Assembly (NCBI GenBank): GCA_029863005.1
Contig: JAOTWF010000001.1
Coordinates: 21,869 to 85,868, forward strand
DNA length: 64,000 nt
From: Gammaproteobacteria bacterium
GTDB lineage: Bacteria > Pseudomonadota > Gammaproteobacteria > Acidiferrobacterales > Sulfurifustaceae
Direction of reading: 5' to 3'
Shown: positions 1-64,000 of the stretch, piece after piece
Position numbering within the stretch: position 1 is the stretch's first letter
How the letters are laid out: the number at the start of each line of letters is the position of its first letter
Made by a program: the position numbers and the translations under genes
The notes under the pieces: model-generated
Seen by the model: the letters and a program-made list of their open reading frames with translations, nothing else
Told to the model about the DNA's origin: nothing
Databases searched by the model: none

Positions 1-2
1 CG

Positions 3-1199
3 TGCGTGTCCACGCGCGTGGCTTTCAAAGCGGTGGACGCTGCTACCCCGGCCACGCCAGAACACCCGCGCGCCGGTTTCACCGACGCCGAGCAGGCCGA
101 ACGCGTGCGCGGGTTGTTGCGCACCATGGGACTGACATCCCGTTTCGCGCCGCTGGTGGTGCTGCTCGGTCATGGGTCATCGAGCGAGAACAATCCTCAC
201 CTCGCCGCTTACGATTGCGGCGCCTGTTCTGGGCGCCACGGTGGACCGAACGCGCGCGTGTTCGCCGCCATGGCCAACCGCCCGGAAATCCGCGTGCGCC
301 TCGCCGAACAAGGCCTTTCTATTCCGTATGACACTTGGTTCATCGGTGCCGAACACAACACCGGCGATGACAGCATCCTCTGGTATGACGAGGATCTCGT
401 CCCCGAGGAGGCGCGCGCCCGGGCGACCGAACTCAAGATGATTCTCGCGCGTGCCGGCCGCGCCCACGCACAAGAGCGCTGCCGGCGCTTCGCGACGGCG
501 TCACCACGCCTGTCACCCGAGCGGGCTGTTCGCCATGTAGCCGGTCGGGTGCACGATCTGTCGCAGGCGCGACCCGAACTCGGACACGTCACCAACGCCT
601 GCGCCATCATCGGGCGGCGCGATGTAACGCGCGGCGCTTTCTTCGACCGGCGCGCCTTTCTGGTTTCCTACGATCCGATGCAAGACCCGGAAGGCGATAT
701 TCTGGAAAACATCCTGCTCGCGGTGGGTCCAGTCGGGGCCGGCATCAGCCTCGAATATTATTTCTCGACGGTGAACAACGAGCGTCTTGGATGCAGCACC
801 AAGGTCATGCACAACATTACCGGATTCCTGGGAGTGCAGGAAGGCACGAGCTCGGATCTGCGCACCGGTCTGCCGCAGCAGATGATTGAAATCCACGAAG
901 CCATGCGCCTGCTGATCGTGATCGAGGCGGACACCGGTGTCATCAGCCGCCTGATCGAACGACAGCCTTCACTGCGGGAATTGATCGGCAACGGCTGGGT
1001 GCAGGTGGCCGCCAAAGACCCTCGCTCCTCACGGATCGATGTCTTTTCGCCGGAACATGGCTGGCAAAACTGGCAAAAGGAAATCGAGGCGCCGCCCGTA
1101 GTCGCGCGTTCCGCTGACTGGTTCACCCGTCATCGTGAGGCCTTGCCGCCCGCCTTGCTCGAACAGGGGCGCCCCGGGGAGCATGCCAATGTTGACTGA
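3..1199 (+). CDS. dabA: DabA/DUF2309 (UPF0753) cytoplasmic subunit of a DIC-accumulating complex, beta-carbonic-anhydrase-like; 5' end lies outside the window
   Basis: LLGHGSSSENNPHLAAYDCGACSGRHGGPNAR motif typical of DUF2309 (His and Cys zinc ligands); frame open from base 3; stop overlaps the next gene. Confidence 0.9.
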   Translation, partial: CVSTRVAFKAVDAATPATPEHPRAGFTDAEQAERVRGLLRTMGLTSRFAPLVVLLGHGSSSENNPHLAAYDCGACSGRHGGPNARVFAAMANRPEIRVRLAEQGLSIPYDTWFIGAEHNTGDDSILWYDEDLVPEEARARATELKMILARAGRAHAQERCRRFATASPRLSPERAVRHVAGRVHDLSQARPELGHVTNACAIIGRRDVTRGAFFDRRAFLVSYDPMQDPEGDILENILLAVGPVGAGISLEYYFSTVNNERLGCSTKVMHNITGFLGVQEGTSSDLRTGLPQQMIEIHEAMRLLIVIEADTGVISRLIERQPSLRELIGNGWVQVAAKDPRSSRIDVFSPEHGWQNWQKEIEAPPVVARSADWFTRHREALPPALLEQGRPGEHANVD

Positions 1200-2715
1200 T
1201 CTGATCGCATTGGTGCCGCTGTTTCCGTTGCTCGCGGCGCTGCTGATCGCGCTGTACGCGCTGCCCGGCCGGCCGCGTGGTGATGCCGCCGAACGCCTGA
1301 CCGCGCGCGGTGCCCTCTTCGCCGTGACGCTGGCGTTCGCGCTGCTGGCGGCACTGATAGTCAGCGCGCTGATCTTCGGCCCGCTCAAACCCGTCAACTT
1401 TGGCACCTGGTTTGCCGCCGGCGCGATCGAAATCCGTCTGAGTTTCGTACTCGACGGACTGAGCCTCACGGCGGCGCTGGGGGTGGCGGTCATCGGCTGG
1501 CTGACGCTTTTCTTCTCGGCCCAGTATATGCATCGCGAACCAGGCTTCCATCGCTTCTTCGCCGTCTTGTGCCTGTTCCTCGCGGCCATGTTGTTCATCG
1601 TCCTCGCCGGCAATGCCGTGCTCATGTTCATCGGCTGGGAGCTGTCCGGGCTCGCCTCGTTCCTTCTTATCGGCTATGCCCACGAGCGCGCCACCGCCAC
1701 ACGCAACGCCGTGCGCGCCTTCGTGACCAACCGCATCGGCGACGCCGGCTTTCTCCTCGGCCTGGCCATTGCCTATCGGTACCTCGGCAACACTGAATGG
1801 ATCACGATCGCGGCGGGCGCGGGCGCTATCAGCCATCTCGCGGTCGGCGTGGTGGTGTTCGGGTTCGTGGTCGCGGCCATGGCGAAATCCGCGCAACTGC
1901 CGTTCACTCCGTGGATCGCGCGCGCCCTCGAAGGCCCGACGCCCTCAAGCGCGATTTTCTACGGTTCACTGATGATCCACGCCGGCGTCTACCTGTGCTT
2001 GCGTCTTGAACCGCTGCTCGCCCACGCCCCCGTGATCATGGGTCTGCTCGCCGCCATCGGCCTGCTGACCGCGCTGTACGGCTGGTTCGTGGGGCTCACG
2101 CAGAGCGACGTCAAATCGGCACTGATCTTCGGGACGATCACCCAGGTCGGTCTGATGTTCCTGTGGATCGGACTCGGCGCCTTCGATCTCGCCGCCTGGC
2201 ACCTCGGCCTGCACGCCATGTTTCGCGCTTACCAGTTTCTCGCGGCGCCGTCGTACATGCATCACACCGGCACACCCGCACGGCCGGTCCCGCGCTGGCT
2301 CGGGCGTCGCCAAGCGCTTTATACCGCCGCCCTCGAACGGCTGTGGGTCGAGGCCTTTACCGATGCCACGGTCACGCGCCCGGCGCAGGTGCTGGCCGCG
2401 GAAATGCGCAGCTTTGACGACCAGGTGGTGTCGCGGCTCGCGGGGACGCCGGCAGAGCAACATGCGCCGGAAGACGAAGCGGCGAGTAAGGGGGTGCAAG
2501 ATGACGTGCGTGGCCACGGCCTCGCCGGGGCAATACTCGAATGGATCGCACCGCGTCTGCACCGCGTGGAACAGCGGCTGCTGCTCACCGGTGGCGCCGG
2601 CGTGCAGCGGACATTTCGCGCACTTGGCGGCTATCTGGAAGTGGTGGAGCGGCTGCTGGAACGCCCACGCTACCTGATACTTATTATTGTTATCGCGCTG
2701 GCGGCGGCGCTATAG
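1189..2715 (+). CDS. dabB: NuoL/ND5-like proton-translocating membrane subunit (DabB/MpsA-like), 508 aa
   Basis: Multi-TM; GWELSG, NRIGDAGF, AKSAQLPF, EGPTP motifs. ATG 1189 follows GGGGAG and overlaps the dabA stop. Confidence 0.8.
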   Translation: MLTDLIALVPLFPLLAALLIALYALPGRPRGDAAERLTARGALFAVTLAFALLAALIVSALIFGPLKPVNFGTWFAAGAIEIRLSFVLDGLSLTAALGVAVIGWLTLFFSAQYMHREPGFHRFFAVLCLFLAAMLFIVLAGNAVLMFIGWELSGLASFLLIGYAHERATATRNAVRAFVTNRIGDAGFLLGLAIAYRYLGNTEWITIAAGAGAISHLAVGVVVFGFVVAAMAKSAQLPFTPWIARALEGPTPSSAIFYGSLMIHAGVYLCLRLEPLLAHAPVIMGLLAAIGLLTALYGWFVGLTQSDVKSALIFGTITQVGLMFLWIGLGAFDLAAWHLGLHAMFRAYQFLAAPSYMHHTGTPARPVPRWLGRRQALYTAALERLWVEAFTDATVTRPAQVLAAEMRSFDDQVVSRLAGTPAEQHAPEDEAASKGVQDDVRGHGLAGAILEWIAPRLHRVEQRLLLTGGAGVQRTFRALGGYLEVVERLLERPRYLILIIVIALAAAL

Positions 2716-2727
2716 GAATTTTCGGCC

Positions 2728-4233
2728 ATGCAAGAACTCAACTGGTCTCAACACGCCGTCTACCCGATACTGGCCGTGTTGCAACTGCTGCCGCTCCTGG
2801 GGGCGATGATCGTCTATGGCCTGCGTGAACGGACTTTCGCCGCCGCGCTGGGACGTGTATTCGCCGCTGCCGAGCTGTTCATTGCCATTGATCTCTACCG
2901 CCGTTTCGACGCCACGTCGCCGTTGATGCAGTTCGCCGAACGGCTCAATTTTCTGGGCGCGCTCGATTACCACGCCGCCGCCGACGGCATCACGGTCGTG
3001 TTCATTCTGACCACGGCCCTGCTGACGCTGCTGGTGAGCGTCTACAGCCTGGTACGCGGACTCCCCGACCTCGGCCGTCTGCTGGCCGTGGTGCTGGCGA
3101 TCGAGTCGGTCATCATGTCGCTGTTGGCGAACCAGAACCTGCTGTGGTTCGCGCTTGCTTCGACCGCGGAGCTGGGATTGATCGGCTACATGGTGTGGCG
3201 CTGGTCGAACTCGGCCGAGAAGGACCGGGCGCTGCGGCGCTTTTACCAGTTCCACGGCACCGGCGTGCTGTTGCTGCTGATCGGCACGCTCCTGGCCGGC
3301 AATCATTACGCGGATTTCACCGGCGGGCACGTGAGCTACGAGCTCGCCGACCTCATGGTCTCCACCGGAGAATCCGCGCGCGCCGGGGTGATTTTTATTT
3401 TGCTATTCGTCGGTCTCGCGATTCGCGCGCCGCTGTTCCCGTTCCACGGCTGGCTGCCGATGGTGACGCGCCATGGCAACATCGCCATGGCGCCGGCCTT
3501 CCTGCTCGGCATCAAGGTCGGCATTTACGGCATGATCCGCTTCATCTTGCCGATGCTGCCGGGGGTGTCGGCGCAGGCGCGCGGAATTATCCTCGGCGCG
3601 GCACTCGCTGGTATTTTCTACGCCGCCTTGCTCGCGTTCAGGCAGACCAACTTGCGACATCTGCTCGCTTTCGCCGTGATCAGCCACACCAGTTTGCTCG
3701 CGATCGGAATTTTCACACTCGAGCCGGAGGCGCTGGAAGGAACGGTGCTGCTCGCCATCACCTTCGGTCTTGCGGCGACGGCGATGCTGTTCATGGTCGG
3801 CCTCGTGTACCGCCGCATCGGTTCCACCCAGCTTTCGCACCTGGGCGGTCTGTTCGACCGCCTGCCCGCCCTGGCGTTGACGTTTTTCGTTGGCGGTCTC
3901 GCCATCGTGTGCATGCCGGGCACGCCGGGTTTCGACGCGGCGCACCTGGTATTTGAGGGCGCGATTCACCGTTTCGGCGCGCTCGCCACGCTGGCGGCGG
4001 CGCTCGGCAACGTGGTGGCCGCGGGCTTCCTGCTGTGGGCCTTCCAGCGCGCGTTCCTGGCTCCGGCCCCGGCCGGGCGTACCGCCACGGTGGATCGCGC
4101 CAGCCCGTTGGAATTGTTTATCGCGACTGTGGTCGTCGCCGTTTTGCTGTTTGCCGGCTTTTACACCACGCCATGGTTCGATCTGGTCGATGTGCCCATG
4201 CGTGCGCTGGGCCAGCGGCTTGGGACAATCTGA
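2728..4233 (+). CDS. NuoM/MrpD-like antiporter-type membrane subunit 1 (atypical charged residues)
   Basis: 501 aa, hydrophobic; PLFPFHGWLP, GIKVGIYG, MPGTPGF motifs of the proton_antipo_M family. Confidence 0.85.
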   Translation: MQELNWSQHAVYPILAVLQLLPLLGAMIVYGLRERTFAAALGRVFAAAELFIAIDLYRRFDATSPLMQFAERLNFLGALDYHAAADGITVVFILTTALLTLLVSVYSLVRGLPDLGRLLAVVLAIESVIMSLLANQNLLWFALASTAELGLIGYMVWRWSNSAEKDRALRRFYQFHGTGVLLLLIGTLLAGNHYADFTGGHVSYELADLMVSTGESARAGVIFILLFVGLAIRAPLFPFHGWLPMVTRHGNIAMAPAFLLGIKVGIYGMIRFILPMLPGVSAQARGIILGAALAGIFYAALLAFRQTNLRHLLAFAVISHTSLLAIGIFTLEPEALEGTVLLAITFGLAATAMLFMVGLVYRRIGSTQLSHLGGLFDRLPALALTFFVGGLAIVCMPGTPGFDAAHLVFEGAIHRFGALATLAAALGNVVAAGFLLWAFQRAFLAPAPAGRTATVDRASPLELFIATVVVAVLLFAGFYTTPWFDLVDVPMRALGQRLGTI

Positions 4234-4245
4234 GGCCCTGGCGAC

Positions 4246-5724
4246 ATGGATAACATGCCTATAATAAGTCTGCTGCTGCTGACCCTGCCCACCGGCGCGG
4301 CGCTGATCTGGCTGCTGCCGCGTCCTGACCAGGCACGCTACGTTGCTGTCGGCGCGTGCCTCATGGCGTTGGCCCTGGCGCTTGTCGTGGTCTTCCACTT
4401 CGATCCCGCTGATGCGAGATTCCAGCTTATCGAGCAGGCTCTGTGGATACCGAACCTGGGAGTGAATTATCTCGTGGGCGTGGACGGCTTCTCCGTGCTG
4501 TTCCTGCCACTGACGGCGCTGCTGTTCCTGGGCGCGGTGTTGGCCTCGGTCAATCAGGTGCGTATTTCACCCAAGGCCTATTTCACCCTGTTGTTGCTCG
4601 AGGGTGCCGCCACCCTCGGGATTTTCTGCGCGCTCGACACGCTGCTCTTCTTCACGCTCTGGGAATTTTCCATCATTCCCATCTATTTCCTTGTGAGCCT
4701 GTGGGGTGTGGGGCCGAATCGCAAACCGGCGGCAAACAAATACGCCCTGCTCATGCTGGCTGGCGGATTGCCGCTGCTGTTCGCGTTCTTGTTGCTGGCG
4801 CTTCACTCCCTCGACGGGGGTGGCAACGGTTCGCCGTTTGATCTGCGTCTGCTGCTCGACATGCACATTCCCAAGACCTTGCAATTGACCGTGTTCGCGC
4901 TGTTGCTGGTGGGATTCGGCGTGAAGGCGCCGCTGGTACCGCTGCACACCTGGCTGCCGCAATTGGCGAACGAAGGTCCCGTGGCGGTGACCGCGCTGAT
5001 TGCCGGGCTTAAGATCGGCGCCTTCGGCCTGATCCGCTTCGCCTTCCCCCTGGCGCCGGAAGCGGCGCACGCGTTTCAGTGGCTGCTGGTGGGCCTTGGT
5101 TCGGCGGGCATCCTCTACGGCGCGGTGGTGGCGCTGGCGCAGACCAATTTGCGGCCGGCGCTCGCCTATCTCGGCGTCAGCCACGTGGGGCTGGTTATTC
5201 TCGGGCTCGCGACCTTCCGCCAGGAAGGTATTGAGGGCGCCGTGTTCGAGCTGCTAAATTTCACCGTGATCGCCGGCGGCTCGTTCCTGATGCTGGAATT
5301 CCTGCGCCAACGCACCAGCACCACGGATGTCGCCAGCCTCGGCGGGGCCATGAAGCACCTTCCCTGGCTTGGCAGCTTCTTTCTGCTGCTCGGGCTGGCC
5401 TCGCTCGGTCTGCCCGGCACTTCGGGTTTCCCAGCGGAATTTCTGATTATTCTTGCCGCCCTGCAGACGCACACCGGCGCCAGCCTCGCCGCGCTGACGG
5501 CCATGGTGATCGGCTCCGGGTGCTTCATGGTGCTTTATCAGCGCGCCTTCTTCGGCCCGGCAACAAATCCAGTGCTGGTGGAAGCGGAGGATTTAAGGCT
5601 GCGTGAACGCTTGGTCGTGATCGCGTTGGCACTGGTGGTACTGGTCGTCGGCTTCTATCCCGCCATGTACCTCGACATCATCGAATCGGCGGGCAAGGCC
5701 TGGATCGCGCGACTGACACTTTGA
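4246..5724 (+). CDS. NuoM-like antiporter-type membrane subunit 2
   Basis: 492 aa; LWEF, GVKAPLVPLHTWLP, GLKIG, LPGTSGFPAEF canonical NuoM motifs. Confidence 0.88.
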   Translation: MDNMPIISLLLLTLPTGAALIWLLPRPDQARYVAVGACLMALALALVVVFHFDPADARFQLIEQALWIPNLGVNYLVGVDGFSVLFLPLTALLFLGAVLASVNQVRISPKAYFTLLLLEGAATLGIFCALDTLLFFTLWEFSIIPIYFLVSLWGVGPNRKPAANKYALLMLAGGLPLLFAFLLLALHSLDGGGNGSPFDLRLLLDMHIPKTLQLTVFALLLVGFGVKAPLVPLHTWLPQLANEGPVAVTALIAGLKIGAFGLIRFAFPLAPEAAHAFQWLLVGLGSAGILYGAVVALAQTNLRPALAYLGVSHVGLVILGLATFRQEGIEGAVFELLNFTVIAGGSFLMLEFLRQRTSTTDVASLGGAMKHLPWLGSFFLLLGLASLGLPGTSGFPAEFLIILAALQTHTGASLAALTAMVIGSGCFMVLYQRAFFGPATNPVLVEAEDLRLRERLVVIALALVVLVVGFYPAMYLDIIESAGKAWIARLTL

Positions 5725-5810
5725 GCGCTTTGCGCATCCCGAAATAGCAGGTTGCCAGCCCCGACACGGCGCGTTACCGTGGGGTCATCATTCCACTGCA
5801 CGAATAATTC

Positions 5811-7559
5811 ATGTCCACGGACCGTCCCCAACGCAAACTTCACCACGCGCTCGATGCGCTGCGCCTGCGCCTGTCGCGCGCCGAGGCACTGCCGCAGCTG
5901 GCAACCCTCGGCGTGATCTGCGGCCTGCTTACCGGCCTCGTCATCATCGCCTTTCGCCTGCTCATCGAGGTCAGCCAGTCGCTGTTCCTGCCTGGCGCTG
6001 ACCCGGAGAACTACGAAGGCCTCGACATGATGTGGCGTTTCCTTCTGCCGTTCGCGGGCGGGCTGGTGCTCGGGCTCGTGTTCCATTTCCTGCCGAAGGA
6101 GTCGCGCCACGTGGGCGTGGTGCACGTGATGGAACGCCTCTCCTACCACCAGGGCCGATTGCCATTGCGCAACGCGATTGTCCAGTTCCTTGGTGGAGCG
6201 GTGAGCATCATCGCCGGCCACTCTGTCGGCCGCGAGGGTCCGGCTATTCATCTCGGCGCCGCCAGCGGCAGCGTTGCCGGGCGTTACATGGGCCTGCCGA
6301 ACAACAGCCTGCGCGTGCTCGCGGGTTGTGGTGTGGCGGCCGCCATCGCCGCCGCGTTCAACACGCCGCTCGCCGGCGTGGTGTTCGCCATGGAGGTCGT
6401 GATCATGGAATACACCGTGGCCGGGTTCGCCCCGGTGATTCTGGCGGCGGTGAGCGCGACCGCGCTGTCGCAATTCGTGTACGGCTCGGCGCCGGCGTTC
6501 AGCGTGCCGCAGCTGGCACTCGGCTCCCTGTTCGAGCTCCCTTTCATCCTCGCGCTTGGCATGATCATCGGTGCGCTTGCCGCCGCTTTCATCGTGATTA
6601 CGGGCTTCTTCGCCGCGCGCTTCAAGGCCGTTCCAATCTGGGCGCGACTGACCGTGGCCGGCACGATCACCGGCCTGCTGGCGCTTCAGGTGCCGGAAAT
6701 CATGAGCATCGGTTATGACACAGTGAATGCGGCATTGCTCGGACAACTCACCCTCGTCGCGTTGGGCGGCATCGTCATCTTCAAGCTGTTGGCCACCGCC
6801 GCCGGCGTTGGCCTTGGCCTGCCGGGTGGGATGATCGGCCCGGTGCTGGTGCTGGGTGCAGCCGCGGGCGGCCTCCTCGGCATTCTCGGGCAAACACTCG
6901 CGCCGGGCGAGGCCTCCACGCCCGGCCTGTACGCCCTGCTCGGCATGGGCGCGATGATGGCCGGCGCCTTGCAGGCGCCGCTCGCGGCGTTGACCGCGGT
7001 GCTCGAACTGACCGGCAATCCGCACATCATCATGCCCGGCATGCTCGCGGTGATCGCGGCATCGCTCACGGCGCGCGTGGTGTTTCATCAGCCGTCGGTT
7101 TATGTGGTGTTGCTCCGCGGGCGCGGGCTCGATTACCGCAATGATCCCGTGACGCAGTCGCTGCGCCGACTTGGCGTCGGCGGCAGCATGGACGGTAACA
7201 TCACGGTGCTGCCGCGCACGATCGCGCCCGATCGCGCGCAGGCCGAACTGGCGCTCAACCCTGACTGGATCCTGGTGCGCGACGGCGAAAAACTGGTAGC
7301 ACTGCAACCGGCCATGGACCTCGCGCGCGCGCTCAAGGAACAGCCGGAGGCGACGGAACTCGACCTGCTCGCCATCCCGGCGCAACGCAGCCAAGTTGCC
7401 GGCGTGTTGTTGCAGGCGACCCTGCAAGAGGCGCTGGATATACTCAACGCCACTGGCGCCGAAGCGGTTTATGTAAGCGACGACGCCGCCCCGGGCTCGG
7501 AACATGTATACGGAGTTTTGACACGCGAGCGCATCGAGCGCAGTTACCGCTACAGTTAG
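5811..7559 (+). CDS. ClC-family chloride channel/antiporter with C-terminal CBS-like region
   Basis: SVGREGP motif, AAAFNTPLAG, GGMIGP, QAPLAA; about 582 aa with soluble C-terminal tail. Confidence 0.88.
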   Translation: MSTDRPQRKLHHALDALRLRLSRAEALPQLATLGVICGLLTGLVIIAFRLLIEVSQSLFLPGADPENYEGLDMMWRFLLPFAGGLVLGLVFHFLPKESRHVGVVHVMERLSYHQGRLPLRNAIVQFLGGAVSIIAGHSVGREGPAIHLGAASGSVAGRYMGLPNNSLRVLAGCGVAAAIAAAFNTPLAGVVFAMEVVIMEYTVAGFAPVILAAVSATALSQFVYGSAPAFSVPQLALGSLFELPFILALGMIIGALAAAFIVITGFFAARFKAVPIWARLTVAGTITGLLALQVPEIMSIGYDTVNAALLGQLTLVALGGIVIFKLLATAAGVGLGLPGGMIGPVLVLGAAAGGLLGILGQTLAPGEASTPGLYALLGMGAMMAGALQAPLAALTAVLELTGNPHIIMPGMLAVIAASLTARVVFHQPSVYVVLLRGRGLDYRNDPVTQSLRRLGVGGSMDGNITVLPRTIAPDRAQAELALNPDWILVRDGEKLVALQPAMDLARALKEQPEATELDLLAIPAQRSQVAGVLLQATLQEALDILNATGAEAVYVSDDAAPGSEHVYGVLTRERIERSYRYS

Positions 7560-7569
7560 CGGCAGTGGT

Positions 7570-8058
7570 TCAGCATTCCAGCTTTAATCGCTGGTGCCAC
7601 TCGGCGATGGACTCTTCGGGGTATTCGTCAAACTTCTTGTCGCGCGGGCCAGCGAGGACCGGCACCCAGTTCGCCTTCGACCCCAGCATCAGGTGCGTGC
7701 GCTCGGGCGCAGTCGGGAGCTCGGTGTCGATCGCCGAGGCGAACGGATGCACGAGATGCGGCCACGTCGGGTCCCAGAGCCAGAGCGCACTGCCGCACTT
7801 CTTGCAGAAATTCCGCCGTGCCGTGCTCCGTGTGATTTTCCCGGTCGTCTCGTCTTTCAGTCGCGCGCGGTAAACGGAAATGTTTGCCTTGCCGGTAATC
7901 TTCATCGTCTTGTAATCACCGCTAAGATTGATCGCATAACCCCCACCTCCCGCGGTCTTGCGGCAGATCGAGCAGTAACAAAGATTGAATGGATACGGGT
8001 GCGGCGACTGGACAGTGAATTTCACGCTTGTGCAATGACACGATCCCTTGAGTTCCAT
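7570..8058 (-). CDS. GFA/CENP-V family Zn-binding protein, 162 aa
   Basis: GSCHC, CYCSICRK, RNFCKKCGS cysteine pattern; GGGAGA RBS before ATG 8058. Confidence 0.88.
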   Translation of the reverse strand: MELKGSCHCTSVKFTVQSPHPYPFNLCYCSICRKTAGGGGYAINLSGDYKTMKITGKANISVYRARLKDETTGKITRSTARRNFCKKCGSALWLWDPTWPHLVHPFASAIDTELPTAPERTHLMLGSKANWVPVLAGPRDKKFDEYPEESIAEWHQRLKLEC

Positions 8059-8206
8059 GGGCAATCTCCCGAAATTCGAAACGCGTTAGCCTACACCGAC
8101 GAGGCTTGATTTCGTATTGTCGTGAGACATTCCCACATGTAAAGCAGGTCGAACTGTTGCAGTGCGGCCTCTGGATTTGGGTATGTAAAACGCTACACTC
8201 ACGCCC

Positions 8207-9133
8207 ATGACCGCAATCATTTCCATCTCCCAGCTCAACAAGACCTATGCCTCGGGGCTTGTGGCGCTCCAGGATGTTGACCTCGACATCCGCCGCGGCG
8301 AGATCTTCGCGCTGCTCGGGCCGAACGGCGCGGGCAAGACCACGCTCATCAGCGTGGTCTGCGGCATCAGCACGCCGACCTCGGGCCGCGTCACGGTCGA
8401 CGGCCACGATATCTTAAGCGACTACCGCGCCGCGCGCGCCAAGATTGGACTCGTGCCGCAGGAACTCTATACCGACATGTTCGAGACCCCGTGGGCGACG
8501 ATGAATTTCAGCCGCGGCCTCTTTGGGCTGCCGCCGAACCCGGCCCACCTTGAACAGGTGCTGCGCGATCTGTCGCTGTGGGGGAAGCGCCATGACAAGA
8601 TCATGACGCTCTCGGGCGGCATGAAGCGCCGTGTGCTGATCGCGAAGGCACTGGCACACGAGCCGGGGGTGCTGTTTCTCGACGAACCGACCGCCGGCGT
8701 AGACGTGGAGCTGCGCCGCGACATGTGGTCGCTGGTGCGGCGCCTGCGCGATGGCGGCGTCACGGTCATCCTCACCACGCACTACATCGCCGAGGCCGAG
8801 GAAATGGCCGATCGCATCGGCGTGATCAGCAAGGGCAAACTGATCTTGGTCGAGGCCAAGTCGGTGCTCATGAAAAAACTCGGCAAGAAGCAGCTCACGC
8901 TGCACTTGCAGGAACCACTCGTGGAAATCCCGTCCGGCCTCAGCGACTGGGGCCTGACGCTCAACAACGACGGCAGCGACCTAGAATTCACCTTCGATTC
9001 GAGCAAGGAGCACACCACCATCCCGGTGCTGTTGCGCCGCCTGGGCGAACTGGGAATCGCCTTCAAGGACCTCAACACGCGCCAAAGCTCGCTCGAGGAA
9101 ATTTTCGTCAGCCTGGTCACCGAACGCCGATGA
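8207..9133 (+). CDS. ABC-2 type transporter ATP-binding protein (YadG-like)
   Basis: Walker A GPNGAGKT, signature LSGGMKRR, Walker [13 protein letters not shown]-loop TTHY. Confidence 0.93.
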
Positions 9134-9918
9134 ACACCGCGACACAAACACTTAAATTCAATTACCACGCGATTCTCGCCATTTACAAGTTCGAAATGGC
9201 GCGCTTCAAGCGCACGCTGTGGCAGAGCCTGGTGACGCCGGTGATTACGACCTCGCTTTACTTCGTCGTGTTCGGCGCCGCCATTGGCTCGCGCATGGGC
9301 GAAGTCGACGGCATCCACTACGGCTCCTTCATCGTGCCGGGGCTGATCATGCTGTCGCTCTTTACCGAGAGTGTGAGCAACGCCTCCTTTGGCATCCACA
9401 TGCCACGCTTCACCGGAACCATCTTCGAGATCCTGTCGGCGCCGGTTTCGGCGTTCGAGATCGTCCTCGCCTACGTCGGCGCGGCGGCAACAAAATCCAT
9501 ATTGCTCGGGCTGATCATCCTCGCAACCGCGAATCTGTTCGTGCCGATCCACATCGAGCATCCGTTCTGGATGGCCGGGTTCCTGCTTCTGGTCGCCGTC
9601 ACCTTCAGCCTGTTTGGCTTCATCGTCGGCGTCTGGGCCAAGGGCTTCGAGCAGCTCCAGTTCGTGCCGATGCTGATTCTCACGCCGCTGACCTTCCTCG
9701 GCGGCGTGTTCTATTCGATTGACATGCTGCCGGACGGCTGGCGCACGTTCAGCCTGTTCAACCCGATCGTCTACGTCATCAGCGGTTTCCGCTGGAGTTT
9801 CTACGGCAGCGCCGACGTGGGTGTGGGTATCAGCCTGGCGGCCACGTCGGTTTTCTTCCTGCTCTGCCTCGGGCTGGTGTGGCTGATATTCCGCACGGGC
9901 TACCGGTTGAAGAGCTGA
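9130..9918 (+). CDS. ABC-2 type transporter permease (YadH-like), 262 aa
   Basis: ATGA overlap with the ATPase stop; [27 protein letters not shown] motifs. Confidence 0.9.
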
Positions 9919-9947
9919 GTCGTTTCGCGGAAATTACGGAGGCAAGG

Positions 9948-10574
9948 ATGCGGAAATTCGTTGTCATCATCACCCTGCTCTACGTCGCCGCCGTGGCGGC
10001 GACGCTGGGATATCTGTCGGACTGGTTTCGCGAAGAGCTGGCGCTCGGGGAATCGGTCATCGCGACGACCCTTGCTCTCAGCGCGATTGCCGCCGTGATC
10101 GTCGCCGTCATCGCCTACTGGAAAGACAACGAATGGCTCGCCGTGGTGCTCGTCGCGATTATTCTCGGTTCCGGCTGGTACGTGGGGAAGACGCATCACA
10201 AAGCCTACGGAGAATGGTTCCCGTCGTTCGCACCCAAGGAAGTGGAATCCAGCGGCACCGCTAAGCTCAGCGCCAATGGCCAGGACATTTCCTACCGGCT
10301 GGAGCTGCACAACCCGGGCACCGTCACCCATCGCGAATATTTGGTCGTCACGCGCGGCGGAAAAGACCAGCGTATCCGCCTGCCGGTATTCGAAGAAGCA
10401 CGCAGCGGCTATGTCAGTCCCAAGAGCCCGAATGACTGGATTGTGCTGCATCCTACCGAGAATACCGATGTATTCCGCGCGGAAACTGGCCGGTTTCTGT
10501 TCGTGCGGAGATCCTTCCGGGTTAATCTGAGAACGGGGGAAGCGGCTGCTTTGGCTGTGAAATCGGAATATTAG
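9948..10574 (+). CDS. Hypothetical membrane protein (about 3 N-terminal TM helices plus soluble domain), 208 aa
   Basis: GGAGG RBS before ATG 9948; hydrophobic N-terminal segments; no family recognised. Confidence 0.7.
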   Translation: MRKFVVIITLLYVAAVAATLGYLSDWFREELALGESVIATTLALSAIAAVIVAVIAYWKDNEWLAVVLVAIILGSGWYVGKTHHKAYGEWFPSFAPKEVESSGTAKLSANGQDISYRLELHNPGTVTHREYLVVTRGGKDQRIRLPVFEEARSGYVSPKSPNDWIVLHPTENTDVFRAETGRFLFVRRSFRVNLRTGEAAALAVKSEY

Positions 10575-10576
10575 GG

Positions 10577-10634
10577 GATTAACGATCAAACTGTGTAGCG
10601 GCGAACAGTCGTCCGCACCAGTGATTTGTTATGC
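10577..10634 (-). mobile_element. Integron attC site (59-base-element type), 58 bp
   Basis: Minus strand: R'' GCATAAC, 5-bp spacer AAATC, L'' ACTGGTG, centre, L' CACAGT, 6-bp spacer TTGATC, R' GTTAATC. L''/L' pair with one extra base, as in attC sites. Confidence 0.8.
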
Positions 10635-10676
10635 AAGTTCTCTTTTTCTCCCTTGAGATTATCGGCAGCACCACTT

Positions 10677-11210
10677 TTATTTTACTTCACTTCTTCTATA
10701 GAGCTTGCCGCTCCTCGATTCGAGCATAATGCCAACATCGCCTTTCTCAAATCCAGTAACTGTCCAGCATATGCACGGCTGCTTCGTTAGCTGGCCCATA
10801 ACCATGAGCGTCATGGAAACCTGTTTGTCCTTTATTTTAAGCCCGTGTTTTTTCGCTTCCTTCATCGCGTTATCGCTGTCCATGAAATCGTCGCCTATAG
10901 AATCGGTGATGATGACGGCACTTACCTGGAGCGTTTCAACAGTCTTACTGCCCTGAAAGTCGACTGAGTAGCCTTTCTTCGTCTTGGGCGAATAGAACAT
11001 ATAACCCCACTTACTGGACGTGCCGTCCATGTCTGCCCCGAGGGTGTTGATACTGATCAATACCGCATCTGCCTGCCATTTCTTTGCCGTCTGTTTCGCC
11101 TGCGCGAGCCAGGCCTTTGCTGTGGCACCAGCCGCAAACGCTGCGGTCTGACCGAAACCAAAGGCGAGCGTGGCAACGATAAAGAAGATGGTAAGCTGCT
11201 TCGATCTCAT
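10677..11210 (-). CDS. Secreted hypothetical protein (signal peptide, PepSY-like by eye); gene-cassette cargo
   Basis: 177 aa; signal peptide ending AAFA; AAGGAGG RBS; visibly lower GC than flanks; lies between two attC sites. Confidence 0.78.
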   Translation of the reverse strand: MRSKQLTIFFIVATLAFGFGQTAAFAAGATAKAWLAQAKQTAKKWQADAVLISINTLGADMDGTSSKWGYMFYSPKTKKGYSVDFQGSKTVETLQVSAVIITDSIGDDFMDSDNAMKEAKKHGLKIKDKQVSMTLMVMGQLTKQPCICWTVTGFEKGDVGIMLESRSGKLYRRSEVK

Positions 11211-11264
11211 TGCCGTTCCTCCTTCGAGGATGCTGTTTAGACCTTGTTAAGGGTCGTAATTTGT

Positions 11265-11345
11265 GTATAACGTTTGCCATAACCGGCGAGCAAAAGCGGC
11301 GCGGTGCGCCGCTTTTGCGAATCCGCGTTGATGGCGTTGTTAGGC
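11265..11345 (-). mobile_element. Integron attC site, 81 bp
   Basis: Minus strand: R'' GCCTAAC, 5-bp spacer AACGC, L'' CAT[C]AAC, perfect 13-bp stem GCAAAAGCGGCGC/GCGCCGCTTTTGC (11290-11318), L' GTTATG, 6-bp spacer GCAAAC, R' GTTATAC. Confidence 0.85.
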
Positions 11346-11379
11346 AATTCCAACATTGCTGCCTACTGACAACGGAATA

Positions 11380-11446
11380 CTATAACATCCGCACCCAGTG
11401 GCGATGGCTCGATCGGGTACGCGTAGATTGGGGTAAAACCTTAGTT
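11380..11446 (-). mobile_element. Degenerate attC-like site, 67 bp, overlapping the terC stop codon
   Basis: Minus strand: AACTAAG (R'' with AAC changed to AAG), 5-bp spacer, ACCC[C]AAT, centre, ACTGGGT, 6-bp spacer, GTTATAG. Spacer geometry is canonical but central pairing is weak. Confidence 0.5.
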
Positions 11447-12469
11447 CTGTTTCTTTCCCCCCTCCCCTTCTTTCCCATGCTTGGCCTTGAAGGGGTAGGC
11501 ACTTCCGGTGTAAGCCGGGGCCGGGATGTACAGCGACAGCACCATGGTCGCCGCCAGCACGCATACCGTAGCCACCAGCGACCAGGCCACCGGGACATGG
11601 TAAACGTCGACCAGCAGCATCTTGCTGCCGATCAGAACCAGCACGATGGCGAGACCGTAGCTCAGCAGATGAAACCGCTCGTGCAGGCCGGCGAGAAGAA
11701 AATACATCGCGCGCAGGCCGAGAATGGCGAAGACGTTCGATGTCAGCACGATGAACGGGTCGAGCGTGATCGCGAAAATGGCCGGAATGGAATCCACGGC
11801 GAACACGACATCCACAATGCCGATCAGCAGGATCACCACGAACAGGGGCGTGGCCATCTTCACGCCATTGACGAAGGTGAAGAATTTCTCACCGTCGTAT
11901 TTCGGGGCGATGCGCATGTGCCGTCGGATCCACTTCAGCGCCGGGTTCGACTCCAGGTCAGGCTCTTGGCCTGCGGCCCACCACATCTTGACGCCGGTGA
12001 ACAACAGGAACGCGCCGAACAGGTACAGCACCCAGTGGAAGCGCGCGATCAGCCAGACACCGACCAGGATCATGAGTGCGCGCAACACCAGCGCGCCGAG
12101 AATTCCGATCATCAATACGCGCTTCTGGAATTCCGCCGGTACCGCGAAATACGTGAACACCATGAGAAACACGAAGATGTTGTCCACGGCCAAGGCCTTT
12201 TCGATGAGATAGCCGGTGAAAAATTCGAGCGCCTTGGTGTTTGCCATGGTGCGCTCCGCTTCACTGGCGCTCAGCCCACCCAGGTACCACCACAACCAGC
12301 CCAGGAACATGAAGGACACCGCGACCCAGATCAATGACCAGACGGCGGCCTGCAGCATCGATACCTTGCGGGCGCCTTGGCGATTCAGGGTGAAGAAATC
12401 AACCAGCAGCGCGATGAGAACGAACGCCACGAACAACGTCCACATCATTGGTGTACCGACACCCATCAT
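11441..12469 (-). CDS. terC: TerC/Alx family membrane protein
   Basis: GYLIEKALAVDNIFVF, DVVFAVDSIPAIFA, SNVFAILGLRAMYF motifs. Confidence 0.92.
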   Translation of the reverse strand: MMGVGTPMMWTLFVAFVLIALLVDFFTLNRQGARKVSMLQAAVWSLIWVAVSFMFLGWLWWYLGGLSASEAERTMANTKALEFFTGYLIEKALAVDNIFVFLMVFTYFAVPAEFQKRVLMIGILGALVLRALMILVGVWLIARFHWVLYLFGAFLLFTGVKMWWAAGQEPDLESNPALKWIRRHMRIAPKYDGEKFFTFVNGVKMATPLFVVILLIGIVDVVFAVDSIPAIFAITLDPFIVLTSNVFAILGLRAMYFLLAGLHERFHLLSYGLAIVLVLIGSKMLLVDVYHVPVAWSLVATVCVLAATMVLSLYIPAPAYTGSAYPFKAKHGKEGEGGKKQN

Positions 12470-12484
12470 GACATAGAAGACTGG

Positions 12485-12925
12485 CTAGCGGTGCCGAACT
12501 CTACCCTGCATCTGCTTTTCGGGCGTCAGATCATCTTCCGGGTAAGGGAAGCGGACGTGTCCGTAGCGAATCGCCAACACGGCCAGCGCCAGCACCAGTA
12601 TCGCGCCGGACACCGCGAACAACCGCCACACATCCATCTCCTTCATTTCCAGCACCATGTAGCGCGCCAGTGCCACCATGCCGATGTAAAGCGGGATGCG
12701 CACCGGCAGCTTGCCGGATTCAAAGTACAGTCCAACCATGGTCAGCACTTCCAAGTAGATGAACATCAGCAGCAGATCAGCCAAAGTCACACGGCTGGCG
12801 GCGATCATGACGTTGACCTCCTGCACGCCGGCGATTACCGTCGCCACCGCGATGACCAGCAAGCCGGCATTTTCCACCACACGCAGGGATAAACTGGCAT
12901 AGCGTTTTGGACGGCGCAGCATCAC
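12485..12925 (-). CDS. psiE: Phosphate-starvation-inducible PsiE family membrane protein
   Basis: 146 aa, about 4 TM; DLLLMFIYLEV and LPVRIPLYIG..ALAR motifs. Confidence 0.85.
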   Translation of the reverse strand: MMLRRPKRYASLSLRVVENAGLLVIAVATVIAGVQEVNVMIAASRVTLADLLLMFIYLEVLTMVGLYFESGKLPVRIPLYIGMVALARYMVLEMKEMDVWRLFAVSGAILVLALAVLAIRYGHVRFPYPEDDLTPEKQMQGRVRHR

Positions 12926-13015
12926 GATCCCTCCCCGTAATTCCCGTTCATTCCCAGACTATACCTTGCCGGTCTTGCGAACAATATTCTTGTTCCCGCG
13001 CCGATGCGTGGGCGA

Positions 13016-13735
13016 CTACATCGACCGCGCCCTGCTCTCTCTTTTCTTCCAGGCCCAATGGCACGCCCAGGCCACGGCGAAGCAGATCCATGCCGTCAGC
13101 AACACGTGCGAAAGAAAATGCGCGCCACGCGCGAGCTGTGTCAGGCCGGTCAGGACACCCAGGGATAAGCTGAAAGCCAGCGTGATACGCGCCTTCGTAA
13201 GATTGACACCGCGCAACGCGATATAAGCGGTGAGCCAGGCGAACCCGGATGCGGCATGCCCGCTCGGGGCGCAGCGACCGGAACCAGGATTCAGCGGCAC
13301 GGCATCGAAGAACCGGAAATATTCAGCGGTTCCTCCATACAGGGTCAATTCCCACGGGCAACTGTGCCCTGACAGTGTGCGCAACGATGAAACTGTGAGC
13401 GCCGCCAGTGGCGCGACCAGTAGCGTAAAACCGGCGGAGCGGTGGTACTGTTGCCACCACGGCCGTCGTCGCAGCCCCAACCAGGCAGCCAGCAGCGCAA
13501 ACCACAATGCCACGCTCAGGTACTTGAGCCCCGAATGCATGATCACCGCCCAAAAAGTCTCATCGCGCAGGGGAAAAGTTCGCGCGGCGGGATCATAGAA
13601 CACCGCCGTAAGCGCATGATCGAGTGGCGTATGGCGCGCGAGGATAAAAATTAGCACCAGACAACCCGCCAGCCACCACAGCTCGCGAAGATTTTGGGAG
13701 ACAGGAGTGGACTGGCGCACGCCGGACGACCGCAT
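13016..13735 (-). CDS. PAP2-family membrane phosphatase, 239 aa
   Basis: HSCPW, PSGHAASG, RGAHFLSH motifs; ATG 13735 overlaps the upstream stop (TGATG). Confidence 0.88.
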   Translation of the reverse strand: MRSSGVRQSTPVSQNLRELWWLAGCLVLIFILARHTPLDHALTAVFYDPAARTFPLRDETFWAVIMHSGLKYLSVALWFALLAAWLGLRRRPWWQQYHRSAGFTLLVAPLAALTVSSLRTLSGHSCPWELTLYGGTAEYFRFFDAVPLNPGSGRCAPSGHAASGFAWLTAYIALRGVNLTKARITLAFSLSLGVLTGLTQLARGAHFLSHVLLTAWICFAVAWACHWAWKKRESRARSM

Positions 13736-15693
13736 CAATAGCCCGGCGCCTTGAGCTTGTGCTGCTTGAACGCCGAAGACGCCGTCTGGTAATACGCGAT
13801 GGCTTCGTCACGCAAGGTCTCGTCTATCGGCGCAGGTGTAGATTCGAATGTCTTCGGGTCAATTTTAAAACTCTCGATTTTCCGTTTCGGCTTGAGCACG
13901 GTGAGGATGTCGCGCTTGTAGTAGCCGAGTGACTGGTAATTGCTGATGAAAGCCCGTTCCCCCATCAGTTCTTGTTCGTGAACTGGATTACCAAAAAAAT
14001 GATCGTCCCCTTCCACCCCGAGTAAGGCAAAGAGCGTCGGGGGCACGTCGATCTGGGAGATCAATCGCGAATAGTGGCCCGGCATGACGATCTTGGGACC
14101 GTAGAGAATGAGCGGGATATGGTATTTCGCCACCGGCAGCTCGGTCTTGCCGGAGACCGAAGCGCAGTGATCGGCAATGATGACGAAAAGGGTATCGCTG
14201 AACCAGGGACGATTGCGCGCCTGCTCGATGAACTGGCCGATGGCATAGTCCGTGTATTTGACCGCGCCTTCGCGCCCGCCGGGCGAGGGAATATCGATGC
14301 GCCCGTCCGGGTAGGTGTAAGGGCGGTGATTGGACGTGGTCATGATCTGCATGAAAAAAGGCTTGCCGTTTTTCTCAGTCTTGTCGAGCAGCGTCAGCGC
14401 ATTGTTGAACAACACCTCGTCGGCCACCCCCCAAACGTTCTCAAAGATCACCGATTCCTTGGGGAACTCGGTGCGATCGAAGGTGACGTAGTCATTCCCG
14501 GCGAAATACGCATTCATGTTGTCAAAATAACCGTATCCGCCGTAAACGAAATAGGTGGCGAATCCCAAATGTTCGAGCAATTCGCCAATCGTGGAGAGAT
14601 GCTCGTTGCTGGGCCGGCGCACGATGGCCTGCCCCGGGACCGGCGGCGTGCCGAGCGACAATGCCTCGAGCCCGCGTACGGTGCGCGTGCCCGAGGCCAG
14701 TACCCGGTCGAATTGAACACCGTGGCGTGCCAGCTCATCAAGCCGGGGGGTCAGGCCCTGGCGCGAGCCGTAACTGCCAAGATATTCGGCGGACAAGCTT
14801 TCCACCGTGATTAATATCACGTGACGGGGACGGCGGAGTAGAAAATCAGGGGTGGGTTCCTGTGCTTCGGGAACCTTGTCCCGATTCTTGAGCACGACCG
14901 AAAGTGGCACACGCTCGACGCCGAGGTCATACAGGATGCGGTCCGCGCGTTCTTGCGGAATCGTCGCATACCAACGCTCGTAATCGAGTTCATTGCGCCG
15001 AAAGGCCGCGGCGAAGGTAAACAGACCGTTCCCGGAAAGCTCTTCAACATAATTGTTGCCGTGGCCGTACATATGGTCGACGTTGGCGAACAGGCCACTG
15101 GCCAGCGGCAGGAGCACGGCGGCCAGCAGCATGTGGCGGCGTGCGCCACGCGCGAGGCGCACGCCGAACGCGCGCGCCAGCGGGCCGCGCAGCGCCCAGG
15201 TCAGCAGCGCGGCCAGCGCCGCCACCGCCAGCAGCAGCGGCATGACCGGATAAGACTCGCGGATGTTGCCGATCACCTCGCGGGTGTACACGAGATAATC
15301 CACCGCGATGAAATTAAAGCGAGTTTCGAACTCGATCCAGAACAGCAGCTCCGCCAGCGCATTGAACAGAAGCGCGGCCGTCACGAACCAGAATACCCCA
15401 TAGCGCACCCAGCGCTGCCAACCGGCCGGGCGCCAGCGATTTCCGAACGCGGCTTCATACAACAGAAAAGGTACCAGCAGGTAGCACAGGGCGGCGACGT
15501 CGAACCACCATCCCACGGCGAGGAAACGCGGCCAGCTGCTCAGCGGCACGCTGTCCATGCCCATATAGAGCGCCAAAATGATTCGGGTGGCGGTGAAAAT
15601 ACCCAGTGCGACCAGTACCAGGAGCGCGACGAACAACAGCAGCCCCTTCTCCGCCAACCTTGAGGGCGTCTCGTGCGGCTTTCCTGGCGTCAT
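13735..15693 (-). CDS. LTA synthase/sulfatase family membrane protein (phosphoglycerol-transferase-like)
   Basis: N-terminal TM bundle; ITVESL, SGTRT (Thr nucleophile), TTSNHRPY, IADH metal-site motifs. Confidence 0.88.
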   Translation of the reverse strand: MTPGKPHETPSRLAEKGLLLFVALLVLVALGIFTATRIILALYMGMDSVPLSSWPRFLAVGWWFDVAALCYLLVPFLLYEAAFGNRWRPAGWQRWVRYGVFWFVTAALLFNALAELLFWIEFETRFNFIAVDYLVYTREVIGNIRESYPVMPLLLAVAALAALLTWALRGPLARAFGVRLARGARRHMLLAAVLLPLASGLFANVDHMYGHGNNYVEELSGNGLFTFAAAFRRNELDYERWYATIPQERADRILYDLGVERVPLSVVLKNRDKVPEAQEPTPDFLLRRPRHVILITVESLSAEYLGSYGSRQGLTPRLDELARHGVQFDRVLASGTRTVRGLEALSLGTPPVPGQAIVRRPSNEHLSTIGELLEHLGFATYFVYGGYGYFDNMNAYFAGNDYVTFDRTEFPKESVIFENVWGVADEVLFNNALTLLDKTEKNGKPFFMQIMTTSNHRPYTYPDGRIDIPSPGGREGAVKYTDYAIGQFIEQARNRPWFSDTLFVIIADHCASVSGKTELPVAKYHIPLILYGPKIVMPGHYSRLISQIDVPPTLFALLGVEGDDHFFGNPVHEQELMGERAFISNYQSLGYYKRDILTVLKPKRKIESFKIDPKTFESTPAPIDETLRDEAIAYYQTASSAFKQHKLKAPGY

Positions 15694-15898
15694 CCTATTG
15701 TCTCCAACACAGCGGCCATCGCTGCCAAAGAGCGATCGAAAAAAAACAATTATCCATGAATGGAGGAAACACGGTATGGGAATTGGATAATACCACTCAT
15801 GAGTTCAGCAATCCGGCCACTGCGACATTCCGGTAATGGACAAGTTCCTGGAGGCTCCGCGCAACTCAACTTGCGGTAAAGCGCTACCGATTACATCG

Positions 15899-18232
15899 CT
15901 AGCGGGTCAGCCCGGCGTACAACATCGGCAACCGCTCCGGCAGGCGGCTGACGTGATCCACCACCATGTAGCCCTTGGGCCCGAAGATGCGCGAGACGTA
16001 ATCGTCGGCGTTGGGATCGAGGGTGAGACAAAAGGTGCGCACCCCGTGCGTTGCCAGCTCCTCGACGGCCTTTTTCGTATCGTGGCGCAGGTATTGCGGG
16101 TCGCGCACGTCTATGTCGGCCGGCTCGCCGTCGGTCACCAGCAGGATGAGTTTTTTCTGTTCCGGTTGCCGGCGTAGGAACGAGGCCGCGTGCCGCAACG
16201 CTCCACCCATGCGCGTGGACAGGCTGCCCTGCATGCCCGCGATCTTGGCCTTGGCCTCGTCACCGTAGTGATCCTCGAAATCCTTGAAGCGGTAGTACTC
16301 CACGTCGTGGCGGCCGTCCGAGGCGAATCCATGGATGGCGAACGGGTCGCCAACGCGATCGATGGCCCAGGACAGCAAGGACGTCGCTTCGCGCGCCAGC
16401 TGCAACACCGGCTTCTCGGAGTCGCCAAGTTTCTCGTTGGTGGATTCGGAAAGATCGAGCAGCACCAGCACCGCCAGATCGCGCACCTTGCGCTCGATGC
16501 GGATGTTAATGCGCGGGTCCGGCGTCTGGCCCAGGCGGATGTCAATCATGGCGCGGATCGCGGCGTTGAGGTCGATCTCCTCGCCGTCTTCCTGGCGCCG
16601 GAAGCGCTGCACGCCCTCGGGCTGCATGGCATCGATGATGTGGCGCAGACGCGAGGCCACCGGCTTGTGCTCGGTAAGAATGCGGTCGATGTCCTCCGGG
16701 TCGCCCTTCTTCGGGCGCTTTTCCAGAACCGTCACCCAGTTGGGACGGTGCAGCTGTACGCCGTAATCCCATTCCTGGTAGTGATACGGCTCGCTGACCG
16801 GTTCCTTGCCTTCCAGCTCGTTGATGGTGCAGCCTTCCTGGTCAAGATAGAACGGCGTGTTGAGCACCCAGATTTCCTGCGCGTCGTCACCGGCCAACTC
16901 GCAGTCGATCTCGTTGGCCATCTCGGTGACCGACACGTATTTGCGCACCTGCTTCGACGCCGGGACATACTCGGCCGCGTGCCAGGCGATCTCGTCCGAA
17001 GCCCAGAGATAGCGGTTGTCGTCGCGATAGGGAATCGCCATGGATTCGAGCACGCGCAGCGACGGGATGGCGCCGCGCTTGCCGAGCTTGTTGTACAGCG
17101 TGACGCCCAGATCCCACGATAGCCGATTGTCCTGTGGACGCTCGGCGAATTCCTCATGAAACTGCGTCACCATTTCCCGGATCAGGCTGTCGTCATCCTG
17201 ATAACTTTCGTCCAGCAACGCGTAGGCCAAACGCTCGAGCAACCCGACCATCGGATCGGTGGAACAACTGACCTCACGCACCTTGTCATGAAACTGGGAC
17301 CACATCTGCTTCATGCCCGGAAATTCCTTGACGGCCAGCGCCTCGACACGCGCGTCCTCGAACAGGCCGATGAGGAACATCTGAGCCGGATTGAGCGCTT
17401 CCATCGACAGCGGCTCGCGCGTATAGACCAGGTGCGCGGCGGCGTGCGCGGCGGTGGCGCGAAACAATTCTTTCCCCGGCAGTCCGGCGAAATCGTCGTA
17501 GGCGTCCGGCAGATGGATGACACGCGCTTCGATGAACGGCTTGTAACCCTCGCGGGTTTCATAATCGCCCGAGGTCGGGCGCATGAAGAAATCCCTTCCC
17601 CAGAAGGCGCGCAGATAAAAATTGAGCTTGCGCTGGTTGTCGATCAGCAGTGTGCCGCGCCGTTCCTTCTGGAGCATGGCCTGGCTGTCGGCGCTCTTGA
17701 GATCGAAATAGGACGTCTGCGCCTGGAAATCTCTCTGGTGTGCCTGCGCACCCCACAGCGCCCAGCGCCGCAGGCCGCCGAGTGTGAGCTTGCCAAACAA
17801 CTCGTCCAGGTGCGACAGCATCGGGCGCAGCCCGCGCGGCGCCTTGGCCGACAACTGGCGGATCAGGCCGAGATAACCGCGCAGCAACTCGGCATCACCC
17901 AATCGTTGCGCCGCGGTTGGAAGAGTATCGAACAACAGCTGGATCACCTCGCCGCTCACCATCGAGGCCAGCTTCATGGACTCGGTGACGCAATCCTTGA
18001 TCACGTCCTCGCCGACCTCTTTCACCACCGCCGGCATTTCCTGGACGTAAGTCGTGACGAGCTCGTTGCCTCGTCCGAGCTGCGACAGCCCTCGCGCGCC
18101 TTCCAGCCAGTTGTGCAGGCCCTGGGGCGACATCACGCGCGCCGCCTCGGTGAAGCTCGCCTCCAGCGTGGCACGGATGTGCGGATCGATCTCCTCGAGG
18201 GTTTCCTTGTAGTCTTTGAGGCTGACGCTCAT
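15899..18232 (-). CDS. cbbO: CbbO, vWA-domain Rubisco activase adaptor
   Basis: 777 aa; MIDAS LDLSES and VTDGEP near the C terminus; downstream of cbbQ. Confidence 0.93.
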   Translation of the reverse strand: MSVSLKDYKETLEEIDPHIRATLEASFTEAARVMSPQGLHNWLEGARGLSQLGRGNELVTTYVQEMPAVVKEVGEDVIKDCVTESMKLASMVSGEVIQLLFDTLPTAAQRLGDAELLRGYLGLIRQLSAKAPRGLRPMLSHLDELFGKLTLGGLRRWALWGAQAHQRDFQAQTSYFDLKSADSQAMLQKERRGTLLIDNQRKLNFYLRAFWGRDFFMRPTSGDYETREGYKPFIEARVIHLPDAYDDFAGLPGKELFRATAAHAAAHLVYTREPLSMEALNPAQMFLIGLFEDARVEALAVKEFPGMKQMWSQFHDKVREVSCSTDPMVGLLERLAYALLDESYQDDDSLIREMVTQFHEEFAERPQDNRLSWDLGVTLYNKLGKRGAIPSLRVLESMAIPYRDDNRYLWASDEIAWHAAEYVPASKQVRKYVSVTEMANEIDCELAGDDAQEIWVLNTPFYLDQEGCTINELEGKEPVSEPYHYQEWDYGVQLHRPNWVTVLEKRPKKGDPEDIDRILTEHKPVASRLRHIIDAMQPEGVQRFRRQEDGEEIDLNAAIRAMIDIRLGQTPDPRINIRIERKVRDLAVLVLLDLSESTNEKLGDSEKPVLQLAREATSLLSWAIDRVGDPFAIHGFASDGRHDVEYYRFKDFEDHYGDEAKAKIAGMQGSLSTRMGGALRHAASFLRRQPEQKKLILLVTDGEPADIDVRDPQYLRHDTKKAVEELATHGVRTFCLTLDPNADDYVSRIFGPKGYMVVDHVSRLPERLPMLYAGLTR

Positions 18233-18234
18233 GG

Positions 18235-18543
18235 TTAGCCTTCTTCCACGTCCATGTCCGGTGACCAGCCCTGCGCGCGCGCGCGTTGTACCGCTTCATT
18301 GTAGATGCGCTCATGGCGCGTCCTCAGCTCGGGCGGCAACTGGCTGGCCAGATGACCATACGGCTCCCAAGCGGCGTGGACCTTTTCGTACAGCTTGTCG
18401 AACTGGGGTGCGCTCCAGCCGGCGCAGGTCTCGGTCTCCGGTAGCAGCCCGAACACCCAGGCGTCACGGATGATGTGCCCGAGATCGGTCATGCCGCCAA
18501 AGAGGTCAGCGTGAATGCCGGGATAGCCAGCACCGCGGTTCAT
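18235..18543 (-). CDS. Small hypothetical protein between cbbQ and cbbO
   Basis: 102 aa; GGGAG RBS; 19 bp after the cbbQ stop and its stop is 2 bp before the cbbO ATG; acidic C terminus DMDVEEG. Confidence 0.75.
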   Translation of the reverse strand: MNRGAGYPGIHADLFGGMTDLGHIIRDAWVFGLLPETETCAGWSAPQFDKLYEKVHAAWEPYGHLASQLPPELRTRHERIYNEAVQRARAQGWSPDMDVEEG

Positions 18544-18562
18544 GGCGATATCCGCTCCCGAC

Positions 18563-19399
18563 TCAAAAGTAGGTGTTGATGGCGGCGTCGAGCGTGTCGC
18601 GCATGTCCGGATCGTCGGTGATCGGTCGCACCAGCGTCATCTGGCAGGCGGCCTTGGCGTCGATACCGCGCGCGATCAGCTGGCCAGCATAGGCCAGCAA
18701 GCGCGTGGAGATGCCTTCGTCCAGGCCGTGGCCCTTCAAGTTGCGCGCGCGGTGCGCGATCTGCACCAGCTTTTCGGCAACGCTCTTCTCCACCTTGGTT
18801 TCGTGCATGACGATCTCGGCCTCGACTTCGGCCTCGGGGTAATTGAAGTCGATGGCGCCGAAGCGCTGCTTGGTGGACTGTTTCAGGTCCTTCATCAGGC
18901 TCTGGTAACCCGGGTTGTAGGAAATCACCAGCTGGAAATCCTCATGGCAATTCACCGTCTCGCCCTTCTTCTCCAGCGGTAGCTGGCGGCGGTGATCGGT
19001 GAGCGGGTGGATCACCACGGTCGTGTCCTGGCGCGCCTCGACGACCTCGTCGAGATAGCAGATCGCGCCGATGCGCGCGGCCACGGTCAGCGGGCCGTCG
19101 TGCCATTTTGTGCCGCTGGCGTCGAGCAGGTAGCGCCCGACCAGGTCGGAGGCCGTCATGTCTTCGTTGCAGGCCACCGTGATCAGCGGCTTTTTGAGTT
19201 TCCAGGCAATGTATTCGACAAAGCGGCTCTTGCCGCAACCGGTCGGGCCCTTGAGCATCACCGGCATGCGCGCGCTGTAGGCGGCTTCGTACAATTCGAC
19301 TTCATTGGCGACTGGGCGGTAATACGGCTCGCGGGCCACCATGTACTGGGACATATCCAGGGTGTCGTTATGCTTCGCAGCTACGCTTGCTTTGGTCAT
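18563..19399 (-). CDS. cbbQ: CbbQ, MoxR-type AAA+ Rubisco activase, 278 aa
   Basis: Walker A GPTGCGKS, Walker B CYLDE, ISYNPGYQ, DEGISTRLL; GAGGTG RBS before ATG 19399. Confidence 0.95.
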   Translation of the reverse strand: MTKASVAAKHNDTLDMSQYMVAREPYYRPVANEVELYEAAYSARMPVMLKGPTGCGKSRFVEYIAWKLKKPLITVACNEDMTASDLVGRYLLDASGTKWHDGPLTVAARIGAICYLDEVVEARQDTTVVIHPLTDHRRQLPLEKKGETVNCHEDFQLVISYNPGYQSLMKDLKQSTKQRFGAIDFNYPEAEVEAEIVMHETKVEKSVAEKLVQIAHRARNLKGHGLDEGISTRLLAYAGQLIARGIDAKAACQMTLVRPITDDPDMRDTLDAAINTYF

Positions 19400-19426
19400 T
19401 GGTTCATCACCTCGTTCGATGCCTTC

Positions 19427-19464
19427 AACAAAAAACCCCTGCCCGGTTACCCGAGCAGGGGTTT
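19427..19464 (-). terminator. Intrinsic terminator/attenuator between cbbS and cbbQ
   Basis: Minus-strand RNA AAACCCCUGCUCGG-GUAA-CCGGGCAGGGGUUU: 14-bp stem with one G-U, GNRA loop, then a U6 run. Confidence 0.8.
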
Positions 19465-19486
19465 GGTCACCCTTGCCGGGCAAGAA

Positions 19487-19843
19487 TTACTTCATTTTGC
19501 CGCGGTAGATCACCATCGCGGTGCCTTGCGACTGTTTGAAGTTGTCATAGCCGATCAGGCGCACATGGTTGTCCGGGTTGGCTTTGTGGCAGGCCTCGGC
19601 TTCGGCCAGGATCCGATCGACGTTGGTCTCGCCGAACATCGGCAACTTCCACATGTACCAGTAATGGTCGAAGGCGTTCTCCGGCTCAGTATGCTCGATG
19701 GCCGGGTTCCAGCCCTTGCTTACCAGGTACGCCACCTGCTTCTTGATCTCGTCCTGCTTCATCGCCGGCAGGTAGGAGAAGGTTTCGAACTTGCGGCTGG
19801 CGCTGTCCGAGAGACGCGAATTGTAATCTTGCATTTCACTCAT
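19487..19843 (-). CDS. cbbS: Rubisco form I small subunit
   Basis: [27 protein letters not shown] motifs. Confidence 0.97.
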
Positions 19844-19905
19844 TGCGGTTTCCTCATGTCAGTCTGGGAAGCGGCCGGGCGATGGCGCCCGCCCGGATTC
19901 CGGAT

Positions 19906-21336
19906 TTACTTGTGCGCGACGTCGAGCTTGTCGACGGTGTCGAACTCGAACTTGATTTCCTTCCAGGTTTCCATGGCGGCCTTCAGTTCCGGCGAGCTCT
20001 TGGCGGCGTTGGTCAGGATGTCCTTGCCTTCCTTCTCGAGCTGACGGCCCTGGTTGCGCGCCTCGGTACAGGCCTCAAGCGCCACACGGTTGGCGGCCGC
20101 ACCGGCGGCGTTGCCCCACGGATGGCCCAGCGTGCCGCCACCGAACTGCAGGCAGGCGTCGTCGCCGAAGATCGAGACCAGCGCCGGCATGTGCCACACA
20201 TGGATGCCGCCGGAGGCAACCGGGATCACGCCCGGCATGGAGCCCCAGTCCTGATCGAAGAACAGGCCGCGTGAACGATCTTCCTTGATGAAGCTGTCAC
20301 GCATGGTGTCGATCCAGCCCAGCGTCGCCTCGCGATCGCCTTCGAGCTTGCCGACCACGGTACCGGAATGCAGATGGTCGCCGCCCGACAGGCGCAGCGC
20401 CTTGGCCAGCACACGGAAGTGAATGCCGTGATGTGGGTTGCGATCTAGCACGGCGTGCATGGCGCGATGGATGTGCAACAGCATGCCGTTGTCACGGCAC
20501 CAATTGGCCAGGCCCGTATTGGCGGTGAAACCGCCGGTCAGGAAGTCGTGCATGATAATGGGCGCACCCAGGCTCTTGGCGAACTCGGCACGCTTGTACA
20601 TCTCTTCCGGGGTCGGCGCGGTCACGTTCAGGTAATGACCCTTGCGCTCGCCAGTTTCCTTCTCCGCCTTGTGGATCGCTTCCATCACGAACTCGAAGCG
20701 ATGATTCCAGCGCATGAACGGCTGCGAGTTAATGTTCTCGTCGTCCTTGGTGAAGTCGAGACCGCCGCGCAGACACTCATACACGGCGCGACCATAGTTC
20801 TTGGCTGACAGACCGAGCTTCGGCTTGATGGTGCAGCCGAGCAGCGCGCGGCCGTACTTGTTCAGACGGTCACGCTCGACCTGGATGCCGTTCGGCGGAC
20901 CGCCGCAGGTCTTGACGTAGGCGATGGGGAATCGCACGTCCTCGAGGCGCAGCGCGCGCAGGGCCTTGAAGCCGAACACGTTGCCGACCAGCGAGGTAAA
21001 CACGTTGACCACCGAACCCTCTTCGAACAGGTCGATCGGGTAGGCCACGAAGGCATAGAAGCAGGTGTCGTCGCCCGGCACGTCTTCGATGCGGTAGGCG
21101 CGGCCCTTGTAGTGATACAGGTCGGTCAGCAGGTCGGTCCACACCGTGGTCCAGGTGCCGGTGGACGACTCGGCGGCGACGGCGGCGGCCGCTTCTTCAC
21201 GCGGCACGCCGGCCTGCGGGGTGATCTTGAAACAGGCCAGAATGTCGGTATCCAGAACCTTGTAATCGGGTTCCCAATAGGTTTCGCGGTACTCTTTGAC
21301 GCCCGCTTTGTACGTCTTCACGTTGGCTTTGCTCAT
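19906..21336 (-). CDS. cbbL: Rubisco form IA large subunit, 476 aa
   Basis: [11 protein letters not shown] active-site motif, [22 protein letters not shown]; GAGGAG RBS before ATG 21336. Confidence 0.98.
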
Positions 21337-21430
21337 ATGCACTCCTCGTAGGAAATCGTGTGAATTCGGCTATTTCGCCTGTTATTACCCAAGCGTTATG
21401 ACATCTTGGGTATAACCCTACTATCCCCAC

Positions 21431-21481
21431 ATCATAAATAACACTCACAATTTATGATTATTATGATAAGTTATAGCTTAT
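21431..21481. promoter_or_regulatory. Putative CbbR (LysR) operator in the divergent cbbL-cbbR spacer
   Basis: AT-rich; TTA-N7-TTA (21461-21473), TAA-N8-TTA (21467-21480) and inverted repeat ATCATAAAT-N10-ATTTATGAT (21431-21458). The first two match the TNA-N7/8-TNA CbbR pattern. Confidence 0.6.
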
Positions 21482-21502
21482 AGTCATATCGGGGCCAATA
21501 CT

Positions 21503-22423
21503 TTGCACCTCACGCTGCGACAACTCAAGGTTTTTGAATCGACGGCGCGCCACCTGAACTACACCCGCGCGGCGGAGGAGCTTTTCCTAACCCAGCCGGC
21601 CGTGTCCATGCAGGTGAAGCAACTGGAGGAGAGTCTCGGGGTCGCACTGTTCGAGCAACTGGGCAAACGCGTCCATCTGACGGAAGCCGGCCAGGAAGTG
21701 CTCACCTACGCGCGTACCGTGACCCAGCAACTGGACGAACTCGAATCGGTCCTGAACAGCCTCAAGGGACTTTCCGGCGGAAAGCTGCGCATCTCGGTCG
21801 CCACCACCGCCAACTACTTCATCCCCATCCTGCTCGGCACCTTCTCGCGCCGTTATCCGGAGGTGACGGTCAGTCTCGATGTCACCAACCGGGAAATACT
21901 GCTCCAGCAGCTTACCGAGAATACCGTCGATCTCGTCATCATGGGCCAGCCCCCGGCCGAGGCCGACGTCGAGGCTGAGGCCTTCATGGAAAACCCACTG
22001 GTCATCGTGGCGCCGCCTGATCACGCGCTGGCGAAGCAGAAAAAAATCCCGCTGAAGCGTCTACAGGATGAGGTCTTCCTGGTTCGCGAACCGGGCTCGG
22101 GCACGCGCAGTGCCATGGAGCGCTTCTTCGCCGAGCGCGAAATTCACCTGAAAACCGGCATGGAAGTCGGCAGCAACGAGGCCATCAAACAAAGCGTGCA
22201 GGCAGGCCTGGGGCTGGGGCTGCTGTCACGCGCCACGATCGGGCAGGAGCTGGAGCTGAAACGGTTGGTGGAACTGGACGTTGCCGAGTTTCCCATCATG
22301 CGTCACTGGTACGTGGTACATCGGAAAGGTAAGCGCCTGTCGGCCGCGGCCGAAAAATACAAGGATTTCATGCTGAAGGAGGCCCGGACCCTGATGGGCA
22401 AAAAAGCCGGGGAAAGTCGGTAA
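21503..22423 (+). CDS. cbbR: LysR-type regulator CbbR
   Basis: LTLRQLKVF...LNYTRAAEELFLTQPAVSMQVKQLE HTH; REPGSGTR; divergent from cbbL; TTG start. Confidence 0.93.
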   Translation: MHLTLRQLKVFESTARHLNYTRAAEELFLTQPAVSMQVKQLEESLGVALFEQLGKRVHLTEAGQEVLTYARTVTQQLDELESVLNSLKGLSGGKLRISVATTANYFIPILLGTFSRRYPEVTVSLDVTNREILLQQLTENTVDLVIMGQPPAEADVEAEAFMENPLVIVAPPDHALAKQKKIPLKRLQDEVFLVREPGSGTRSAMERFFAEREIHLKTGMEVGSNEAIKQSVQAGLGLGLLSRATIGQELELKRLVELDVAEFPIMRHWYVVHRKGKRLSAAAEKYKDFMLKEARTLMGKKAGESR

Positions 22424-22424
22424 T

Positions 22425-22820
22425 TCAGCTCGCGAGCTTGCGCCAGTAGGTCTTGCGCCAATAGTAAAGGACGGTGGTGTCGGCCAAGGGGTAGGAATTC
22501 GCGTAATCCACGTCGCGCTGGGGTTCCTCGACGTTGTCACGCTTGGGGTCGAGCGGGCGCCAGCCGGATTCACGCGGCTCTTCCTCAAACGGGGCGCGCC
22601 CTTCTCCACGGAAACGCCGTTCGGCGACTCCCAGTTCCGCAAAGTTCTGCTGGCCTTGCTCAAGCGAGACGTGATTGGAGCTGCCCGGCAAGCGCGGAAA
22701 ACGCAGTTGCGTCAGGTCGTCTTCCCACAGGCAGATCGGGCATTTCTCGTGATTGCCGGGCTGGCGCTGGAAAACCTGATGCCCGCAGCAGGGGCAGGGA
22801 TATTTGTTCCGATCCATCAT
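22425..22820 (-). CDS. CPCC-type cysteine-rich protein
   Basis: YPCPCCG...CPICLWEDD...SLEQGQQNF pattern. Confidence 0.8.
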   Translation of the reverse strand: MMDRNKYPCPCCGHQVFQRQPGNHEKCPICLWEDDLTQLRFPRLPGSSNHVSLEQGQQNFAELGVAERRFRGEGRAPFEEEPRESGWRPLDPKRDNVEEPQRDVDYANSYPLADTTVLYYWRKTYWRKLAS

Positions 22821-22867
22821 TTTTTAAAGATAGGTCGGTCTGCTCGGTTACGCAAATTTTATCGCAA

Positions 22868-22896
22868 AATAAAAGGGGCGGATTTCCGCCCCTTTT
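22868..22896 (-). terminator. Intrinsic terminator downstream of fba (class II)
   Basis: AAAAGGGGCGG-N4-CCGCCCCTTTT 11-bp stem at 22871-22896 followed by U-rich sequence on the minus strand. Confidence 0.8.
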
Positions 22897-22917
22897 TGCA
22901 CCCGCCACAATTATTTC

Positions 22918-23982
22918 TCAGTTCACTTTTGGATCGAGCTCGCCCTTGGTATAGCGATTGGTCATGGCCTCGAGCGACAGCGGCTTGATCTTGGACGCTT
23001 GACCGGCGCACCCGAAGGACTCGTAGCGCGCCTTGCAGATTTCCTTCATGCCCTTGGTGGAAGCGGCGAGCCACTTGCGTGGGTCGAACTCCTTTTTGTT
23101 CTCGGTCAGGAACTTACGCACCGCGCCGGTCGAGGACATGCGTAAGTCAGTGTCGATATTGACCTTGCGCACGCCATGCTTGATGCCCTGCACGATTTCT
23201 TCCACCGGCACGCCGTAGGTCTCGCCCATGTCGCCACCGTAGGAGTTGATGATCTTCAGCCAGTCCTGCGGCACCGAGCTCGAACCGTGCATCACGAGAT
23301 GCGTGTTCGGGATGCGCTTGTGGATCGCCTTGATGCGCTCGATGGCGAGGATGTCGCCAGTGGGCGGGCGGGTGAACTTGTAGGCGCCGTGGCTGGTGCC
23401 GATGGCGATGGCCAGCGCATCGACTTTGGTCTTCTTCACAAAGTCTGCCGCCTCGTCCGGGTCGGTCAGGAGTTGCGAGTGATCGAGCTTGCCTTCGGCA
23501 CCCGAGCCGTCTTCTTCGCCCGCCATGCCGGTTTCGAGGCTGCCCAGGCAACCGAGCTCGCCTTCCACGGACACGCCGCAGGCGTGGGCCATGTCGACCA
23601 CGCGCTTGGTGACATCAACATTGTATTCATAGCTGGCCGGGGTCTTCATGTCTTCCTTGAGCGAGCCGTCCATCATGACGGAGGAGAATCCGAGCTGGAT
23701 CGAGCGTTGGCACACGGCTGGCGAGGCGCCGTGATCTTGATGCATCACGACCGGGATATGCGGCCACTCTTCAATCGCCGCCAGGATCAGGTGGCGCAGA
23801 AACGGCGCGCCGGCATATTTGCGCGCACCGGCCGAGGCCTGCACGATCACCGGGCTGTCGGTTTCGTGCGCTGCTTCCATGATGGCACGCATCTGCTCGA
23901 GGTTGTTGACGTTGAACGCCGGTACGCCGTAAGCATGTTCCGCGGCGTGATCCAGCAGTTGGCGCAAGGTTACTAAAGCCAT
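22918..23982 (-). CDS. fba: Fructose-bisphosphate aldolase class II (Calvin-cycle subtype)
   Basis: HQDHG, EGELG, AIGTSHG, VMHGSS, KVNIDTD motifs. Confidence 0.96.
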
Positions 23983-24416
23983 GACAGTCTCCTAAAAATA
24001 AAAAAATAATAATTATCTGTGGCAATCGAGAGGGAACGGAAATTCCGGAACTTGAGAACGCGTGAGCCACGGCACCTTATCGTTCTGCTACCCCCTCGGC
24101 ACCTTGGATATCTGTTTGATCGCTGTACGCGCTATCCGCCTTGTCCGGACCCCATCTGGGCTCCCCCGGCTCGGCGTGCCTGAGGCAAAAAGCCGCGCTA
24201 GCCTATCAGCACGGCCGGGTCTGTTCAAGAAAACCGCCGTCTCAGCAAGAAAAACCGCAAGGCCGACATCGCGAAGAGAGGGGTACCTTCAATACCCATA
24301 AGGGCATGGCCCGTGGTCTGGACTTTGTCCGGGTCTATCCGCTAGATTCAAGGTCCCCACTCGTTCCGGCAGTTCACGGATTTCCTTTATTCGAGGCGAT
24401 GACAAGGAGGCGCATC

Positions 24417-25442
24417 ATGAACCGACAAACACTCCTGACGACAGCCACGGCGATGGTGGCGAAGGGCAAGGGCATCCTGGCCATGGATGAGAGCACCGGC
24501 ACGTGCCACAAACGCTTCAAGAAAGCGGGAATCGAGGAAACAATTGATCAGCGCCAAGCCTACCGTGACTTGCTTGTAACAACCCCGGGCCTCTCCAGCC
24601 ACATCAGCGGCGCCATCCTCTATGACGAGACTATCCGCCAGAACACGCTGAGTGGAGTGCCATTCGCACAGTTCATTGAAAAACAGGGCATCCTCCCCGG
24701 GATCAAGGTCGACGCCGGCGCCAAGGATTTGGCCGGGCATCCGGGCGAGAAGGTCACCGAGGGGCTGGATGGGCTGCGCGAACGTTTCGTCGAGTACAAA
24801 AAAATGGGGGCAAGATTTGCCAAGTGGCGTGCCGTGATTACCATCGGGCCGGGCATTCCGTCGCATGCCTGCATTCAGGCCAATGCACACGCACTCGCGC
24901 GTTACGCGGCACTGGCGCAAGAGGCCGATCTCGTGCCCATCGTCGAGCCCGAGGTATTGATCGACGGCGACCACACGCTCGAGCGCTGTTACGAAGTCAC
25001 GCGCGCTACGTTACGGCGCGTCTTCAGTGAGCTTGCCGGGCAAGGCGTGGCGTTCGAGGGCATGATTCTGAAAGCCAGCATGGTGATTTCGGGCAAGAGC
25101 TGTCCGAAACAGGCCGGGGTGGAAGATGTGGCGCGCGAGACCGTGCGCTGCCTGTTGAATACGGTGCCGCCGGCGGTCGCGGGAATCGCGTTCCTCTCCG
25201 GCGGACAGGGTACACAACAAGCGACCGCCCATTTGAATGCCATGAACCGGATGAAACTGACCCTGCCGTGGCCGCTCAGTTTTTCCTACGCCCGCGCCCT
25301 GCAGCAGCCGACGCTCGAGGCCTGGGCCGGCAAGAAGGAAAACGTCGCGCAGGCGCAGAAGCTGCTCCTGCGCCGCGCCAAATTCAATGGTGCCGCCACG
25401 CTCGGGCTGTATCGGGAAGAGATGGAGAAAGAGGCCGCCTGA
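24417..25442 (+). CDS. Fructose-bisphosphate aldolase class I (Schiff-base type), 341 aa
   Basis: GILAMDES, GARFAKWR, PIVEPEV, MILKASMV (catalytic Lys), FLSGGQ, FSYARALQ; AAGGAGG RBS before ATG 24417. Confidence 0.94.
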   Translation: MNRQTLLTTATAMVAKGKGILAMDESTGTCHKRFKKAGIEETIDQRQAYRDLLVTTPGLSSHISGAILYDETIRQNTLSGVPFAQFIEKQGILPGIKVDAGAKDLAGHPGEKVTEGLDGLRERFVEYKKMGARFAKWRAVITIGPGIPSHACIQANAHALARYAALAQEADLVPIVEPEVLIDGDHTLERCYEVTRATLRRVFSELAGQGVAFEGMILKASMVISGKSCPKQAGVEDVARETVRCLLNTVPPAVAGIAFLSGGQGTQQATAHLNAMNRMKLTLPWPLSFSYARALQQPTLEAWAGKKENVAQAQKLLLRRAKFNGAATLGLYREEMEKEAA

Positions 25443-25462
25443 ACCGCGTGCGCTCTGGGAAT

Positions 25463-26902
25463 TCAGAATTCCGGCAAGTTGCCGACCGTGGCGATCTTCA
25501 TGGCGTTCGTGCCGCCCATCACGCCGGTGAGATCTCCCTTGGTGATGATAACCAGGTCGCCATCCCGCACCGTGCCCCGGCGTCGCAATTCTTCGATCGC
25601 TTCTTTGTTGACCGTGGCGTGATCCGACGTTGTGACGGTGAATGCAACGGGGTAAACACCGCGGTAAAGGCTTACCTTTCTGCGCGTCCCGACTTGGCTC
25701 GTCAAGGCGTAGATGGGGACCGCCGAGCTGATGCGTGACATCCACAGAACAGTAGAGCCAGATTCTGTCAGGGCGGCGATAGCCTTCACTGCCAGATGAT
25801 TCGCGGTATACATGGTAGCCATGGCAATGGCTTCGTCGACGCGCTTGAACGTGGCGCGCATGCGATGCGCGGACAGGCTGACATCGGGCTCCTCTTCGGC
25901 TACCCGACACACCCGGTCCATGGCCATCACCGCTGCGACCGGATGTTTGCCAACGGCCGTCTCGGCCGAGAGCATGACGGCGTCGGTGCCATCGATTACG
26001 GCGTTGGCCACATCGGAAACTTCGGCGCGAGTCGGAATGGCGTTTTCAATCATCGATTCCATCATCTGCGTCGCCGTGATCGAAATCTTGTTGCGTTCGC
26101 GCGCCATCTTGATCAGCCGTTTCTGGATAGGCGGCACGGCGGCGTCGCCAATCTCGACCCCGAGATCGCCACGCGCAATCATGATCGCATCCGCGGCGTC
26201 GATGATGGCCTCGATGTTCTGCACCGCCTCGGCGCGCTCGATCTTCGCAATGATACCGCCGTGTCCGCCAGCCGCACGCAGCAGTTGCCGGGCTTCGTTC
26301 ACGTCCTCGGCGCTGCGCGGGAAGGAAATGGCGACGTAATCTGCCTGGATATTGGCGGCGGTGCGGATGTCCTCGCGATCCTTGTCCGTCAACGCCTTGG
26401 CCGTGAGCCCGCCGCCCTGGCGATTGATACCCTTGTTGTCTGAAAGCTCTCCGCCGACAACCACGCGGCAGATGACTGCGTTGCCTTCCACCTGGTCCAC
26501 CCACAATACGATGCGCCCATCGTCGAGCAGCAGCGTCGCGCCGCGATCAACGTCCTGCGGTAACGGCTTGTACGTTACGCCCACGCGCTCCGGTGTACCG
26601 GCGTCCAGCGGATGATCCACGTCCAGGACGAACATTTCGCCTTCCTTCAGCGTGACCGGTCCTTTTTTGAATTTGCCGGTGCGTATTTTTGGTCCCTGCA
26701 GATCCACCACGACACCGACCTCACGGCCGTGCGCCTTGGCACGGTCACGCACGGTTTGGGCGCGATGCACGTGGACTTCTTTCCTGTCATGGGAAAAGTT
26801 GAGGCGCGCCACGTCCAGACCGGCCTCGATCAACTTGTCGATAACTTTCAGGTCTTCCGTGGCGGGCCCGAAGGTCGCGACGATTTTGGTTCTTCGATGC
26901 AA
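25463..26902 (-). CDS. pyk: Pyruvate kinase
   Basis: RRTKIVATFGP, ARLNFSH, AKIER, ARGDLGVE, TQMMESM, DAVMLSAETA. Confidence 0.96.
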   Translation of the reverse strand: MHRRTKIVATFGPATEDLKVIDKLIEAGLDVARLNFSHDRKEVHVHRAQTVRDRAKAHGREVGVVVDLQGPKIRTGKFKKGPVTLKEGEMFVLDVDHPLDAGTPERVGVTYKPLPQDVDRGATLLLDDGRIVLWVDQVEGNAVICRVVVGGELSDNKGINRQGGGLTAKALTDKDREDIRTAANIQADYVAISFPRSAEDVNEARQLLRAAGGHGGIIAKIERAEAVQNIEAIIDAADAIMIARGDLGVEIGDAAVPPIQKRLIKMARERNKISITATQMMESMIENAIPTRAEVSDVANAVIDGTDAVMLSAETAVGKHPVAAVMAMDRVCRVAEEEPDVSLSAHRMRATFKRVDEAIAMATMYTANHLAVKAIAALTESGSTVLWMSRISSAVPIYALTSQVGTRRKVSLYRGVYPVAFTVTTSDHATVNKEAIEELRRRGTVRDGDLVIITKGDLTGVMGGTNAMKIATVGNLPEF

Positions 26903-26924
26903 GGAGACTCCTTAGGAATTAGAA

Positions 26925-26952
26925 ACCGCAGATGAACGCAAACATCTGCGGT
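26925..26952. repeat. Palindromic element in the pgk-pyk spacer
   Basis: ACCGCAGATG-aacgcaaa-CATCTGCGGT, perfect 10-bp stem. Confidence 0.75.
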
Positions 26953-26963
26953 ACACGAAATAT

Positions 26964-28145
26964 TTATTTCTTGGCACGCTGTTCAAGAATATCCACCGCC
27001 GGCAGTTTCTTACCTTCGAGGAACTCCAGAAACGCCCCGCCCGCCGTGGAAATGTATGACACCTTGTCGTAGATATTGTACTTCTGGATGGCCGCGATCG
27101 TGTCACCGCCGCCCGCCAGGGTAAACGCCTTGGTATTGGCGATGGCCTCGGCGATTTTTCTGGTGCCGGCACCGAATTGGTCGAACTCGAACACGCCCAC
27201 TGGACCGTTCCACACCACGGTACCGGCCTTCATGATGATGTCGGCCAGTGCCTCCGCACTCTTCGGGCCGATGTCGAAGATCATGTCATCATCGGCCACG
27301 CTCCCGGCGTCCTTCAGCACCGCTTTCTCACTGGCGTCGAATTTCTTGCCAACCACGACATCCACCGCGATGGGAATCGTGGCGTTGCGTTTTTTCATTT
27401 TTGCCATCAGGTTTTTCGCCGTCGGAATGAGACCGGCCTCGGCCAGCGACTTGCCGATTTTCTTGCCGTCCGCTGCGAGGAAGGTATTGGCTATACCACC
27501 ACCAACCACCAGTTGATCGACTTTTTCGGATAGGGATTCGAGCACAGTGAGCTTCGTGGACACTTTGGAGCCGCCGACGATGGCGACCATCGGCCGTTTC
27601 GGGTTGAGCAGCGCCTTAGTGAGCGCATTTAGTTCCTCGGTCAGCAGCAGGCCGGCACAGGCGATCGGCGCAAACTGCGCCACCCCGTGGGTTGAGGCTT
27701 GGGCGCGATGCGCGGTGCCAAAGGCATCCATCACAAACACATCGCATAGCTTGGCGTATTTCTTCGCAGTCTCTTCGACGTTTTTTTTCTCGCCCTCGTT
27801 AAAGCGCACATTTTCGAGCAACACCAGTTCACCGGATGCCACGTCGAAGCCGCCGTCCACCCAGTCTTTGACCAGGCGCACCGGCCTGCCGAGCTTTTTC
27901 GATAGATCGTCGGCCACGGGTTTCAGTGAATTTTCTTCGCTGTATTCACCCTCGATTGGGCGGCCGAGGTGTGACATCACCATCACCTTGGCTCCTGCCT
28001 TGAGACAGTGCTGAAAGGTTGGCAACGAAGCCGTGATGCGGGCATCGGACGTAACCTGGCCGTCCTTCACCGGGACGTTGAGGTCAGATCGGATCAGGAC
28101 TCGCTTGCCCTTGAGGTCGAGATCGGTCAGCTTGATGACGGACAT
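26964..28145 (-). CDS. pgk: Phosphoglycerate kinase
   Basis: [51 protein letters not shown]. Confidence 0.97.
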
Positions 28146-28170
28146 GGATTAAACCCTAAATGAAGAAACC

Positions 28171-28252
28171 CGCAAGCCAAGACGCCAAGATGCAAAGGAT
28201 GCGAAGATTCGAAAATTGAAATTTTGATCTTCTTCGCGTCTTGGTGCAATTG
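28171..28252. repeat. Nested imperfect palindrome with tandem 8-mers in the gap-pgk spacer
   Basis: GCCAAGAC-GCCAAGAT tandem; CCAAGACGC (28177-85) pairs with GCGTCTTGG (28236-44); inner GAAGAT/ATCTTC and AAAATT/AATTTT arms. Confidence 0.65.
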
Positions 28253-28268
28253 CATTGGGTAACAGTTG

Positions 28269-29285
<1,017 letters not shown>

Positions 29286-29300
29286 TTAAGTGAAAACCTG

Positions 29301-29335
29301 TAGCTGTCAGCCAAAACGATCCTAGCTGATCGCTG
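29301..29335. repeat. Short imperfect palindrome in the tkt-gap spacer
   Basis: TAGCTGTCAGC ... GCTGATCGCTG (8 of 11 positions complementary). Confidence 0.4.
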
Positions 29336-29347
29336 AATGATGAGTGC

Positions 29348-31387
29348 TTATAAGATTTCCTCGACCACCTTAGCGACATTCTCGCCAGTAAAGCCGAAGT
29401 GCTTGAACAGTGCACCGGCCGGGGCGGATTCGCCGAAACGGTCAAGGCCGATGACCTTGCCGTCCAGGCCAACGTACTTGTACCAGCCGTCAGTAACGCC
29501 GGCCTCGACCGCAATGCGTTTGACGCCTTTGGGGAGGACGGATTCACGGTACGCCGCATCCTGGGCATCGAATACGTCCGTCGAGGGCATCGACACCACG
29601 CGCACCTTCTTGCCCTTGGCACTCAGCAGCTTCTGTGCTTCCACGGCGATGCCGATCTCGGAGCCGGTGGCGATAATGACCGCCTGCGGCTGGCCGCCCT
29701 CGGTCTCGGAAAGGACATAACCGCCGCGGCGAATGGAGGCAATCTGTGCAGCGCTGCGCTTCTGGTGCGGCAGGTTCTGGCGCGAGAATATCAGGCAAGA
29801 CGGTCCCTGTTTGCGCTCGATGGCCTGCTTCCAGGCGACGGCACTTTCCACGGCATCGCACGGACGCCACACCGACATGTTCGGGATCAGCCGCAGTGTG
29901 GCGGTCTGTTCCACCGCCTGGTGGGTCGGGCCGTCTTCGCCAAGGCCAATGGAGTCGTGGGTGTAGACGAAAAGTGTGGGAATTTTCATTAACGCCGCCA
30001 TGCGCAGAGCATTGCGCGCGTACTCGGAGAACATCAGGAAGGTGGCGCCGTAAGGAATGAAACCGCCATGCAGGGCGATGCCGTTCATGATCGCCGACAT
30101 GCCGAACTCGCGCACACCATAATAGATGTAATTGCCGTCGGTGGCAGTCTTGCCGAGGCCTTTCGATCCCTTCCAGATGGTCAGATTGGAACCGGCGAGG
30201 TCCGCGGAACCGCCGAGGAACTCGGGCAGCATCGGGCCGTAGCCGTTCAAGGCATTCTGCGAGGCCTTGCGCGAGGCGATGGTCTCGGCCTTGGCATCGA
30301 CGGATTTGATGAATTCCTCGGCCTTGGCGTTCCAGTCTTTGGGCAGCCCACCCTGCGTGCGCCGCTCGAATTCGGCGGCCAGTTCCGGGTGTGCCTTTTG
30401 GTAGGCGACGAACTTGTCATTCCAGCTTTTTTCTGCGGTCGCGCCCTTGGCCTTGGCATCCCAACCGGCATAAATTTCCTTCGGGATAACGAACGGCTCA
30501 TGGGTCCAGCCGAGGTTTTCGCGCGTGGCCTTCACTTCCTCGGCGCCGAGGGGGGCGCCATGACAGTCGTGGCTGCCGCTGAGATTGGGCGCGCCATAAC
30601 CGATCACGGTCTTGCAGCAAATCATGGACGGCTTGTCCTTGACCGAGCGCGCTTCCTGAATGGCCTTGCGAACGGCTTCCGGATCGTGCCCGTCGACCTT
30701 CGGAATCACGTGCCAGCCGTAGGCCTCGAAACGTTTCGGGGTGTCGTCGGTGAACCATCCTTTCACATGACCGTCGATGGATATACCGTTGTCGTCGTAG
30801 AAGCAGATGAGTTTGCCCAGGCCCAGGGTACCGGCCAGCGAGCAGGCCTCGTGCGAGATGCCTTCCATGAGGCAGCCATCACCGAGAAACACGTAAGTAA
30901 AATGATCGACGATTTGATGATTGTCGCGGTTGAACTGGGCGGCCAACACCTTTTCGGCGATCGCCATGCCCACGGCGTTGCTGATCCCCTGACCCAGCGG
31001 ACCGGTGGTGGTCTCGACACCGGGCGCGTAGCCATACTCGGGATGGCCCGGGGTCTTGGAATGCAGCTGGCGGAAATTCTTGATTTCCTCCATTGGCAAG
31101 TTGTAGCCGGTCAGGTGCAGCAGGCTGTAAAGCAGCATCGAGCCGTGACCGTTGGAGAGCACGAAGCGGTCGCGGTCGGCCCACTTCGGATTGGCCGGGT
31201 TATGTTTAAGAAATTCATTCCACAACACTTCGGCAATGTCGGCCATCCCCATGGGGGCCCCGGGGTGTCCCGAGTTGGCCTTCTGCACCGCGTCCATGGA
31301 AAGCGCACGAATGGCGTTCGCCAGCACACGCCGGCTGCTTAATGCCTTGCCTTCGCCCGCCTTGTGGGTCTGGGTTTCTACGGTCAT
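29348..31387 (-). CDS. tkt: Transketolase
   Basis: [43 protein letters not shown]. Confidence 0.97.
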
Positions 31388-31750
31388 GGATAGATCCTCA
31401 AATACTCGAATTCTTGCCAGCCCGAAACCGGTTCATTATCGTTTCGCGGCCGCGGTGAGCGCCATTTCCGACAACAAAACACCCTGGCACCAATGGGCAG
31501 CATATTCATCGCAGGGAGCGCAAACCGGAAACGCCAGGTAATTCTTATATATTGAAAAGGTTGCCCTTCCTGATTTCCCTCAGCAACCGGGGCCTTGGCA
31601 CAGCTCCTCGAAAAGCAGGCATTTTCGCTCACGCCCGGTTTTTGGGCAATAGCCGATACGGGGACCTGTTCAATTCGTTATCACCCCATAAACAGGATTT
31701 TGTGCTCACCGCCGTAATAGTTGGCCGAAACAGAACCAGAGTGATCTGCT

Positions 31751-32560
31751 TTAAGGTGATTTCCAGTTTTCGTCGATCCAGGTCTTCCATTGCTTAAACA
31801 GTGCGGGCGAAGCCGCCGCGACCACGGACCGGGGTTCGAGACCGTAGGTAAAAATCTTTTCACCGTCGAGCGTGGTCATCATGCCTCCCGCTTCGGACAA
31901 TATCAGGCTGCCGGCGGCGTAATCCCACAGTTTCTGCCCTCCGTGCAGATAAATATGAAAGCGGCCATCTGCCAGCCAGCACCATTCAAGACTGCTGGCA
32001 CCAAAATTGCGCTGCGAGCCGTAAGGGGGAAACGCGCCAAGTTGCGCCGCCAGCGGTGCCTCCAGCCGTTTGAAATCCACTGACGCCACACAGCGTGACA
32101 ACATCTCTGGCAGAGGCGGCTCGTACGCACCCAGGGTCATGTCGTTCAACCTCGCTCCCTGACCACGCTGCGCCATAAAACATTCGTCGCGCACCGGATC
32201 GTAAATCAAGCCGAGCTCTTGGCGGCCATTTATGATGAGTGCCAGCGAAACTGCAAAATACGGGATACCGGTGGCGAAATTGCTGGTGCCATCCAGGGGG
32301 TCCACGCACCACAAACCTTTATCCTGGTCGAGGGTCAGCTGCTCGTGCTCGTGCCCGGGCATTTCTTCGCCGAGGAAATCGTATTCCGGCCAGAAGCGCG
32401 CGAGATCGGTTTTCAGGCGCCGCTGCATGGACACGTCGGCTTCAGTCACCACGCTGCCATCGTGCTTGATATGGCGAATGACGTCCGCGAACAACGGCAT
32501 CAGCTCCTCGCGCGCAGCGGTGCTGACCAACTCGCGCAACTGAGGGAGCGACGGAAGCAT
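31751..32560 (-). CDS. Inositol monophosphatase (FIG superfamily) protein
   Basis: VTEAD, GEE, WCVDPLDGTSNF, LWDYAAG motifs. Confidence 0.92.
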   Translation of the reverse strand: MLPSLPQLRELVSTAAREELMPLFADVIRHIKHDGSVVTEADVSMQRRLKTDLARFWPEYDFLGEEMPGHEHEQLTLDQDKGLWCVDPLDGTSNFATGIPYFAVSLALIINGRQELGLIYDPVRDECFMAQRGQGARLNDMTLGAYEPPLPEMLSRCVASVDFKRLEAPLAAQLGAFPPYGSQRNFGASSLEWCWLADGRFHIYLHGGQKLWDYAAGSLILSEAGGMMTTLDGEKIFTYGLEPRSVVAAASPALFKQWKTWIDENWKSP

Positions 32561-32973
32561 CAGCGAATTATTCCGTCCAGTTTTAGGATTCGCGCCGGGC
32601 CCACGTACACCTGCTTTTGTTCGAGATCGCGCAAGGCATTGAGAAATTCCATTTGTGCCCGGCGCATGATCTCCGCGGCAGCCAACGTGTAATACACCGC
32701 CTCGTAGGAAACCGATTCTTCCAGAGATGCCCGGACTTGCGGCGCGAAAGACTGCCAGGCGAGTTCGATGTTTCGCCGGCCTTCACGGTCCACGAAGATG
32801 AATTCTGCGTCATCCAGAACCGCCAAGACTTGCAAGTTGCGAAGGGGCACGAACAGGCAACCGTGGCTAGCGCGTTTCAACAACACACGCGAGAGATTGT
32901 AGACTTCAGCCGGCAATGTACGCCGTTCGCGTGATATTTCCGTTGGGCGGTAAAAAGTCTCTTCAATGATCAT
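32560..32973 (-). CDS. Hypothetical protein
   Basis: 137 aa; stop overlaps the IMPase ATG (TGATG), indicating a coupled gene; no family recognised. Confidence 0.7.
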   Translation of the reverse strand: MIIEETFYRPTEISRERRTLPAEVYNLSRVLLKRASHGCLFVPLRNLQVLAVLDDAEFIFVDREGRRNIELAWQSFAPQVRASLEESVSYEAVYYTLAAAEIMRRAQMEFLNALRDLEQKQVYVGPARILKLDGIIR

Positions 32974-32988
32974 TCGTTCGCCAGTGCC

Positions 32989-33546
32989 CTATGCCAGCTT
33001 CCACTTGATCGAGCAGCCTATGCTCGGGATCTGGTCCTTCGGCCCCTGGCCGGTTTGCGCCACCTGTTTCATGGCCTCGAACAGATCGCGCCGGGCGTTG
33101 GGGGCTGCCGGCTGCTTGCCCGACTCATCCAGGCGCCCGCGATACTGGAGCTTAAGATCCTTGTTGTAGCCGAAAAAATCCGGCGTGCACACCGCGCCAT
33201 AGGCCTTGGCCACCTCCTGGGTTTCATCAAACAGATAGGGGAACGGGAAATTATGTTCCAGCGCCACGCGCTTCATGTTATCGAACGAGTCTTCCGGGTA
33301 ATCCGCCGGATCGTTCGACATGATCGCCACGGCATGCATGCCGTGCCCCTTGAGTTCCTTCACATCGCGGATAATTCGATCACGCACCGCCTTGACGTAG
33401 GGGCAATGGTTGCAAATGAACATCACGAGCAGGCCATTGTTGCCACGGGCCTCCTTCAAGGTCCAGGTCTTTCCGTCAACGCCTTGCAGGCGGAAATCGG
33501 GGGCCGGAAGGCCGAAATCACATATCGGGGTTTCCGTGCTTACCAT
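32989..33546 (-). CDS. Thioredoxin-fold (AhpC/TSA-like) protein, 185 aa
   Basis: FICNHCPYV, AVCTPDFF, YRGRLD, PSIGCSIKW; GGAGAG RBS. Confidence 0.9.
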   Translation of the reverse strand: MVSTETPICDFGLPAPDFRLQGVDGKTWTLKEARGNNGLLVMFICNHCPYVKAVRDRIIRDVKELKGHGMHAVAIMSNDPADYPEDSFDNMKRVALEHNFPFPYLFDETQEVAKAYGAVCTPDFFGYNKDLKLQYRGRLDESGKQPAAPNARRDLFEAMKQVAQTGQGPKDQIPSIGCSIKWKLA

Positions 33547-33609
33547 TGTCGTCTCTCCAAAAAGCTTCGTTAACACCGGGCAACACGCCCTGTATGATTT
33601 GGGCAGTCT

Positions 33610-34956
33610 ATGGATAACGACACCCTGACGCAACGTGACCTGAAGGTGCTATGGCATCCGTGCACCCAGATGCGCGACCATGAAAATCTCCCGCTTATCC
33701 CGATTCGTCGCGGACAAGGTGTATGGCTCGAAGACTTCGAGGGCAAACGCTACCTCGACGCCATCAGTTCATGGTGGGTGAACCTGTTCGGTCACGCCAA
33801 CCCGCGCATCAATGCCGCCATCGAAGACCAATTGCGTAATCTCGAGCACATGATCCTCGCTGGCTTCACGCACGAGCCGGTCATTCGGCTTTCCGAGCGG
33901 CTAATCGGAATCGCTCCTCAGGGACTTGCGCATTGCTTCTACGCCTCGGACGGCTCTGCGGCGCTCGAAATTGCTCTCAAAATGAGCTTTCACTACTGGC
34001 AGAACTGTGGCGAGAATAAACGCAAGCGTTTCATCAGTCTCGCCAACAGTTATCACGGTGAAACCCTCGGGGCGCTCTCCGTGGGCGACGTGGCCTTATA
34101 TAAGGAAACCTACCGGCCCTTGCTGTTCGAAGCGATCACGGTCAAATCCCCGGATTGTTATTTCCGCGAGTCCGGGGAATCCTGGGAGAATTACTCCACC
34201 CGCGCTTTCGCCGAGATGGAGCAGGCGCTGGAACGCCATGCCGATGAAACCTGTGCAGTGGTGGTGGAGCCGCTGGTTCAATGCGCTGGCTCCATGCGCA
34301 TGTACGATCCAGTTTATTTAAAGCTGCTGCGGCAGGCGTGCGATAAACATCGAGTGCATCTCATCGCTGATGAGATTGCGGTCGGCTTCGGCCGCACCGG
34401 CACAATGTTCGCCTGCGAGCAGGCAAGCGTCTCTCCTGATTTTCTCTGTCTCGGCAAAGGCCTGACAGGGGGATATCTGCCACTTTCCGTGTGCCTGAGT
34501 CGAGAAGAGATTTATCAGGCGTTCTACGCCGACTATACCGCGCGCAAGGCCTTTCTTCATTCGCACTCCTACACCGGCAACCCGCTTTCCTGTCGCGCGG
34601 CCTTGGCCACGCTCGACATATTCGACGACGACGATGTGATCGAGCGAAACAAGGACCTAGCGGTGCGCCTGGCGCAGGCGGCTGCGCCGCTCGCGGAACA
34701 TCCGCACGTGGCCGAGGTGCGCCAGACCGGCATGATCCTGGCCATTGAAATGGTGAAGGATAAAACAACACGTGAGCCCTTTCCCTGGCAGGAACGGCGC
34801 GGGTTGGAGGTTTATCGTTACGCACTGGATCAAGGCCTGCTGCTGCGGCCGGTTGGCGACGTGATCTATTTCATGCCACCGTACGTGATCACACCGGAAG
34901 AAATCGACTGGCTCACGAAAGTGGCGCGGGAGGGAATCGAGCGCGCCGGCACTTGA
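33610..34956 (+). CDS. bioA: Adenosylmethionine-8-amino-7-oxononanoate aminotransferase
   Basis: WHPCTQM, DAISSWWVN, YHGETLGA, DEIAVGFGRTG, LGKGLTGG, HSHSYTGNP. Confidence 0.95.
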   Translation: MDNDTLTQRDLKVLWHPCTQMRDHENLPLIPIRRGQGVWLEDFEGKRYLDAISSWWVNLFGHANPRINAAIEDQLRNLEHMILAGFTHEPVIRLSERLIGIAPQGLAHCFYASDGSAALEIALKMSFHYWQNCGENKRKRFISLANSYHGETLGALSVGDVALYKETYRPLLFEAITVKSPDCYFRESGESWENYSTRAFAEMEQALERHADETCAVVVEPLVQCAGSMRMYDPVYLKLLRQACDKHRVHLIADEIAVGFGRTGTMFACEQASVSPDFLCLGKGLTGGYLPLSVCLSREEIYQAFYADYTARKAFLHSHSYTGNPLSCRAALATLDIFDDDDVIERNKDLAVRLAQAAAPLAEHPHVAEVRQTGMILAIEMVKDKTTREPFPWQERRGLEVYRYALDQGLLLRPVGDVIYFMPPYVITPEEIDWLTKVAREGIERAGT

Positions 34957-34959
34957 GCT

Positions 34960-35421
34960 TCAAGCCGGGTAAAACGCCTTTTTCAACGCCTCGAAGTCGG
35001 GAATCAGCATCAGCCGTCCGTCCACCTTGAGGCCCGCGGCGATGTAAGGCGAATCTAACAACTCGGAACTCTTCGCCACTGGCTGGCTGCCATCCAGCAC
35101 TTGTGGTCGCGGTTCTGCAGTAGCGAACATGGCAACAAACTCCCAGTCTTTGCGTCCGCTCAGGGGATAGAAGATGACGATCTTGGCCGCGTCAATTCGG
35201 GTCATCGCTGGCGCGCCAAACAACGTTTCTATCGAAATTACCGGGACGGCGAGCGTGCGCCAGCCGATGGCGCCATGAAGCCACGGCTCGCCGAAGGGAA
35301 CCGGTGCCAACTTCTGCATATTGATGACCTCCGCCACCGAGGCGCTCGGGACGAGCAGCGTGCACCCATCCAGTGGAACTTCCAGTGAATGCAGGCGCGG
35401 ACCGCTGCGCTGCTTTTTCAT
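34960..35421 (-). CDS. CheW-like protein (ChpC-like), 153 aa
   Basis: LLVPSASVAEV, GAIGWRTLAVPVIS; ATG overlaps the upstream stop; end of the chp cluster. Confidence 0.75.
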   Translation of the reverse strand: MKKQRSGPRLHSLEVPLDGCTLLVPSASVAEVINMQKLAPVPFGEPWLHGAIGWRTLAVPVISIETLFGAPAMTRIDAAKIVIFYPLSGRKDWEFVAMFATAEPRPQVLDGSQPVAKSSELLDSPYIAAGLKVDGRLMLIPDFEALKKAFYPA

Positions 35422-35864
35422 CACGCGTCTCCCAGGCTCTGAAGATAAGCGACGATTGCCTTCGGATTGAAAACGAGCATGAGGTGGTTTCCCGTCACCC
35501 AGGCACCGGAGAACAAGTGACCCTGGCGCGTGGGTGGATGCCCGAGGGGGCTGAAGGACGTGATGATGGTGTCCGCACGTGGCAGCAACTGAACCTCGTC
35601 TACCGCCAGCCCGACGGCGTGCGGGATTGCCTCCAGGAACACCGCACGATGCCAGTTGCGATGACGCGTGACGCGCAACATCGCGTCCAGGCAATATGCC
35701 GGAACCCGTGTCGATCGCAATGATTGCCAGGCGGCGACATTGCCTTCGGGGGATTTATTGGTGATCAGGTTTTCACGCTGCTCGATGGTGTAGCCCGAGC
35801 CGCCGGGCAGTAAGTAACTTACCCCTCCCAGTTGCAGCCGCAGATACTGATTCGCCTCGGCCAT
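35421..35864 (-). CDS. Divergent CheW-like protein
   Basis: 147 aa directly after chpA; CheW-like pattern (YLLP..., GLAVDEVQLL, LMLVFNP). Confidence 0.6.
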   Translation of the reverse strand: MAEANQYLRLQLGGVSYLLPGGSGYTIEQRENLITNKSPEGNVAAWQSLRSTRVPAYCLDAMLRVTRHRNWHRAVFLEAIPHAVGLAVDEVQLLPRADTIITSFSPLGHPPTRQGHLFSGAWVTGNHLMLVFNPKAIVAYLQSLGDA

Positions 35865-35901
35865 TTCTGTCAGTCTGCCACGCCGGTTCCATCCCGAAAG
35901 C

Positions 35902-38900
35902 TCACTTCGTCCTGCCCTGTGCGATCAGCGTGTCAATATTCTTGAACAGATCCTCTTCCTGATAGGGCTTACTCATGTAAATGTCCACACCGAGTTCGAA
36001 GGCCTTCTGACGATGCTTGGCACCGGCGCGTGATGTAATGATGATGATGGGAATGTGCTTGAGGTTTTCGTCGGATCGCACGCGGGTGGTGAGTTCATAC
36101 CCGTCCATGCGCGGCATTTCAATGTCGACCAACATCACGTCGGGCAGGTGATCGCGCAACTGTTCGACGGCATCAAGCCCGTCCTTGGCGACCAGCACGT
36201 CCATGCCACGTTTCTGCAGGTGCTTGCTCGTGACTTTGCGCACCGTGAGCGAGTCGTCCACCACCATGACGACCGGCCGCGCGCGCACTTCTTGCGCTAT
36301 TTTTCCTTCGGGGCGATGCTCGAAATGCATGACATCTTCGCGGAACCACAAACCCGGGATGTCGAGAATTAGTATTACGCGCCCGTCGCCGAGGATGGTG
36401 GCGCCGGCGAGCCCCTTGAGCTCGGAAAGCTGGGGACCGAGCGATTTGATCACGACTTCGCGCGTGCCGCCCAGTCCATCGACCTGGATCGCGACCTCGC
36501 GTGTTCCGGTGCGTGCCAACAGCACCGGTACTTTCTTGCCATTGCGTGGCTGCGAAGTAATTCCCAGTCGCTGTCCCAGATGCATGTATGGATACACCGT
36601 CTCGTCGTGGGTCAGCAGCGGATTCTTGCCCATTGAAATGGACGCGATCTTTTCGATCGGGAACTCGATAATGTTCACTACCGAACCCAGCGGCAAGGCG
36701 AAGAGCTGGTCACCGACGTACACCATCAGTGACTGGGCGATGGACAACGTCAGTGGCAAGCGGATGATGAAGGTCGTGCCCACGCCCGGCTCGGTGTCCA
36801 CCGACATGCTGCCGCCCAATTGCTTCACCTCGCTGTGCACCACGTCCATGCCCACGCCACGGCCGGACAGGTGTGTAATCTTGTCGGATGTGGAGAAACC
36901 GGACATCAGAATGAATTGGATCAGCTCCTCCTCCGTCAGAACGGCATCCGGGGACATCAGTCCGCGCTCAATCGCCTTTTCGCGGATTCCCGCGATGTTG
37001 AGACCGGCGCCATCGTCGGAGAAACGAATGATGACTTCCGCGCCCTCCTGCGAGGACACGATGTTGATGCGTCCGACCGCCGGCTTTCCTTTTCGGTGAC
37101 GCTCGGATTCGGATTCGATTCCGTGGTCGATGCTGTTTCGAATCATGTGCTCGAACGGCCCGATCATGCGCTCCAGCACGTTGCGGTCGAGTTCTACCTC
37201 GGCATTCTCCAGGTGGAGTTCCACACGCTTGCCCAGCTCGCGCGAGGTCTGTCGAATGATATGACGCAGTCGCGCGGCCTGCGTCGAAAAGCTCACCATG
37301 CGCGTACGCATGAGTCCTTCCTGCAGCTCGGTATTGATGCGCGCCTGCTGTTGCAGCACGGTCTCTGCCTCGCCGACAAAATTACCGAGGTTGTTCTGGA
37401 TGGTGCCGAGGTCGTGCAGGCTTTCCGCCAGAGAACGTGACAATTGCTGCAGCCGACTGAAGCGGTCAAACTCCAGCGGATCGAAATCGCCCGTGCGCCC
37501 TTCGATGCCCGCCTCCTGCTCCAAACGGTAAAGAATCTGCGACTCGGACTGTATCTCCAGTTCGCGGATTTGCTCCCGGAAACGCACGATGTTGCGTGAT
37601 AGTTCACCCATGTTGTCGCGGAAGCTGAATATCTGCTGTTCCATGCGTGAGCGTGAGATGCTCACCTCGCCCGCGTAGTTGACAAGATCGTTCAACAGGC
37701 TAGTGTTGACACGCACTTGGCCGCGCCGCTCCATCTTATCCGGCCAGGTCTTCTCTACGATTTCGGGCAGATCGCGCCGTTCTTCGATAATCTCCTTGGC
37801 GGCCCGTGGTGCAGCGGGCGACGCGGTCTCGGCTTCATGCGTGACGGCTTCGGGTTCCAGCTCCGGTTCTGCGATAAATTGTTCGGCGGGTTCGCTTGTC
37901 GGCACTTCCGGGGCGTTCTTGGCTATGGATTTATCATCCGGCAGATCCTCACTGACAGACAATGCCAACAGGTTGGCATTCAACTCGCTGGTATCGGGGA
38001 TGGGCCGGCTTTCGCGCGCGCTCTCCAGCATCACCACCAGCATGTCTTGGGCCTCGTGCAGGAGATCGAACACATGGTTGTCCACCTGCACTTTATTGTC
38101 TTCAATGTTCTTCAGTAGCGTTTCGGTGTTGTGACTGAGGTTGCCCATGGCCATGGCGCCAGCCATGCGTGCCCCGCCCTTGAGCGTATGCAGCGAGCGC
38201 TTGAGTTCGGCCACATGTCCCCGGTGATCTTCTGGGCGATTACGCCAGCGAGTCAGGGTCTCTTCGAGCGATGTCAGGATATCGCTGGCCTCTTCCTGGA
38301 AGATTTCCAAAAGCTCCGGATCGAGCTGTTCGGGCTCAGGCGGTTCCGCGGCTATGGGTGGCGGGGCCTGCGTTGCCGTGGGACGAGAAAGTTTCGTTGG
38401 CGGCGGCGCGGAGAGCGTCTCATCAATTTCCGGCTCTGGTGCGACGTCTTCCTCGATTTCCATTGCAGGCGCTGCCAGCGTTTCCGGAGCGACATGATGT
38501 TCATGTTCCGTCTTGGCGATGTGCTGTGTTTCCGTGTGCAGGTCACGCGCGAGATCGGCGAACTCCTGCCGCAAAGAACCGGAAGAAGTGGCACTGCTGT
38601 TCATCAGTTCCACTAGCCGGGTGACGGCGGACTCGAACCGGCTTGCCAACCTCAAATAAGTTTCATTCAGGGGCAGATTCGCGCTTTTGAGCGCATGCAA
38701 CAGTTTTTCGATTTCCGCACAAGCCTGCGACATGACCTGTAAACCCAGCGAGCGGGCATTGCCCTGAAGGGTGTGCACGGAACGGAAAAACGGTTCGGAG
38801 ACAAAACACGCGCTACCGGACTCACGACAGTTCTGGATTTGCCGGCGTATATTCTCGAGATTGTCGAGAGCTTCCGTGGTAAAAATCTCCAACAACGCGC

Positions 38901-41586
38901 GTTCAAGCTTCGGGAGATCGCCAAGCTCATCCGTGGGAACCGGCTTGGCCACCGGCTTCGGTGTGGGCATCTCAGGCATCCTGGACGTAGCGGCCTGCGT
39001 ACTGTCGGCATGCGCCAGACCACGGGCGATCTCGCGCAAACCATCGACGTCAAAGTTGTGTTCAGCCCCCCCGGCCAGCACATCGATCAGATGCGGAAGT
39101 GCGTCCTGCGTTTGTTGCAACAGATCAACAATGGCGGTGGAAGGAACGATCTTGCCCTCGCGGATACGGTTAAGGACGGTTTCCACGTCCCAAGCAAGTT
39201 CCGCCACTTCGCTGGCGCCCACCATCCGACCACTGCCCTTCAACGTGTGATAGCCGCGACGCAGTTCTGTCAGGGCATTCAGGTTGTCGGTGTCTTCGCG
39301 CCAGACGATAAATTTATTACGAATGTTCTCCAGCACGTCACGCGCGTCTTCGACGAAAATCTCCATGATCTCGGCATCGAATTCCGCATCCGCCGCAGGG
39401 TGAGCGTGCGGAGCGGGGGGTTTTGGCGCCGGAGCTTTTTTCTGTTCCCGGGATACCACCGGCGGTGCTGATTCTTCTTCGGTTTCCGATTCATCCACGG
39501 TTTCGGGCGGCGGGGGCGGCGTCGTGCGCAAGGTCATACGCCGACCGGCGAGCACGGACATGGCCGTGAAAGACTGTTTCAGGGTTTCAATGATTTCATC
39601 CGACACGCGTGACGGATCTTCCGCGACCAGTGCCAGGAGATGGCTCATTTCCGAGCTGATCCGGGAAATTTTTTCCTGTTCTTGTTCCTGTGCGAGATGG
39701 ATAAGCTCCTCCAGCTGATGCATGAGCGTCTCACGGGCTGGCTCGTTCTCGAAATCGTCCATCCAGGATTCCAAGCTCAGGCGGATACCATCGATCAGCA
39801 GTGCCGGATCACGCTGCCGACCGTGCCCGCTGGCCAGGGCAGCTTCCATTTCCTGGAAAGCCGAATCGATCAGCACATCCAAATTCTGCCGCTCGGCGCG
39901 CAACCCTTCGATGTACGCACCGATCGTGCCCACGGACACGGCGAGACCGTCCATGATTGCGCTGTCCGCCACCAGGAGACCACGGCAAATGTTGTCCACG
40001 TGGCCTTTTGTGACCTCCACGAGATCGGCAGCTCGCGTCTGTCCGAGAATCTGCATCGCCCCGAGTATCTGGGATAGCAGTTGGGGCACTTCATCCAGTG
40101 ATTCAAGACGTGTGGTATCGGAAGCAAAACTTTCGAGCGCTTCCTCGATGCGGCCCAGGTTGATGCTGACTTCGCTGGCGACAACTCCCAGCAATTGTAT
40201 GTAATCGGATTCGGTGAGTTCGGCATCCGATACTTCCAGTCCGTCGGAGGCCGGCAGCGTTTCAGCACCTTCCGGTGAATGGAGGCGATGCAAATGCTGG
40301 ATGGCTTCCTCGACCTGGTTCTTCCATTCGGTCGGCGAGCGGCTGATGTCCCGGGTACTGCTCTCCACCATGAGCAGGGCTTCCGCCATCGGCATCGAGA
40401 TTTTTTCGGGATTCATAAGCTTGTTGTCGATGACGGCGCGGCAGGTGAGCGACAGCTCATCCACCAGCGATTTCAAGAGAGGCACGTTCAGCATGTCGAG
40501 GGTGCCTGACATCTTGTGAAACGATTCCAGCAGCGGTTCGAGCGAGGCCGTGCCATGACTTTCTGGATCGAAATAGCTGGACATCAGGTCCTGCGCCGCC
40601 TCGATTTCCTTGCTGAGTGCCGAGGAAACAGAAGCCAGCGCCTCAGGCGTCGGCAATTCGTCCTTTCCAGGTGTCGTATCTGTCGTATTACCGGACAGAA
40701 GAAATTCGAGATCGAAGGCGCGCTTGAGCGGAACGATCCGGGGGCCCCGGGATTTTGCCTGCGCAATTTCCCACAGGAGAGCGCGGGTGAGCGACTCGGA
40801 CGAGGTGCGCAGCGTGGATTTATCGGCACCGTCGATGATTTTCTTTATGTGCTGGTCAAGACGCGCGAACAGCTTCTTGCGCTCGGCGGTGACTTCGAGC
40901 CCGTCATCCTTGATCGCTTCGAGAAACCCGCCGGTGACCCAGAATAGTTGCTCGAGGACCGTGAGCCCCGCCGTGATCTGCAACTGCTCGAAAATATCCG
41001 CGATTTTCTGAAGCGGAGTCTTGTTCGTCACATCCCGGAGCCAGTCGAGCAACGCCGGCTGGAAACCGCCTCGCATTTGTTTGGCCAGTTCACGATACTC
41101 ATCTTCCGCCAGTTTTTTCGCAGGTGATTCCGACGGCGGCGGACGTACCGACAGGTCGGGTGAGAAGAGCTCAAGTTCCGAGATAGGCGTGGTCTTGCGC
41201 ACCGAACGCATCTCGTTCATCAATCCGATATGCCGTAGAGGGACATCCGCCTGGCCCGACTGCAGGCGCGCGAGATAATCAGGAAGCGTCAGGATGCCAC
41301 GCGTGAGGGCATCGAGTGTCCGGGAGTCAGGCTCGACCTTGTCATTAATGACGTCTTCGGCCAAAGCTTCCGTTTCTTTCGCCAGCATGGCCGCACCATC
41401 AAGCTCGACCATCAGCAACGTACCGACCACCTGGTGCAGGTGCGTGATACAGAAGCGCAGGCGCGTTTTATCGGTTGGATTTTCCGCGAACGATTCGAGC
41501 GCGAGGCGCGCCTGTTTCAGCGTCTCGTCGATCTCGGTCTTGACCCAGCCCAGCGTGCTCAGGTCAACTTTGCTGTGAGTGCTCAT
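35902..41586 (-). CDS. chpA: ChpA hybrid histidine kinase (several Hpt, HATPase, CheW and receiver domains)
   Basis: 1894 aa; Hpt motifs HTLKGSG, HTLQG, HTLKGGA; EHMIRNSIDHG, DDGAG, SGRGVGMDVV; C-terminal REC (VVDDS, LVDIEMPRMDG). Confidence 0.94.
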   Translation of the reverse strand: MSTHSKVDLSTLGWVKTEIDETLKQARLALESFAENPTDKTRLRFCITHLHQVVGTLLMVELDGAAMLAKETEALAEDVINDKVEPDSRTLDALTRGILTLPDYLARLQSGQADVPLRHIGLMNEMRSVRKTTPISELELFSPDLSVRPPPSESPAKKLAEDEYRELAKQMRGGFQPALLDWLRDVTNKTPLQKIADIFEQLQITAGLTVLEQLFWVTGGFLEAIKDDGLEVTAERKKLFARLDQHIKKIIDGADKSTLRTSSESLTRALLWEIAQAKSRGPRIVPLKRAFDLEFLLSGNTTDTTPGKDELPTPEALASVSSALSKEIEAAQDLMSSYFDPESHGTASLEPLLESFHKMSGTLDMLNVPLLKSLVDELSLTCRAVIDNKLMNPEKISMPMAEALLMVESSTRDISRSPTEWKNQVEEAIQHLHRLHSPEGAETLPASDGLEVSDAELTESDYIQLLGVVASEVSINLGRIEEALESFASDTTRLESLDEVPQLLSQILGAMQILGQTRAADLVEVTKGHVDNICRGLLVADSAIMDGLAVSVGTIGAYIEGLRAERQNLDVLIDSAFQEMEAALASGHGRQRDPALLIDGIRLSLESWMDDFENEPARETLMHQLEELIHLAQEQEQEKISRISSEMSHLLALVAEDPSRVSDEIIETLKQSFTAMSVLAGRRMTLRTTPPPPPETVDESETEEESAPPVVSREQKKAPAPKPPAPHAHPAADAEFDAEIMEIFVEDARDVLENIRNKFIVWREDTDNLNALTELRRGYHTLKGSGRMVGASEVAELAWDVETVLNRIREGKIVPSTAIVDLLQQTQDALPHLIDVLAGGAEHNFDVDGLREIARGLAHADSTQAATSRMPEMPTPKPVAKPVPTDELGDLPKLERALLEIFTTEALDNLENIRRQIQNCRESGSACFVSEPFFRSVHTLQGNARSLGLQVMSQACAEIEKLLHALKSANLPLNETYLRLASRFESAVTRLVELMNSSATSSGSLRQEFADLARDLHTETQHIAKTEHEHHVAPETLAAPAMEIEEDVAPEPEIDETLSAPPPTKLSRPTATQAPPPIAAEPPEPEQLDPELLEIFQEEASDILTSLEETLTRWRNRPEDHRGHVAELKRSLHTLKGGARMAGAMAMGNLSHNTETLLKNIEDNKVQVDNHVFDLLHEAQDMLVVMLESARESRPIPDTSELNANLLALSVSEDLPDDKSIAKNAPEVPTSEPAEQFIAEPELEPEAVTHEAETASPAAPRAAKEIIEERRDLPEIVEKTWPDKMERRGQVRVNTSLLNDLVNYAGEVSISRSRMEQQIFSFRDNMGELSRNIVRFREQIRELEIQSESQILYRLEQEAGIEGRTGDFDPLEFDRFSRLQQLSRSLAESLHDLGTIQNNLGNFVGEAETVLQQQARINTELQEGLMRTRMVSFSTQAARLRHIIRQTSRELGKRVELHLENAEVELDRNVLERMIGPFEHMIRNSIDHGIESESERHRKGKPAVGRINIVSSQEGAEVIIRFSDDGAGLNIAGIREKAIERGLMSPDAVLTEEELIQFILMSGFSTSDKITHLSGRGVGMDVVHSEVKQLGGSMSVDTEPGVGTTFIIRLPLTLSIAQSLMVYVGDQLFALPLGSVVNIIEFPIEKIASISMGKNPLLTHDETVYPYMHLGQRLGITSQPRNGKKVPVLLARTGTREVAIQVDGLGGTREVVIKSLGPQLSELKGLAGATILGDGRVILILDIPGLWFREDVMHFEHRPEGKIAQEVRARPVVMVVDDSLTVRKVTSKHLQKRGMDVLVAKDGLDAVEQLRDHLPDVMLVDIEMPRMDGYELTTRVRSDENLKHIPIIIITSRAGAKHRQKAFELGVDIYMSKPYQEEDLFKNIDTLIAQGRTK

Positions 41587-41677
41587 TAGTTATAGTAAAA
41601 CTCCGCAGCGTTCTATCTTCCTTTTTAGTTGGAAGACGTGAAATCCCTGCACAAACCGCGTCACTTGGCGGTTGGTA

Positions 41678-43816
41678 TTAGGCCGGCAACTTGAAGCCCG
41701 CCACGGAGGCCTGCAGCTCGCGCGCCAGATCGGAAAGCTTGCCGATGGCTTCCGCCGTTTGCCGGCTGCCCGAGGAGGTCAACGTCGTGGTCTCCTGAAT
41801 CTTGGCCATGCTTCCGGACACGTCGGTCGCTGTCTGGGACTGCCGCTGGGCGTCACGGGCGATGTTCACGATCAGGCTAGAGAGCTGTTCGGACACCGAT
41901 TCGATTTCGCCCAGCGCTTGGCCCGCCGCATCGGCCAGGCGGGTCGCCTGCACCACACCGTTGGTCGCCTGTTCCATCGAGGCCACCGCTTCGTTGGTAT
42001 CGGCCTGAATCGTTTTCACCAGGTCGGCGATCTGTTTCGTCGCCTCGGCCGAACGTTCCGCGAGTCGTTGCACTTCATCCGCCACCACCGCAAAGCCGCG
42101 TCCTGCCTCGCCCGCCATGGCCGCCTGAATCGCGGCATTCAAGGACAGGATGTTGGTTTGTTCGGCGATGTCGTTGATCAGTTCCACAATCTCCCCGATC
42201 TGCTGAGAGGACTCGCCGAGACGCTTGATGCGTTTGGCGGTTTCCTGGATCTGCTCGCGCATTTCGTCCATGCCCTTGATCGTATCCTGCACCGCCGCGG
42301 AACCGCGTTTGGCGGTGGACACCGACCCTTGCGCCACTTCGGCGGATCGCTCGGCGCTCTTGGACATGTCTTCCATGGAACGCGCCATGGTCACCATTTT
42401 GCCGGTCGCCTCGGTAATCTGCGCCGCCTGCCGCAGGGCGGCTTCGGTCAGCTCGGTCGCCGTCTGACGGGAGTGCTCGGATGCCACGGCCACCTGCTGC
42501 GCGGCGTTCTTGATGCGCATGACCAGGTTGCGCATTTCGCGCACCGCGTAGTTGATAGAATCGGCGATCGCACCCGTGATCTGCTCGGTTACCTCGGGCT
42601 GGATCGTGAGATCACCGTCAGCGAGGTCGCCCATTTCATCGAGCAGCTTCAGAATGGCGTCCTGACTCTGGCGGTTCTGATCCGCACTCTGCTGGGCACG
42701 GTCGCGGGCGTCTCCAACCAGCTTGCGGGCCAAGAGAAACAAAAAGAGCAGGGAGGTGAAGCCGGCCACGAAGATCGAGGTGCGGATACCGGCGCGCTGC
42801 TCGGTCAGTTGGGAATAAGCCTCCACCAGCGCCGATGATTTCTTGAGCAGCGGTTCGGACTGCTCGAACACGGTCTGGCTGGCGCGCTGTGACACAAACA
42901 ATTCCGCCGCGTTTCCCAGAATGCCTTCCACGTGATTGTTGATCTCGCCGAAAATGGCCGCGGATTCATCGAGCTTCTCCCGCATGCCGGTCGGTGCCAC
43001 ATTGCGCAATTTTCCATCAGATTCCTTGAACAGCTTGGTATCCTTGCCGAACTGCGCCGCCGCGACCGCGGCTTCGTTGCCGCCCTGAGAGAACAGATTT
43101 ACGTCCTTGGCGATACGTTGTGACAACATGCCTTGGCGGCTGGCGAGATAAAGATAGTCCTGTTTCAAACCGGCCTTGGCGCCGAGCTCGACGATTTCAT
43201 CAGAAACCGTCAGCAGCATCGGGCTCATCTGGTTGATGGCCAGGACCGAGTCGTGCATGTTGAACAGGGATTTTTCCAGCGACAGAATTTGGTCCACCTG
43301 CGCGCGCAGGCCTTCGTTCGGCTTGGGCGACCAAATATTAATGATTTCCTTCAGCTGGTTCTGCTTGATCTCCGGCGGGCTTGGTACCAAGTCCAACTGG
43401 GGCTTGCCGTCGCGCAACGTCGTGACGATGGCATCGAACCTGTCGCGCGAATCCTTGAGGGTCTTGAACGCGGTGGGTTGGCCCTGCACCGCCTCGCGGG
43501 CGTCCTTGGCGACGCGCTGCGACAACATCAGCAATTGCGAGGATTGCTCGATGTACCTTGATTCACGTTCAGACCGCTGGGCGTTGATCACCAGCAACCA
43601 GATCATGGCGATCATGGCGATGACCATGCCGCCGAGGAGTAAGGGCAGACTGGACATCATGCCGAGAATGCCGCCCGAAAAAAGAGGTGACGCCTGCTTG
43701 CCGACATCGACAAACTGGTCTGTCGGCGCACTCGGGACTGAGCTGTCCGCAAGATCGATAATGTCCTCGGAGGGTTGATCCATCAATCCGTCCCGCGATG
43801 ATTTCTTTCTAGCCAT
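41678..43816 (-). CDS. pilJ: Methyl-accepting chemotaxis protein PilJ
   Basis: Two TM segments; [31 protein letters not shown] signalling motif. Confidence 0.93.
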
Positions 43817-43875
43817 ATCGTCACCTCATCTCATATTGAGATTTTCATCATTAATGTCTGCGCCCAATCTTGGCC

Positions 43876-44418
43876 TCAGGCCGCGACATGCCGGAAGCTG
43901 GAACTTTCCGCCAACGACCGCATGTCAAAAACCCCCCACAGCACGTTGTCGCGTAAAAACGCCCCGTTCAGCTGAACCAGTACCGGATCGTCCAGCCCGG
44001 ACAGGTCCTGGCGCTCCAGGTCCTCATCGAAGTGCCGCAATCCAAAAACCTCGTTCACCAGCAATCCGGCATTCAGACCGGGAACGTTCATAATAAGCAG
44101 GCGCGCCTTATCATCCATGAAGACCGGCGGCTTGCTGTAATACTCCGGCAAGTCGATAATCGTGATAAGGTTTCCGCGCACGTTAGCCACGCCCTTCAAC
44201 CACTTTTTCACGCCCGGTACCGGTGTCATCGGCGGTGGCGGCAGAATCTCCAGAACGTTGTCCAGCGGCGTCACCAGCATGATCTCGCCCAGCCGGAACG
44301 CCACCCCGGACCACAGCTTGGTAACCTCGACTTCCTGCGGAAGGCCGGGGGCATTTTCCAGGCTCTCCTGCTGCATCTTGCGCAGCAGCTCGAATGGATC
44401 CTGTCTGGTCTGAACCAT
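43876..44418 (-). CDS. pilI: CheW-like PilI
   Basis: VPGVKKWLKGVANVRGNL; position between pilH and pilJ. Confidence 0.9.
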   Translation of the reverse strand: MVQTRQDPFELLRKMQQESLENAPGLPQEVEVTKLWSGVAFRLGEIMLVTPLDNVLEILPPPPMTPVPGVKKWLKGVANVRGNLITIIDLPEYYSKPPVFMDDKARLLIMNVPGLNAGLLVNEVFGLRHFDEDLERQDLSGLDDPVLVQLNGAFLRDNVLWGVFDMRSLAESSSFRHVAA

Positions 44419-44421
44419 GAT

Positions 44422-44784
44422 CTACAGTGCCTTAATTTTCTCCATCAATACTTTCTGAACGATGGGTTTGACGATGTAATCCTTCGCGCCTTGGCGCAAC
44501 CCCCAAGCCTTGTCGGTTTCCTGGCCCTTGGTGGAACAGATGATCACCGGGATGGCAGATGTTTCCGGGTCCTTGGAGATGGCCCGCGTGGCTTCGAACC
44601 CGCTCATGCCTGGCATCACGATGTCCATCAGGACCAGGTCGGGCTTTTCCTTTTTCGCCTTGGCGATACCCTCTTCACCGCTGGACGCGGTCAGAACGGT
44701 ATAACCGTTCTTCTTGAGCATTTCGCCCAAGAGATGGGTATCCGTTGCCGAATCATCCACGATCAATACATTTCTTATTGCCAT
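44422..44784 (-). CDS. pilH: Single-domain response regulator PilH, 120 aa
   Basis: LIVDDS, LMDIVMPG, TKGQETDKAWG, YIVKP; GGAG RBS before ATG 44784. Confidence 0.92.
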   Translation of the reverse strand: MAIRNVLIVDDSATDTHLLGEMLKKNGYTVLTASSGEEGIAKAKKEKPDLVLMDIVMPGMSGFEATRAISKDPETSAIPVIICSTKGQETDKAWGLRQGAKDYIVKPIVQKVLMEKIKAL

Positions 44785-44850
44785 ATCTCGCTCCATACAC
44801 CGCGATCACTGCCATAGTGGAAAATAGGTTGCGCGTTTCTTACGTTCCGA

Positions 44851-45237
44851 TCAGTGCACATACTTGTTTATGACATCGATCAATTCTTCCTGGGTGAACG
44901 GCTTGTTCACGTGCTCTTCCGACCCGGCAATGCGTCCGCGGGCGCGGTCGAACAACCCGTCCTTGCTCGACAACATGATCACTGGCGTATCCCGGAATTT
45001 CTTGTTGTTCTTGATCAGCTGACAGGTTTGGTAACCGTCCAGCCGCGGCATCATGATGTCCACAAAAATGATGTCCGGATCGTTGTCCGTGATTAACGAC
45101 ATGGCCTCAAACCCGTCGGCGGCAGTAAACACCTCGAACCCGGCTTTGCGGAGCAGGGCCTCGGCCGTGCGTCTGATCGTGTTGCTGTCATCAATAATCA
45201 TTACTTTGATACTCAAGCGCGCTACCCTCGCCGACAT
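44851..45237 (-). CDS. pilG: Single-domain response regulator PilG
   Basis: IDDSNTIRR, FVDIMMPRLDGYQ, SSKDGLFDRARGRIAGS; exact start uncertain. Confidence 0.92.
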   Translation of the reverse strand: MSARVARLSIKVMIIDDSNTIRRTAEALLRKAGFEVFTAADGFEAMSLITDNDPDIIFVDIMMPRLDGYQTCQLIKNNKKFRDTPVIMLSSKDGLFDRARGRIAGSEEHVNKPFTQEELIDVINKYVH

Positions 45238-45619
45238 CCTGCTTGCTAGACGCTGTTCACGACCCCACCGCGCGGAATCAAATCGGTGTGTGATGTATTT
45301 TGTGCGGTTATTTTGCTACAACAATGATTTCGTAGCACAAATACTCCCTCAAATCCATGCACATACCGTCCACGGGCCGCTCCCTACACAATATAGTCCA
45401 TGCTCCGGAAGAAGTTCGAATTACCCGCCCATTCCCATCCCTTCGGGACCCCCGAGGGGCAAAATTGGGGAAAATGGCCTAAACCCAGGCAGGAATCATG
45501 CCTGATCACCGGCCGGGCATACCTCCGGAAGAACCAATCGGCTACCATGGGGTCAAGGTTATTTTTCTGACAGAACGAATGAAGTTGGGCTTCCTTTATG
45601 GCATGCAAGACGGATAAAT

Positions 45620-46960
45620 ATGGGCAATGAATCGTGGGCGGTTGTGCCGCATCTGACCACGGCCCTAACCGGGCCCTTGCAGGAAATCGAGACCCATCTG
45701 CTGCAAAATCAGGCTGGGATCGAACACTGGTTCCGGTCACAGTGGTTGTTGACTCCCGCTCCTTTCTATTGCTCCGTGGACCTGCGCAACGCCGGGTTCA
45801 AGCTGGCTCCTGTTGACACCAACCTGTTCCCGGGGGGTTTCAATAACCTCAACCCGGCGTTTCAGTCGCTTGCGGTCCAGGCTGTCCAGGCCGCCCTCGA
45901 GCGCATCTGCCCCAGTGCCGGGGGGGTCCTGGTAATCCCGGAAAATCACACTCGCAATACCTATTACTTTGAGAGCCTGGCGACTCTCGTCGAAATCCTG
46001 ACCCTGGCAGGACTGCGCGTGCGCGTGGGATCCATGCTGCCAGACTTGCATGAACCCAAAACCATTGACCTGCCCTCCGGCCGGCATATCACGCTCGAAC
46101 CCCTGGTCCGCCGGGAGAACAAGATTACGGTATCCGATTTCGCGCCGTGTTTCGTGCTGCTCAACAATGATCTTTCGGGCAAACTCCCTCCGCTAATGGA
46201 AAATCTGGAACAGCCGGTCGTGCCGCATGTGTCGCTGGGGTGGTGGAAGCGGTTGAAGTCCCGCCATTTCACCCATTATCAGCAAATCGCCCGGGAATTC
46301 GCCGAACTCGTACACCTCGACCCGTGGTTGATCAATCCGGTCTTTCGCAAATGCGGCAAGATCAATTTCGAGAAACGCGAAGGCGAGGAATGTCTCGTTA
46401 ACTACGTCGAGGAGGTTTTGGCCGAGGTGCGCGTGAAATATCACGAGTACGGCATCGACCAGGATCCCTTCGCCATCGTCAAGGCCGACGCCGGCACGTA
46501 CGGCATGGCCATCATGACCGTGAAGAACGCTGAGGAAGTGCGCGCGCTTAATCGCAAGCAACGGAACAAAATGTCGCACCTTAAGGAAGGACAGTCGGTA
46601 CATGACGTCATGGTTCAGGAAGGCGTTTACACTTTTGAGACTTGGGGAGCAGCCAATGCCGTTGCTGAGCCGGTGGTCTACCTGATTGACCATTATGTGA
46701 TCGGCGGCTTCTACCGCGTACACACCGACCGCCGTCCGGATGAAAACCTGAACGCTCCCGGCATGCATTTCGAACCACTGGCCTTCGCTGAAACCTGTAT
46801 TTACCCGGATCCGCAGCAATCTCCCGATGCCAATCCCAACCGCTTTTATGCCTATGGCGTAATTGCGCGCCTCGCCCTGCTTGCCGCGGCGCGCGAGTCC
46901 CGCGACGCGACCCAGGCATCTCCGCAAACCGAGGGCAGCCTTCAACAGGCCGCTCCCTGA
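45620..46960 (+). CDS. gshA: Glutamate-cysteine ligase (GshA, proteobacterial type)
   Basis: SVDLRNAGFKLAPVDTNLFPGGFNN, KADAGTYGM, NLNAPGM; directly upstream of gshB. Confidence 0.92.
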   Translation: MGNESWAVVPHLTTALTGPLQEIETHLLQNQAGIEHWFRSQWLLTPAPFYCSVDLRNAGFKLAPVDTNLFPGGFNNLNPAFQSLAVQAVQAALERICPSAGGVLVIPENHTRNTYYFESLATLVEILTLAGLRVRVGSMLPDLHEPKTIDLPSGRHITLEPLVRRENKITVSDFAPCFVLLNNDLSGKLPPLMENLEQPVVPHVSLGWWKRLKSRHFTHYQQIAREFAELVHLDPWLINPVFRKCGKINFEKREGEECLVNYVEEVLAEVRVKYHEYGIDQDPFAIVKADAGTYGMAIMTVKNAEEVRALNRKQRNKMSHLKEGQSVHDVMVQEGVYTFETWGAANAVAEPVVYLIDHYVIGGFYRVHTDRRPDENLNAPGMHFEPLAFAETCIYPDPQQSPDANPNRFYAYGVIARLALLAAARESRDATQASPQTEGSLQQAAP

Positions 46961-46981
46961 AATCACTCACCAGCGATCCCC

Positions 46982-47953
46982 ATGACGATCCGGCTCGGCG
47001 TGGTGATGGATCCCATCGAATCCATCAAGGTTCACAAAGACAGCACACTCGCCATGTTGCTGGAAGCTCAGCGCCGCGCCTGGTCTATCCGCTACATGGA
47101 ACAAGGTGACCTGTTTCTGCGCGACGGCCAGAGCTTTGCACGCCATCGCGCGCTCAAGGTGTTCGACGACCCCAGCCGTTGGTTCGATTGGGGTGAGGAA
47201 AAGACGGGCCCACTGTCCGACCTCGATGTCATACTGATGCGTAAAGATCCTCCGTTTGACATGGAGTATGTCTATACCACCTATTTCCTGGAGCGCGCCG
47301 AAAATGCCGGCGTGCTGGTGGTCAACAAACCGCGCAGCCTGCGCGATGCCAACGAAAAGCTATTCACCTCCTGGTTTCCGCAATGCACCCCGCCCACGCT
47401 GGTGACGCGCGCGGGCAGGCGGTTGCGCGATTTTCTTGCCGAGCACGGGGACATAGTCCTGAAGCCGCTGGGAGGCATGGGGGGGGAATCCATATTCCGC
47501 CTGCGGCAACATGATTCGAATACGAACGTTGTCATCGAAACCCTGAGCGCGAATGCCTCGCGCTACGTCATGGCGCAACGCTTCATTCCGGAAATCGCGC
47601 AAGGGGACAAGCGCATCCTGCTGATTGACGGCGCACCGATCCCGTACGCGCTCGCGCGTATTCCGGTAGAAGGCGAATTCCGCGGCAATCTCGCGGTGGG
47701 CGGCAAAGGGGTGGGCATAGCGCTCTCCGAGCGCGACCGCTGGATTTGTGCCCAAGTCGGACCGCCGTTGCGGGAAAAAGGGCTGCTGTTCGTGGGGCTC
47801 GATGTCATCGGTGACTACCTGACGGAAATCAATGTCACCAGCCCGACCTGCGTCCGGGAACTTGATCGGCAGTACAACTTAAACATCAGCGCCACGCTCA
47901 TGGACGCCATCGAAGCCCGGCTCGCTCCGGACGAGGCAAGGCGCCGGAGTTAA
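46982..47953 (+). CDS. gshB: Glutathione synthetase
   Basis: VVMDPI, MRKDPPFD, KPLGGMGG, GDKRILL, RGNLAVGG, EINVTSPT. Confidence 0.96.
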   Translation: MTIRLGVVMDPIESIKVHKDSTLAMLLEAQRRAWSIRYMEQGDLFLRDGQSFARHRALKVFDDPSRWFDWGEEKTGPLSDLDVILMRKDPPFDMEYVYTTYFLERAENAGVLVVNKPRSLRDANEKLFTSWFPQCTPPTLVTRAGRRLRDFLAEHGDIVLKPLGGMGGESIFRLRQHDSNTNVVIETLSANASRYVMAQRFIPEIAQGDKRILLIDGAPIPYALARIPVEGEFRGNLAVGGKGVGIALSERDRWICAQVGPPLREKGLLFVGLDVIGDYLTEINVTSPTCVRELDRQYNLNISATLMDAIEARLAPDEARRRS

Positions 47954-47998
47954 GATATACTTTTTTCTATTAAACTCACGGTTGCTTTTGTTTTAGGT

Positions 47999-48889
47999 AT
48001 GACAGCCCAGACGATTACAGGTATATCCCAAAACGACCGATTCGGGGTGAGCATGTTCGGCTCGTTCCTGGTGCACATGGTGGTAATACTGGGCGTAACC
48101 TTTTCACTGCCCAAGCTCCGCGACCTGCCGGGACTGCCCACGCTGGAAATCACACTGGTGCAAACCGCCAGCGACAAGCGCACGCTCGATCCGGAATTTC
48201 TCGCACAGGCCAACCAGGAAGGTGGCGGTGACAGCGACGCCGCCGAGATTGCGAAAAACCCGCTACCGGTGCGCGAGATCAGTCCCGTCAACCGCGACTT
48301 CCCGACGTTCCAATCGAAACCACAGAAGCGTGTGAAGTCCGAACGCGAGTTGACCACGATGCTATCACTCGAAGATTCGCGAAAAATCAAAGACCAGGAA
48401 AGCCAGCCGGAAAAAAAGGAAATGCAATTGCAGCCACCGAGCCTGGGTCTCATGGCACGCGCAGAGATACAGGAAGAACGTGCGCGTCTCAACGCCGAGA
48501 TAAGTCGTACGTGGCAGGAATTCCAGAAACGCCCGCGGCACAAGTTCCTGAACGCCCGCACGCAGGAATACAAATATGCCGCTTACATGGATGCCTGGCG
48601 CGCCAAGGTCGAGCGTATCGGAAATCTCAATTATCCCGACGAGGCCAAGCGCCGGGGCCTCACCGGACATTTACTCCTCGACGTGGCGCTCAACGCCGAC
48701 GGCACGATCAACAACGTTTCCGTGCGCCGCTCCTCCGGTCAGAAAATCCTGGATGACGCTGCGATTCGCATCGTGGAATTGTCGGCGCCTTTCGCGCCAT
48801 TCCCACCCGAGATACGCGAGGATTTGGACATCCTGCACATTACCCGTACCTGGAAATTCAACGAATCCGGACTCTCCAGCGAAAATTGA
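47999..48889 (+). CDS. Energy transducer TonB family protein
   Basis: N-terminal TM anchor; C-terminal TonB-like domain (NYPDEA..., SSGQKILDDAA, PFAPFP); usual position between gshB and yqgE. Confidence 0.85.
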   Translation: MTAQTITGISQNDRFGVSMFGSFLVHMVVILGVTFSLPKLRDLPGLPTLEITLVQTASDKRTLDPEFLAQANQEGGGDSDAAEIAKNPLPVREISPVNRDFPTFQSKPQKRVKSERELTTMLSLEDSRKIKDQESQPEKKEMQLQPPSLGLMARAEIQEERARLNAEISRTWQEFQKRPRHKFLNARTQEYKYAAYMDAWRAKVERIGNLNYPDEAKRRGLTGHLLLDVALNADGTINNVSVRRSSGQKILDDAAIRIVELSAPFAPFPPEIREDLDILHITRTWKFNESGLSSEN

Positions 48890-48943
48890 TTGTTAGGGGT
48901 GTTTCGCTTGAGTCCGGCGCGCGTCTGCCGGATACTGTTTCAC

Positions 48944-49507
48944 ATGAAAAGACCTGATTCACTTGCCAATCATTTTCTGATTGCCATGCCGAATCTTGCG
49001 GACGTAAATTTCGCTCGCAGCGTTACGCTTATCTGCGAACATTCCGAGGAGGGGTCCATGGGCATTGTGATCAACCGCCTGACCGACCTGCATCTCGGCG
49101 ACATTTTCGATCAGCTGGGCATTGCCCCGGAAAAAGCCAGCCACGCTGATAATGCGGTTTACCTTGGTGGTCCGGTGCAGAACAACCGCGGCTTCGTGCT
49201 GCACGAACCCCTGGGTGAATGGGAATCCACCCTCCCGGTCACGGACCGGTTCGGTGTTTCCACCTCGCGCGACATCCTCGAAGCCATCGCGGAAAACCGC
49301 GGTCCGGAGAAATTCATCGTAGCACTGGGCTACGCCGGCTGGGGGGCAGGCCAACTGGAGCGCGAAATTTCCGAAAATTCCTGGTTGTCGGGGCCTGCGA
49401 ACCGGGAGATTATCTTTGAACTTCCCGTGGAGCATCGCTGGAAAGCCGCCGCCGGGCTTGTCGGTGTTGATCTCACCACGCTTTCCGGTGAGGCGGGCCA
49501 CGCTTGA
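48944..49507 (+). CDS. yqgE: YqgE/AlgH family protein, 187 aa
   Basis: HFLIAMP, GIVINR, GGPV, GYAGWGAGQLE. Confidence 0.92.
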   Translation: MKRPDSLANHFLIAMPNLADVNFARSVTLICEHSEEGSMGIVINRLTDLHLGDIFDQLGIAPEKASHADNAVYLGGPVQNNRGFVLHEPLGEWESTLPVTDRFGVSTSRDILEAIAENRGPEKFIVALGYAGWGAGQLEREISENSWLSGPANREIIFELPVEHRWKAAAGLVGVDLTTLSGEAGHA

Positions 49508-49935
49508 AGAATCGAAGTTTCCTGGCTTTCGACTACGGCGAAAAATACATCGGGGTGGCTGTCGGCAGCAGCCATAGACGGGTGGCCGAACCCGTGACCA
49601 CTTTGCGCGGTTCCGCTAAAAACCCCGATTGGTCGGGCGTTTCACGGCTAATTGACGAGTGGCACCCGGATGCCCTGATCGTCGGCCTGCCGCTCAACAT
49701 GGATGGCAGTGACAACCCCATGACCCGCGCCGCCCGGGCGTTTGGACTTCGTTTGAAGGAACGCTACAATTTGCCAGTACACATGGTCGATGAACGTCTC
49801 TCAACGCTGGCCGCCCGGGATATCCTGAACGAGGCGGGCGTTCCCATGAGACGACACAAGTCGCGGCTTGATAAGTTGGCCGCCCAAACTATTCTGCAGG
49901 CCTTCCTGAATGAACTTCCCGGAGCTTCGCCGTGA
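49504..49935 (+). CDS. yqgF: YqgF/RuvX pre-16S rRNA nuclease
   Basis: LAFDYG..IGVAVG, VGLPLNMDG, DERLST, DKLAA. Confidence 0.93.
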   Translation: MKNRSFLAFDYGEKYIGVAVGSSHRRVAEPVTTLRGSAKNPDWSGVSRLIDEWHPDALIVGLPLNMDGSDNPMTRAARAFGLRLKERYNLPVHMVDERLSTLAARDILNEAGVPMRRHKSRLDKLAAQTILQAFLNELPGASP

Positions 49936-50429
49936 CGGCGGTGATCGATGTCGCCGCGGCGCTGGCGCGCATGGTGGAACAGCTGCAGCCGGCGCTGAAA
50001 AACAATCCTCTTATGATCGGCATCCACACCGGGGGGGTCTGGGTAGCCGAGCACCTGCACCAAAAGCTCGGTCTCAAAGAAGCGCTCGGCACGCTCGATA
50101 TCTCCTTTTATCGCGACGACTTCACCCGTGTTGGCATGAACCCACAGGTCCGCACCTCACACCTCCCGGTGAACGTGGAGGATCGGCATCTCATCCTGGT
50201 GGATGACGTATTGCATACCGGTCGGACCATCCGTGCCGCGCTCAACGAAATCTTCGACTATGGCCGTCCAGCCTCGGTGATGCTCGCCTGTCTCGTGGAG
50301 CGCGGCGGACGCGAGCTGCCCATCGAACCCCAGGTCGTGGGTGAACACGCCAAGCTTGCGAAAAACCAGCACGTCAAACTGCTTGGCCCGGGAAAACTGG
50401 AGTTGCGCATTCAGGAGGGTAACGGGTGA
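49932..50429 (+). CDS. pyrR: PyrR regulator / uracil phosphoribosyltransferase
   Basis: [30 protein letters not shown]. Confidence 0.93.
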
Positions 50430-51454
50430 ATCAGGGCCTTCAATTCGATGACACTGGCCGCTTGCGCCATCTGCTCACCATTGAAGGTCTTTCCCGTCAA
50501 ACCATTTTAGAAATTCTCGACACTGCCGAATCTTTCATTTCGGTGGGTCAACGCGAGATCAAAAAAATTCCGCTGCTGCGCGGCAAGACGGTCGTCAATC
50601 TCTTCTTCGAATTCAGCACCCGCACCCGCACCACATTCGAAATCGCCGCCAAGCGTCTGTCGGCCGACGTGATCAACCTGAGCGTCGGTACTTCGAGCAC
50701 CGCTAAGGGTGAAACCCTGCTCGACACCATCCGCAACCTCGAGGCCATGCACACCGACCTGTTCGTGGTGCGTCATGGCGAATCCGGTGCTGCGCACATG
50801 ATTGCCCGCCACGTGCCCCCACACGTGCGCATCATCAACGCCGGCGACGGACGCCACGCCCACCCTACCCAGGGTTTGCTCGACATGTTCACCATTCGCC
50901 GTCACAAGGGCGATTTCGGAAAACTTAAAGTGGCCATTGTCGGTGATATCCTGCACTCGCGCGTGGCACGCTCCCAGATCCATGCGCTCAAGGCCCTCGG
51001 TGTCGATGAATTGCGCGTGGTGGCACCCAAGACCTTGCTGCCCACGGCAGTGGAAAAACTGGGGGTGATTCCCTGCTCCCGCATGGAAGATGGTCTCGAC
51101 GGCGTGGATGTGGTGATGATGCTGCGCCTGCAGCGCGAACGCATGCAGGGCGCGCATATCCCGAGCGAACATGAATATTTCAATCTCTTCGGCCTCACTC
51201 CCGTGAAACTTGCACTCGCCGCGAAGGATGCCATCGTTCTGCACCCGGGCCCGATGAACCGCGGACTCGAAATCGATTCCGCCGTGGCCGACGGGCCGCA
51301 ATCTGTCATCCTCCCTCAGGTGACCTACGGCATCGCCGTGCGCATGGCGGTCATGGCATTGATCATGGGTGGCTCTCCGGGGCGTCGCGAGGAAACACAT
51401 CCTGTGGCCGCGAGCCGGGCGCGCGCGGTCGTCACTACGAGGAAGCGTAAATGA
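50426..51454 (+). CDS. pyrB: Aspartate carbamoyltransferase catalytic subunit
   Basis: [31 protein letters not shown]. Confidence 0.96.
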
Positions 51455-52737
51455 GCCTCGTTATCCAGGGTGGGCATCTGATCGACCCGGCGAATCGCGT
51501 GAACGGGGAAAAAAATCTTTATATCGATGACAATGGTTTTGTCGTGGGCGTGGGAAAATCACCCCCGGGCTTCAAAGCCAGAATAACCGTCAAGGCGCAA
51601 GGCAAAATTGTCTGTCCGGGGCTCGTGGACCTGCGCGCACGCCTGCGTGAACCCGGGCTGGAATACAAGGCCACTATTGAATCTGAGGTGCATGCCGCCG
51701 TCGCGGCCGGCATCACCACGCTCTGCTGTCCGCCCGACACGCTGCCCGTCATTGACACCCCGGCCATGGCGCAGATGCTGCAATCGCGGGCTTGGCGCTT
51801 CGGGCTCGCCTTCATCCATCCGCTGGGGGCACTCACCCAGCGACTCGAAGGCAAGCTGTTGGCCGACATGGAAGCGCTCGATGAGGCCGGTTGTGTGGGT
51901 TTCACCAACGCCTTGTCACCGGTAACCGACACACTGGTGATGCGCCGCGCCCTGGAATACGCCGCCACCCTCGACCTGACCGTATTCCTGCATGCCGAAG
52001 ATCCGTGGTTGCGTAACGGCGGTTGCGTGCACGAAGGCGAGATCGGCACCCGCCTGGGGCTACCCGGAATCCCGGAGGCCGCCGAGACTGTCGGGGTGGC
52101 GCGCGATCTCGCGCTGATCGAACAGACTGGCTGTCGTGCGCATTTTTGCGGATTGTCGAGTGCGCGCGCCGCCGCCATGGTTGCCGCGGCGCAAAAAAAA
52201 GGACTGCCGGTGAGCGCCGACACCACGGCGCATCACCTGCACCTGACCGAGCACGACATTGGCGATTTCAACACCTTGTGTCATGTGCGCCCACCACTGC
52301 GTGGTCGCCATGATCGCGAAGGCCTGCGTAAAGCTCTCGCCAACGGGATCATCAGCGCCATCTGCTCGGATCACCAACCGCACGAACCGGATGCCAAGCT
52401 CGCGCCCTTCGCCCGTTCCGAGCCGGGCATCTCCGCACTGGAGACCCTGCTGCCGCTGACGCTCAGGCTGGTGGATGAGAAACTGCTTACCCTGGAAGAA
52501 GCCATTGCCCGGTTGACCCACCAGCCGGCGCAGATCATCGGCGTGGAAACCGGCCATCTCGGCCTCGGCGCCACGGCCGACATCTGTATCTTCGACCCCG
52601 AGGCGCGCTGGACCCTGATCGAGGACAGGCTGGTCTCGCGCGGCCACAACACGCCGTTTCTCGGTCAGACATTCCACGGACAGGTCACCCACACGCTGGT
52701 GGGCGGGAAACTGGTTTACGAATCTCCCCCGGCATGA
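51451..52737 (+). CDS. pyrC': Dihydroorotase-like protein, probably the inactive PyrC' scaffold of ATCase
   Basis: Amidohydrolase-fold motifs (PGLVD, SDHQPH), but the metal-binding HxH reads [10 protein letters not shown]. Confidence 0.85.
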
Positions 52738-52782
52738 TTGACGATGAGACGATTTGTGGCTGGCCGAACATCACAGAAGCAA

Positions 52783-52824
52783 CCTAAAACAATAAAGCCC
52801 CGTCAGGGGCTTTATTGTTTTAGG
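52783..52824. terminator. Bidirectional terminator between convergent pyrC' and pilU
   Basis: Perfect 19-bp stem CCTAAAACAATAAAGCCCC-gtca-GGGGCTTTATTGTTTTAGG. Confidence 0.88.
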
Positions 52825-52845
52825 AGATGAATTAAATATTTGTGG

Positions 52846-53961
52846 TTATTTGACGGTCACGTTGCGCATAGATTCGCCAAGTTCGCGGCTTTTCGAGTCC
52901 TTGCCTTCGAGCTTGATGCGCAGACGCACGTCGTTGACCGAGTCGGCGTTGCGCAGGGCATCATCGTAGGAAATGAGATCAGCCTCATACAGATTGAATA
53001 GCGACTGGTCAAAGGTCTGCATGCCAACTTCGGTGGATTTGCTCATCAAATCCTTAATCTCCGGAATCTTGCCTTCCATGATGAGATCGGCAATCAGCGG
53101 CGAGTTGATCATTACCTCGACCGCGGGCACACGCCCCTTGCCGCTTTTCATCGGAATCAGGCGCTGTGAAATGATCGCTTTCAAGTTAAGCCCCAAATCC
53201 ATCAGCAGCTGGTTGCGCTTGTCCTCGGGGAAGAAGTTGATAATGCGATCGAGCGCCTGGTTGGCGTTGTTCGCGTGTAGCGTGGACAGACACAGGTGGC
53301 CGGTTTCGGAGAACTGGATGGCGAGATCCATGGTCTCGCGCGCGCGCACCTCGCCAATCAGAATCACGTCCGGCGCCTGGCGCATGGCGTTTTTTAGAGC
53401 CACTTCGTAGGTCGCGGTGTCCACGCCAACCTCGCGTTGATTCACGATGCAATTCTTGTGGTCGTGAACAAATTCCACCGGGTCTTCGATGGTGAGAATA
53501 TGCCCGTAGCTGTACTCGTTGCGATAGCCGATCATGGCCGCAAGCGAAGTGGATTTGCCCGAACCGGTGCCACCGACGAACAGGATCAGTCCACGCTTGG
53601 TCAATGCCAGGTCGGCCAGCACCTTGGGCAGATGCAGGTCGTCGAAGCGCGGAATGTCGGTGTTGATGGTGCGCAGCACCATGCCCACGCGCTGTTGCTG
53701 CATAAAAACGTTCACGCGGAAACGACCAATCTCTTGTGGGGCGATGGCGAAATTGCATTCGTTGTTGGACTCGAACTGGCGGCGTTGGTCCTCGTTCATG
53801 ATGCCGTAGGCGAAGGCGCGCGACTGCTCCGGTGACAGTGCCTGTTTGGTGACCGGCATGAGCTTGCCGTCCACCTTGATGGAGGGCGGCACCCCGGCCG
53901 TCACAAACAGGTCCGAGGCCTTCTTGTGCTTCATCAGCTTGAGGAGATCAATAAAATTCAT
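52846..53961 (-). CDS. pilU: Type IV pilus retraction ATPase PilU
   Basis: ASDLF, GGTGSGKST, TIEDPVEF, MRQAPDVILIGEVR, TLHANNANQA. Confidence 0.93.
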   Translation of the reverse strand: MNFIDLLKLMKHKKASDLFVTAGVPPSIKVDGKLMPVTKQALSPEQSRAFAYGIMNEDQRRQFESNNECNFAIAPQEIGRFRVNVFMQQQRVGMVLRTINTDIPRFDDLHLPKVLADLALTKRGLILFVGGTGSGKSTSLAAMIGYRNEYSYGHILTIEDPVEFVHDHKNCIVNQREVGVDTATYEVALKNAMRQAPDVILIGEVRARETMDLAIQFSETGHLCLSTLHANNANQALDRIINFFPEDKRNQLLMDLGLNLKAIISQRLIPMKSGKGRVPAVEVMINSPLIADLIMEGKIPEIKDLMSKSTEVGMQTFDQSLFNLYEADLISYDDALRNADSVNDVRLRIKLEGKDSKSRELGESMRNVTVK

Positions 53962-55025
53962 TTCTTGGTCCCCGCGGCGACGGCCGCGGCCGTGAACAGG
54001 TCCCTGTTGACCGCGACCGTGCGCGCGTCATCCACTTGCACCTGGCGCGTGCGCACCAAGTCTTGCAGGCACTGATCGAGCGTCTGCATGCCTACATTCT
54101 GGCCTGTCTGGATGGCTGAGTACATCTGTGCGATCTTGTTTTCGCGTATCAGGTTGCGAATCGCGGGGGTACCGATCATGATCTCGTGCGCCGCCACGCG
54201 ACCACCGCCAATTTTCTTCAGCAGCGTCTGGGATATCACCGCGCGTAGCGACTCGGAGAGCATGGCACGCACCATGTCCTTTTCGGCCGCCGGGAACACG
54301 TCGATGATGCGGTCGATGGTCTTGGCCGCGGAACTCGTATGCAAGGTGGCGAATACCAGGTGGCCGGTTTCGGCGCCGGTCAGTGCGAGGCGGATGGTTT
54401 CCAGATCACGCATTTCGCCCACCAGAATCACGTCCGGGTCTTCACGCGTGACCGACCTCAGCGCGTTATTGAAACTCAGCGTGTCCTTGCCGACCTCGCG
54501 CTGATTGATCAAGCAATTCTTGCTGGTGTGCACAAATTCAATAGGGTCCTCAATGCTGACGATGTGTTCGTGCAGCGTTTCATTAATATGGTTTATCATC
54601 GCCGCCAAAGTCGTGGACTTGCCGGAACCGGTGGGACCGGTGACGAGCACAATCCCGCGCGGTTGATCGGCTATTTGTTTGAACACTGGCGGGCAATTGA
54701 GCTGCTCAAGCGTCAGCACCTTCGAGGGAATGGTCCGGAACACCGCGGCTGGGCCGCGCAACTGGTTGAAGGCGTTGACACGAAACCGCGCGATGTTAGG
54801 CAGCTCGAAGGAAAAATCGGTCTCGAAAAACTCCTCGTAATCCTTCTGTTGCTTGTCCGACATGATGTCATAGATCATGTTGTGGACAGTACGGTCGTCC
54901 AGGGGATCCACGTTGATGCGCTTGATGTCGCCGTCCACCCGGATCAACGGCGGCAGGCCGGACGATAAATGCAGGTCCGAGGCGTTCTGTTTGAAGGCAA
55001 ACGCCAGCAGCTCGGCAATATCCAT
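53958..55025 (-). CDS. pilT: Type IV pilus retraction ATPase PilT
   Basis: ASDLHLS, GPTGSGKSTT, REDPDVILVGEMRD, AIRNLIRE. Confidence 0.95.
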   Translation of the reverse strand: MDIAELLAFAFKQNASDLHLSSGLPPLIRVDGDIKRINVDPLDDRTVHNMIYDIMSDKQQKDYEEFFETDFSFELPNIARFRVNAFNQLRGPAAVFRTIPSKVLTLEQLNCPPVFKQIADQPRGIVLVTGPTGSGKSTTLAAMINHINETLHEHIVSIEDPIEFVHTSKNCLINQREVGKDTLSFNNALRSVTREDPDVILVGEMRDLETIRLALTGAETGHLVFATLHTSSAAKTIDRIIDVFPAAEKDMVRAMLSESLRAVISQTLLKKIGGGRVAAHEIMIGTPAIRNLIRENKIAQMYSAIQTGQNVGMQTLDQCLQDLVRTRQVQVDDARTVAVNRDLFTAAAVAAGTKK

Positions 55026-55224
55026 CAGTTTCTCCGTGGGTCGTGGTTGGTTAAGGCATTGTAAATTCGGCCCCTGCCATAATTTCTAGTCCATTCCGGG
55101 CTTGGCCGCAATGGAGTCCGGTCCCCCTGGTCGGTGAAATTGGCCGAAATCTGCGGTTTTCTGCGGATCTTGTCACGGGTTTTCGCTTCCGTTCCCGCCA
55201 AGGGCGTTTTACACTTTGGCGGCC

Positions 55225-56076
55225 ATGGCTCCCATCTCCCCGCACGGTGCACCTCCCCTGATCGGATTCATCGGCGCCGGCAACATGGCTCGCAGCCTGG
55301 TCTCGGGCCTGCTGAAAAACGGCTGGGGCAAAAACCAGATCATCCTCTCCGATCCTGATTCGTCACAGCGGAAATCGATCGAATCCGTCCTGGGCGTTAA
55401 AACCTCTGCCAACAACCAGGATGTTGTTACGCACGCCAATATCCTAGTGTTGGCGGTCAAACCGCAGGTATTGGCCGAAGTGGCCATGGAACTGGCCACC
55501 GCGGTACAAAAGAAAAAACCCCTTGTTATCTCCATCGCCGCGGGGGTGCGCCTGGCGGATCTCGACCGCTGGTTGGGAGGAGGGCTCGCTATCGTGCGAT
55601 CCATGCCCAACACCGCGGCTCTGATCGGAAGCGGCGCCGCGGGGCTTTTCGCGAATGCGCGTGTGAACGAAGCCATGCGCAACCAAGCTGAATCTATCCT
55701 GCGCGCTGTGGGCGTTACGGTCTGGCTTAACGATGAATCCCTGATGGACGTGGTGACCGCGCTGTCCGGCAGTGGACCGGCGTACTTTTTTCTCATCATG
55801 GAGGCGCTCGAGCAGGCGTCGATTGAATCCGGGCTGGATGCGAAACAGGCACGCCTGCTCACGCTGGAGACAGCCTATGGCGCGGCCAAGATGGCCCTCG
55901 AAGGCCATGAAGAGCCGTCGCAACTGCGCCGTCGCGTGACCTCCCCCGGTGGCACGACAGAACAAGCAGTTAAAGTGCTCGAAAATGGCAATATTCGTAG
56001 CCTGTTCAGGCAAGCCATGCAGGCGGCCGTCAATCGTTCGCGGGAAATCGCCGATTTGTTCGGGAAGAAGGCATGA
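55225..56076 (+). CDS. proC: Pyrroline-5-carboxylate reductase
   Basis: IGFIGAGNM, LAVKPQ, SIAAG, RSMPNT, SGSGPAY, VTSPGGTT. Confidence 0.95.
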   Translation: MAPISPHGAPPLIGFIGAGNMARSLVSGLLKNGWGKNQIILSDPDSSQRKSIESVLGVKTSANNQDVVTHANILVLAVKPQVLAEVAMELATAVQKKKPLVISIAAGVRLADLDRWLGGGLAIVRSMPNTAALIGSGAAGLFANARVNEAMRNQAESILRAVGVTVWLNDESLMDVVTALSGSGPAYFFLIMEALEQASIESGLDAKQARLLTLETAYGAAKMALEGHEEPSQLRRRVTSPGGTTEQAVKVLENGNIRSLFRQAMQAAVNRSREIADLFGKKA

Positions 56077-56630
56077 GCTCGTTTTTCACGGAAGCAAGCG
56101 TCCTTATTGTCGAAGTCGTCTTCGAGCTGTATATCCTGGCGGTGTTGCTGCGCTTTCTGCTCCAACTCTCCCGTGCCGATTTCTATAATCCCATCTCCCA
56201 GTTCCTGGTGGCGCTCACCAACCCGTTGCTCGCACCGTTGCGGCGCGTCATACCGGGGTCCTTTGGTATCGACATCGCCTCGCTGGTTCTGCTGCTCGCC
56301 CTCAAATACCTCGAGTTATTCATCCTCTCCTGGCTCATCGGCCGCGCACCCGATCTTGTCCCGCTATTGCTGGCGGCCGTGGTCAGCTTGGTGCGCCTTA
56401 CGATCTATGTCTATTTTTACGCCATCCTGCTGCGAGTAATTCTCAGCTGGTTCATGCCTTATGGCATGCGTCAAAACCCGGCGGGGGACCTGCTGGTGAG
56501 TCTCACCGAACCGCTGATGCGACCGGCGCGTCGCCTGATTCCGTCGGTCGGGGGCCTCGATCTCTCTCCGATTGTCGTGCTGGTCGGGCTACAACTATTG
56601 CAGCTCGCTCTTGCCCATCTGCTGCGATAA
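56073..56630 (+). CDS. yggT: YggT family membrane protein
   Basis: ADFYNPISQ...TNPLLAPLRRVIP and TEPLMRPARRLIP..GGLDLSP repeats. Confidence 0.92.
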   Translation: MSSFFTEASVLIVEVVFELYILAVLLRFLLQLSRADFYNPISQFLVALTNPLLAPLRRVIPGSFGIDIASLVLLLALKYLELFILSWLIGRAPDLVPLLLAAVVSLVRLTIYVYFYAILLRVILSWFMPYGMRQNPAGDLLVSLTEPLMRPARRLIPSVGGLDLSPIVVLVGLQLLQLALAHLLR

Positions 56631-56632
56631 CC

Positions 56633-56923
56633 GTGGGTTGGTTCCGACGTGACGGCCCGGACCTCGTGCTGCAAGTCCAAGTCCAGGCACGTGCCGCCTC
56701 GGACGCCATCGCCGGGGTGTTGGGTGATCGACTGAAGGTCCGCCTTACCGCCCCAGCGGTGGAAGGGAGGGCCAATGAACATCTCATGACTTATCTCGCC
56801 AGGGTATTTGGCATTCCACGCAGCCACGTGGTCCTGGTACGAGGAAAAACCGCGAAACACAAGCAAGTCCGCCTCCGCTCTCCCCGAAAACTCCCGGAAA
56901 ACCTCGACTGGGACCAGCGCTAA
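56633..56923 (+). CDS. yggU: DUF167/YggU family protein
   Basis: VQARA, LKVRLTAPAVEGRAN, GKTAKHK. Confidence 0.9.
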   Translation: MGWFRRDGPDLVLQVQVQARAASDAIAGVLGDRLKVRLTAPAVEGRANEHLMTYLARVFGIPRSHVVLVRGKTAKHKQVRLRSPRKLPENLDWDQR

Positions 56924-57058
56924 TTCCCGCATCGAAGATGCTCGCCCCCCTATGCCACAGCGGGTGCCAGCGGGCAACTCCTCCCTGGGTGGGGGCTAGA
57001 TATAGTTTTTATTTAAGTTTATATTCTAACCGACTGTATTAAAGGGGGATTCAATATA

Positions 57059-59032
57059 ATGATAAACGCGCAACAGCTGAAAGACCGCCCCCGGCTGGCA
57101 GTCAATGAATTCAGCCGGCGGCTCGGAGACTATAAACACTGGCGCGACGAATTAATCGAAATAATCAATGAATACCAGACTTGGGTCGAAAGCCACGGGC
57201 TGGCCAGCGGCGAGGAAGATCTGCAGCTTTACGAGCTCATTGATTCACTTCGCTCCGACAAGCTCACCATCGCACTTGTTGCGGAATTTTCCCGGGGCAA
57301 AACCGAACTGATTAACGCCATCTTCTTCGCCGATTATCGGCAACGCCTCCTGCCCTCGGAGGCCGGACGCACCACCATGTGCCCCACGGAACTGCGCTTC
57401 GACGAAAACGAACCACCCTGCCTGAAACTGCTCCCGATCGAAACGCGCCAGACGGCCACCAGCATTTCTGAGTACAAGCGTTCTTCTTCTGCTTGGACTG
57501 TGATGCCGCTGGATCTGGATTCGACAAAAAAAATGGCGGAAACATTCCAACACACTATCAAAACCAAACCGGTGAGACGGCAGCTGGCGGAAGCGCTTGG
57601 TCTCTACCATCCCGATATCGAAGCCACCATGCACATGCTTAACTGCGATGGCAGCGTCGAAATTCCGGTCTGGCGACATGCGATCATCAATTTCCCGCAT
57701 CCCCTGCTGAAGCAGGGACTGGTGGTGCTCGACACCCCCGGACTCAATTCACTCGGCACCGAACCGGAATTGACTTTGAGCATGCTACCCAGCGCCCAGG
57801 CGGTGTTGTTCGTGCTGGCCGCCGATGCCGGCGTCACCCAAACCGATCTCGAGGTGTGGAATCATCACGTCAGCCCTAACCGCGGCAATCGGGGGGGAGG
57901 CCGCTTGGTAGCATTGAACAAGATCGATTATTTGTGGGACGAGATGAGCAACGATACCGTCTTCACCGCCGAGATAGCACGCCAGACGCAGGAGACAGCG
58001 CGCACACTTGGCATCAGTAAGAATCAGGTGCTCGCGGTTTCCGCGCGCAAGGGATTGCTTGGCAAGATCAAGACAGATCATGCCCTGATTGAGCGCAGCG
58101 GACTGCCAGCGCTGGAATCCAAATTGTCGGACGAGATTATCCCGGCGAGACGGGAACTGCTGCGCGAGCGCGTGATCCACGATATTGGCTCCATGGTCGA
58201 AACCACCAGCGCCATGATCGAGGCGAGGCTCACGGCCGTTATCGGGCAAATTGAAGAACTCCAGGCCCTGGGAGGGGAGAACCGTGACGCTATCCAGGAT
58301 CTGGTGACACGTCTGCGCGATGAGAAACAGGCCTATGACCAGACGCTCACCAGTTTCCAGAATACCCGCGCTGTGCTTTCCGACCAGGTCAAATTGCTGC
58401 AAGATTACCTCGGCATCGAGGCGTTTGACGATTTGGCCAATACCACGCGACGCGGCATGTACGAATCCTGGACCACAACGGGATTGCGCGACGCCATGAA
58501 ATTATTGTTCGATGGCGCGCTCGATGCCATGGAAAAGGCCAACAAACAGAGCCAACAGGTGCGCAGCCTGGTCCAGGCGATTTACGGAAAATTCCACAGC
58601 GAGCATGGACTCGCCAAGATCAAACCGGTCAATTTTTCCCTGCTGCCCTATCGCAGCCAGTTGCAAAAACTATACGAGGAGGCCGAGGCCTTTCGCAACA
58701 GTCCGATGATGGTTATTACGGAACAGCATTATGTGGTCCAGAAGTTCTTTGTCACTCTGGTGGCACGTGCGCGCGATATATTCAGCGAAAGCGGTATCGC
58801 GGCCCGCACCTGGAGCAAAGCCATCATGGCGCCCATCCTGTCCCAGGTCCGCGAGCACAAGCTTCTCATGGAACAACGCCTCGAGAATCTGAAAAAAGTC
58901 CATGAAAATTCCGAGAATCTGACTGAACGGATTGCCGAACTGGAATCCAGCCGCCAGAATCTGGAAAACCAGCAGCTCGTCATCCGCAACATGCTGCGCA
59001 AGATTAACCAGCCGTTGCCAGAGGATACTTAA
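57059..59032 (+). CDS. Bacterial dynamin-like GTPase
   Basis: G1 AEFSRGKT, G2 region GRTTMCPT, G3 DTPG, G4 NKID; long helical C-terminal stalk; 657 aa. Confidence 0.85.
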   Translation: MINAQQLKDRPRLAVNEFSRRLGDYKHWRDELIEIINEYQTWVESHGLASGEEDLQLYELIDSLRSDKLTIALVAEFSRGKTELINAIFFADYRQRLLPSEAGRTTMCPTELRFDENEPPCLKLLPIETRQTATSISEYKRSSSAWTVMPLDLDSTKKMAETFQHTIKTKPVRRQLAEALGLYHPDIEATMHMLNCDGSVEIPVWRHAIINFPHPLLKQGLVVLDTPGLNSLGTEPELTLSMLPSAQAVLFVLAADAGVTQTDLEVWNHHVSPNRGNRGGGRLVALNKIDYLWDEMSNDTVFTAEIARQTQETARTLGISKNQVLAVSARKGLLGKIKTDHALIERSGLPALESKLSDEIIPARRELLRERVIHDIGSMVETTSAMIEARLTAVIGQIEELQALGGENRDAIQDLVTRLRDEKQAYDQTLTSFQNTRAVLSDQVKLLQDYLGIEAFDDLANTTRRGMYESWTTTGLRDAMKLLFDGALDAMEKANKQSQQVRSLVQAIYGKFHSEHGLAKIKPVNFSLLPYRSQLQKLYEEAEAFRNSPMMVITEQHYVVQKFFVTLVARARDIFSESGIAARTWSKAIMAPILSQVREHKLLMEQRLENLKKVHENSENLTERIAELESSRQNLENQQLVIRNMLRKINQPLPEDT

Positions 59033-59060
59033 GTCGGTGTGGCTCTAACAAGTGAATAAA

Positions 59061-59097
59061 AAGGACGGAAGAGACGATTCTTCCGTCCTTCCTTTTT
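59061..59097 (+). terminator. Intrinsic terminator after the dynamin-like gene
   Basis: AAGGACGGAAGA-N6-TCTTCCGTCCTT 12-bp stem followed by CCTTTTT. Confidence 0.75.
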
Positions 59098-59318
59098 CCA
59101 CTGATGAGACTACTGTGCGGCGCAGTGGGTCGATGCCACGGAGGCAGAGGCGGAACAAGAATCGAACAAAGCAGTGTAAGATGGGCCTGCTCGCTTATGG
59201 ATGGGACTAAACAATTTGAGAGTCAGGCACTTTTTTCATACCCCAACCACCACGAGTTTTTTCTGCCTTCTCGCCCCGACAGTCAGCCATCCCCACTCAT
59301 TTGCATGAGAAAATTGCC

Positions 59319-60869
59319 ATGAGCAATCGGATGTCTTCCTGGCGCGCCGTGTGGCTGGCGTTACGCAGTCCACGCACGGCGGCAGTTAGCCTGCTCTCTT
59401 TTTCTTCCGGCCTTCCTTTGGGGCTGGTTTGGATCGCGATTCCGACCTGGTTGGCACGCGAGGGCGTGGACATCCGCATCATCGGCCTGTTCACGCTCGC
59501 CCAGGTACCGTGGAGCTTTAAATTCCTGTGGTCACCGCTGATGGACCGCTATGCCCTGCCGCTCCCGCGAATCGGGCGCAAGTTGGGCTGGACGCTCCTG
59601 TGGCAAATCGCGCTCCTGATCGGCACCCTGTCGCTCGGTGGCGTGGTCCTGCGGCCAGAGATGCTCTGGATTATTGGTAGCCTGACGCTCGCCATCGCTT
59701 TTGCCTCAGCCAGTCAAGACATCGCCATCGACGCTTACGCGGTCGAAGTCCTGGAACCGGACGAACAGGGTGTGGCCGTGGGAGCACGCATCGCCATTTA
59801 CCGCGCGGCCATGTTCGTGGCTGGCGGACTCACCATCACGCTGGCCGGCCTGTGGTCCTGGCCGATGATGTTCACGCTGCTCGCCCTCATGTACTTACCG
59901 CTAATGGCGGTCACGCTGCTGGCACCCAAATCCACTGCCGACCGCCTGCAAACGCCGCCGTCGCTGCGCGAAGCGGTGTGGGAACCGTTCGTTGGATTTC
60001 TTGCCAAGCGCCGTGCGCTCGAATTGCTGGCGTTCGTCGTACTTTACAAACTCGCCGACAACCTCGGCGGCGCGCTCGTACGGCCGTTCCTGGTGCAGAC
60101 CGGTTTCAATGATTTCGATGTCGGCATCGCCACCGCCACAATCGGCCTGATCACCACACTCGTGGGCACTTTCCTCGGCGGCGTGCTGACCACGGCCATG
60201 GGCCTCGGCCACGCGTTATGGGTATTCGGCGTACTCCAGATCGCCTCCAACTTCGGTTACGTGCTGATCGCCGAGATCGGTGTCAACCGGCCGTTGATGT
60301 ACGCCGCCATGGGCTTCGAGAGCCTCACCACCGGCATGGGCACGGGCGCCTTCAGTGTGCTGCTCCTGCGCATGACCATGAAACAGTTTTCCGCCACGCA
60401 GTACGCGCTGTTCACAAGCCTGTTCGCGCTCCCGCGCATTCTCGCCGGTCCGGTGACCGGCGTGATGGTGGATGCCATCGGCTGGCGGGAGTTCTTCCTG
60501 TTCACCATTGCCGTCGGCATCCCCGGCATGCTGATGCTCCAGCGCTTCTCGCCGCTGGGTCGGCGTGATCCGGAAATTCAACAACTGGCCGAAATTGAGC
60601 CGCGGGTCATCACCCGGATGGAGTTGTTACGACGGGCCATTCTCGGCGGTCTTGCCGGCTTCGCTCTCGCGGCGCTGTCCGTGGCACTGCTGGATGCCTT
60701 CAAACACCAGAAAACCACGGCGAGCTTCGATCTGTTTACTCCGTTGATAGCACTGTTCACGCCGGCGGACATATTGGGCTGGATCAGCTTGTTCGGCGCC
60801 ACCTTATTCAGTATCGTCATCGCGCTCGCCACGGCCGCCACGGCCGCGGCGCGATCGAGAAAATCCTGA
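59319..60869 (+). CDS. ampG: AmpG-family muropeptide MFS permease
   Basis: FSSGLPLGL, PWSFKFLWSPLMD, ASQDIAIDAY, SATQYALFTSL; start 59319 or 59331. Confidence 0.9.
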   Translation: MSNRMSSWRAVWLALRSPRTAAVSLLSFSSGLPLGLVWIAIPTWLAREGVDIRIIGLFTLAQVPWSFKFLWSPLMDRYALPLPRIGRKLGWTLLWQIALLIGTLSLGGVVLRPEMLWIIGSLTLAIAFASASQDIAIDAYAVEVLEPDEQGVAVGARIAIYRAAMFVAGGLTITLAGLWSWPMMFTLLALMYLPLMAVTLLAPKSTADRLQTPPSLREAVWEPFVGFLAKRRALELLAFVVLYKLADNLGGALVRPFLVQTGFNDFDVGIATATIGLITTLVGTFLGGVLTTAMGLGHALWVFGVLQIASNFGYVLIAEIGVNRPLMYAAMGFESLTTGMGTGAFSVLLLRMTMKQFSATQYALFTSLFALPRILAGPVTGVMVDAIGWREFFLFTIAVGIPGMLMLQRFSPLGRRDPEIQQLAEIEPRVITRMELLRRAILGGLAGFALAALSVALLDAFKHQKTTASFDLFTPLIALFTPADILGWISLFGATLFSIVIALATAATAAARSRKS

Positions 60870-60887
60870 AACTATCAGCGGATCCAG

Positions 60888-61154
60888 ATGGCCAGAGTCA
60901 AAATCTACAGCACCGGCACCTGCCCCTTGTGCCAGAAGGCCAAGGCATTGCTGAGTAAATGGAATGTCCCGTACGAGGAGATCCGCATCGATACGGACCG
61001 CGCCGCCCTGGCCAATTTCGCGCGTGTGACTAATGGCGCCCGCACGGTTCCCCAGATACTGGTCGATGACAAATGTATCGGCGGTTTCACCGAGCTTACC
61101 GAACTGCACATGGAAGGTGGGCTCGACGATATGGTGGATTCATCCACCAGCTAG
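60888..61154 (+). CDS. Glutaredoxin (GrxC-like)
   Basis: CPLC active site, RTVPQI, IGGF. Confidence 0.9.
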   Translation: MARVKIYSTGTCPLCQKAKALLSKWNVPYEEIRIDTDRAALANFARVTNGARTVPQILVDDKCIGGFTELTELHMEGGLDDMVDSSTS

Positions 61155-61193
61155 TCATACATGGCAAGCCCGGCGCGCGTAACACGCTGACGT

Positions 61194-61532
61194 TCAGCCA
61201 ATGATGGCACCGAAATAAGCCCACCACCACAGCACCAGCAACAACGCGGTCCCGAGATTCACACCGATCACGGTCTGATATCGCCGCCGCTGTTCGGGGT
61301 GACTCGCCAGTTGCACCGCCCCCATGATCGCATCGAGCAGCAGTACCATGAAAAAAAGCGGGACGAGCGCCGGGAATATCAGCGTCGGGAACATTTCCCA
61401 ACCGGCATAGGCAGGCTTCGTCCCCGGCGCCGGACGCAGGACCACCAGCGCCAACGTGCCGAAAACCAGCATCAGCCGCAGAGGTCCCATCCATTTCATC
61501 AGTTTCCGTACCCCGGGTAGTGTGGAAATCAT
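61194..61532 (-). CDS. Hypothetical membrane protein (about 3 TM)
   Basis: ATGA overlap with the xth stop; hydrophobic, 112 aa. Confidence 0.65.
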   Translation of the reverse strand: MISTLPGVRKLMKWMGPLRLMLVFGTLALVVLRPAPGTKPAYAGWEMFPTLIFPALVPLFFMVLLLDAIMGAVQLASHPEQRRRYQTVIGVNLGTALLLVLWWWAYFGAIIG

Positions 61533-62302
61533 AATGTGTACCCGTAATCCATAATCAGTGGGGAATGGTCAGAAAATTTTTTATCCTTGTATATTTTCTC
61601 CTTCTCCGCCTTGCCCGCAATACCCGGCGTGCCAATCTGGTAGTCAATACGCCAACCCACGTTCTTGGCGTAGGCCTGTCCACGGTTGGACCACCAGGTG
61701 TATTGGTCTGGCTTGTCGTTCAGGGAACGGAATACGTCTACCCAGCCAAGTTCATCGAATACCCGGGTGAGCCAGGCGCGTTCTTCGGGAAGGAAACCAG
61801 AGTTCTTTTGATTCGATTTCCAATTTTTTAGATCTATTTCCTTATGCGCGATGTTCCAGTCGCCGCACAGAATGTAATCACGCCCGTCGCCTCGCAGCTT
61901 ATTGAGAACAGGAAAGAAATGATCCATGAAACGGTACTTGGAAGCCTGCCGGTGCGGGCCGGCGGTACCGGAGGGCAGATAAACCGAAACGATACTGAGC
62001 GGACCAAAATCGGCCTGCAGATAACGACCTTCATCATCATGTTCCTTTGAGCCGAAACCGGTATGCACCCGATCCGGCGCGCGGCGGCAATAGAGTGCTA
62101 CCCCGGCATAGCCCTTCTTCTCGGCGCAATTGAAATAACCGTGAAATCCCCGTGGCGCACGCATCGCTTCCGTCAGGTCGGTTTCTTGCGCCTTGACCTC
62201 CTGAAGACAGACGACATCGGCGTTCTGGCGAGGTAACCATATGAACAACCCTTTTTTCGCGGCGGAACGGATGCCATTGACGTTAAGGGTGATGATGCGC
62301 AT
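61529..62302 (-). CDS. xth: Exodeoxyribonuclease III / AP endonuclease
   Basis: NVNGIR, CLQEVK, GDWNIAH, YTWWS, GWRIDY, FSDHSP. Confidence 0.95.
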
Positions 62303-62358
62303 GGCGCCGGATGATACCTGACTTTCCCGCGCCTGAGGTGGCGTTTACAATCGGTGCC

Positions 62359-62991
62359 ATGAAGGACTACCAGCGCGAGTTTCTGGACTTCGCCATCGAG
62401 TGCCAGGCTTTGCGCTTCGGGGAATTCACGCTGAAATCGGGGCGTCTCAGTCCCTATTTTTTCAACAGCGGTCTGTTCAGCTCCGGACGAACGTTAGCAC
62501 GGCTGGGACAATTCTATGCCCGCGCCCTTCAGGACAGCGGGATCGCTTTCGACATGCTCTACGGTCCCGCCTACAAGGGCGTGCCCTTGGCCTGCGCCAC
62601 GGCCATGGCGATCACGGACCGTGACGTACCGTATGCCTTCAACCGTAAAGAAGTGAAAAAATATGGTGAGGGCGGCAACGTCATCGGTCACCCCCTGCAG
62701 GGAAAGGTCGTCATCGTGGACGATGTGATCTCGGCCGGCACTTCGGTCCGGGAGTCTGTACAGATCATCAAGACCGCCGGTGCCTCGCCGGTCGGCGTGG
62801 CCATCGCTCTGGACCGGCAGGAGCGTGGCGAAGGCGCGACGTCTGCCGTCCAGGAGGTAGAAAAAACACTCGATTTGCGCGTGATCAGTATCATCAATCT
62901 GGAAACGCTGCTGCAATATCTCGCGGTCAAGAACGGCCTGCGCCGCTATCTTGAAGCGATTACCGCCTACCGCCAAGCCTACGGCACTTGA
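62359..62991 (+). CDS. pyrE: Orotate phosphoribosyltransferase, 210 aa
   Basis: [39 protein letters not shown]. Confidence 0.95.
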
Positions 62992-63026
62992 ACGCCTGAC
63001 TGCTGTCTGAAACGGGGAGGATCAGG

Positions 63027-63569
63027 ATGATCACCGTTTCGCGAAATGTCTATATCAAAGCGCCCGTCGAGCGCGTTTTTGCGCTGATGGCCGACCCGGC
63101 TGCGCGCAGTGCTCTCTCGCCGCACGCCCAGCCTCTTAAGGTTGAAATTGAGGGCAACAAACCCTTGCGTCAGGGCAGTGTGTGCCATTTCCGGCTGAAG
63201 ATGGATAACCACATCGCGGATTACCGCACTCGCGTATGCGAGTTCTTGCCGAACCAGTTGATTACGACGATCTCCGACACGCCTGTGCCTTTCCACATTC
63301 GCATGGAAACCCGGCCAGAAGGCCGTGGGACATGGCTGACACAAACTGAGCAATTTGACCCGACGGAAGACATGCTCGGTGAGACATTACCGCCCACACT
63401 AAAAAATATTGTGATGGAGAAAATCTGCTGGCTGCTGCCGTTTCTCGATCTGGATTATGCCGCTCGCACACAGCGCGACCGTGAAGACAGGCTGGAACAA
63501 CAACTGGGTGAGAAACTCGAACGCTGGCTCATAACCATCCAACAGCATCTTGAATCCGGAAACCGCTGA
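63027..63569 (+). CDS. SRPBCC/polyketide-cyclase-like protein
   Basis: N-terminal 'VYIKAPVERVFALMAD' pattern; AGGA RBS. Confidence 0.72.
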   Translation: MITVSRNVYIKAPVERVFALMADPAARSALSPHAQPLKVEIEGNKPLRQGSVCHFRLKMDNHIADYRTRVCEFLPNQLITTISDTPVPFHIRMETRPEGRGTWLTQTEQFDPTEDMLGETLPPTLKNIVMEKICWLLPFLDLDYAARTQRDREDRLEQQLGEKLERWLITIQQHLESGNR

Positions 63570-63572
63570 GGA

Positions 63573-63992
63573 TCAATCCCGGTCCCGATTCTTCTCCTCT
63601 GCTTCGCGACGATCGATGAAACGAGTAATCTGGGTATGCTTGGCCATGCGGATATTGCCCTCGTGCACCGCACCGCGGGCGATGGCCACCACCGGGCTCG
63701 TGATCTTGCCGTGCACGTAAGCGGTGCGGGCCAACTCCAGTTTGTTGATGGCCTGGATATCGCCGTCGACGCGCCCGGCGATGACGACGCTGTTGGCGCG
63801 GATGTTGCCCTTCCAGCGGCTGCCTTCGCCCAAAACAAGAATGCCTTCGATGTCGCAATCGCCTTGCACCTGACCGTAAATAATATGATTGTCCTTCCCC
63901 TGGAACACGCCCGTGTACACCGACTCCGGCCCGAGCATGCTTGTGAAATCCTCGACATGATCGAGGGTGCGGCGTCGTTGCTTGCGGCCCAT
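63573..63992 (-). CDS. Bactofilin (polymer-forming cytoskeletal protein)
   Basis: Beta-helix repeats VQGDCDIEGILVLG..GNIRA..VVIAGRVDGDI..VHGKI..GAVHEG. Confidence 0.88.
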   Translation of the reverse strand: MGRKQRRRTLDHVEDFTSMLGPESVYTGVFQGKDNHIIYGQVQGDCDIEGILVLGEGSRWKGNIRANSVVIAGRVDGDIQAINKLELARTAYVHGKITSPVVAIARGAVHEGNIRMAKHTQITRFIDRREAEEKNRDRD

Positions 63993-64000
63993 AGCCTTCA

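Follow-up and report, generated by a model that had tools for sequence, protein, structure and literature searches.

Gene content of the locus

The window, that is the whole stretch of 64,000 nucleotides that was analysed, opens within a dabA gene followed by three genes for antiporter-like membrane subunits, here called L, M1 and M2 (Table 1). A previous sequence-only reading had described dabA followed by one NuoL-like and two NuoM-like genes, with an 11-bp overlap and then two 12-bp gaps. Our reading frames, with the dabA part at 3-1199, and their spacing agree with this, the overlap lying between dabA and L and the gaps between L and M1 and between M1 and M2. The ATG codon of L is preceded by a GGGGAG ribosome-binding site. 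More subunits had been suspected upstream of the window, and a further gene, M0, was indeed recovered from the upstream sequence. It is the first of the operon's five genes, which are arranged in the order M0-dabA-L-M1-M2. The dabA start lies at C127:19789 (= L001:9789), 2080 bases ahead of window base 1, and its GTG codon shares 4 bp (GTGA) with the TGA stop of M0. The earlier observation is correct but incomplete, the operon having four antiporter-like genes and not three.

Table 1. Positions of the five operon genes, in window coordinates unless a contig is given
Gene	Position	Strand	Description
M0, 483-aa NuoM-type antiporter-like subunit	contig C127:18341-19792 (= L001:8341-9792), upstream of the window		PF00361 at 1.1e-71
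dabA, 3′ part	1..1199	+	last 398 codons of a 1092-aa long-type DabA, PF10070
L, 508-aa DabB-type NuoL-like subunit	1189..2715	+	Proton_antipo_N+M
M1, 501-aa remodelled NuoM paralogue	2728..4233	+	TIGR01972 at 270 bits
M2, 492-aa NuoM-type subunit	4246..5724	+	TIGR01972 at 419 bits

In searches with Pfam and NCBIfam profiles, PF10070 matched the window part of DabA at 2.4e-138 and the full protein at 9.4e-241, while M1 and M2 both exceeded the cut-off of TIGR01972 (NDH_I_M); the two proteins score as NuoM, far above the MrpD models. The genes purE and purK are located upstream of M0 on the opposite strand, and a ClC channel gene lies downstream of the operon. Since purE and purK are what follows beyond M0, the upstream side holds neither a hydrogenase nor an Mrp module, a possibility that the sequence-only reading had left standing. 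That reading saw no other nuo, mrp or hydrogenase gene in the window. The 101-kb contig has no PF00361 paralogue outside the operon, and the canonical nuoL/M/N genes of the same genome are found on a separate contig, C52. The operon itself contains no NuoN-type, NuoH/A/J/K or MrpB/C/E/F/G gene, no redox module and no gene of DabC size, and with gaps that never exceed 12 bp there is no space for small Mrp-type genes. Gene decay could be ruled out, every reading frame being open and conserved. An Rfam scan upstream of M0 returned zero families, and promoter and terminator scans of the locus yielded no useful signal in DNA of such high GC content.

The catalytic subunit and its probable membrane partners

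DabA aligns with DabA2 (9rd0_A) at 247 bits, including the zinc-site motifs CxDxR and GHGS...DCGAC, which are matched here by FCMDDRE and GHGSSSENNPHLAAYDCGAC. The zinc ligands C560, D562, H751 and C766 do not vary among 36 homologues. The AF2 model of DabA contains a helical hairpin (625-650/653-676), one arm of which is hydrophobic. No segment of the protein other than residues 653-671 reaches transmembrane (TM) strength, and the position of this segment is kept in 79 homologues. We read this modelled hairpin as a putative elbow motif. When this model was compared by Foldseek with a PDB fold library extending to April 2026 (9rd0 assumed absent), no match at E<0.1 was obtained.

The L subunit consists of TM1-11, a non-membrane amphipathic arm of ~130 aa and a single C-terminal TM anchor helix, without TM12-15. 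It can be aligned to NuoL/NdhF over residues 1-360 only, and its AF2 core (pLDDT above 90) superimposes on NuoL with an rmsd of ~2 Å over ~360 columns. The C-terminal arm was modelled with low confidence (pLDDT 40-68), too low to prove the HL-like clamp that it may form with the anchor helix. Among 60 orthologues the tail never carries a TM-strength segment, while a terminal hydrophobic anchor is present in 59. With TM12-15 missing in 60/60 sequences, L alone looks incomplete. Residues E144, D178, K229, K305 and H338 are conserved in 62-63 of 63 sequences, and two substitutions, H254Y and K342R, are fixed. In our tree L is sister to a short-type DabB with NuoL outside (100/99 support), on long branches. 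A hint at the neighbour of L comes from in-frame L-M1 fusions, found as 45 protein clusters (65-95% identity) within the same operon context. At the junction the L anchor helix is followed by ~10-15 residues and then by TM1 of M1. The conservation of these natural fusions argues that L and M1 are in contact.

The three NuoM-type proteins are not alike. M0 matches NuoM chains at 302 bits, and E144, K234, K265, H322, H348 and E407, numbered as in E. coli NuoM, are found without exception in 73/73 orthologues. M2 matches them at 239 bits with E144, K234, K265, H322 and E407 invariant in 50/50 and H348F fixed. Both keep the NuoM residue set and are predicted to be canonical NuoM-type proton channels. 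M1 is sister to M2 in the tree, monophyletic and on a long stem. Its TM7 lysine is replaced by arginine in 57/57 sequences, the TM12 glutamate column is Ala/Val with conserved D403, H406 and E410 beside it, and the TM5 acid is semi-conserved, occurring as E or Q only. A dead scaffold was considered for M1 and dropped in view of this semi-conserved TM5 position and of D403, H406 and E410 being kept around the lost glutamate. By its sequence, M1 is a conserved, remodelled NuoM paralogue and the hallmark of this five-gene operon type.

Conservation and distribution of the five-gene form

Beyond the L-M-M layout seen in the window, the full order M0-dabA-L-M1-M2 recurs in 52 of 83 related loci, in different species, and almost all of the others end at contig ends. 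Such recurrence of the layout is far more than chance would produce. In Sulfuritortus calidifontis and Thiohalomonas denitrificans the database gene calls are spaced equally tightly even though the flanking genes differ. We also sampled 401 genomes evenly across the phylum, 63 DabA-positive and 338 DabA-negative. M1-type genes were present in 29/63 of the former and 0/338 of the latter (Fisher p = 6e-27, uncorrected for relatedness). In this sample the five-gene form occurs in about half of the DabA-positive genomes and in 12 of 43 DabA-positive genera. Its hosts include ammonia oxidisers, Nitrotoga, type I methanotrophs, Accumulibacter, Competibacteraceae, sulfur-oxidising symbionts and Magnetococcales, and it is a common form among sulfur oxidisers, nitrifiers and methane oxidisers. 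The M0, M1, M2 and L clades are each monophyletic with 100% support and have similar branching orders.

The sequence-only reading had pictured several stacked proton channels. This fits the extra full-size subunits, which are conserved, co-inherited and tightly coupled, but the channels would be unequal, M1 being remodelled and L lacking TM12-15. The system may also have a different H+ per DIC coupling, as suggested at the time.

A proposed multi-channel pump and its relation to known systems

Among autotrophs other than cyanobacteria, DAB pumps are the principal CO2-uptake systems known, and they are candidates for engineering carbon concentration in crops and industrial strains. Mechanistic work to date, including two cryo-EM studies of 2026, concerns two- and three-subunit DAB forms only. 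We propose, with a probability of about 65%, that the five genes encode one DAB-family membrane complex working as a multi-channel, ion-gradient-driven vectorial carbonic anhydrase. The proposal builds on the observed gene content, order, coupling, conservation, residue patterns, co-occurrence and L-M1 fusions; from these we infer the physical assembly of the five proteins, the subunit order, the ion, the stoichiometry and the direction. DabA would be the cytoplasmic zinc-dependent, β-carbonic anhydrase-like catalytic subunit, seated on L with its hydrophobic hairpin inserted where L has lost TM12-15. M1 would take the NuoM position beside L, which is the place of the half-size DabC in DAB1, and M2 and M0 would lengthen the row into a complex I-like or Mrp-like arm without a redox module. 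The cytoplasmic amphipathic arm and C-terminal anchor of L probably clamp this row, a role that helix HL and TM16 of NuoL play in complex I. Downhill flow of H+ (or Na+) through L, M0 and M2 would cause conformational changes that gate both the entry of CO2 to the buried site in DabA and the release of HCO3− from it. CO2 would then be hydrated in one direction only and bicarbonate would build up in the cytoplasm. The 95%-complete genome contains no BMC shell gene and no α- or β-carbonic anhydrase gene, and its single form I Rubisco is encoded by a cbbLS-cbbQ-cbbO cluster 14 kb downstream of the operon. With neither a carboxysome nor such an anhydrase, the complex would feed bicarbonate/DIC to the form I Rubisco and to carboxylases. 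If assembled in this way, it would be a minimal model, provided by nature, in which a multi-channel antiporter-like arm is driven from the ion side and the chemical output is easy to measure. Such a model could serve to test lateral coupling between complex I-type subunits.

One proton per CO2 is estimated to be thermodynamically enough for reported CCM accumulation ratios, which counts against a need for extra channels. A speculative elaboration, to which we give little credence, is a division of labour in which M0 and M2 admit H+ (or Na+) for energy while the L-M1 pair under DabA exports the hydration proton or moves it away from the active site, making hydration irreversible. Since some lineages can do without M0, carbon uptake would then have an evolvable gear ratio, set by how many driving channels are present. 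If true, proton removal by L-M1 would solve a step left open by the DAB1 structure.

Several features of the related loci invite other interpretations. M0 is absent from the fusion-bearing loci L094, L096 and L035, and M2 also from L094, so that the five-subunit form is not obligatory; in one genome the four membrane genes are separate from dabA and in a different order. These cases, and the fact that three subunits suffice in DAB1, would suit a pump made of DabA, L and M1 only, a full-size equivalent of DAB1, with M0 and M2 forming a separate co-expressed antiporter-like unit that deals, for instance, with the proton load or cytoplasmic pH resulting from CO2 hydration. We consider this unlikely since the 4-bp overlap of M0 and dabA is present here and in other genomes, and since the M0 and M2 clades are confined to this operon context among the examined loci and branch similarly to L and M1. 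Antiporter-like subunits are, moreover, not known to function as isolated monomers. It is still less probable that the L and M subunits dock DabA onto the cell's complex I core in place of NuoL and NuoM, in the manner of NdhF3/NdhD3/CupA on NDH-1M, for a redox-driven CO2 hydration. NDH-1MS provides a precedent, the canonical nuo operon is present on another contig and the subunits are of NuoL/NuoM rather than MrpA/D type. However, L and three M-type proteins are more than two vacated slots can hold, and the operon offers no NuoN-type or small NuoA/J/K-like gene. L lacks TM12-15 and groups with DabB, whose complexes are functional in E. coli with no involvement of complex I (Desmarais preprint). 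The cassette has also been transferred as a unit across distant lineages, which suits a self-contained machine.

A main role other than DIC import might be envisaged, such as the membrane potential of the original Mps idea, pH homeostasis or Na+ extrusion via CO2/bicarbonate chemistry. Many hosts, among them the methanotrophs, Accumulibacter and Competibacteraceae, are not carboxysome-bearing autotrophs, and in some related loci a β-carbonic anhydrase gene directly follows M2, an arrangement difficult to reconcile with a pump obliged to keep bicarbonate out of equilibrium. An exergonic reaction driving ion export has also been put forward in the COGNAT passages on this type of neighbourhood (PMC5700660). 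Yet every tested DabA system accumulates DIC or rescues cells devoid of carbonic anhydrase in a protonophore-sensitive way, the catalytic residues of DabA are conserved and CO2 hydration near equilibrium should yield little free energy for ion pumping; a role of this kind therefore appears highly improbable.

The five-gene operon is most likely a variant of the DAB1/DAB2 systems, and its layout has been known as a gene-map observation since 2017. The COGNAT passages on clade C place ybcC upstream of genes for a nuoL homologue and NuoM (COG1008), often with SulP, and suggest that several membrane subunits might mean several translocated ions (Biol Direct 2017, PMC5700660). This is the same kind of neighbourhood, noted before the function of DabA was known, and those passages give no gene order, residue analysis, fusions, prevalence or experiment (PMC5700660). 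Apart from COGNAT, the literature that could be searched yielded neither a description of the five-gene form nor an experiment on it.

The sequence-only reading took characterised systems to combine DabA with one membrane subunit, which is outdated: DAB1 is a DabA-DabB-DabC heterotrimer, seen by cryo-EM for DabA1-DabB1-DabC of Halothiobacillus neapolitanus and Thermocrinis albus, in which DabC, a half-size NuoM-like subunit at the NuoM position beside DabB, is needed for function (10.64898/2026.05.01.722082; PMC13684180). The present system resembles DAB1 in its long-type DabA, with a 388-520 insertion shared with a DabA1 (31% identity), in the NuoL-like partner with conserved TM5-TM11 proton-path residues, in a DabA elbow hairpin (here putative, from the AF2 model) and in an extra subunit at the NuoM position beside the DabB-type partner (here a proposed placement). 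In contrast to DAB1, M1 is full size (501 aa) with a charged residue set that is conserved though altered, two canonical NuoM-type subunits, M0 and M2, are added, and L is without the TM12-15 that DabB1 retains. The gene order likewise differs from the B-C-A of a DAB1-like locus (L089). DabC of that locus matched the M2 profile with an E value of 6e-4 (probability 29%) and the M1 profile with 0.04, too weakly to say that it descended from either.

With DAB2 (DabA2-DabB2; 9rd0) and Staphylococcus aureus MpsAB the system has in common the PF10070 and PF00361 pair, aligning zinc ligands and the proposed PMF-coupled vectorial hydration of CO2. As in S. aureus, a DabA system is found in a genome where conventional α-/β-carbonic anhydrases are absent. 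There would be five subunits instead of two, and DabA2, at 28% identity, is ~270 aa shorter. The set of five conserved genes, three of them for full-size NuoM-type subunits, matches neither the two-subunit composition of DAB2 nor the three-subunit one of DAB1. The proposed row of PF00361 subunits, with NuoM residues in M0 and M2, is reminiscent of Mrp and of the complex I arm (NuoL-NuoM-NuoN), and the amphipathic arm and terminal anchor of L recall HL/TM16, but the operon has none of the accessory or redox genes of those complexes and L is without TM12-15. In NDH-1MS and NDH-1MS′ (NdhF3/NdhD3/CupA/CupS; NdhF4/NdhD4/CupB) a CO2-hydrating cytoplasmic protein sits on a pair of L-type and M-type subunits, as proposed here for DabA. 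Here, however, the redox core is absent, there are three M-type subunits and DabA is β-carbonic anhydrase-like, the Cup proteins being unrelated. By sequence, the best match of L among solved structures is NdhF (6hum_F), DabB2 reaching 121 bits compared with 183-195 bits for the NuoL/NdhF chains.

Layout of the operon and its description to date

The genes M0, dabA, L, M1 and M2 form an operon that is a real, conserved and uncharacterised five-gene variant of the DAB systems. It lies in a draft genome of 2.45 Mb (95% complete), the window being positions 21869-85868 of contig C127. The sequence-only reading had placed three antiporter-like genes behind dabA with an 11-bp overlap and two 12-bp gaps, and these junctions agree with the gene calls: L, with a GGGGAG site 7 nt ahead of its ATG at 1189, shares 11 bp with the end of dabA, while 12 bp separate both L from M1 and M1 from M2. 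The outline of an expanded DAB system stands, but not the number of three antiporter-like subunits. More subunits had been thought possible upstream, and the fetched upstream contig indeed carries a fourth, M0, whose TGA stop overlaps the GTG start of dabA as GTGA. The complete dabA has 1092 codons and is the only copy in the genome, whose ordinary nuoL, nuoM and nuoN are on another contig than the operon.

Features of the operon and of the window
Feature	Position	Strand	Remarks
M0, antiporter-like	upstream of window, before dabA		483 aa; PF00361, 1.1e-71
dabA, 3′ part	3-1199	+	PF10070, 2.4e-138
L, NuoL-like	1189-2715	+	Proton_antipo_N and Proton_antipo_M
M1, NuoM-like	2728-4233	+	score above TIGR01972 cut-off
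M2, NuoM-like	4246-5724	+	score above TIGR01972 cut-off
ClC-type channel	5811-7559
Rubisco operon	15899-22423		cbbR divergent from cbbL
cbbO	15899-18232
cbbQ	18563-19483		small ORF between cbbQ and cbbO
cbbS	19487-19843
cbbL	19906-21342
CheA-like hybrid kinase	35902-41586	-	1894 aa
PilJ-type chemoreceptor	41678-43816

As a gene-map observation the layout is already known, since COGNAT (2017, PMC5700660), in the sections available, describes a nuoL homologue, with NuoM and SulP genes added, downstream of ybcC, and ties the number of membrane genes to ion number. The accessible portions of the DAB discovery preprint, the 2024 toolkit review and two 2026 structure papers make no mention of the five-gene form, and literature searches beyond COGNAT returned no other description of it.

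The 1.26 kb between M0 and purE (7077-8340 of locus L001, which covers the upstream flank) contain long ORFs on both strands, with no Pfam match and no Rfam family; purE and purK follow on the opposite strand, and PurK is a bicarbonate-using enzyme. Outside the window, the TGA of a 28-codon ORF (MIQLLLTTILRIAVTDSEGVVIAAAGRP; L001:8254-8340, 87 bases) directly abuts the M0 ATG. On the other side, the ClC-type gene begins 86 bp downstream of M2 with no obvious terminator in between; in other genomes it is outside the conserved block.

Spread of the five-gene cassette

Long-type DabA proteins (about 1070-1120 aa) are abundant: of the candidates scored, 1431 matched at E ≤ 1e-10. A DabA scan with one genome per species yielded more than 593 loci, and the ORFs were typed in the best 80 together with three reference loci. 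The L-M-M layout, for which a survey of DabA neighbourhoods had been proposed, recurs: 52 of the 83 typed loci have it within the order M0-DabA-L-M1-M2. Nearly all of the remainder end inside the block at a contig edge, leaving five true exceptions. The same five genes are present in the database gene calls of Sulfuritortus calidifontis and Thiohalomonas denitrificans, where they overlap by 1-4 bp or are separated by at most 10 nt and the flanking genes are unrelated. Other carriers include Sulfuricellaceae, Thiobacillus, Nitrosomonas, Nitrosovibrio tenuis, Nitrotoga, Accumulibacter, Azonexus, Methylobacter, Methylomicrobium, Methylococcus, Thiothrix, Thiodiazotropha, a Solemya symbiont and Magnetococcales. 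One Thiothrix MAG has duplicated the catalytic pair, giving M0-DabA-L-DabA-L-M1-M2 (L031:8442-23123).

In an even sample of the phylum (401 genomes, each at least 90% complete) DabA was present in 63 genomes. M1-type genes (E ≤ 1e-65) occurred in 29, all of them DabA-positive, and in none of the 338 DabA-negative genomes (Fisher p = 6e-27, computed ignoring relatedness); 12 genera had the M1 type versus 43 with DabA. Not counting the source genome, 27 of 28 carriers had DabA and M1 on one contig, with M1 1.7-2 kb past DabA.

In a maximum-likelihood tree M0, M1 and M2 each form a monophyletic group (100% support) that falls within NuoM and separate from NuoN; M2 is the sister group of M1 (99/97), which has a long stem. 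L pairs with a short-type DabB of Methylomicrobium, with the NuoL proteins of E. coli and of the source genome outside (100/99), a placement to be read with caution given the long branches. Groupings common to the four subunit subtrees, such as Nitrosomonadaceae with Methylococcaceae, are consistent with transfer of the cassette in one piece.

In the two Methylomicrobium loci L066 and L078 (about 3250-7820, minus strand) a divergent short-type DabA-DabB pair adjoins the five-gene cassette, which makes the two DAB forms direct neighbours. In locus L091 (G172:C139:1567-7530) the order is M0-M2-L-M1 and a DEAD-box helicase gene comes next; the only dabA of that genome is on a different contig.

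Subunit features and a possible mechanism

DabA is 31% identical to a DabA1, with which it shares the DabA1 insertion at 388-520, and 28% identical to a DabA2. Its model contains a helical hairpin at 625-676, and the protein has no hydrophobic segment other than the second arm of this hairpin; we read the predicted hairpin as the elbow/finger motif of DAB1 and DAB2.

In E. coli numbering, the proton-path residues E144, K234, K265, H322, H348 and E407 are kept in all 73 M0 sequences, and M2 keeps the same set in 50/50 except for a fixed H348F. In M1, Arg replaces the TM7 Lys in 57/57 sequences, Ala or Val stands in place of the TM12 Glu, and the TM5 acid is restricted to E or Q and lies two residues off register. 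A role of M1 as a dead scaffold is disfavoured by its conserved residues, among them K265 (56/57) and D403, H406 and E410, which surround the lost TM12 Glu. Since these are kept, and H322 is in most sequences, M1 can be read as remodelled and under constraint.

L keeps E144, D178, K229, K305 and H338; H254Y and K342R are fixed substitutions, and L is alignable to NuoL only up to the end of TM11. AF2 models TM1-11 with confidence, and this model can be superposed on NuoL/ND5 at about 2 Å. Whereas DabB1, DabB2 and NuoL have hydrophobic TM12-15 segments, the 137-183 residues following TM11 of L show no segment of TM strength in 60/60 orthologues; the C-terminus is one hydrophobic helix in 59/60, preceded by two amphipathic helices. 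By analogy with NuoL topology, the 12 helices of L should leave the tail after TM11 in the cytoplasm and the C-terminus in the periplasm.

At locus L035, L and M1 are joined in a single reading frame (L035:11566-14565). Used as a database query, this fusion retrieved 45 full-length clusters (within P0123-P0169; 1020-1048 aa, 65-95% identity), mostly from Competibacteraceae and other gammaproteobacterial MAGs. In all 45 the L part is complete to its end, and M1 is present from residue 7-12 onwards, except in one BLAST match starting at residue 40; the junction runs from the L anchor helix through about 10-15 residues into the first helix of M1, and the fused M part bears the M1 signature of TM7 Arg and GFEAAH. 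That the fusion is kept across 65-95% identity argues that L and M1 are probably neighbours in one complex. Such a contact fits the DAB1 structure, in which DabC occupies the NuoM position beside DabB and is required for function (10.64898/2026.05.01.722082; PMC13684180). The operons read DabA-[L-M1]-M2, with M0 in one locus and missing from others. The conserved fusion also suggests a putative core of DabA, L and M1 with M2, and especially M0, as add-on modules.

Among the fusion loci L035, L094, L095 and L096, in which M0 is often missing, a conventional beta-CA gene is found 3′ of M2, and dabA is separated from the fusion by mobile genes, namely toxin-antitoxin pairs, a transposase and a 7-kb block with one of two AAA ATPase paralogues at each end. 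Genes for a biotin-dependent, bicarbonate-using acyl-CoA carboxylase (carboxyltransferase and biotin carboxylase) lie just 5′ of DabA / L-M1 / M2 at L096:1251-4777.

Building on the DAB1 and DAB2 models, we infer a mechanism in which H+ (or Na+) would move downhill through L and through M0 and M2, the canonical channels, with charge movements travelling along the row of subunits through M1. Conformational changes would then open and close the channels for substrate and product at the buried zinc site of DabA, so that CO2 hydration could proceed one way only. One proton already provides enough free energy by our own estimate; several channels could possibly allow the pump to work at a low gradient, speed up turnover or remove the catalytic proton. 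A smaller pump of DabA, L and M1, with M0 and M2 as a separate unit, would be a rather unlikely alternative to this five-subunit complex; fusion loci without M0 speak for it, and the overlap of M0 with the dabA start speaks against it. Docking of DabA and the L/M subunits on a complex I core seems distinctly less probable. We give marginally less credit still to a complex with a role other than DIC uptake; the zinc ligands of DabA are invariant.

Genomic setting

The only Rubisco of the genome is of form I and is encoded within the window, cbbR being followed by cbbL-cbbS-cbbQ-orf-cbbO. No BMC shell, beta-CA or alpha-CA gene was found in the source genome, and the cassette may stand in for carbonic anhydrase, by analogy with what is reported for MpsAB in S. 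aureus. DabA was found in none of the 18 other species of the genus, 12 of which have a beta-CA, and the ClC gene in one of 20 congeners (G016, 97% identity, at a contig start). Because DabA is missing from these species and the ClC gene is nearly unique in the genus, the DAB-ClC stretch looks like an accessory region and the cassette like an acquired accessory trait. Elsewhere in the window, a gene for a CheA-like hybrid kinase with three matched Hpt stretches, HATPase, CheW and receiver domains adjoins a PilJ-type chemoreceptor gene.

Follow-up and report, generated by a model that had tools for sequence, protein, structure and literature searches.

A probable two-attC CALIN with one complete gene cassette at the terC locus of a Sulfuricaulis genome

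Does the short interval behind terC in this Sulfuricaulis genome hold a gene cassette that an integron integrase once placed there, and does the genome still carry an integrase that could move it? The bottom strand of an attC site folds into an imperfect hairpin whose bulged bases mark the strand, and the integrase recombines this folded single strand; a cassette array can therefore be sought by its hairpins, its strand and its crossover points. The first-pass annotation had read this interval as a hidden cassette array without an integrase. We followed up this reading in the window, i.e., the 64,000-nt stretch of DNA under analysis (G000:C127:21869-85868), which belongs to a 2.45-Mb, 134-contig, 95%-complete MAG of the genus Sulfuricaulis (Acidiferrobacterales).

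The interval lies between two genes that are widely kept in the genus, with terC present in 9 other Sulfuricaulis genomes (81-93% identity) and hyp208 homologues in 12 other genomes of the genus (59-87% identity). Across positions 10500-11400 the GC content dips to 0.46-0.51, compared with ~0.60 in the flanks, and is ~0.48 in the cassette itself (Table 1), in agreement with the earlier description of the enclosed gene as low-GC. No IS, transposase or recombinase is found within several kb of the locus. A gap of 2 nt separates the hyp208 stop codon from attC site 2, which starts 42 nt past the stop codon of the enclosed gene (ORF177) and lies on the same strand as attC site 1.

Table 1 Features of the terC-hyp208 locus (window coordinates) and attC matches elsewhere in the assembly (contig coordinates)
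Feature	Position	Strand	Description
ABC ATPase	8207-9133	+	
ABC-2 permease	ends 9918	+	
hyp208	9948-10574	+	208-aa membrane protein without Pfam family; chromosomal flank, convergent
attC site 2	10577-10634	-	58 nt; model R1; putative cognate attC of the ORF177 cassette
Gene cassette proper	10583-11270	-	688 bp; from TT of GTTATAC to G of GTTAATC
ORF177	10677-11210	-	Cassette ORF, 177 aa; signal peptide; GGAGG ribosome-binding site
attC site 1	11265-11345	-	81 nt; model R1; orphan; bottom strand is the window's + strand
Spacer	11346-11440	-	95 bp, terC stop codon to attC site 1; no recognisable attC
terC	11441-12469	-	Conserved chromosomal flank, in cassette orientation; Pfam TerC 1.8e-51
psiE	12485-12925	-	
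attC sites on C47	704-775, 1289-1347, 1883-1968, 2619-2690	-	R1 35-51 bits
Single attC	C26:28018-28104	+	49.8 bits; directly after low-GC 144-aa ORF; typical SALIN
Single attC	C21:41284-41372	+	29.1 bits; low-GC patch
Single attC	C132:18811-18871	-	24.6 bits

A scan of the window against Rfam at gathering thresholds gave no match and reported no attC, and we therefore built an independent attC covariance model, R1. As training DNA we used the cassette side of intI genes (TIGR02249) from related genomes of the order, in which this integrase was found above cut-off in 29 of 103 genomes, with 5 of the 21 Sulfuricaulis genomes showing a match. Candidate hairpins of the form NNNNAAC...GTTNNNN were picked with a simple folding filter, and the 36 lying within arrays were kept and aligned (alignment A1), so that R1 was trained on 36 intI-adjacent attC sites of relatives, with the window sequence excluded. 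The R and L helices covary strongly in A1: 82.6% of cells are paired, compared with 65% after shuffling and 32-37% when the partners are slid, and 18 of 23 pairs carry changes on both sides. An unpaired C (in TTC) and an unpaired A (in GAC) are conserved, whose bottom-strand equivalents are the canonical extrahelical G and T of attC; the AAC and GTT positions do not vary among the 36 training sites or in the window's two sites. R1 is home-made and lineage-specific, and its E-values are rough because its calibration was shortened.

Run over both strands of the 64-kb window, R1 returned exactly two matches, both on the minus strand and at the same coordinates (11345-11265 and 10634-10577) where the first-pass annotation had placed two full attC sites. 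The R''-5 bp-L''...L'-6 bp-R' geometry with an extra L'' base that it had described is present in both, and each 7-mer core of the two sites deviates at no more than one position from RYYYAAC/GTTRRRY. The covariance-model search and the bottom-strand folding that it had proposed as checks came out in its favor, with both sites significant in the window (51.4 and 22.6 bits) and hairpins with bulged bases formed. Its third, degenerate site at 11446-11380 had to be dropped, with no R1 match at E<=10 in a 3.5-kb search with filters off and folding z-scores of +0.5 and -0.2. Genome-wide, R1 gave only 9 matches with E<=1 in 2.45 Mb, and the others with E<=0.01 (four on contig C47 and one each on C26 and C21) fall within or next to cassette-like stretches of low GC.

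attC site 1 is the stronger of the two (E 8.3e-10 in the 64-kb window), and its orientation is defined by the opposite (+) strand, which scores only 11.2 bits (R1, filters off, positions 9500-13000). Its boxes read GCCTAAC-AACGC-CATCAAC...GTTATG-GCAAAC-GTTATAC, with an extra C in L'', so that R'' is GCCTAAC, R' is G/TTATAC and the predicted crossover falls between G11271 and T11270. The center is a perfect 13-bp stem (GCAAAAGCGGCGC/GCGCCGCTTTTGC), and the unpaired bases are a bulged C (G on the bottom strand) and the bulged A of a GGA (T on the bottom strand), at the extrahelical positions conserved in R1; folding z-scores against shuffles are -4.4 and -4.9 for the two strands. Site 1 shares 76% identity with an attC from an intI-adjacent array in the same-genus genome G012 (L047 9391-9477), the two having in common the frame CCATCAAC.CGGA...GCAAAAGCGGCGC...GCCGGTTATGG. 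A 39-aa ORF annotated across attC site 1 in public gene calls (L075 3855-3974; window ~11237-11356, minus strand) is almost certainly an artefact of gene calling within the hairpin.

attC site 2 is more degenerate, with an E-value of 0.006 in the window, 3e-4 in the 3.5-kb search and 0.23 genome-wide. Its boxes read GCATAAC-AAATC-ACTGGTG...CACAGT-TTGATC-GTTAATC, with an extra G in L'', giving GCATAAC as R'', G/TTAATC as R' and a predicted crossover between 10583 and 10582. The hairpin folds moderately better than shuffles (z -2.9) and keeps the GAC bulge, and it meets the extrahelical-base feature only in part because its first bulged base is G instead of the conserved C and because additional bases are unpaired on the L' side. 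Its first 16 nt (GCATAACAAATCACTG, spanning R''-L'') recur identically after a 56%-identical homologue of ORF177 on the metagenome contig L083. Taken alone, attC site 2 is marginal, and it is the context that settles it as real.

That homologue (P0002, 56% amino acid identity) is the closest one found, and it also points to where the cassette begins and ends. The attC in front of it (28.2 bits) differs from site 1 and ends in GTTATGC, and similarity between the window and L083 starts at the core GTTAT(A/G)CACA(A/G)ATT, upstream of which the two attC sites are unrelated; it then spans the ribosome-binding site, the ORF and a post-stop stretch, AAGG.AGAA.AAGAGA.CT.GCATAACAAATCACTG, and ends there. 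The coding DNA on L083 is only ~65% identical to that of the window, yet the 16-nt R''-L'' is unchanged. The 5' core on L083, GTTATGC, complements the R'' of the cassette (GCATAAC) at every position, and the corresponding core in the window, GTTATAC, agrees at 6 of 7 positions, as the first-pass annotation had predicted from R'' alone; the L083 cassette supplies the exact GTTATGC. A shared unit behind different attC sites is the signature of a cassette that has sat in two arrays. From the bounds of the L083 homology we therefore delimit the cassette as in Table 1, with crossovers at 11271/11270 and 10583/10582.

The other ORF177 homologues that were scanned, at 13 loci (L084, L085 and L105-L115), have no attC detected by R1, with L105 showing only a GCCTAAC-like remnant past the stop codon. 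On L083 itself, the attC at 774-861 keeps R''-L'', but between there and the following ORF, whose beginning resembles a SET-domain protein, no L'-R' with its GTT core is recognisable; this 3' attC is truncated or decayed. The 5' leader of the window's cassette includes ~33 nt that are absent from the L083 copy, and this extra stretch includes a short hairpin, GACCCTTAACAAGGTC, which lies immediately before the ribosome-binding site (window 11240-11255).

Next, we asked whether an integrase accompanies these sites. The best TIGR02249 scores in the assembly, 78 and 66 bits, fall far below the cut-off of 265, so that by this measure the assembly holds no complete integron, and these two matches are the only PF00589 proteins that it encodes, both Xer-like and located on contigs C53 and C25. 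A tblastn search with the IntI of the same-genus genome G013 likewise recovered only the two Xer-like genes assembly-wide and nothing in the window at E<=1, so the earlier observation that no tyrosine recombinase lies in the 64 kb stands, and the whole-genome search for intI that it had called for yields only Xer-like recombinases on other contigs. We also considered an intI pseudogene in the window and rejected it, the matches being noise only (E>0.7). IntI is thus absent from the window, which extends beyond the locus by 10.5 kb on one side and 52 kb on the other, from the 101-kb contig and from the assembly, an absence that holds for a 95%-complete, 134-contig MAG in which an intI on an unassembled piece is possible.

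The missing intI nevertheless looks genuine rather than an assembly gap because of the arrangement on a second contig. In three congeners (G013, G001 and G018), intI is directly beside lexA in the order lexA-intI-cassettes, whereas on contig C47 (4402 bp) lexA is followed after ~125 bp by four cassettes and then by a VIT-family gene, with no intI. DNA homology between C47 and G013 ends at lexA; a GTTAGGC core remains ~100 bp from lexA on C47. The sedentary integron of the genus thus appears to have lost its intI in this genome. Beyond these cassettes, the assembly carries single attC sites on three further contigs (Table 1).

How this block came to lie between terC and hyp208 is harder to read, as the content of the interval is different in each relative that keeps both genes. 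In a comparison of the window with L098, L019 and L099, the interval measures 0.87 kb in the window; 0.83 kb, with another small gene, in G016:C169; 3.7 kb, with a lipocalin, other genes and a partly duplicated 3' end of hyp208, in G017 (L019); and 16.7 kb in G013. No relative's interval has an R1 attC match. Divergence among the genomes starts right at both stop codons, marking a genus-wide variable spot. In G017, the last ~93 hyp208 codons together with ~45 bp past the stop are duplicated (L019, i.e., G017:C2, 3469-3747 and 5747-6373), and the duplicates flank a 2-kb low-GC insert encoding a small lipoprotein and a 420-aa membrane protein, as if a different mechanism had inserted an island at this hotspot. 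A hyp208 fragment of 40 codons is also present in G016:C169, and the MAG of G016, the closest relative, contains two terC copies in different contexts (contigs C91 and C169, 93% and 94.5% identity to the window's terC), which suggests strain mixing in that bin.

The first-pass annotation had recommended comparing this interval with related genomes to look for the same locus without its cassettes. None of the 40 relatives searched carries ORF177, and neither the same-genus terC/hyp208 neighborhoods nor the exact-protein TerC/hyp208 contexts of public assemblies yielded an empty site; the latter also showed neither protein in a different setting. Identical copies of ORF177 are encoded on 15 or more public metagenome contigs drawn from 7 or more samples (the locus is carried, for instance, by JGI 3300022209, 3300022218 and 3300022307 and by SRR7134473, SRR7132224 and SRR7133492), with the same neighbors and an identically scoring site 1 in 8 of the 8 places shown, and with attC site 2 in all 7 that reach past ORF177. 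The arrangement is fixed within the species.

At the junctions themselves, the right end of the block falls at the G/TT core of R', 8 nt past the hyp208 stop codon, and on the left of the putative insertion nothing recognisable (GTT plus cognate core) is found in the 95 bp after terC. We tried the attG motif (GWT with CRGM at positions 6-9) on the right junction, which has GTT and CCCC at positions 6-9, and set it aside as uninformative for a different integrase.

The cargo offers few clues of its own. ORF177 begins with a signal peptide (MRSKQLTIFFIVATLAFGFGQTAAFA/AG) and has no Pfam match for the protein itself, while Pfam PepSY (PF03413) matches weakly in 5 of the 14 family members (best E 9.5e-4). 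A first model, predicted from 5 sequences, was of unusable quality (pLDDT 48), and an AlphaFold2 model from a 14-sequence alignment (A4) reached pLDDT 87.3 and pTM 0.79. The modelled fold consists of two helix-plus-four-strand repeats, for which the best PDB matches are the YpeB C-terminal domain, a tandem PepSY (Foldseek E 2e-3, probability 1.00), and YpmB, with a global TM of only ~0.33. On this model, we read ORF177 as a putative secreted, tandem PepSY-like protein. The family is rare: a collection of 5.8 billion proteins gave 5 matches, one of them the window's own protein, metagenome contigs gave 11 loci, and 185,579 species genomes gave none. One distant homologue adjoins a CsgG-family gene.

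By the definition of Cury et al. (2016, 10.1101/030866 / PMC4889954), a CALIN is a cluster of two or more same-strand attC sites, spaced less than 4 kb apart, that has no intI in its vicinity. The two sites here are ~630 bp apart on one strand with no IntI nearby, and the locus therefore falls under this definition. We accordingly consider it likely, with a probability of roughly 85%, that the locus is a small CALIN, consisting of the ORF177 cassette with its own attC (site 2) directly downstream of an orphan attC (site 1). The earlier reading of an integrase-less array thus holds up on the significance of the model matches, on the bulged bottom-strand hairpins and on the absence of the gene from the 40 relatives.

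Two alternatives dispute the sites themselves. It is very improbable that only site 1 is a real attC and site 2 a chance hairpin, which would leave a single, SALIN-like orphan attC beside an unrelated gene: the score of site 2, its genome-wide E-value, its moderate z-score and its deviating first extrahelical position would all allow this, but a correct-strand match within ~200 nt of the ORF177 stop codon has a chance of only ~1e-5 (from the scaled window E-value), and the identical 16-nt R''-L'' in the L083 cassette, with the complementary GTTATGC at that cassette's 5' boundary, argues against coincidence. Still less credible is that both hairpins are transcription terminators or REP-type palindromes at convergent gene ends. 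Site 1 does have a perfect, GC-rich 13-bp stem flanked by A/T runs downstream of terC, and Rfam reports no match, but against this stand a strand-specific match (51.4 vs. 11.2 bits) with conserved RYYYAAC/GTTRRRY cores and bulge positions, the homology of site 1 to intI-adjacent attC sites of the same genus, and the cassette-like, low-GC surroundings of the other genome matches with E<=0.01.

If the locus is a small CALIN, an integron integrase would bind the folded bottom strands, here the + strand of the window, and cut at the G/TT of the R' cores, and attC x attC recombination would release a 688-bp circle that could be re-inserted at attI, at an attC or at a genomic secondary site. The cassette would stay frozen unless an integrase were supplied in trans, because the genome has no IntI and its lexA-linked ancestral integron has lost intI. 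No Pc promoter is available, so ORF177 would have to be expressed by read-through from terC or from an unrecognised promoter. Loot et al. (10.1101/2022.09.11.507474) propose that IntI inserts cassettes at attG sites of the genome and so gives rise to single attC sites and to small CALINs, two-cassette ones included, and the block at terC would most likely have been inserted by IntI before intI was lost, either as a two-attC circle entering a secondary, attG-type GTT site or by a first insertion that made the orphan attC, followed by capture of ORF177 through attC x attC recombination. Such a secondary-site origin is plausible. We can offer only tentatively the fuller account, in which the locus would be a record of an attG event: a near-ORF-less attC would have entered a GTT behind terC and captured ORF177 without attI, and a later deletion of intI would have frozen the scattered cassettes (this CALIN and those on C47, C26, C21 and C132). 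If this is true, cassettes have been frozen as ordinary chromosomal genes.

A competing origin, doubtful but deserving weight, is that the block is a fragment of a lexA-linked or foreign array that was moved to this spot by rearrangement, homologous recombination or island-building at the hotspot. The terC-hyp208 interval is attC-free and different in content in every relative, from which it follows that other mechanisms load this spot, and the 95 bp after terC hold no recognisable left junction while the right junction does not fit the CRGM of IntI1. On the other hand, the surrounding several kb are free of IS, transposases and recombinases, the block ends on the right exactly at the R' G/TT, 8 nt past the neighbor's stop codon, and isolated single cassettes on other contigs are the pattern expected of integrase scattering (Loot et al.).

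As a class, the small CALIN that we favor is familiar. RefSeq holds 2961 CALINs, 1362 of them with only two cassettes (Loot et al., 10.1101/2022.09.11.507474), and the two-attC CALIN is the commonest CALIN class. The locus adds a verified minimal CALIN in an environmental sulfur oxidiser to a class that is common and already described, and it opens no new question, although the rare, uncharacterised ORF177 family may be of minor interest. Its support is unusually clean: an attC family shared with integrase-bearing congeners, a diverged cassette behind a different attC, and an emptied integrase locus. It is also in line with the idea that integrase-mediated scattering gives rise to small CALINs and single attC sites, which then persist as reservoirs after integrase loss.

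Set against the CALINs of Cury et al., the locus agrees in having two same-strand attC sites, no intI or intI pseudogene, no resistance gene and no neighboring IS, and it shows no categorical difference, being of minimum size with one complete cassette; its sites were scored with a lineage-specific model and not with that of IntegronFinder, which would probably report the locus. With the SALINs and attG insertions of Loot et al. it shares an isolated intergenic cassette that ends at G/TT, in a genome with more single attC sites; it differs from a SALIN in having two attC sites instead of one, and from the attG insertions in that its right junction, TTAATCCCC, does not carry the CRGM motif of E. 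coli IntI1 hotspots. Finally, in comparison with the sedentary integron of Sulfuricaulis (G013, G001 and G018), the cassette sits at terC without intI, attI or a Pc promoter, but its attC sites belong to the same family, and like the cassettes of that integron it is short, low in GC and of unknown function.

Follow-up and report, generated by a model that had tools for sequence, protein, structure and literature searches.

The DNA analysed here is a stretch of 64,000 nucleotides (the window) from a gammaproteobacterium of the order Acidiferrobacterales. It carries a Rubisco gene cluster in the order cbbL-cbbS-cbbQ-X-cbbO, with a divergent cbbR and with no carboxysome genes in the cluster. The gene for the form IA large subunit, cbbL (19906..21342, reverse strand), matches Pfam RuBisCO_large (2.7e-138) and NCBIfam NF003252 (1e-241), and shares 85-97% identity with cbbL from other cbbLSQO loci. 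The small-subunit gene cbbS (19487..19843, reverse strand) matches Pfam RuBisCO_small (3.1e-39). Next comes cbbQ, which encodes the AAA+ MoxR-type ATPase of the Rubisco activase (longest ORF 18563..19483, reverse strand; Pfam AAA_5, 1.4e-32; CbbQ_C, 1.5e-33). The last gene, cbbO (15899..18232, reverse strand), encodes the activase adaptor, with a C-terminal Pfam VWA domain (residues 588-752); orthologues elsewhere align along the whole protein with 55-65% identity. The LysR-type regulator gene cbbR (21503..22423, forward strand) has the Pfam domains HTH_1 and LysR_substrate. Between cbbQ and cbbO lies an ORF running from ATG to TAA (18235..18543, reverse strand), whose translation, P0001, is 102 residues long. 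We refer to this conserved orphan gene and its product as X. Directly 3' of cbbO, at 13016-15693 on the reverse strand, are a sulfatase/EptA-like gene of the phosphoethanolamine-transferase type and a PAP2 lipid A phosphatase-like gene, a pair that is found in the same place in a congeneric genome, G563.

The spacing around X is tight. The stop codon of cbbQ (TGA, 18563-18565) stands 19 nt upstream of the X ATG, the motif GGGAG is found 11 nt 5' of that ATG, and the TAA of X is separated from the ATG of cbbO by 2 nt. These positions agree with the original prediction, which described a 102-residue ORF with its own ribosome-binding site and with gaps of 19 nt to cbbQ upstream and 2 nt to cbbO downstream. 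With such gaps, and with no terminator detected between cbbQ, X and cbbO in a terminator scan, the proposed co-expression of X with its two neighbors is plausible. A consensus scan did identify a terminator-like or attenuator-like hairpin between cbbS and cbbQ (19433..19464, reverse strand), with a 14-bp stem that includes 9 G-C pairs and with a T-rich tail. This hairpin is located within the 5' extension of the longest cbbQ ORF, and the true start of cbbQ is probably the Met at about 19399. Because the hairpin stands between cbbS and this probable start, the layout suggests that cbbLS is expressed at a high level and that cbbQ-X-cbbO forms a lower-expressed read-through segment. The terminator scan of two loci in which X is inserted between cbbS and cbbQ revealed no hairpin.

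X belongs to a conserved family. We found 1036 homologues at E<=1e-3, all about 100 residues long, with 60-91% identity among the best 120; the closest named homologue is that of a Sulfuricaulis sp., at 91% identity. The database name is 'hypothetical protein' for every homologue shown, cluster members and the copy of Nitrobacter included. In a search without a word index among 1.8 billion cluster representatives, the family comprised 142 clusters at 50% identity, and no larger or more distant family around X was found among those representatives. A scan of one genome per species placed relatives of X in at least 576 species. The hosts include Acidiferrobacterales, Chromatiaceae, Ectothiorhodospira, Thioalkalivibrio, Nitrosomonas and Thioploca/Thiomargarita, as well as symbionts of Solemya and of nematodes and metagenome-assembled genomes (MAGs) of Betaproteobacteria. 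Against seven relatives, the dN/dS of X ranges from 0.05 to 0.35, a pattern indicative of purifying selection on the family. X is far beyond a chance ORF, because of its 1036 homologues, its 142 clusters and these dN/dS values; it is confirmed as a real gene of a conserved family. Copies that appear to be decaying were also observed: one beside cbbO (G499:C159:2350-2627) is split by a TAG, and an extra fragment in another genome (G552:C16:60008-60208) likewise contains a TAG.

The X protein of the window contains 4 Trp, 5 His and 1 Cys, has a pI of 5.2 and ends in the tail PDMDVEEG. The family as a whole is acidic, its median pI being 5.0; its members contain about four Trp and a single Cys, and its disordered acidic C-terminus is conserved. 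About 35 positions are conserved at 90% or more. In the N-terminal part these include Y7, G9, D13, G16-G17-M18 and R26-D27-A28-W29-V30-F31-G32, and in the remainder P35-E36-x-E38-x-C40-x-G42-W43, W59, R76-H77-x-R79-I80 and G92-W93. An AlphaFold2 model based on 94 sequences (pLDDT 84, pTM 0.72) predicts an extended, conserved N-terminal stretch, three helices (residues 20-31, 45-62 and 71-90) and a disordered acidic tail. The initial description of X as a helical protein rich in Trp and His, with a single Cys and an acidic tail, is borne out by this composition and by the three-helix model. The redox partner that had been considered along with it was rejected: there is one nearly invariant Cys only, with no CxxC motif and no thioredoxin-like fold.

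Comparisons with known domains and structures were largely uninformative. X has no match in Pfam or NCBIfam at E<=0.01, and neither an AAA+ MoxR domain (PF07728/PF08406) nor a VWA/MIDAS domain was detected in P0001 with these two libraries at that threshold. The profile of 94 sequences matched no PDB chain at E<0.49. A Foldseek search of the PDB with the X model provided no informative fold (best E 0.94), and an exhaustive VIA-align search reached a Z-score of 3.3 at best, with no Rubisco chaperone among the top 50. The ESM Atlas returned solely the unnamed family of X itself. No similarity was found by hhalign between the X profile and either CbbO or a second orphan protein, Y, described below. 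Among longer forms of X there was one domainless protein of 274 residues; since this sole long form is probably a mis-called start, X has no Rosetta-stone fusion.

To survey the gene neighborhood of X, the Cbb proteins of the window were placed by tblastn in 125 X loci, with flanks of 1.5-6 kb. X lies between cbbQ and cbbO in 9 of these loci, those of the closest relatives; between cbbS and cbbQ in 6, all in family f41 of another class; and directly 3' of cbbO in 21. In a further 13 it is near cbb genes in other layouts, among them loci in which X converges with cbbLSQO, diverges from cbbL or stands upstream of cbbM-cbbQ-cbbO. The three slots within cbbLSQO suggest, as far as gene order can tell, repeated rearrangement without loss of linkage, and the tight operon positions span Zeta-, Beta- and Gammaproteobacteria. 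One locus in which X lies between cbbQ and cbbO is on a contig binned as 'Candidatus Methylomirabilis sp.' (L018, DASPRK010000201.1); its cbbR/cbbL-S-Q-X-O cluster has 80-90% protein identity to that of the window, which points to mis-binning or recent transfer.

Overall, X stands between or beside cbbQ and cbbO, with gaps of 2-40 nt, in 36 of the 125 loci. This proximity favors the possibility that the CbbQ6-CbbO activase has X as a third component or as a regulator. X would then bind CbbO or CbbQ, for instance with its acidic tail presented to the MIDAS site of CbbO, and would modulate the ATPase or the engagement of clients. The conserved, disordered acidic C-terminus of the family is in line with such a role, as is the position of X directly after cbbO in 11 of the 30 Nitrosomonadaceae genomes that have X (in the remaining ones the two genes are separated by 2 kb to 1.6 Mb or are on different contigs). 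The absence of any fusion of X to CbbQ or CbbO counts against it, as does biochemistry: the activity of the CbbQO of A. ferrooxidans has reportedly been reconstituted from its purified components, with no third protein.

In the other 76 of the 125 loci, no cbb gene is present within the examined flank of 1.5-6 kb. The original prediction had held that homologues occurring mostly outside cbb loci would refute a role with the activase or Rubisco. In terms of linkage that is the case, yet form IA CbbL or its CbbO is encoded elsewhere in every one of ten tested genomes with X unlinked to cbb genes. Gene linkage alone is misleading for X, because its genome-wide co-occurrence ties it to form IA Rubisco.

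Plasmid 1 of Nitrobacter hamburgensis X14 provides an example of X at the border of a larger cluster. There, X (NHAM_RS22080) is found at the edge of an island (L135, NC_007959.1:262000-293000) that comprises two identical operons for the DAB carbon pump with P-II genes, a cbbR, a full alpha-carboxysome operon, a PCD-like gene, parA and cbbQ-cbbO. The plasmid is mobilizable, and IS110 elements and a VapC toxin gene adjoin the X island. Such surroundings would suit a passenger, that is, a protein with an unrelated housekeeping or stress role that travels on islands for form IA autotrophy, and the same can be said of the majority of X loci that do not adjoin cbb genes and of the many form IA genomes that lack X. 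This explanation is nonetheless very unlikely in our view, given the strong purifying selection that the dN/dS values indicate, the tight operon positions in three slots and three proteobacterial classes, and the distribution of X across genomes, which we turn to now.

We analyzed the co-occurrence of X and form IA Rubisco in four samples of genomes. In a sample of the phylum (401 genomes), in which form IA CbbL was called at 80% identity or more, X was detected in 15 genomes besides that of the window, and form IA CbbL in all 15. X was found in none of the 18 form IC genomes of this sample, nor, at E<=1e-26, in any of the remaining genomes; it was likewise not seen in searched genomes with no form I Rubisco, which argues against a passenger. 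A match in G310 (1.8e-4, inside a frame of 479 residues) was taken as spurious. Among 61 Nitrosomonadaceae genomes, X is present in 30, all of which have form IA and the same 30 of which have a full-length, close CbbO, although this split may reflect a single genus-level event. Among 71 Chromatiaceae genomes, X is present in 52, and form IA CbbL was found in 48 of these 52, against 2 of the 19 genomes that lack X. In the order to which the window belongs (101 genomes), X is present in 37, and form IA CbbL was found in 33 of them; the completeness of the other four is 71-97%. The counts in these four samples (15/15, 30/30, 48/52 and 33/37) are not phylogenetically independent, and are inflated within families by shared ancestry.

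The presence of X, then, goes with form IA Rubisco in the genome, and the reverse does not hold. In the window's own order, X is missing from 28 of the 61 genomes with form IA, among them all 18 such genomes of family f93, and in the phylum sample G136, which is 100% complete, has form IA and no X. A profile search found no X in G561, G572, G136, G563 or G533. Many of the sampled genomes are MAGs, and absences apply to the genomes searched. Within these bounds, the X family is confined almost to bacteria with form IA Rubisco.

The same distribution bears on a further possibility, namely that X is a small regulator of the cbb/CCM regulon, either a partner of CbbR or an element of CO2/redox signalling, and would act on expression. 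X often lies apart from the cbb genes in the same genomes, and it is divergent from cbbL at one locus (L048) and from the DAB/cbbR island of the Nitrobacter plasmid. In a MAG of Thiohalomonas denitrificans (L061), it has cbbR on one side and a form II cbbM-cbbQ-cbbO operon on the other. X is single-copy even in genomes with two or three Rubiscos, and it has one nearly invariant Cys. Nevertheless, we regard this possibility as quite unlikely: X is acidic, the fold comparisons revealed no helix-turn-helix and no DNA-binding fold of another kind, the Pfam scan gave no regulatory domain, and CbbR-controlled form IC and form II regulons lack X. At the L061 locus, two copies of X are located 5 kb apart (885-1166 and 6001-6291), with 42% and 62% identity to P0001, respectively; the second is the one next to the form II operon. 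This genome also contains form IA CbbL fragments at contig ends.

To determine whether X is tied to the activase or to Rubisco, it is most instructive to consider genomes that have one and not the other. A close CbbO is absent in 16 of the 52 Chromatiaceae genomes with X. In at least five of these that are large and contiguous, the search for CbbO yields NorD-like VWA proteins only, and X is intact; each of these genomes has a single form IA CbbL, with 82-83% identity. This CbbL subtype is alpha-carboxysomal in two genomes. In one (G497) the order is cbbL-cbbS-csoS2-csoSCA, and in the other (G509) X stands directly upstream of cbbL-cbbS-csoS2-csoSCA-csoS4-BMC. Conversely, full-length CbbO is found with no X in G561, G572 and G567, all of family f93, and in G136; the cluster of G561 reads cbbL-cbbS-csoS2-csoSCA...cbbO. 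In addition, more than 100 genomes have only a second, distant type of CbbO (about 50% identity, in the C-terminal third), which we infer to be linked to form II, and these have no X.

X and CbbQO are therefore separable, since X occurs without CbbO in Chromatiaceae, and CbbO without X in f93, in G136 and in the genomes with the second type. Thus, we conclude that X is not an obligate subunit of the activase, i.e., it is not a fixed third part of this repair machine. The Chromatiaceae and the own-order samples also rule out the notion, considered at one stage, of a strict co-occurrence of X with an 'IAq-type' CbbO. Of the partnership with activase or Rubisco originally put forward, the tie to Rubisco stands, by co-occurrence with form IA, and a role as a fixed component of CbbQO is not supported.

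The window's own order provides evidence that is more favorable to the activase. There, X is present in 29 of the 31 genomes with a CbbL of the cbbLSQO type (aligned to the last residue, 88-97% identical), and it is missing, except in G541, from genomes with the carboxysomal subtype alone. G563, a congener that is 99% complete, has a syntenic locus (L137, G563:C5:158000-174000), with the order fba...cbbR-cbbL-cbbS...sulfatase-PAP2 and a sulfatase that is 90% identical. In this locus cbbQ, X and cbbO are missing as one block, and neither X nor CbbO was found elsewhere in the genome. The cbbS of G563 is just 64% identical, which suggests that its Rubisco genes were replaced. The loss of the block fits a link to the activase as well as one to Rubisco, and it counts in favor of the original prediction; the 76 loci with no cbb gene in the flank count against X as a fixed component of the activase. 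In light of the genomes in which X and CbbO occur separately, we consider it unlikely that X is a component or regulator of the activase.

Taken together, these data lead us to propose, with a probability of roughly 0.45, that X assists proteobacterial form IA Rubisco as a dispensable accessory, acting on the enzyme itself and not as a subunit of CbbQO. X would be a stand-alone, soluble, acidic protein of about 11.5 kDa, serving above all the non-carboxysomal form IA enzymes of the cbbLSQO type. Here it would probably be made from the cbbQ-X-cbbO read-through segment, at levels similar to those of the activase. It may act on the Rubisco holoenzyme, on its assembly, stability or activation state, and would work alongside CbbQO, outside its structure. 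The contact surface would probably include helix 1 and the invariant loop at the N-terminus (Y-x-G...GGM...RDAWVFG..PExExCxGW). Both Rubisco as the partner of X and the kind of help given are inferences.

In support of this accessory role, we count the fact that X predicts form IA in the four samples, the presence of form IA or its CbbO in genomes with unlinked X, the three slots in cbbLSQO, and the retention of X in carboxysome-only Chromatiaceae that lack CbbO. The location at the edge of the Nitrobacter island with its DAB, alpha-carboxysome and cbbQO genes would also fit, as would the hairpin after cbbS. Against it, we count the form IA enzymes that occur without X in the 28 own-order genomes, the block loss in G563, which is equally compatible with an activase link, the inflation of co-occurrence by shared ancestry, and a fold with no informative match. 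It is also the case that form IA enzymes assemble in E. coli without X.

X resembles several elements of known systems. The operon of Nitrosomonas is said to be cbbLSQON, and its last gene, cbbN, would be like X in encoding about 100 residues. It reportedly follows cbbO directly, the slot that X takes in those 11 Nitrosomonadaceae, whereas X of the window is between cbbQ and cbbO. To our knowledge, no function has ever been assigned to cbbN. The form IAq cluster of Sideroxydans lithotrophicus ES-1 (Slit_0985-0989) has as its fifth gene a 'small (100aa) hypothetical protein' (Emerson et al. 2013, PMC3770913), to which that paper devotes one sentence, with no analysis of distribution or function. 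As in the loci where X follows cbbO or lies between cbbQ and cbbO, this ORF of about 100 residues belongs to a carboxysome-less cluster of cbbL, cbbS, cbbQ and cbbO. Judged by size and context, it would be a homologue of X, and an ORF of the X type would thus have been noticed in print already. X of the window has the layout common to cbbN and the Slit gene, namely an ORF of about 100 residues that adjoins cbbQ/cbbO, in the same orientation, within a cbbLS cluster without carboxysome genes. We also considered 'orf06' of Böhnke and Perner as a lead to X, and set it aside, as it is described as not necessarily near the cluster.

Among Rubisco chaperones, RbcX, the form IB assembly chaperone, is like X small, helical, acidic, encoded in a Rubisco operon, specific to one form of Rubisco and dispensable in some hosts. 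However, X matches no Pfam family, that of RbcX included, and has no match among PDB sequences and no informative fold match. The fold of RbcX is a four-helix-bundle dimer; the X model, computed as a monomer, has three helices and an extended N-terminal loop. The gene for RbcX lies between those of the large and small subunits, whereas X of the window is downstream of cbbS. acRAF/Raf2 is, like X, encoded by a small accessory gene that accompanies form IA Rubisco, and both are found in the Nitrobacter plasmid island. The former is a PCD-like (pterin-4a-carbinolamine dehydratase-like) protein of alpha-carboxysome operons, whereas X has no Pfam match; because both are present in one island, X is no substitute for acRAF. 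The CbbQ-CbbO activase (Tsai et al. 2015, PMC4660213) shares its operon with X and is probably co-transcribed with it, but X lacks the AAA+ and VWA domains; an activase structure, PDB 6L1Q, is cited in 10.64898/2026.01.22.701106.

Many bacteria that oxidise sulfur, iron or ammonia fix CO2 with form IA Rubisco, which also works in symbionts and in alpha-carboxysomes, and the enzyme is employed in attempts to reconstruct carbon fixation in E. coli, yeast and plants. CbbQO, acRAF and CsoS2 are the recognised helpers of this form. With its strong conservation, its near-exclusive occurrence with form IA and its three operon positions, X is an obvious candidate for a further one, and the question has become narrower now that an obligate place in the activase is set aside. 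Should X improve the yield or activity of form IA enzymes, it would be of use in engineering; should it have no measurable effect, the tight association with form IA would still need explaining. Tractable systems in which to study X are Chromatiaceae, Nitrosomonas, Sideroxydans ES-1, plasmid 1 of Nitrobacter hamburgensis and possibly Methylococcus capsulatus, through MCA2745. In M. capsulatus Bath, cbbLS corresponds to MCA2743-44 and cbbQ to MCA2746, Rubisco is essential, and a genome-wide CRISPRi screen exists (PMC13108547). Since MCA2744 is cbbS and MCA2746 is cbbQ, MCA2745 occupies the slot between cbbS and cbbQ, and is possibly a homologue of X.

The commonest neighbor of X is a second family of orphan proteins, Y, of 135-165 residues, whose gene is located at the 3' end of X in 30 loci (e.g., L078:6285-6776:+ and L059:5608-6012:-). 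Y is co-oriented with X in Chromatiaceae and convergent with it in Nitrosomonas, and has no match in Pfam or NCBIfam. In the window, Y encodes 137 residues (32560..32973, reverse strand; identified as an ORF by a match in the window's own genome). It lies at a distance of 14 kb from X, flanked by a Trx/peroxiredoxin-like gene and a SuhB/IMPase-like gene, and is 45% identical to the Nitrosomonas Y that adjoins X. The AlphaFold2 model of Y has a pLDDT of 88; its best match is an Atp11 assembly-factor domain (Z 6.7, 110 residues), and its second is Aha1 (Z 4.5). The resemblance of the modeled Y to the Atp11 fold is only a lead, because a Z-score of 6.7 is below the safe level for fold identity.

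The SuhB/IMPase-type phosphatase gene beside Y in the window could be taken to indicate that X binds, or helps to clear, inhibitory sugar bisphosphates that arise from Rubisco misfire, in the manner of CbbY or of the CA1P phosphatases that act downstream of other activases. Recurrent neighbors of X include HAD and NUDIX hydrolases (5 loci each), and the invariant D13, D27, E36, E38, C40 and H77 could form a ligand or metal site. However, these hydrolases are neighbors in a few lineages only, and a protein of 100 residues and three helices with no match to an enzyme fold is an unlikely catalyst. This function for X is, in our estimation, highly improbable.

X and Y are also found in the same genomes. 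Of the 61 Nitrosomonadaceae genomes, the 30 that have X are also those that have Y; among the Chromatiaceae, Y was found in 31 genomes, all of which have X and 28 of which also have CbbO. It is conceivable, if unlikely, that X, often together with Y, constitutes an unrecognised system for the maintenance or assembly of proteobacterial form IA Rubisco in particular, a counterpart of RbcX/Raf1 in form IB, in which X would bind the holoenzyme and Y would be a chaperone-like partner. In two carboxysome-only Chromatiaceae genomes, Y is reduced to a fragment or has an internal stop, and X is intact. In the carboxysome-only genome G524, Y is located at G524:C34:13362-13664 and contains an internal TGA.
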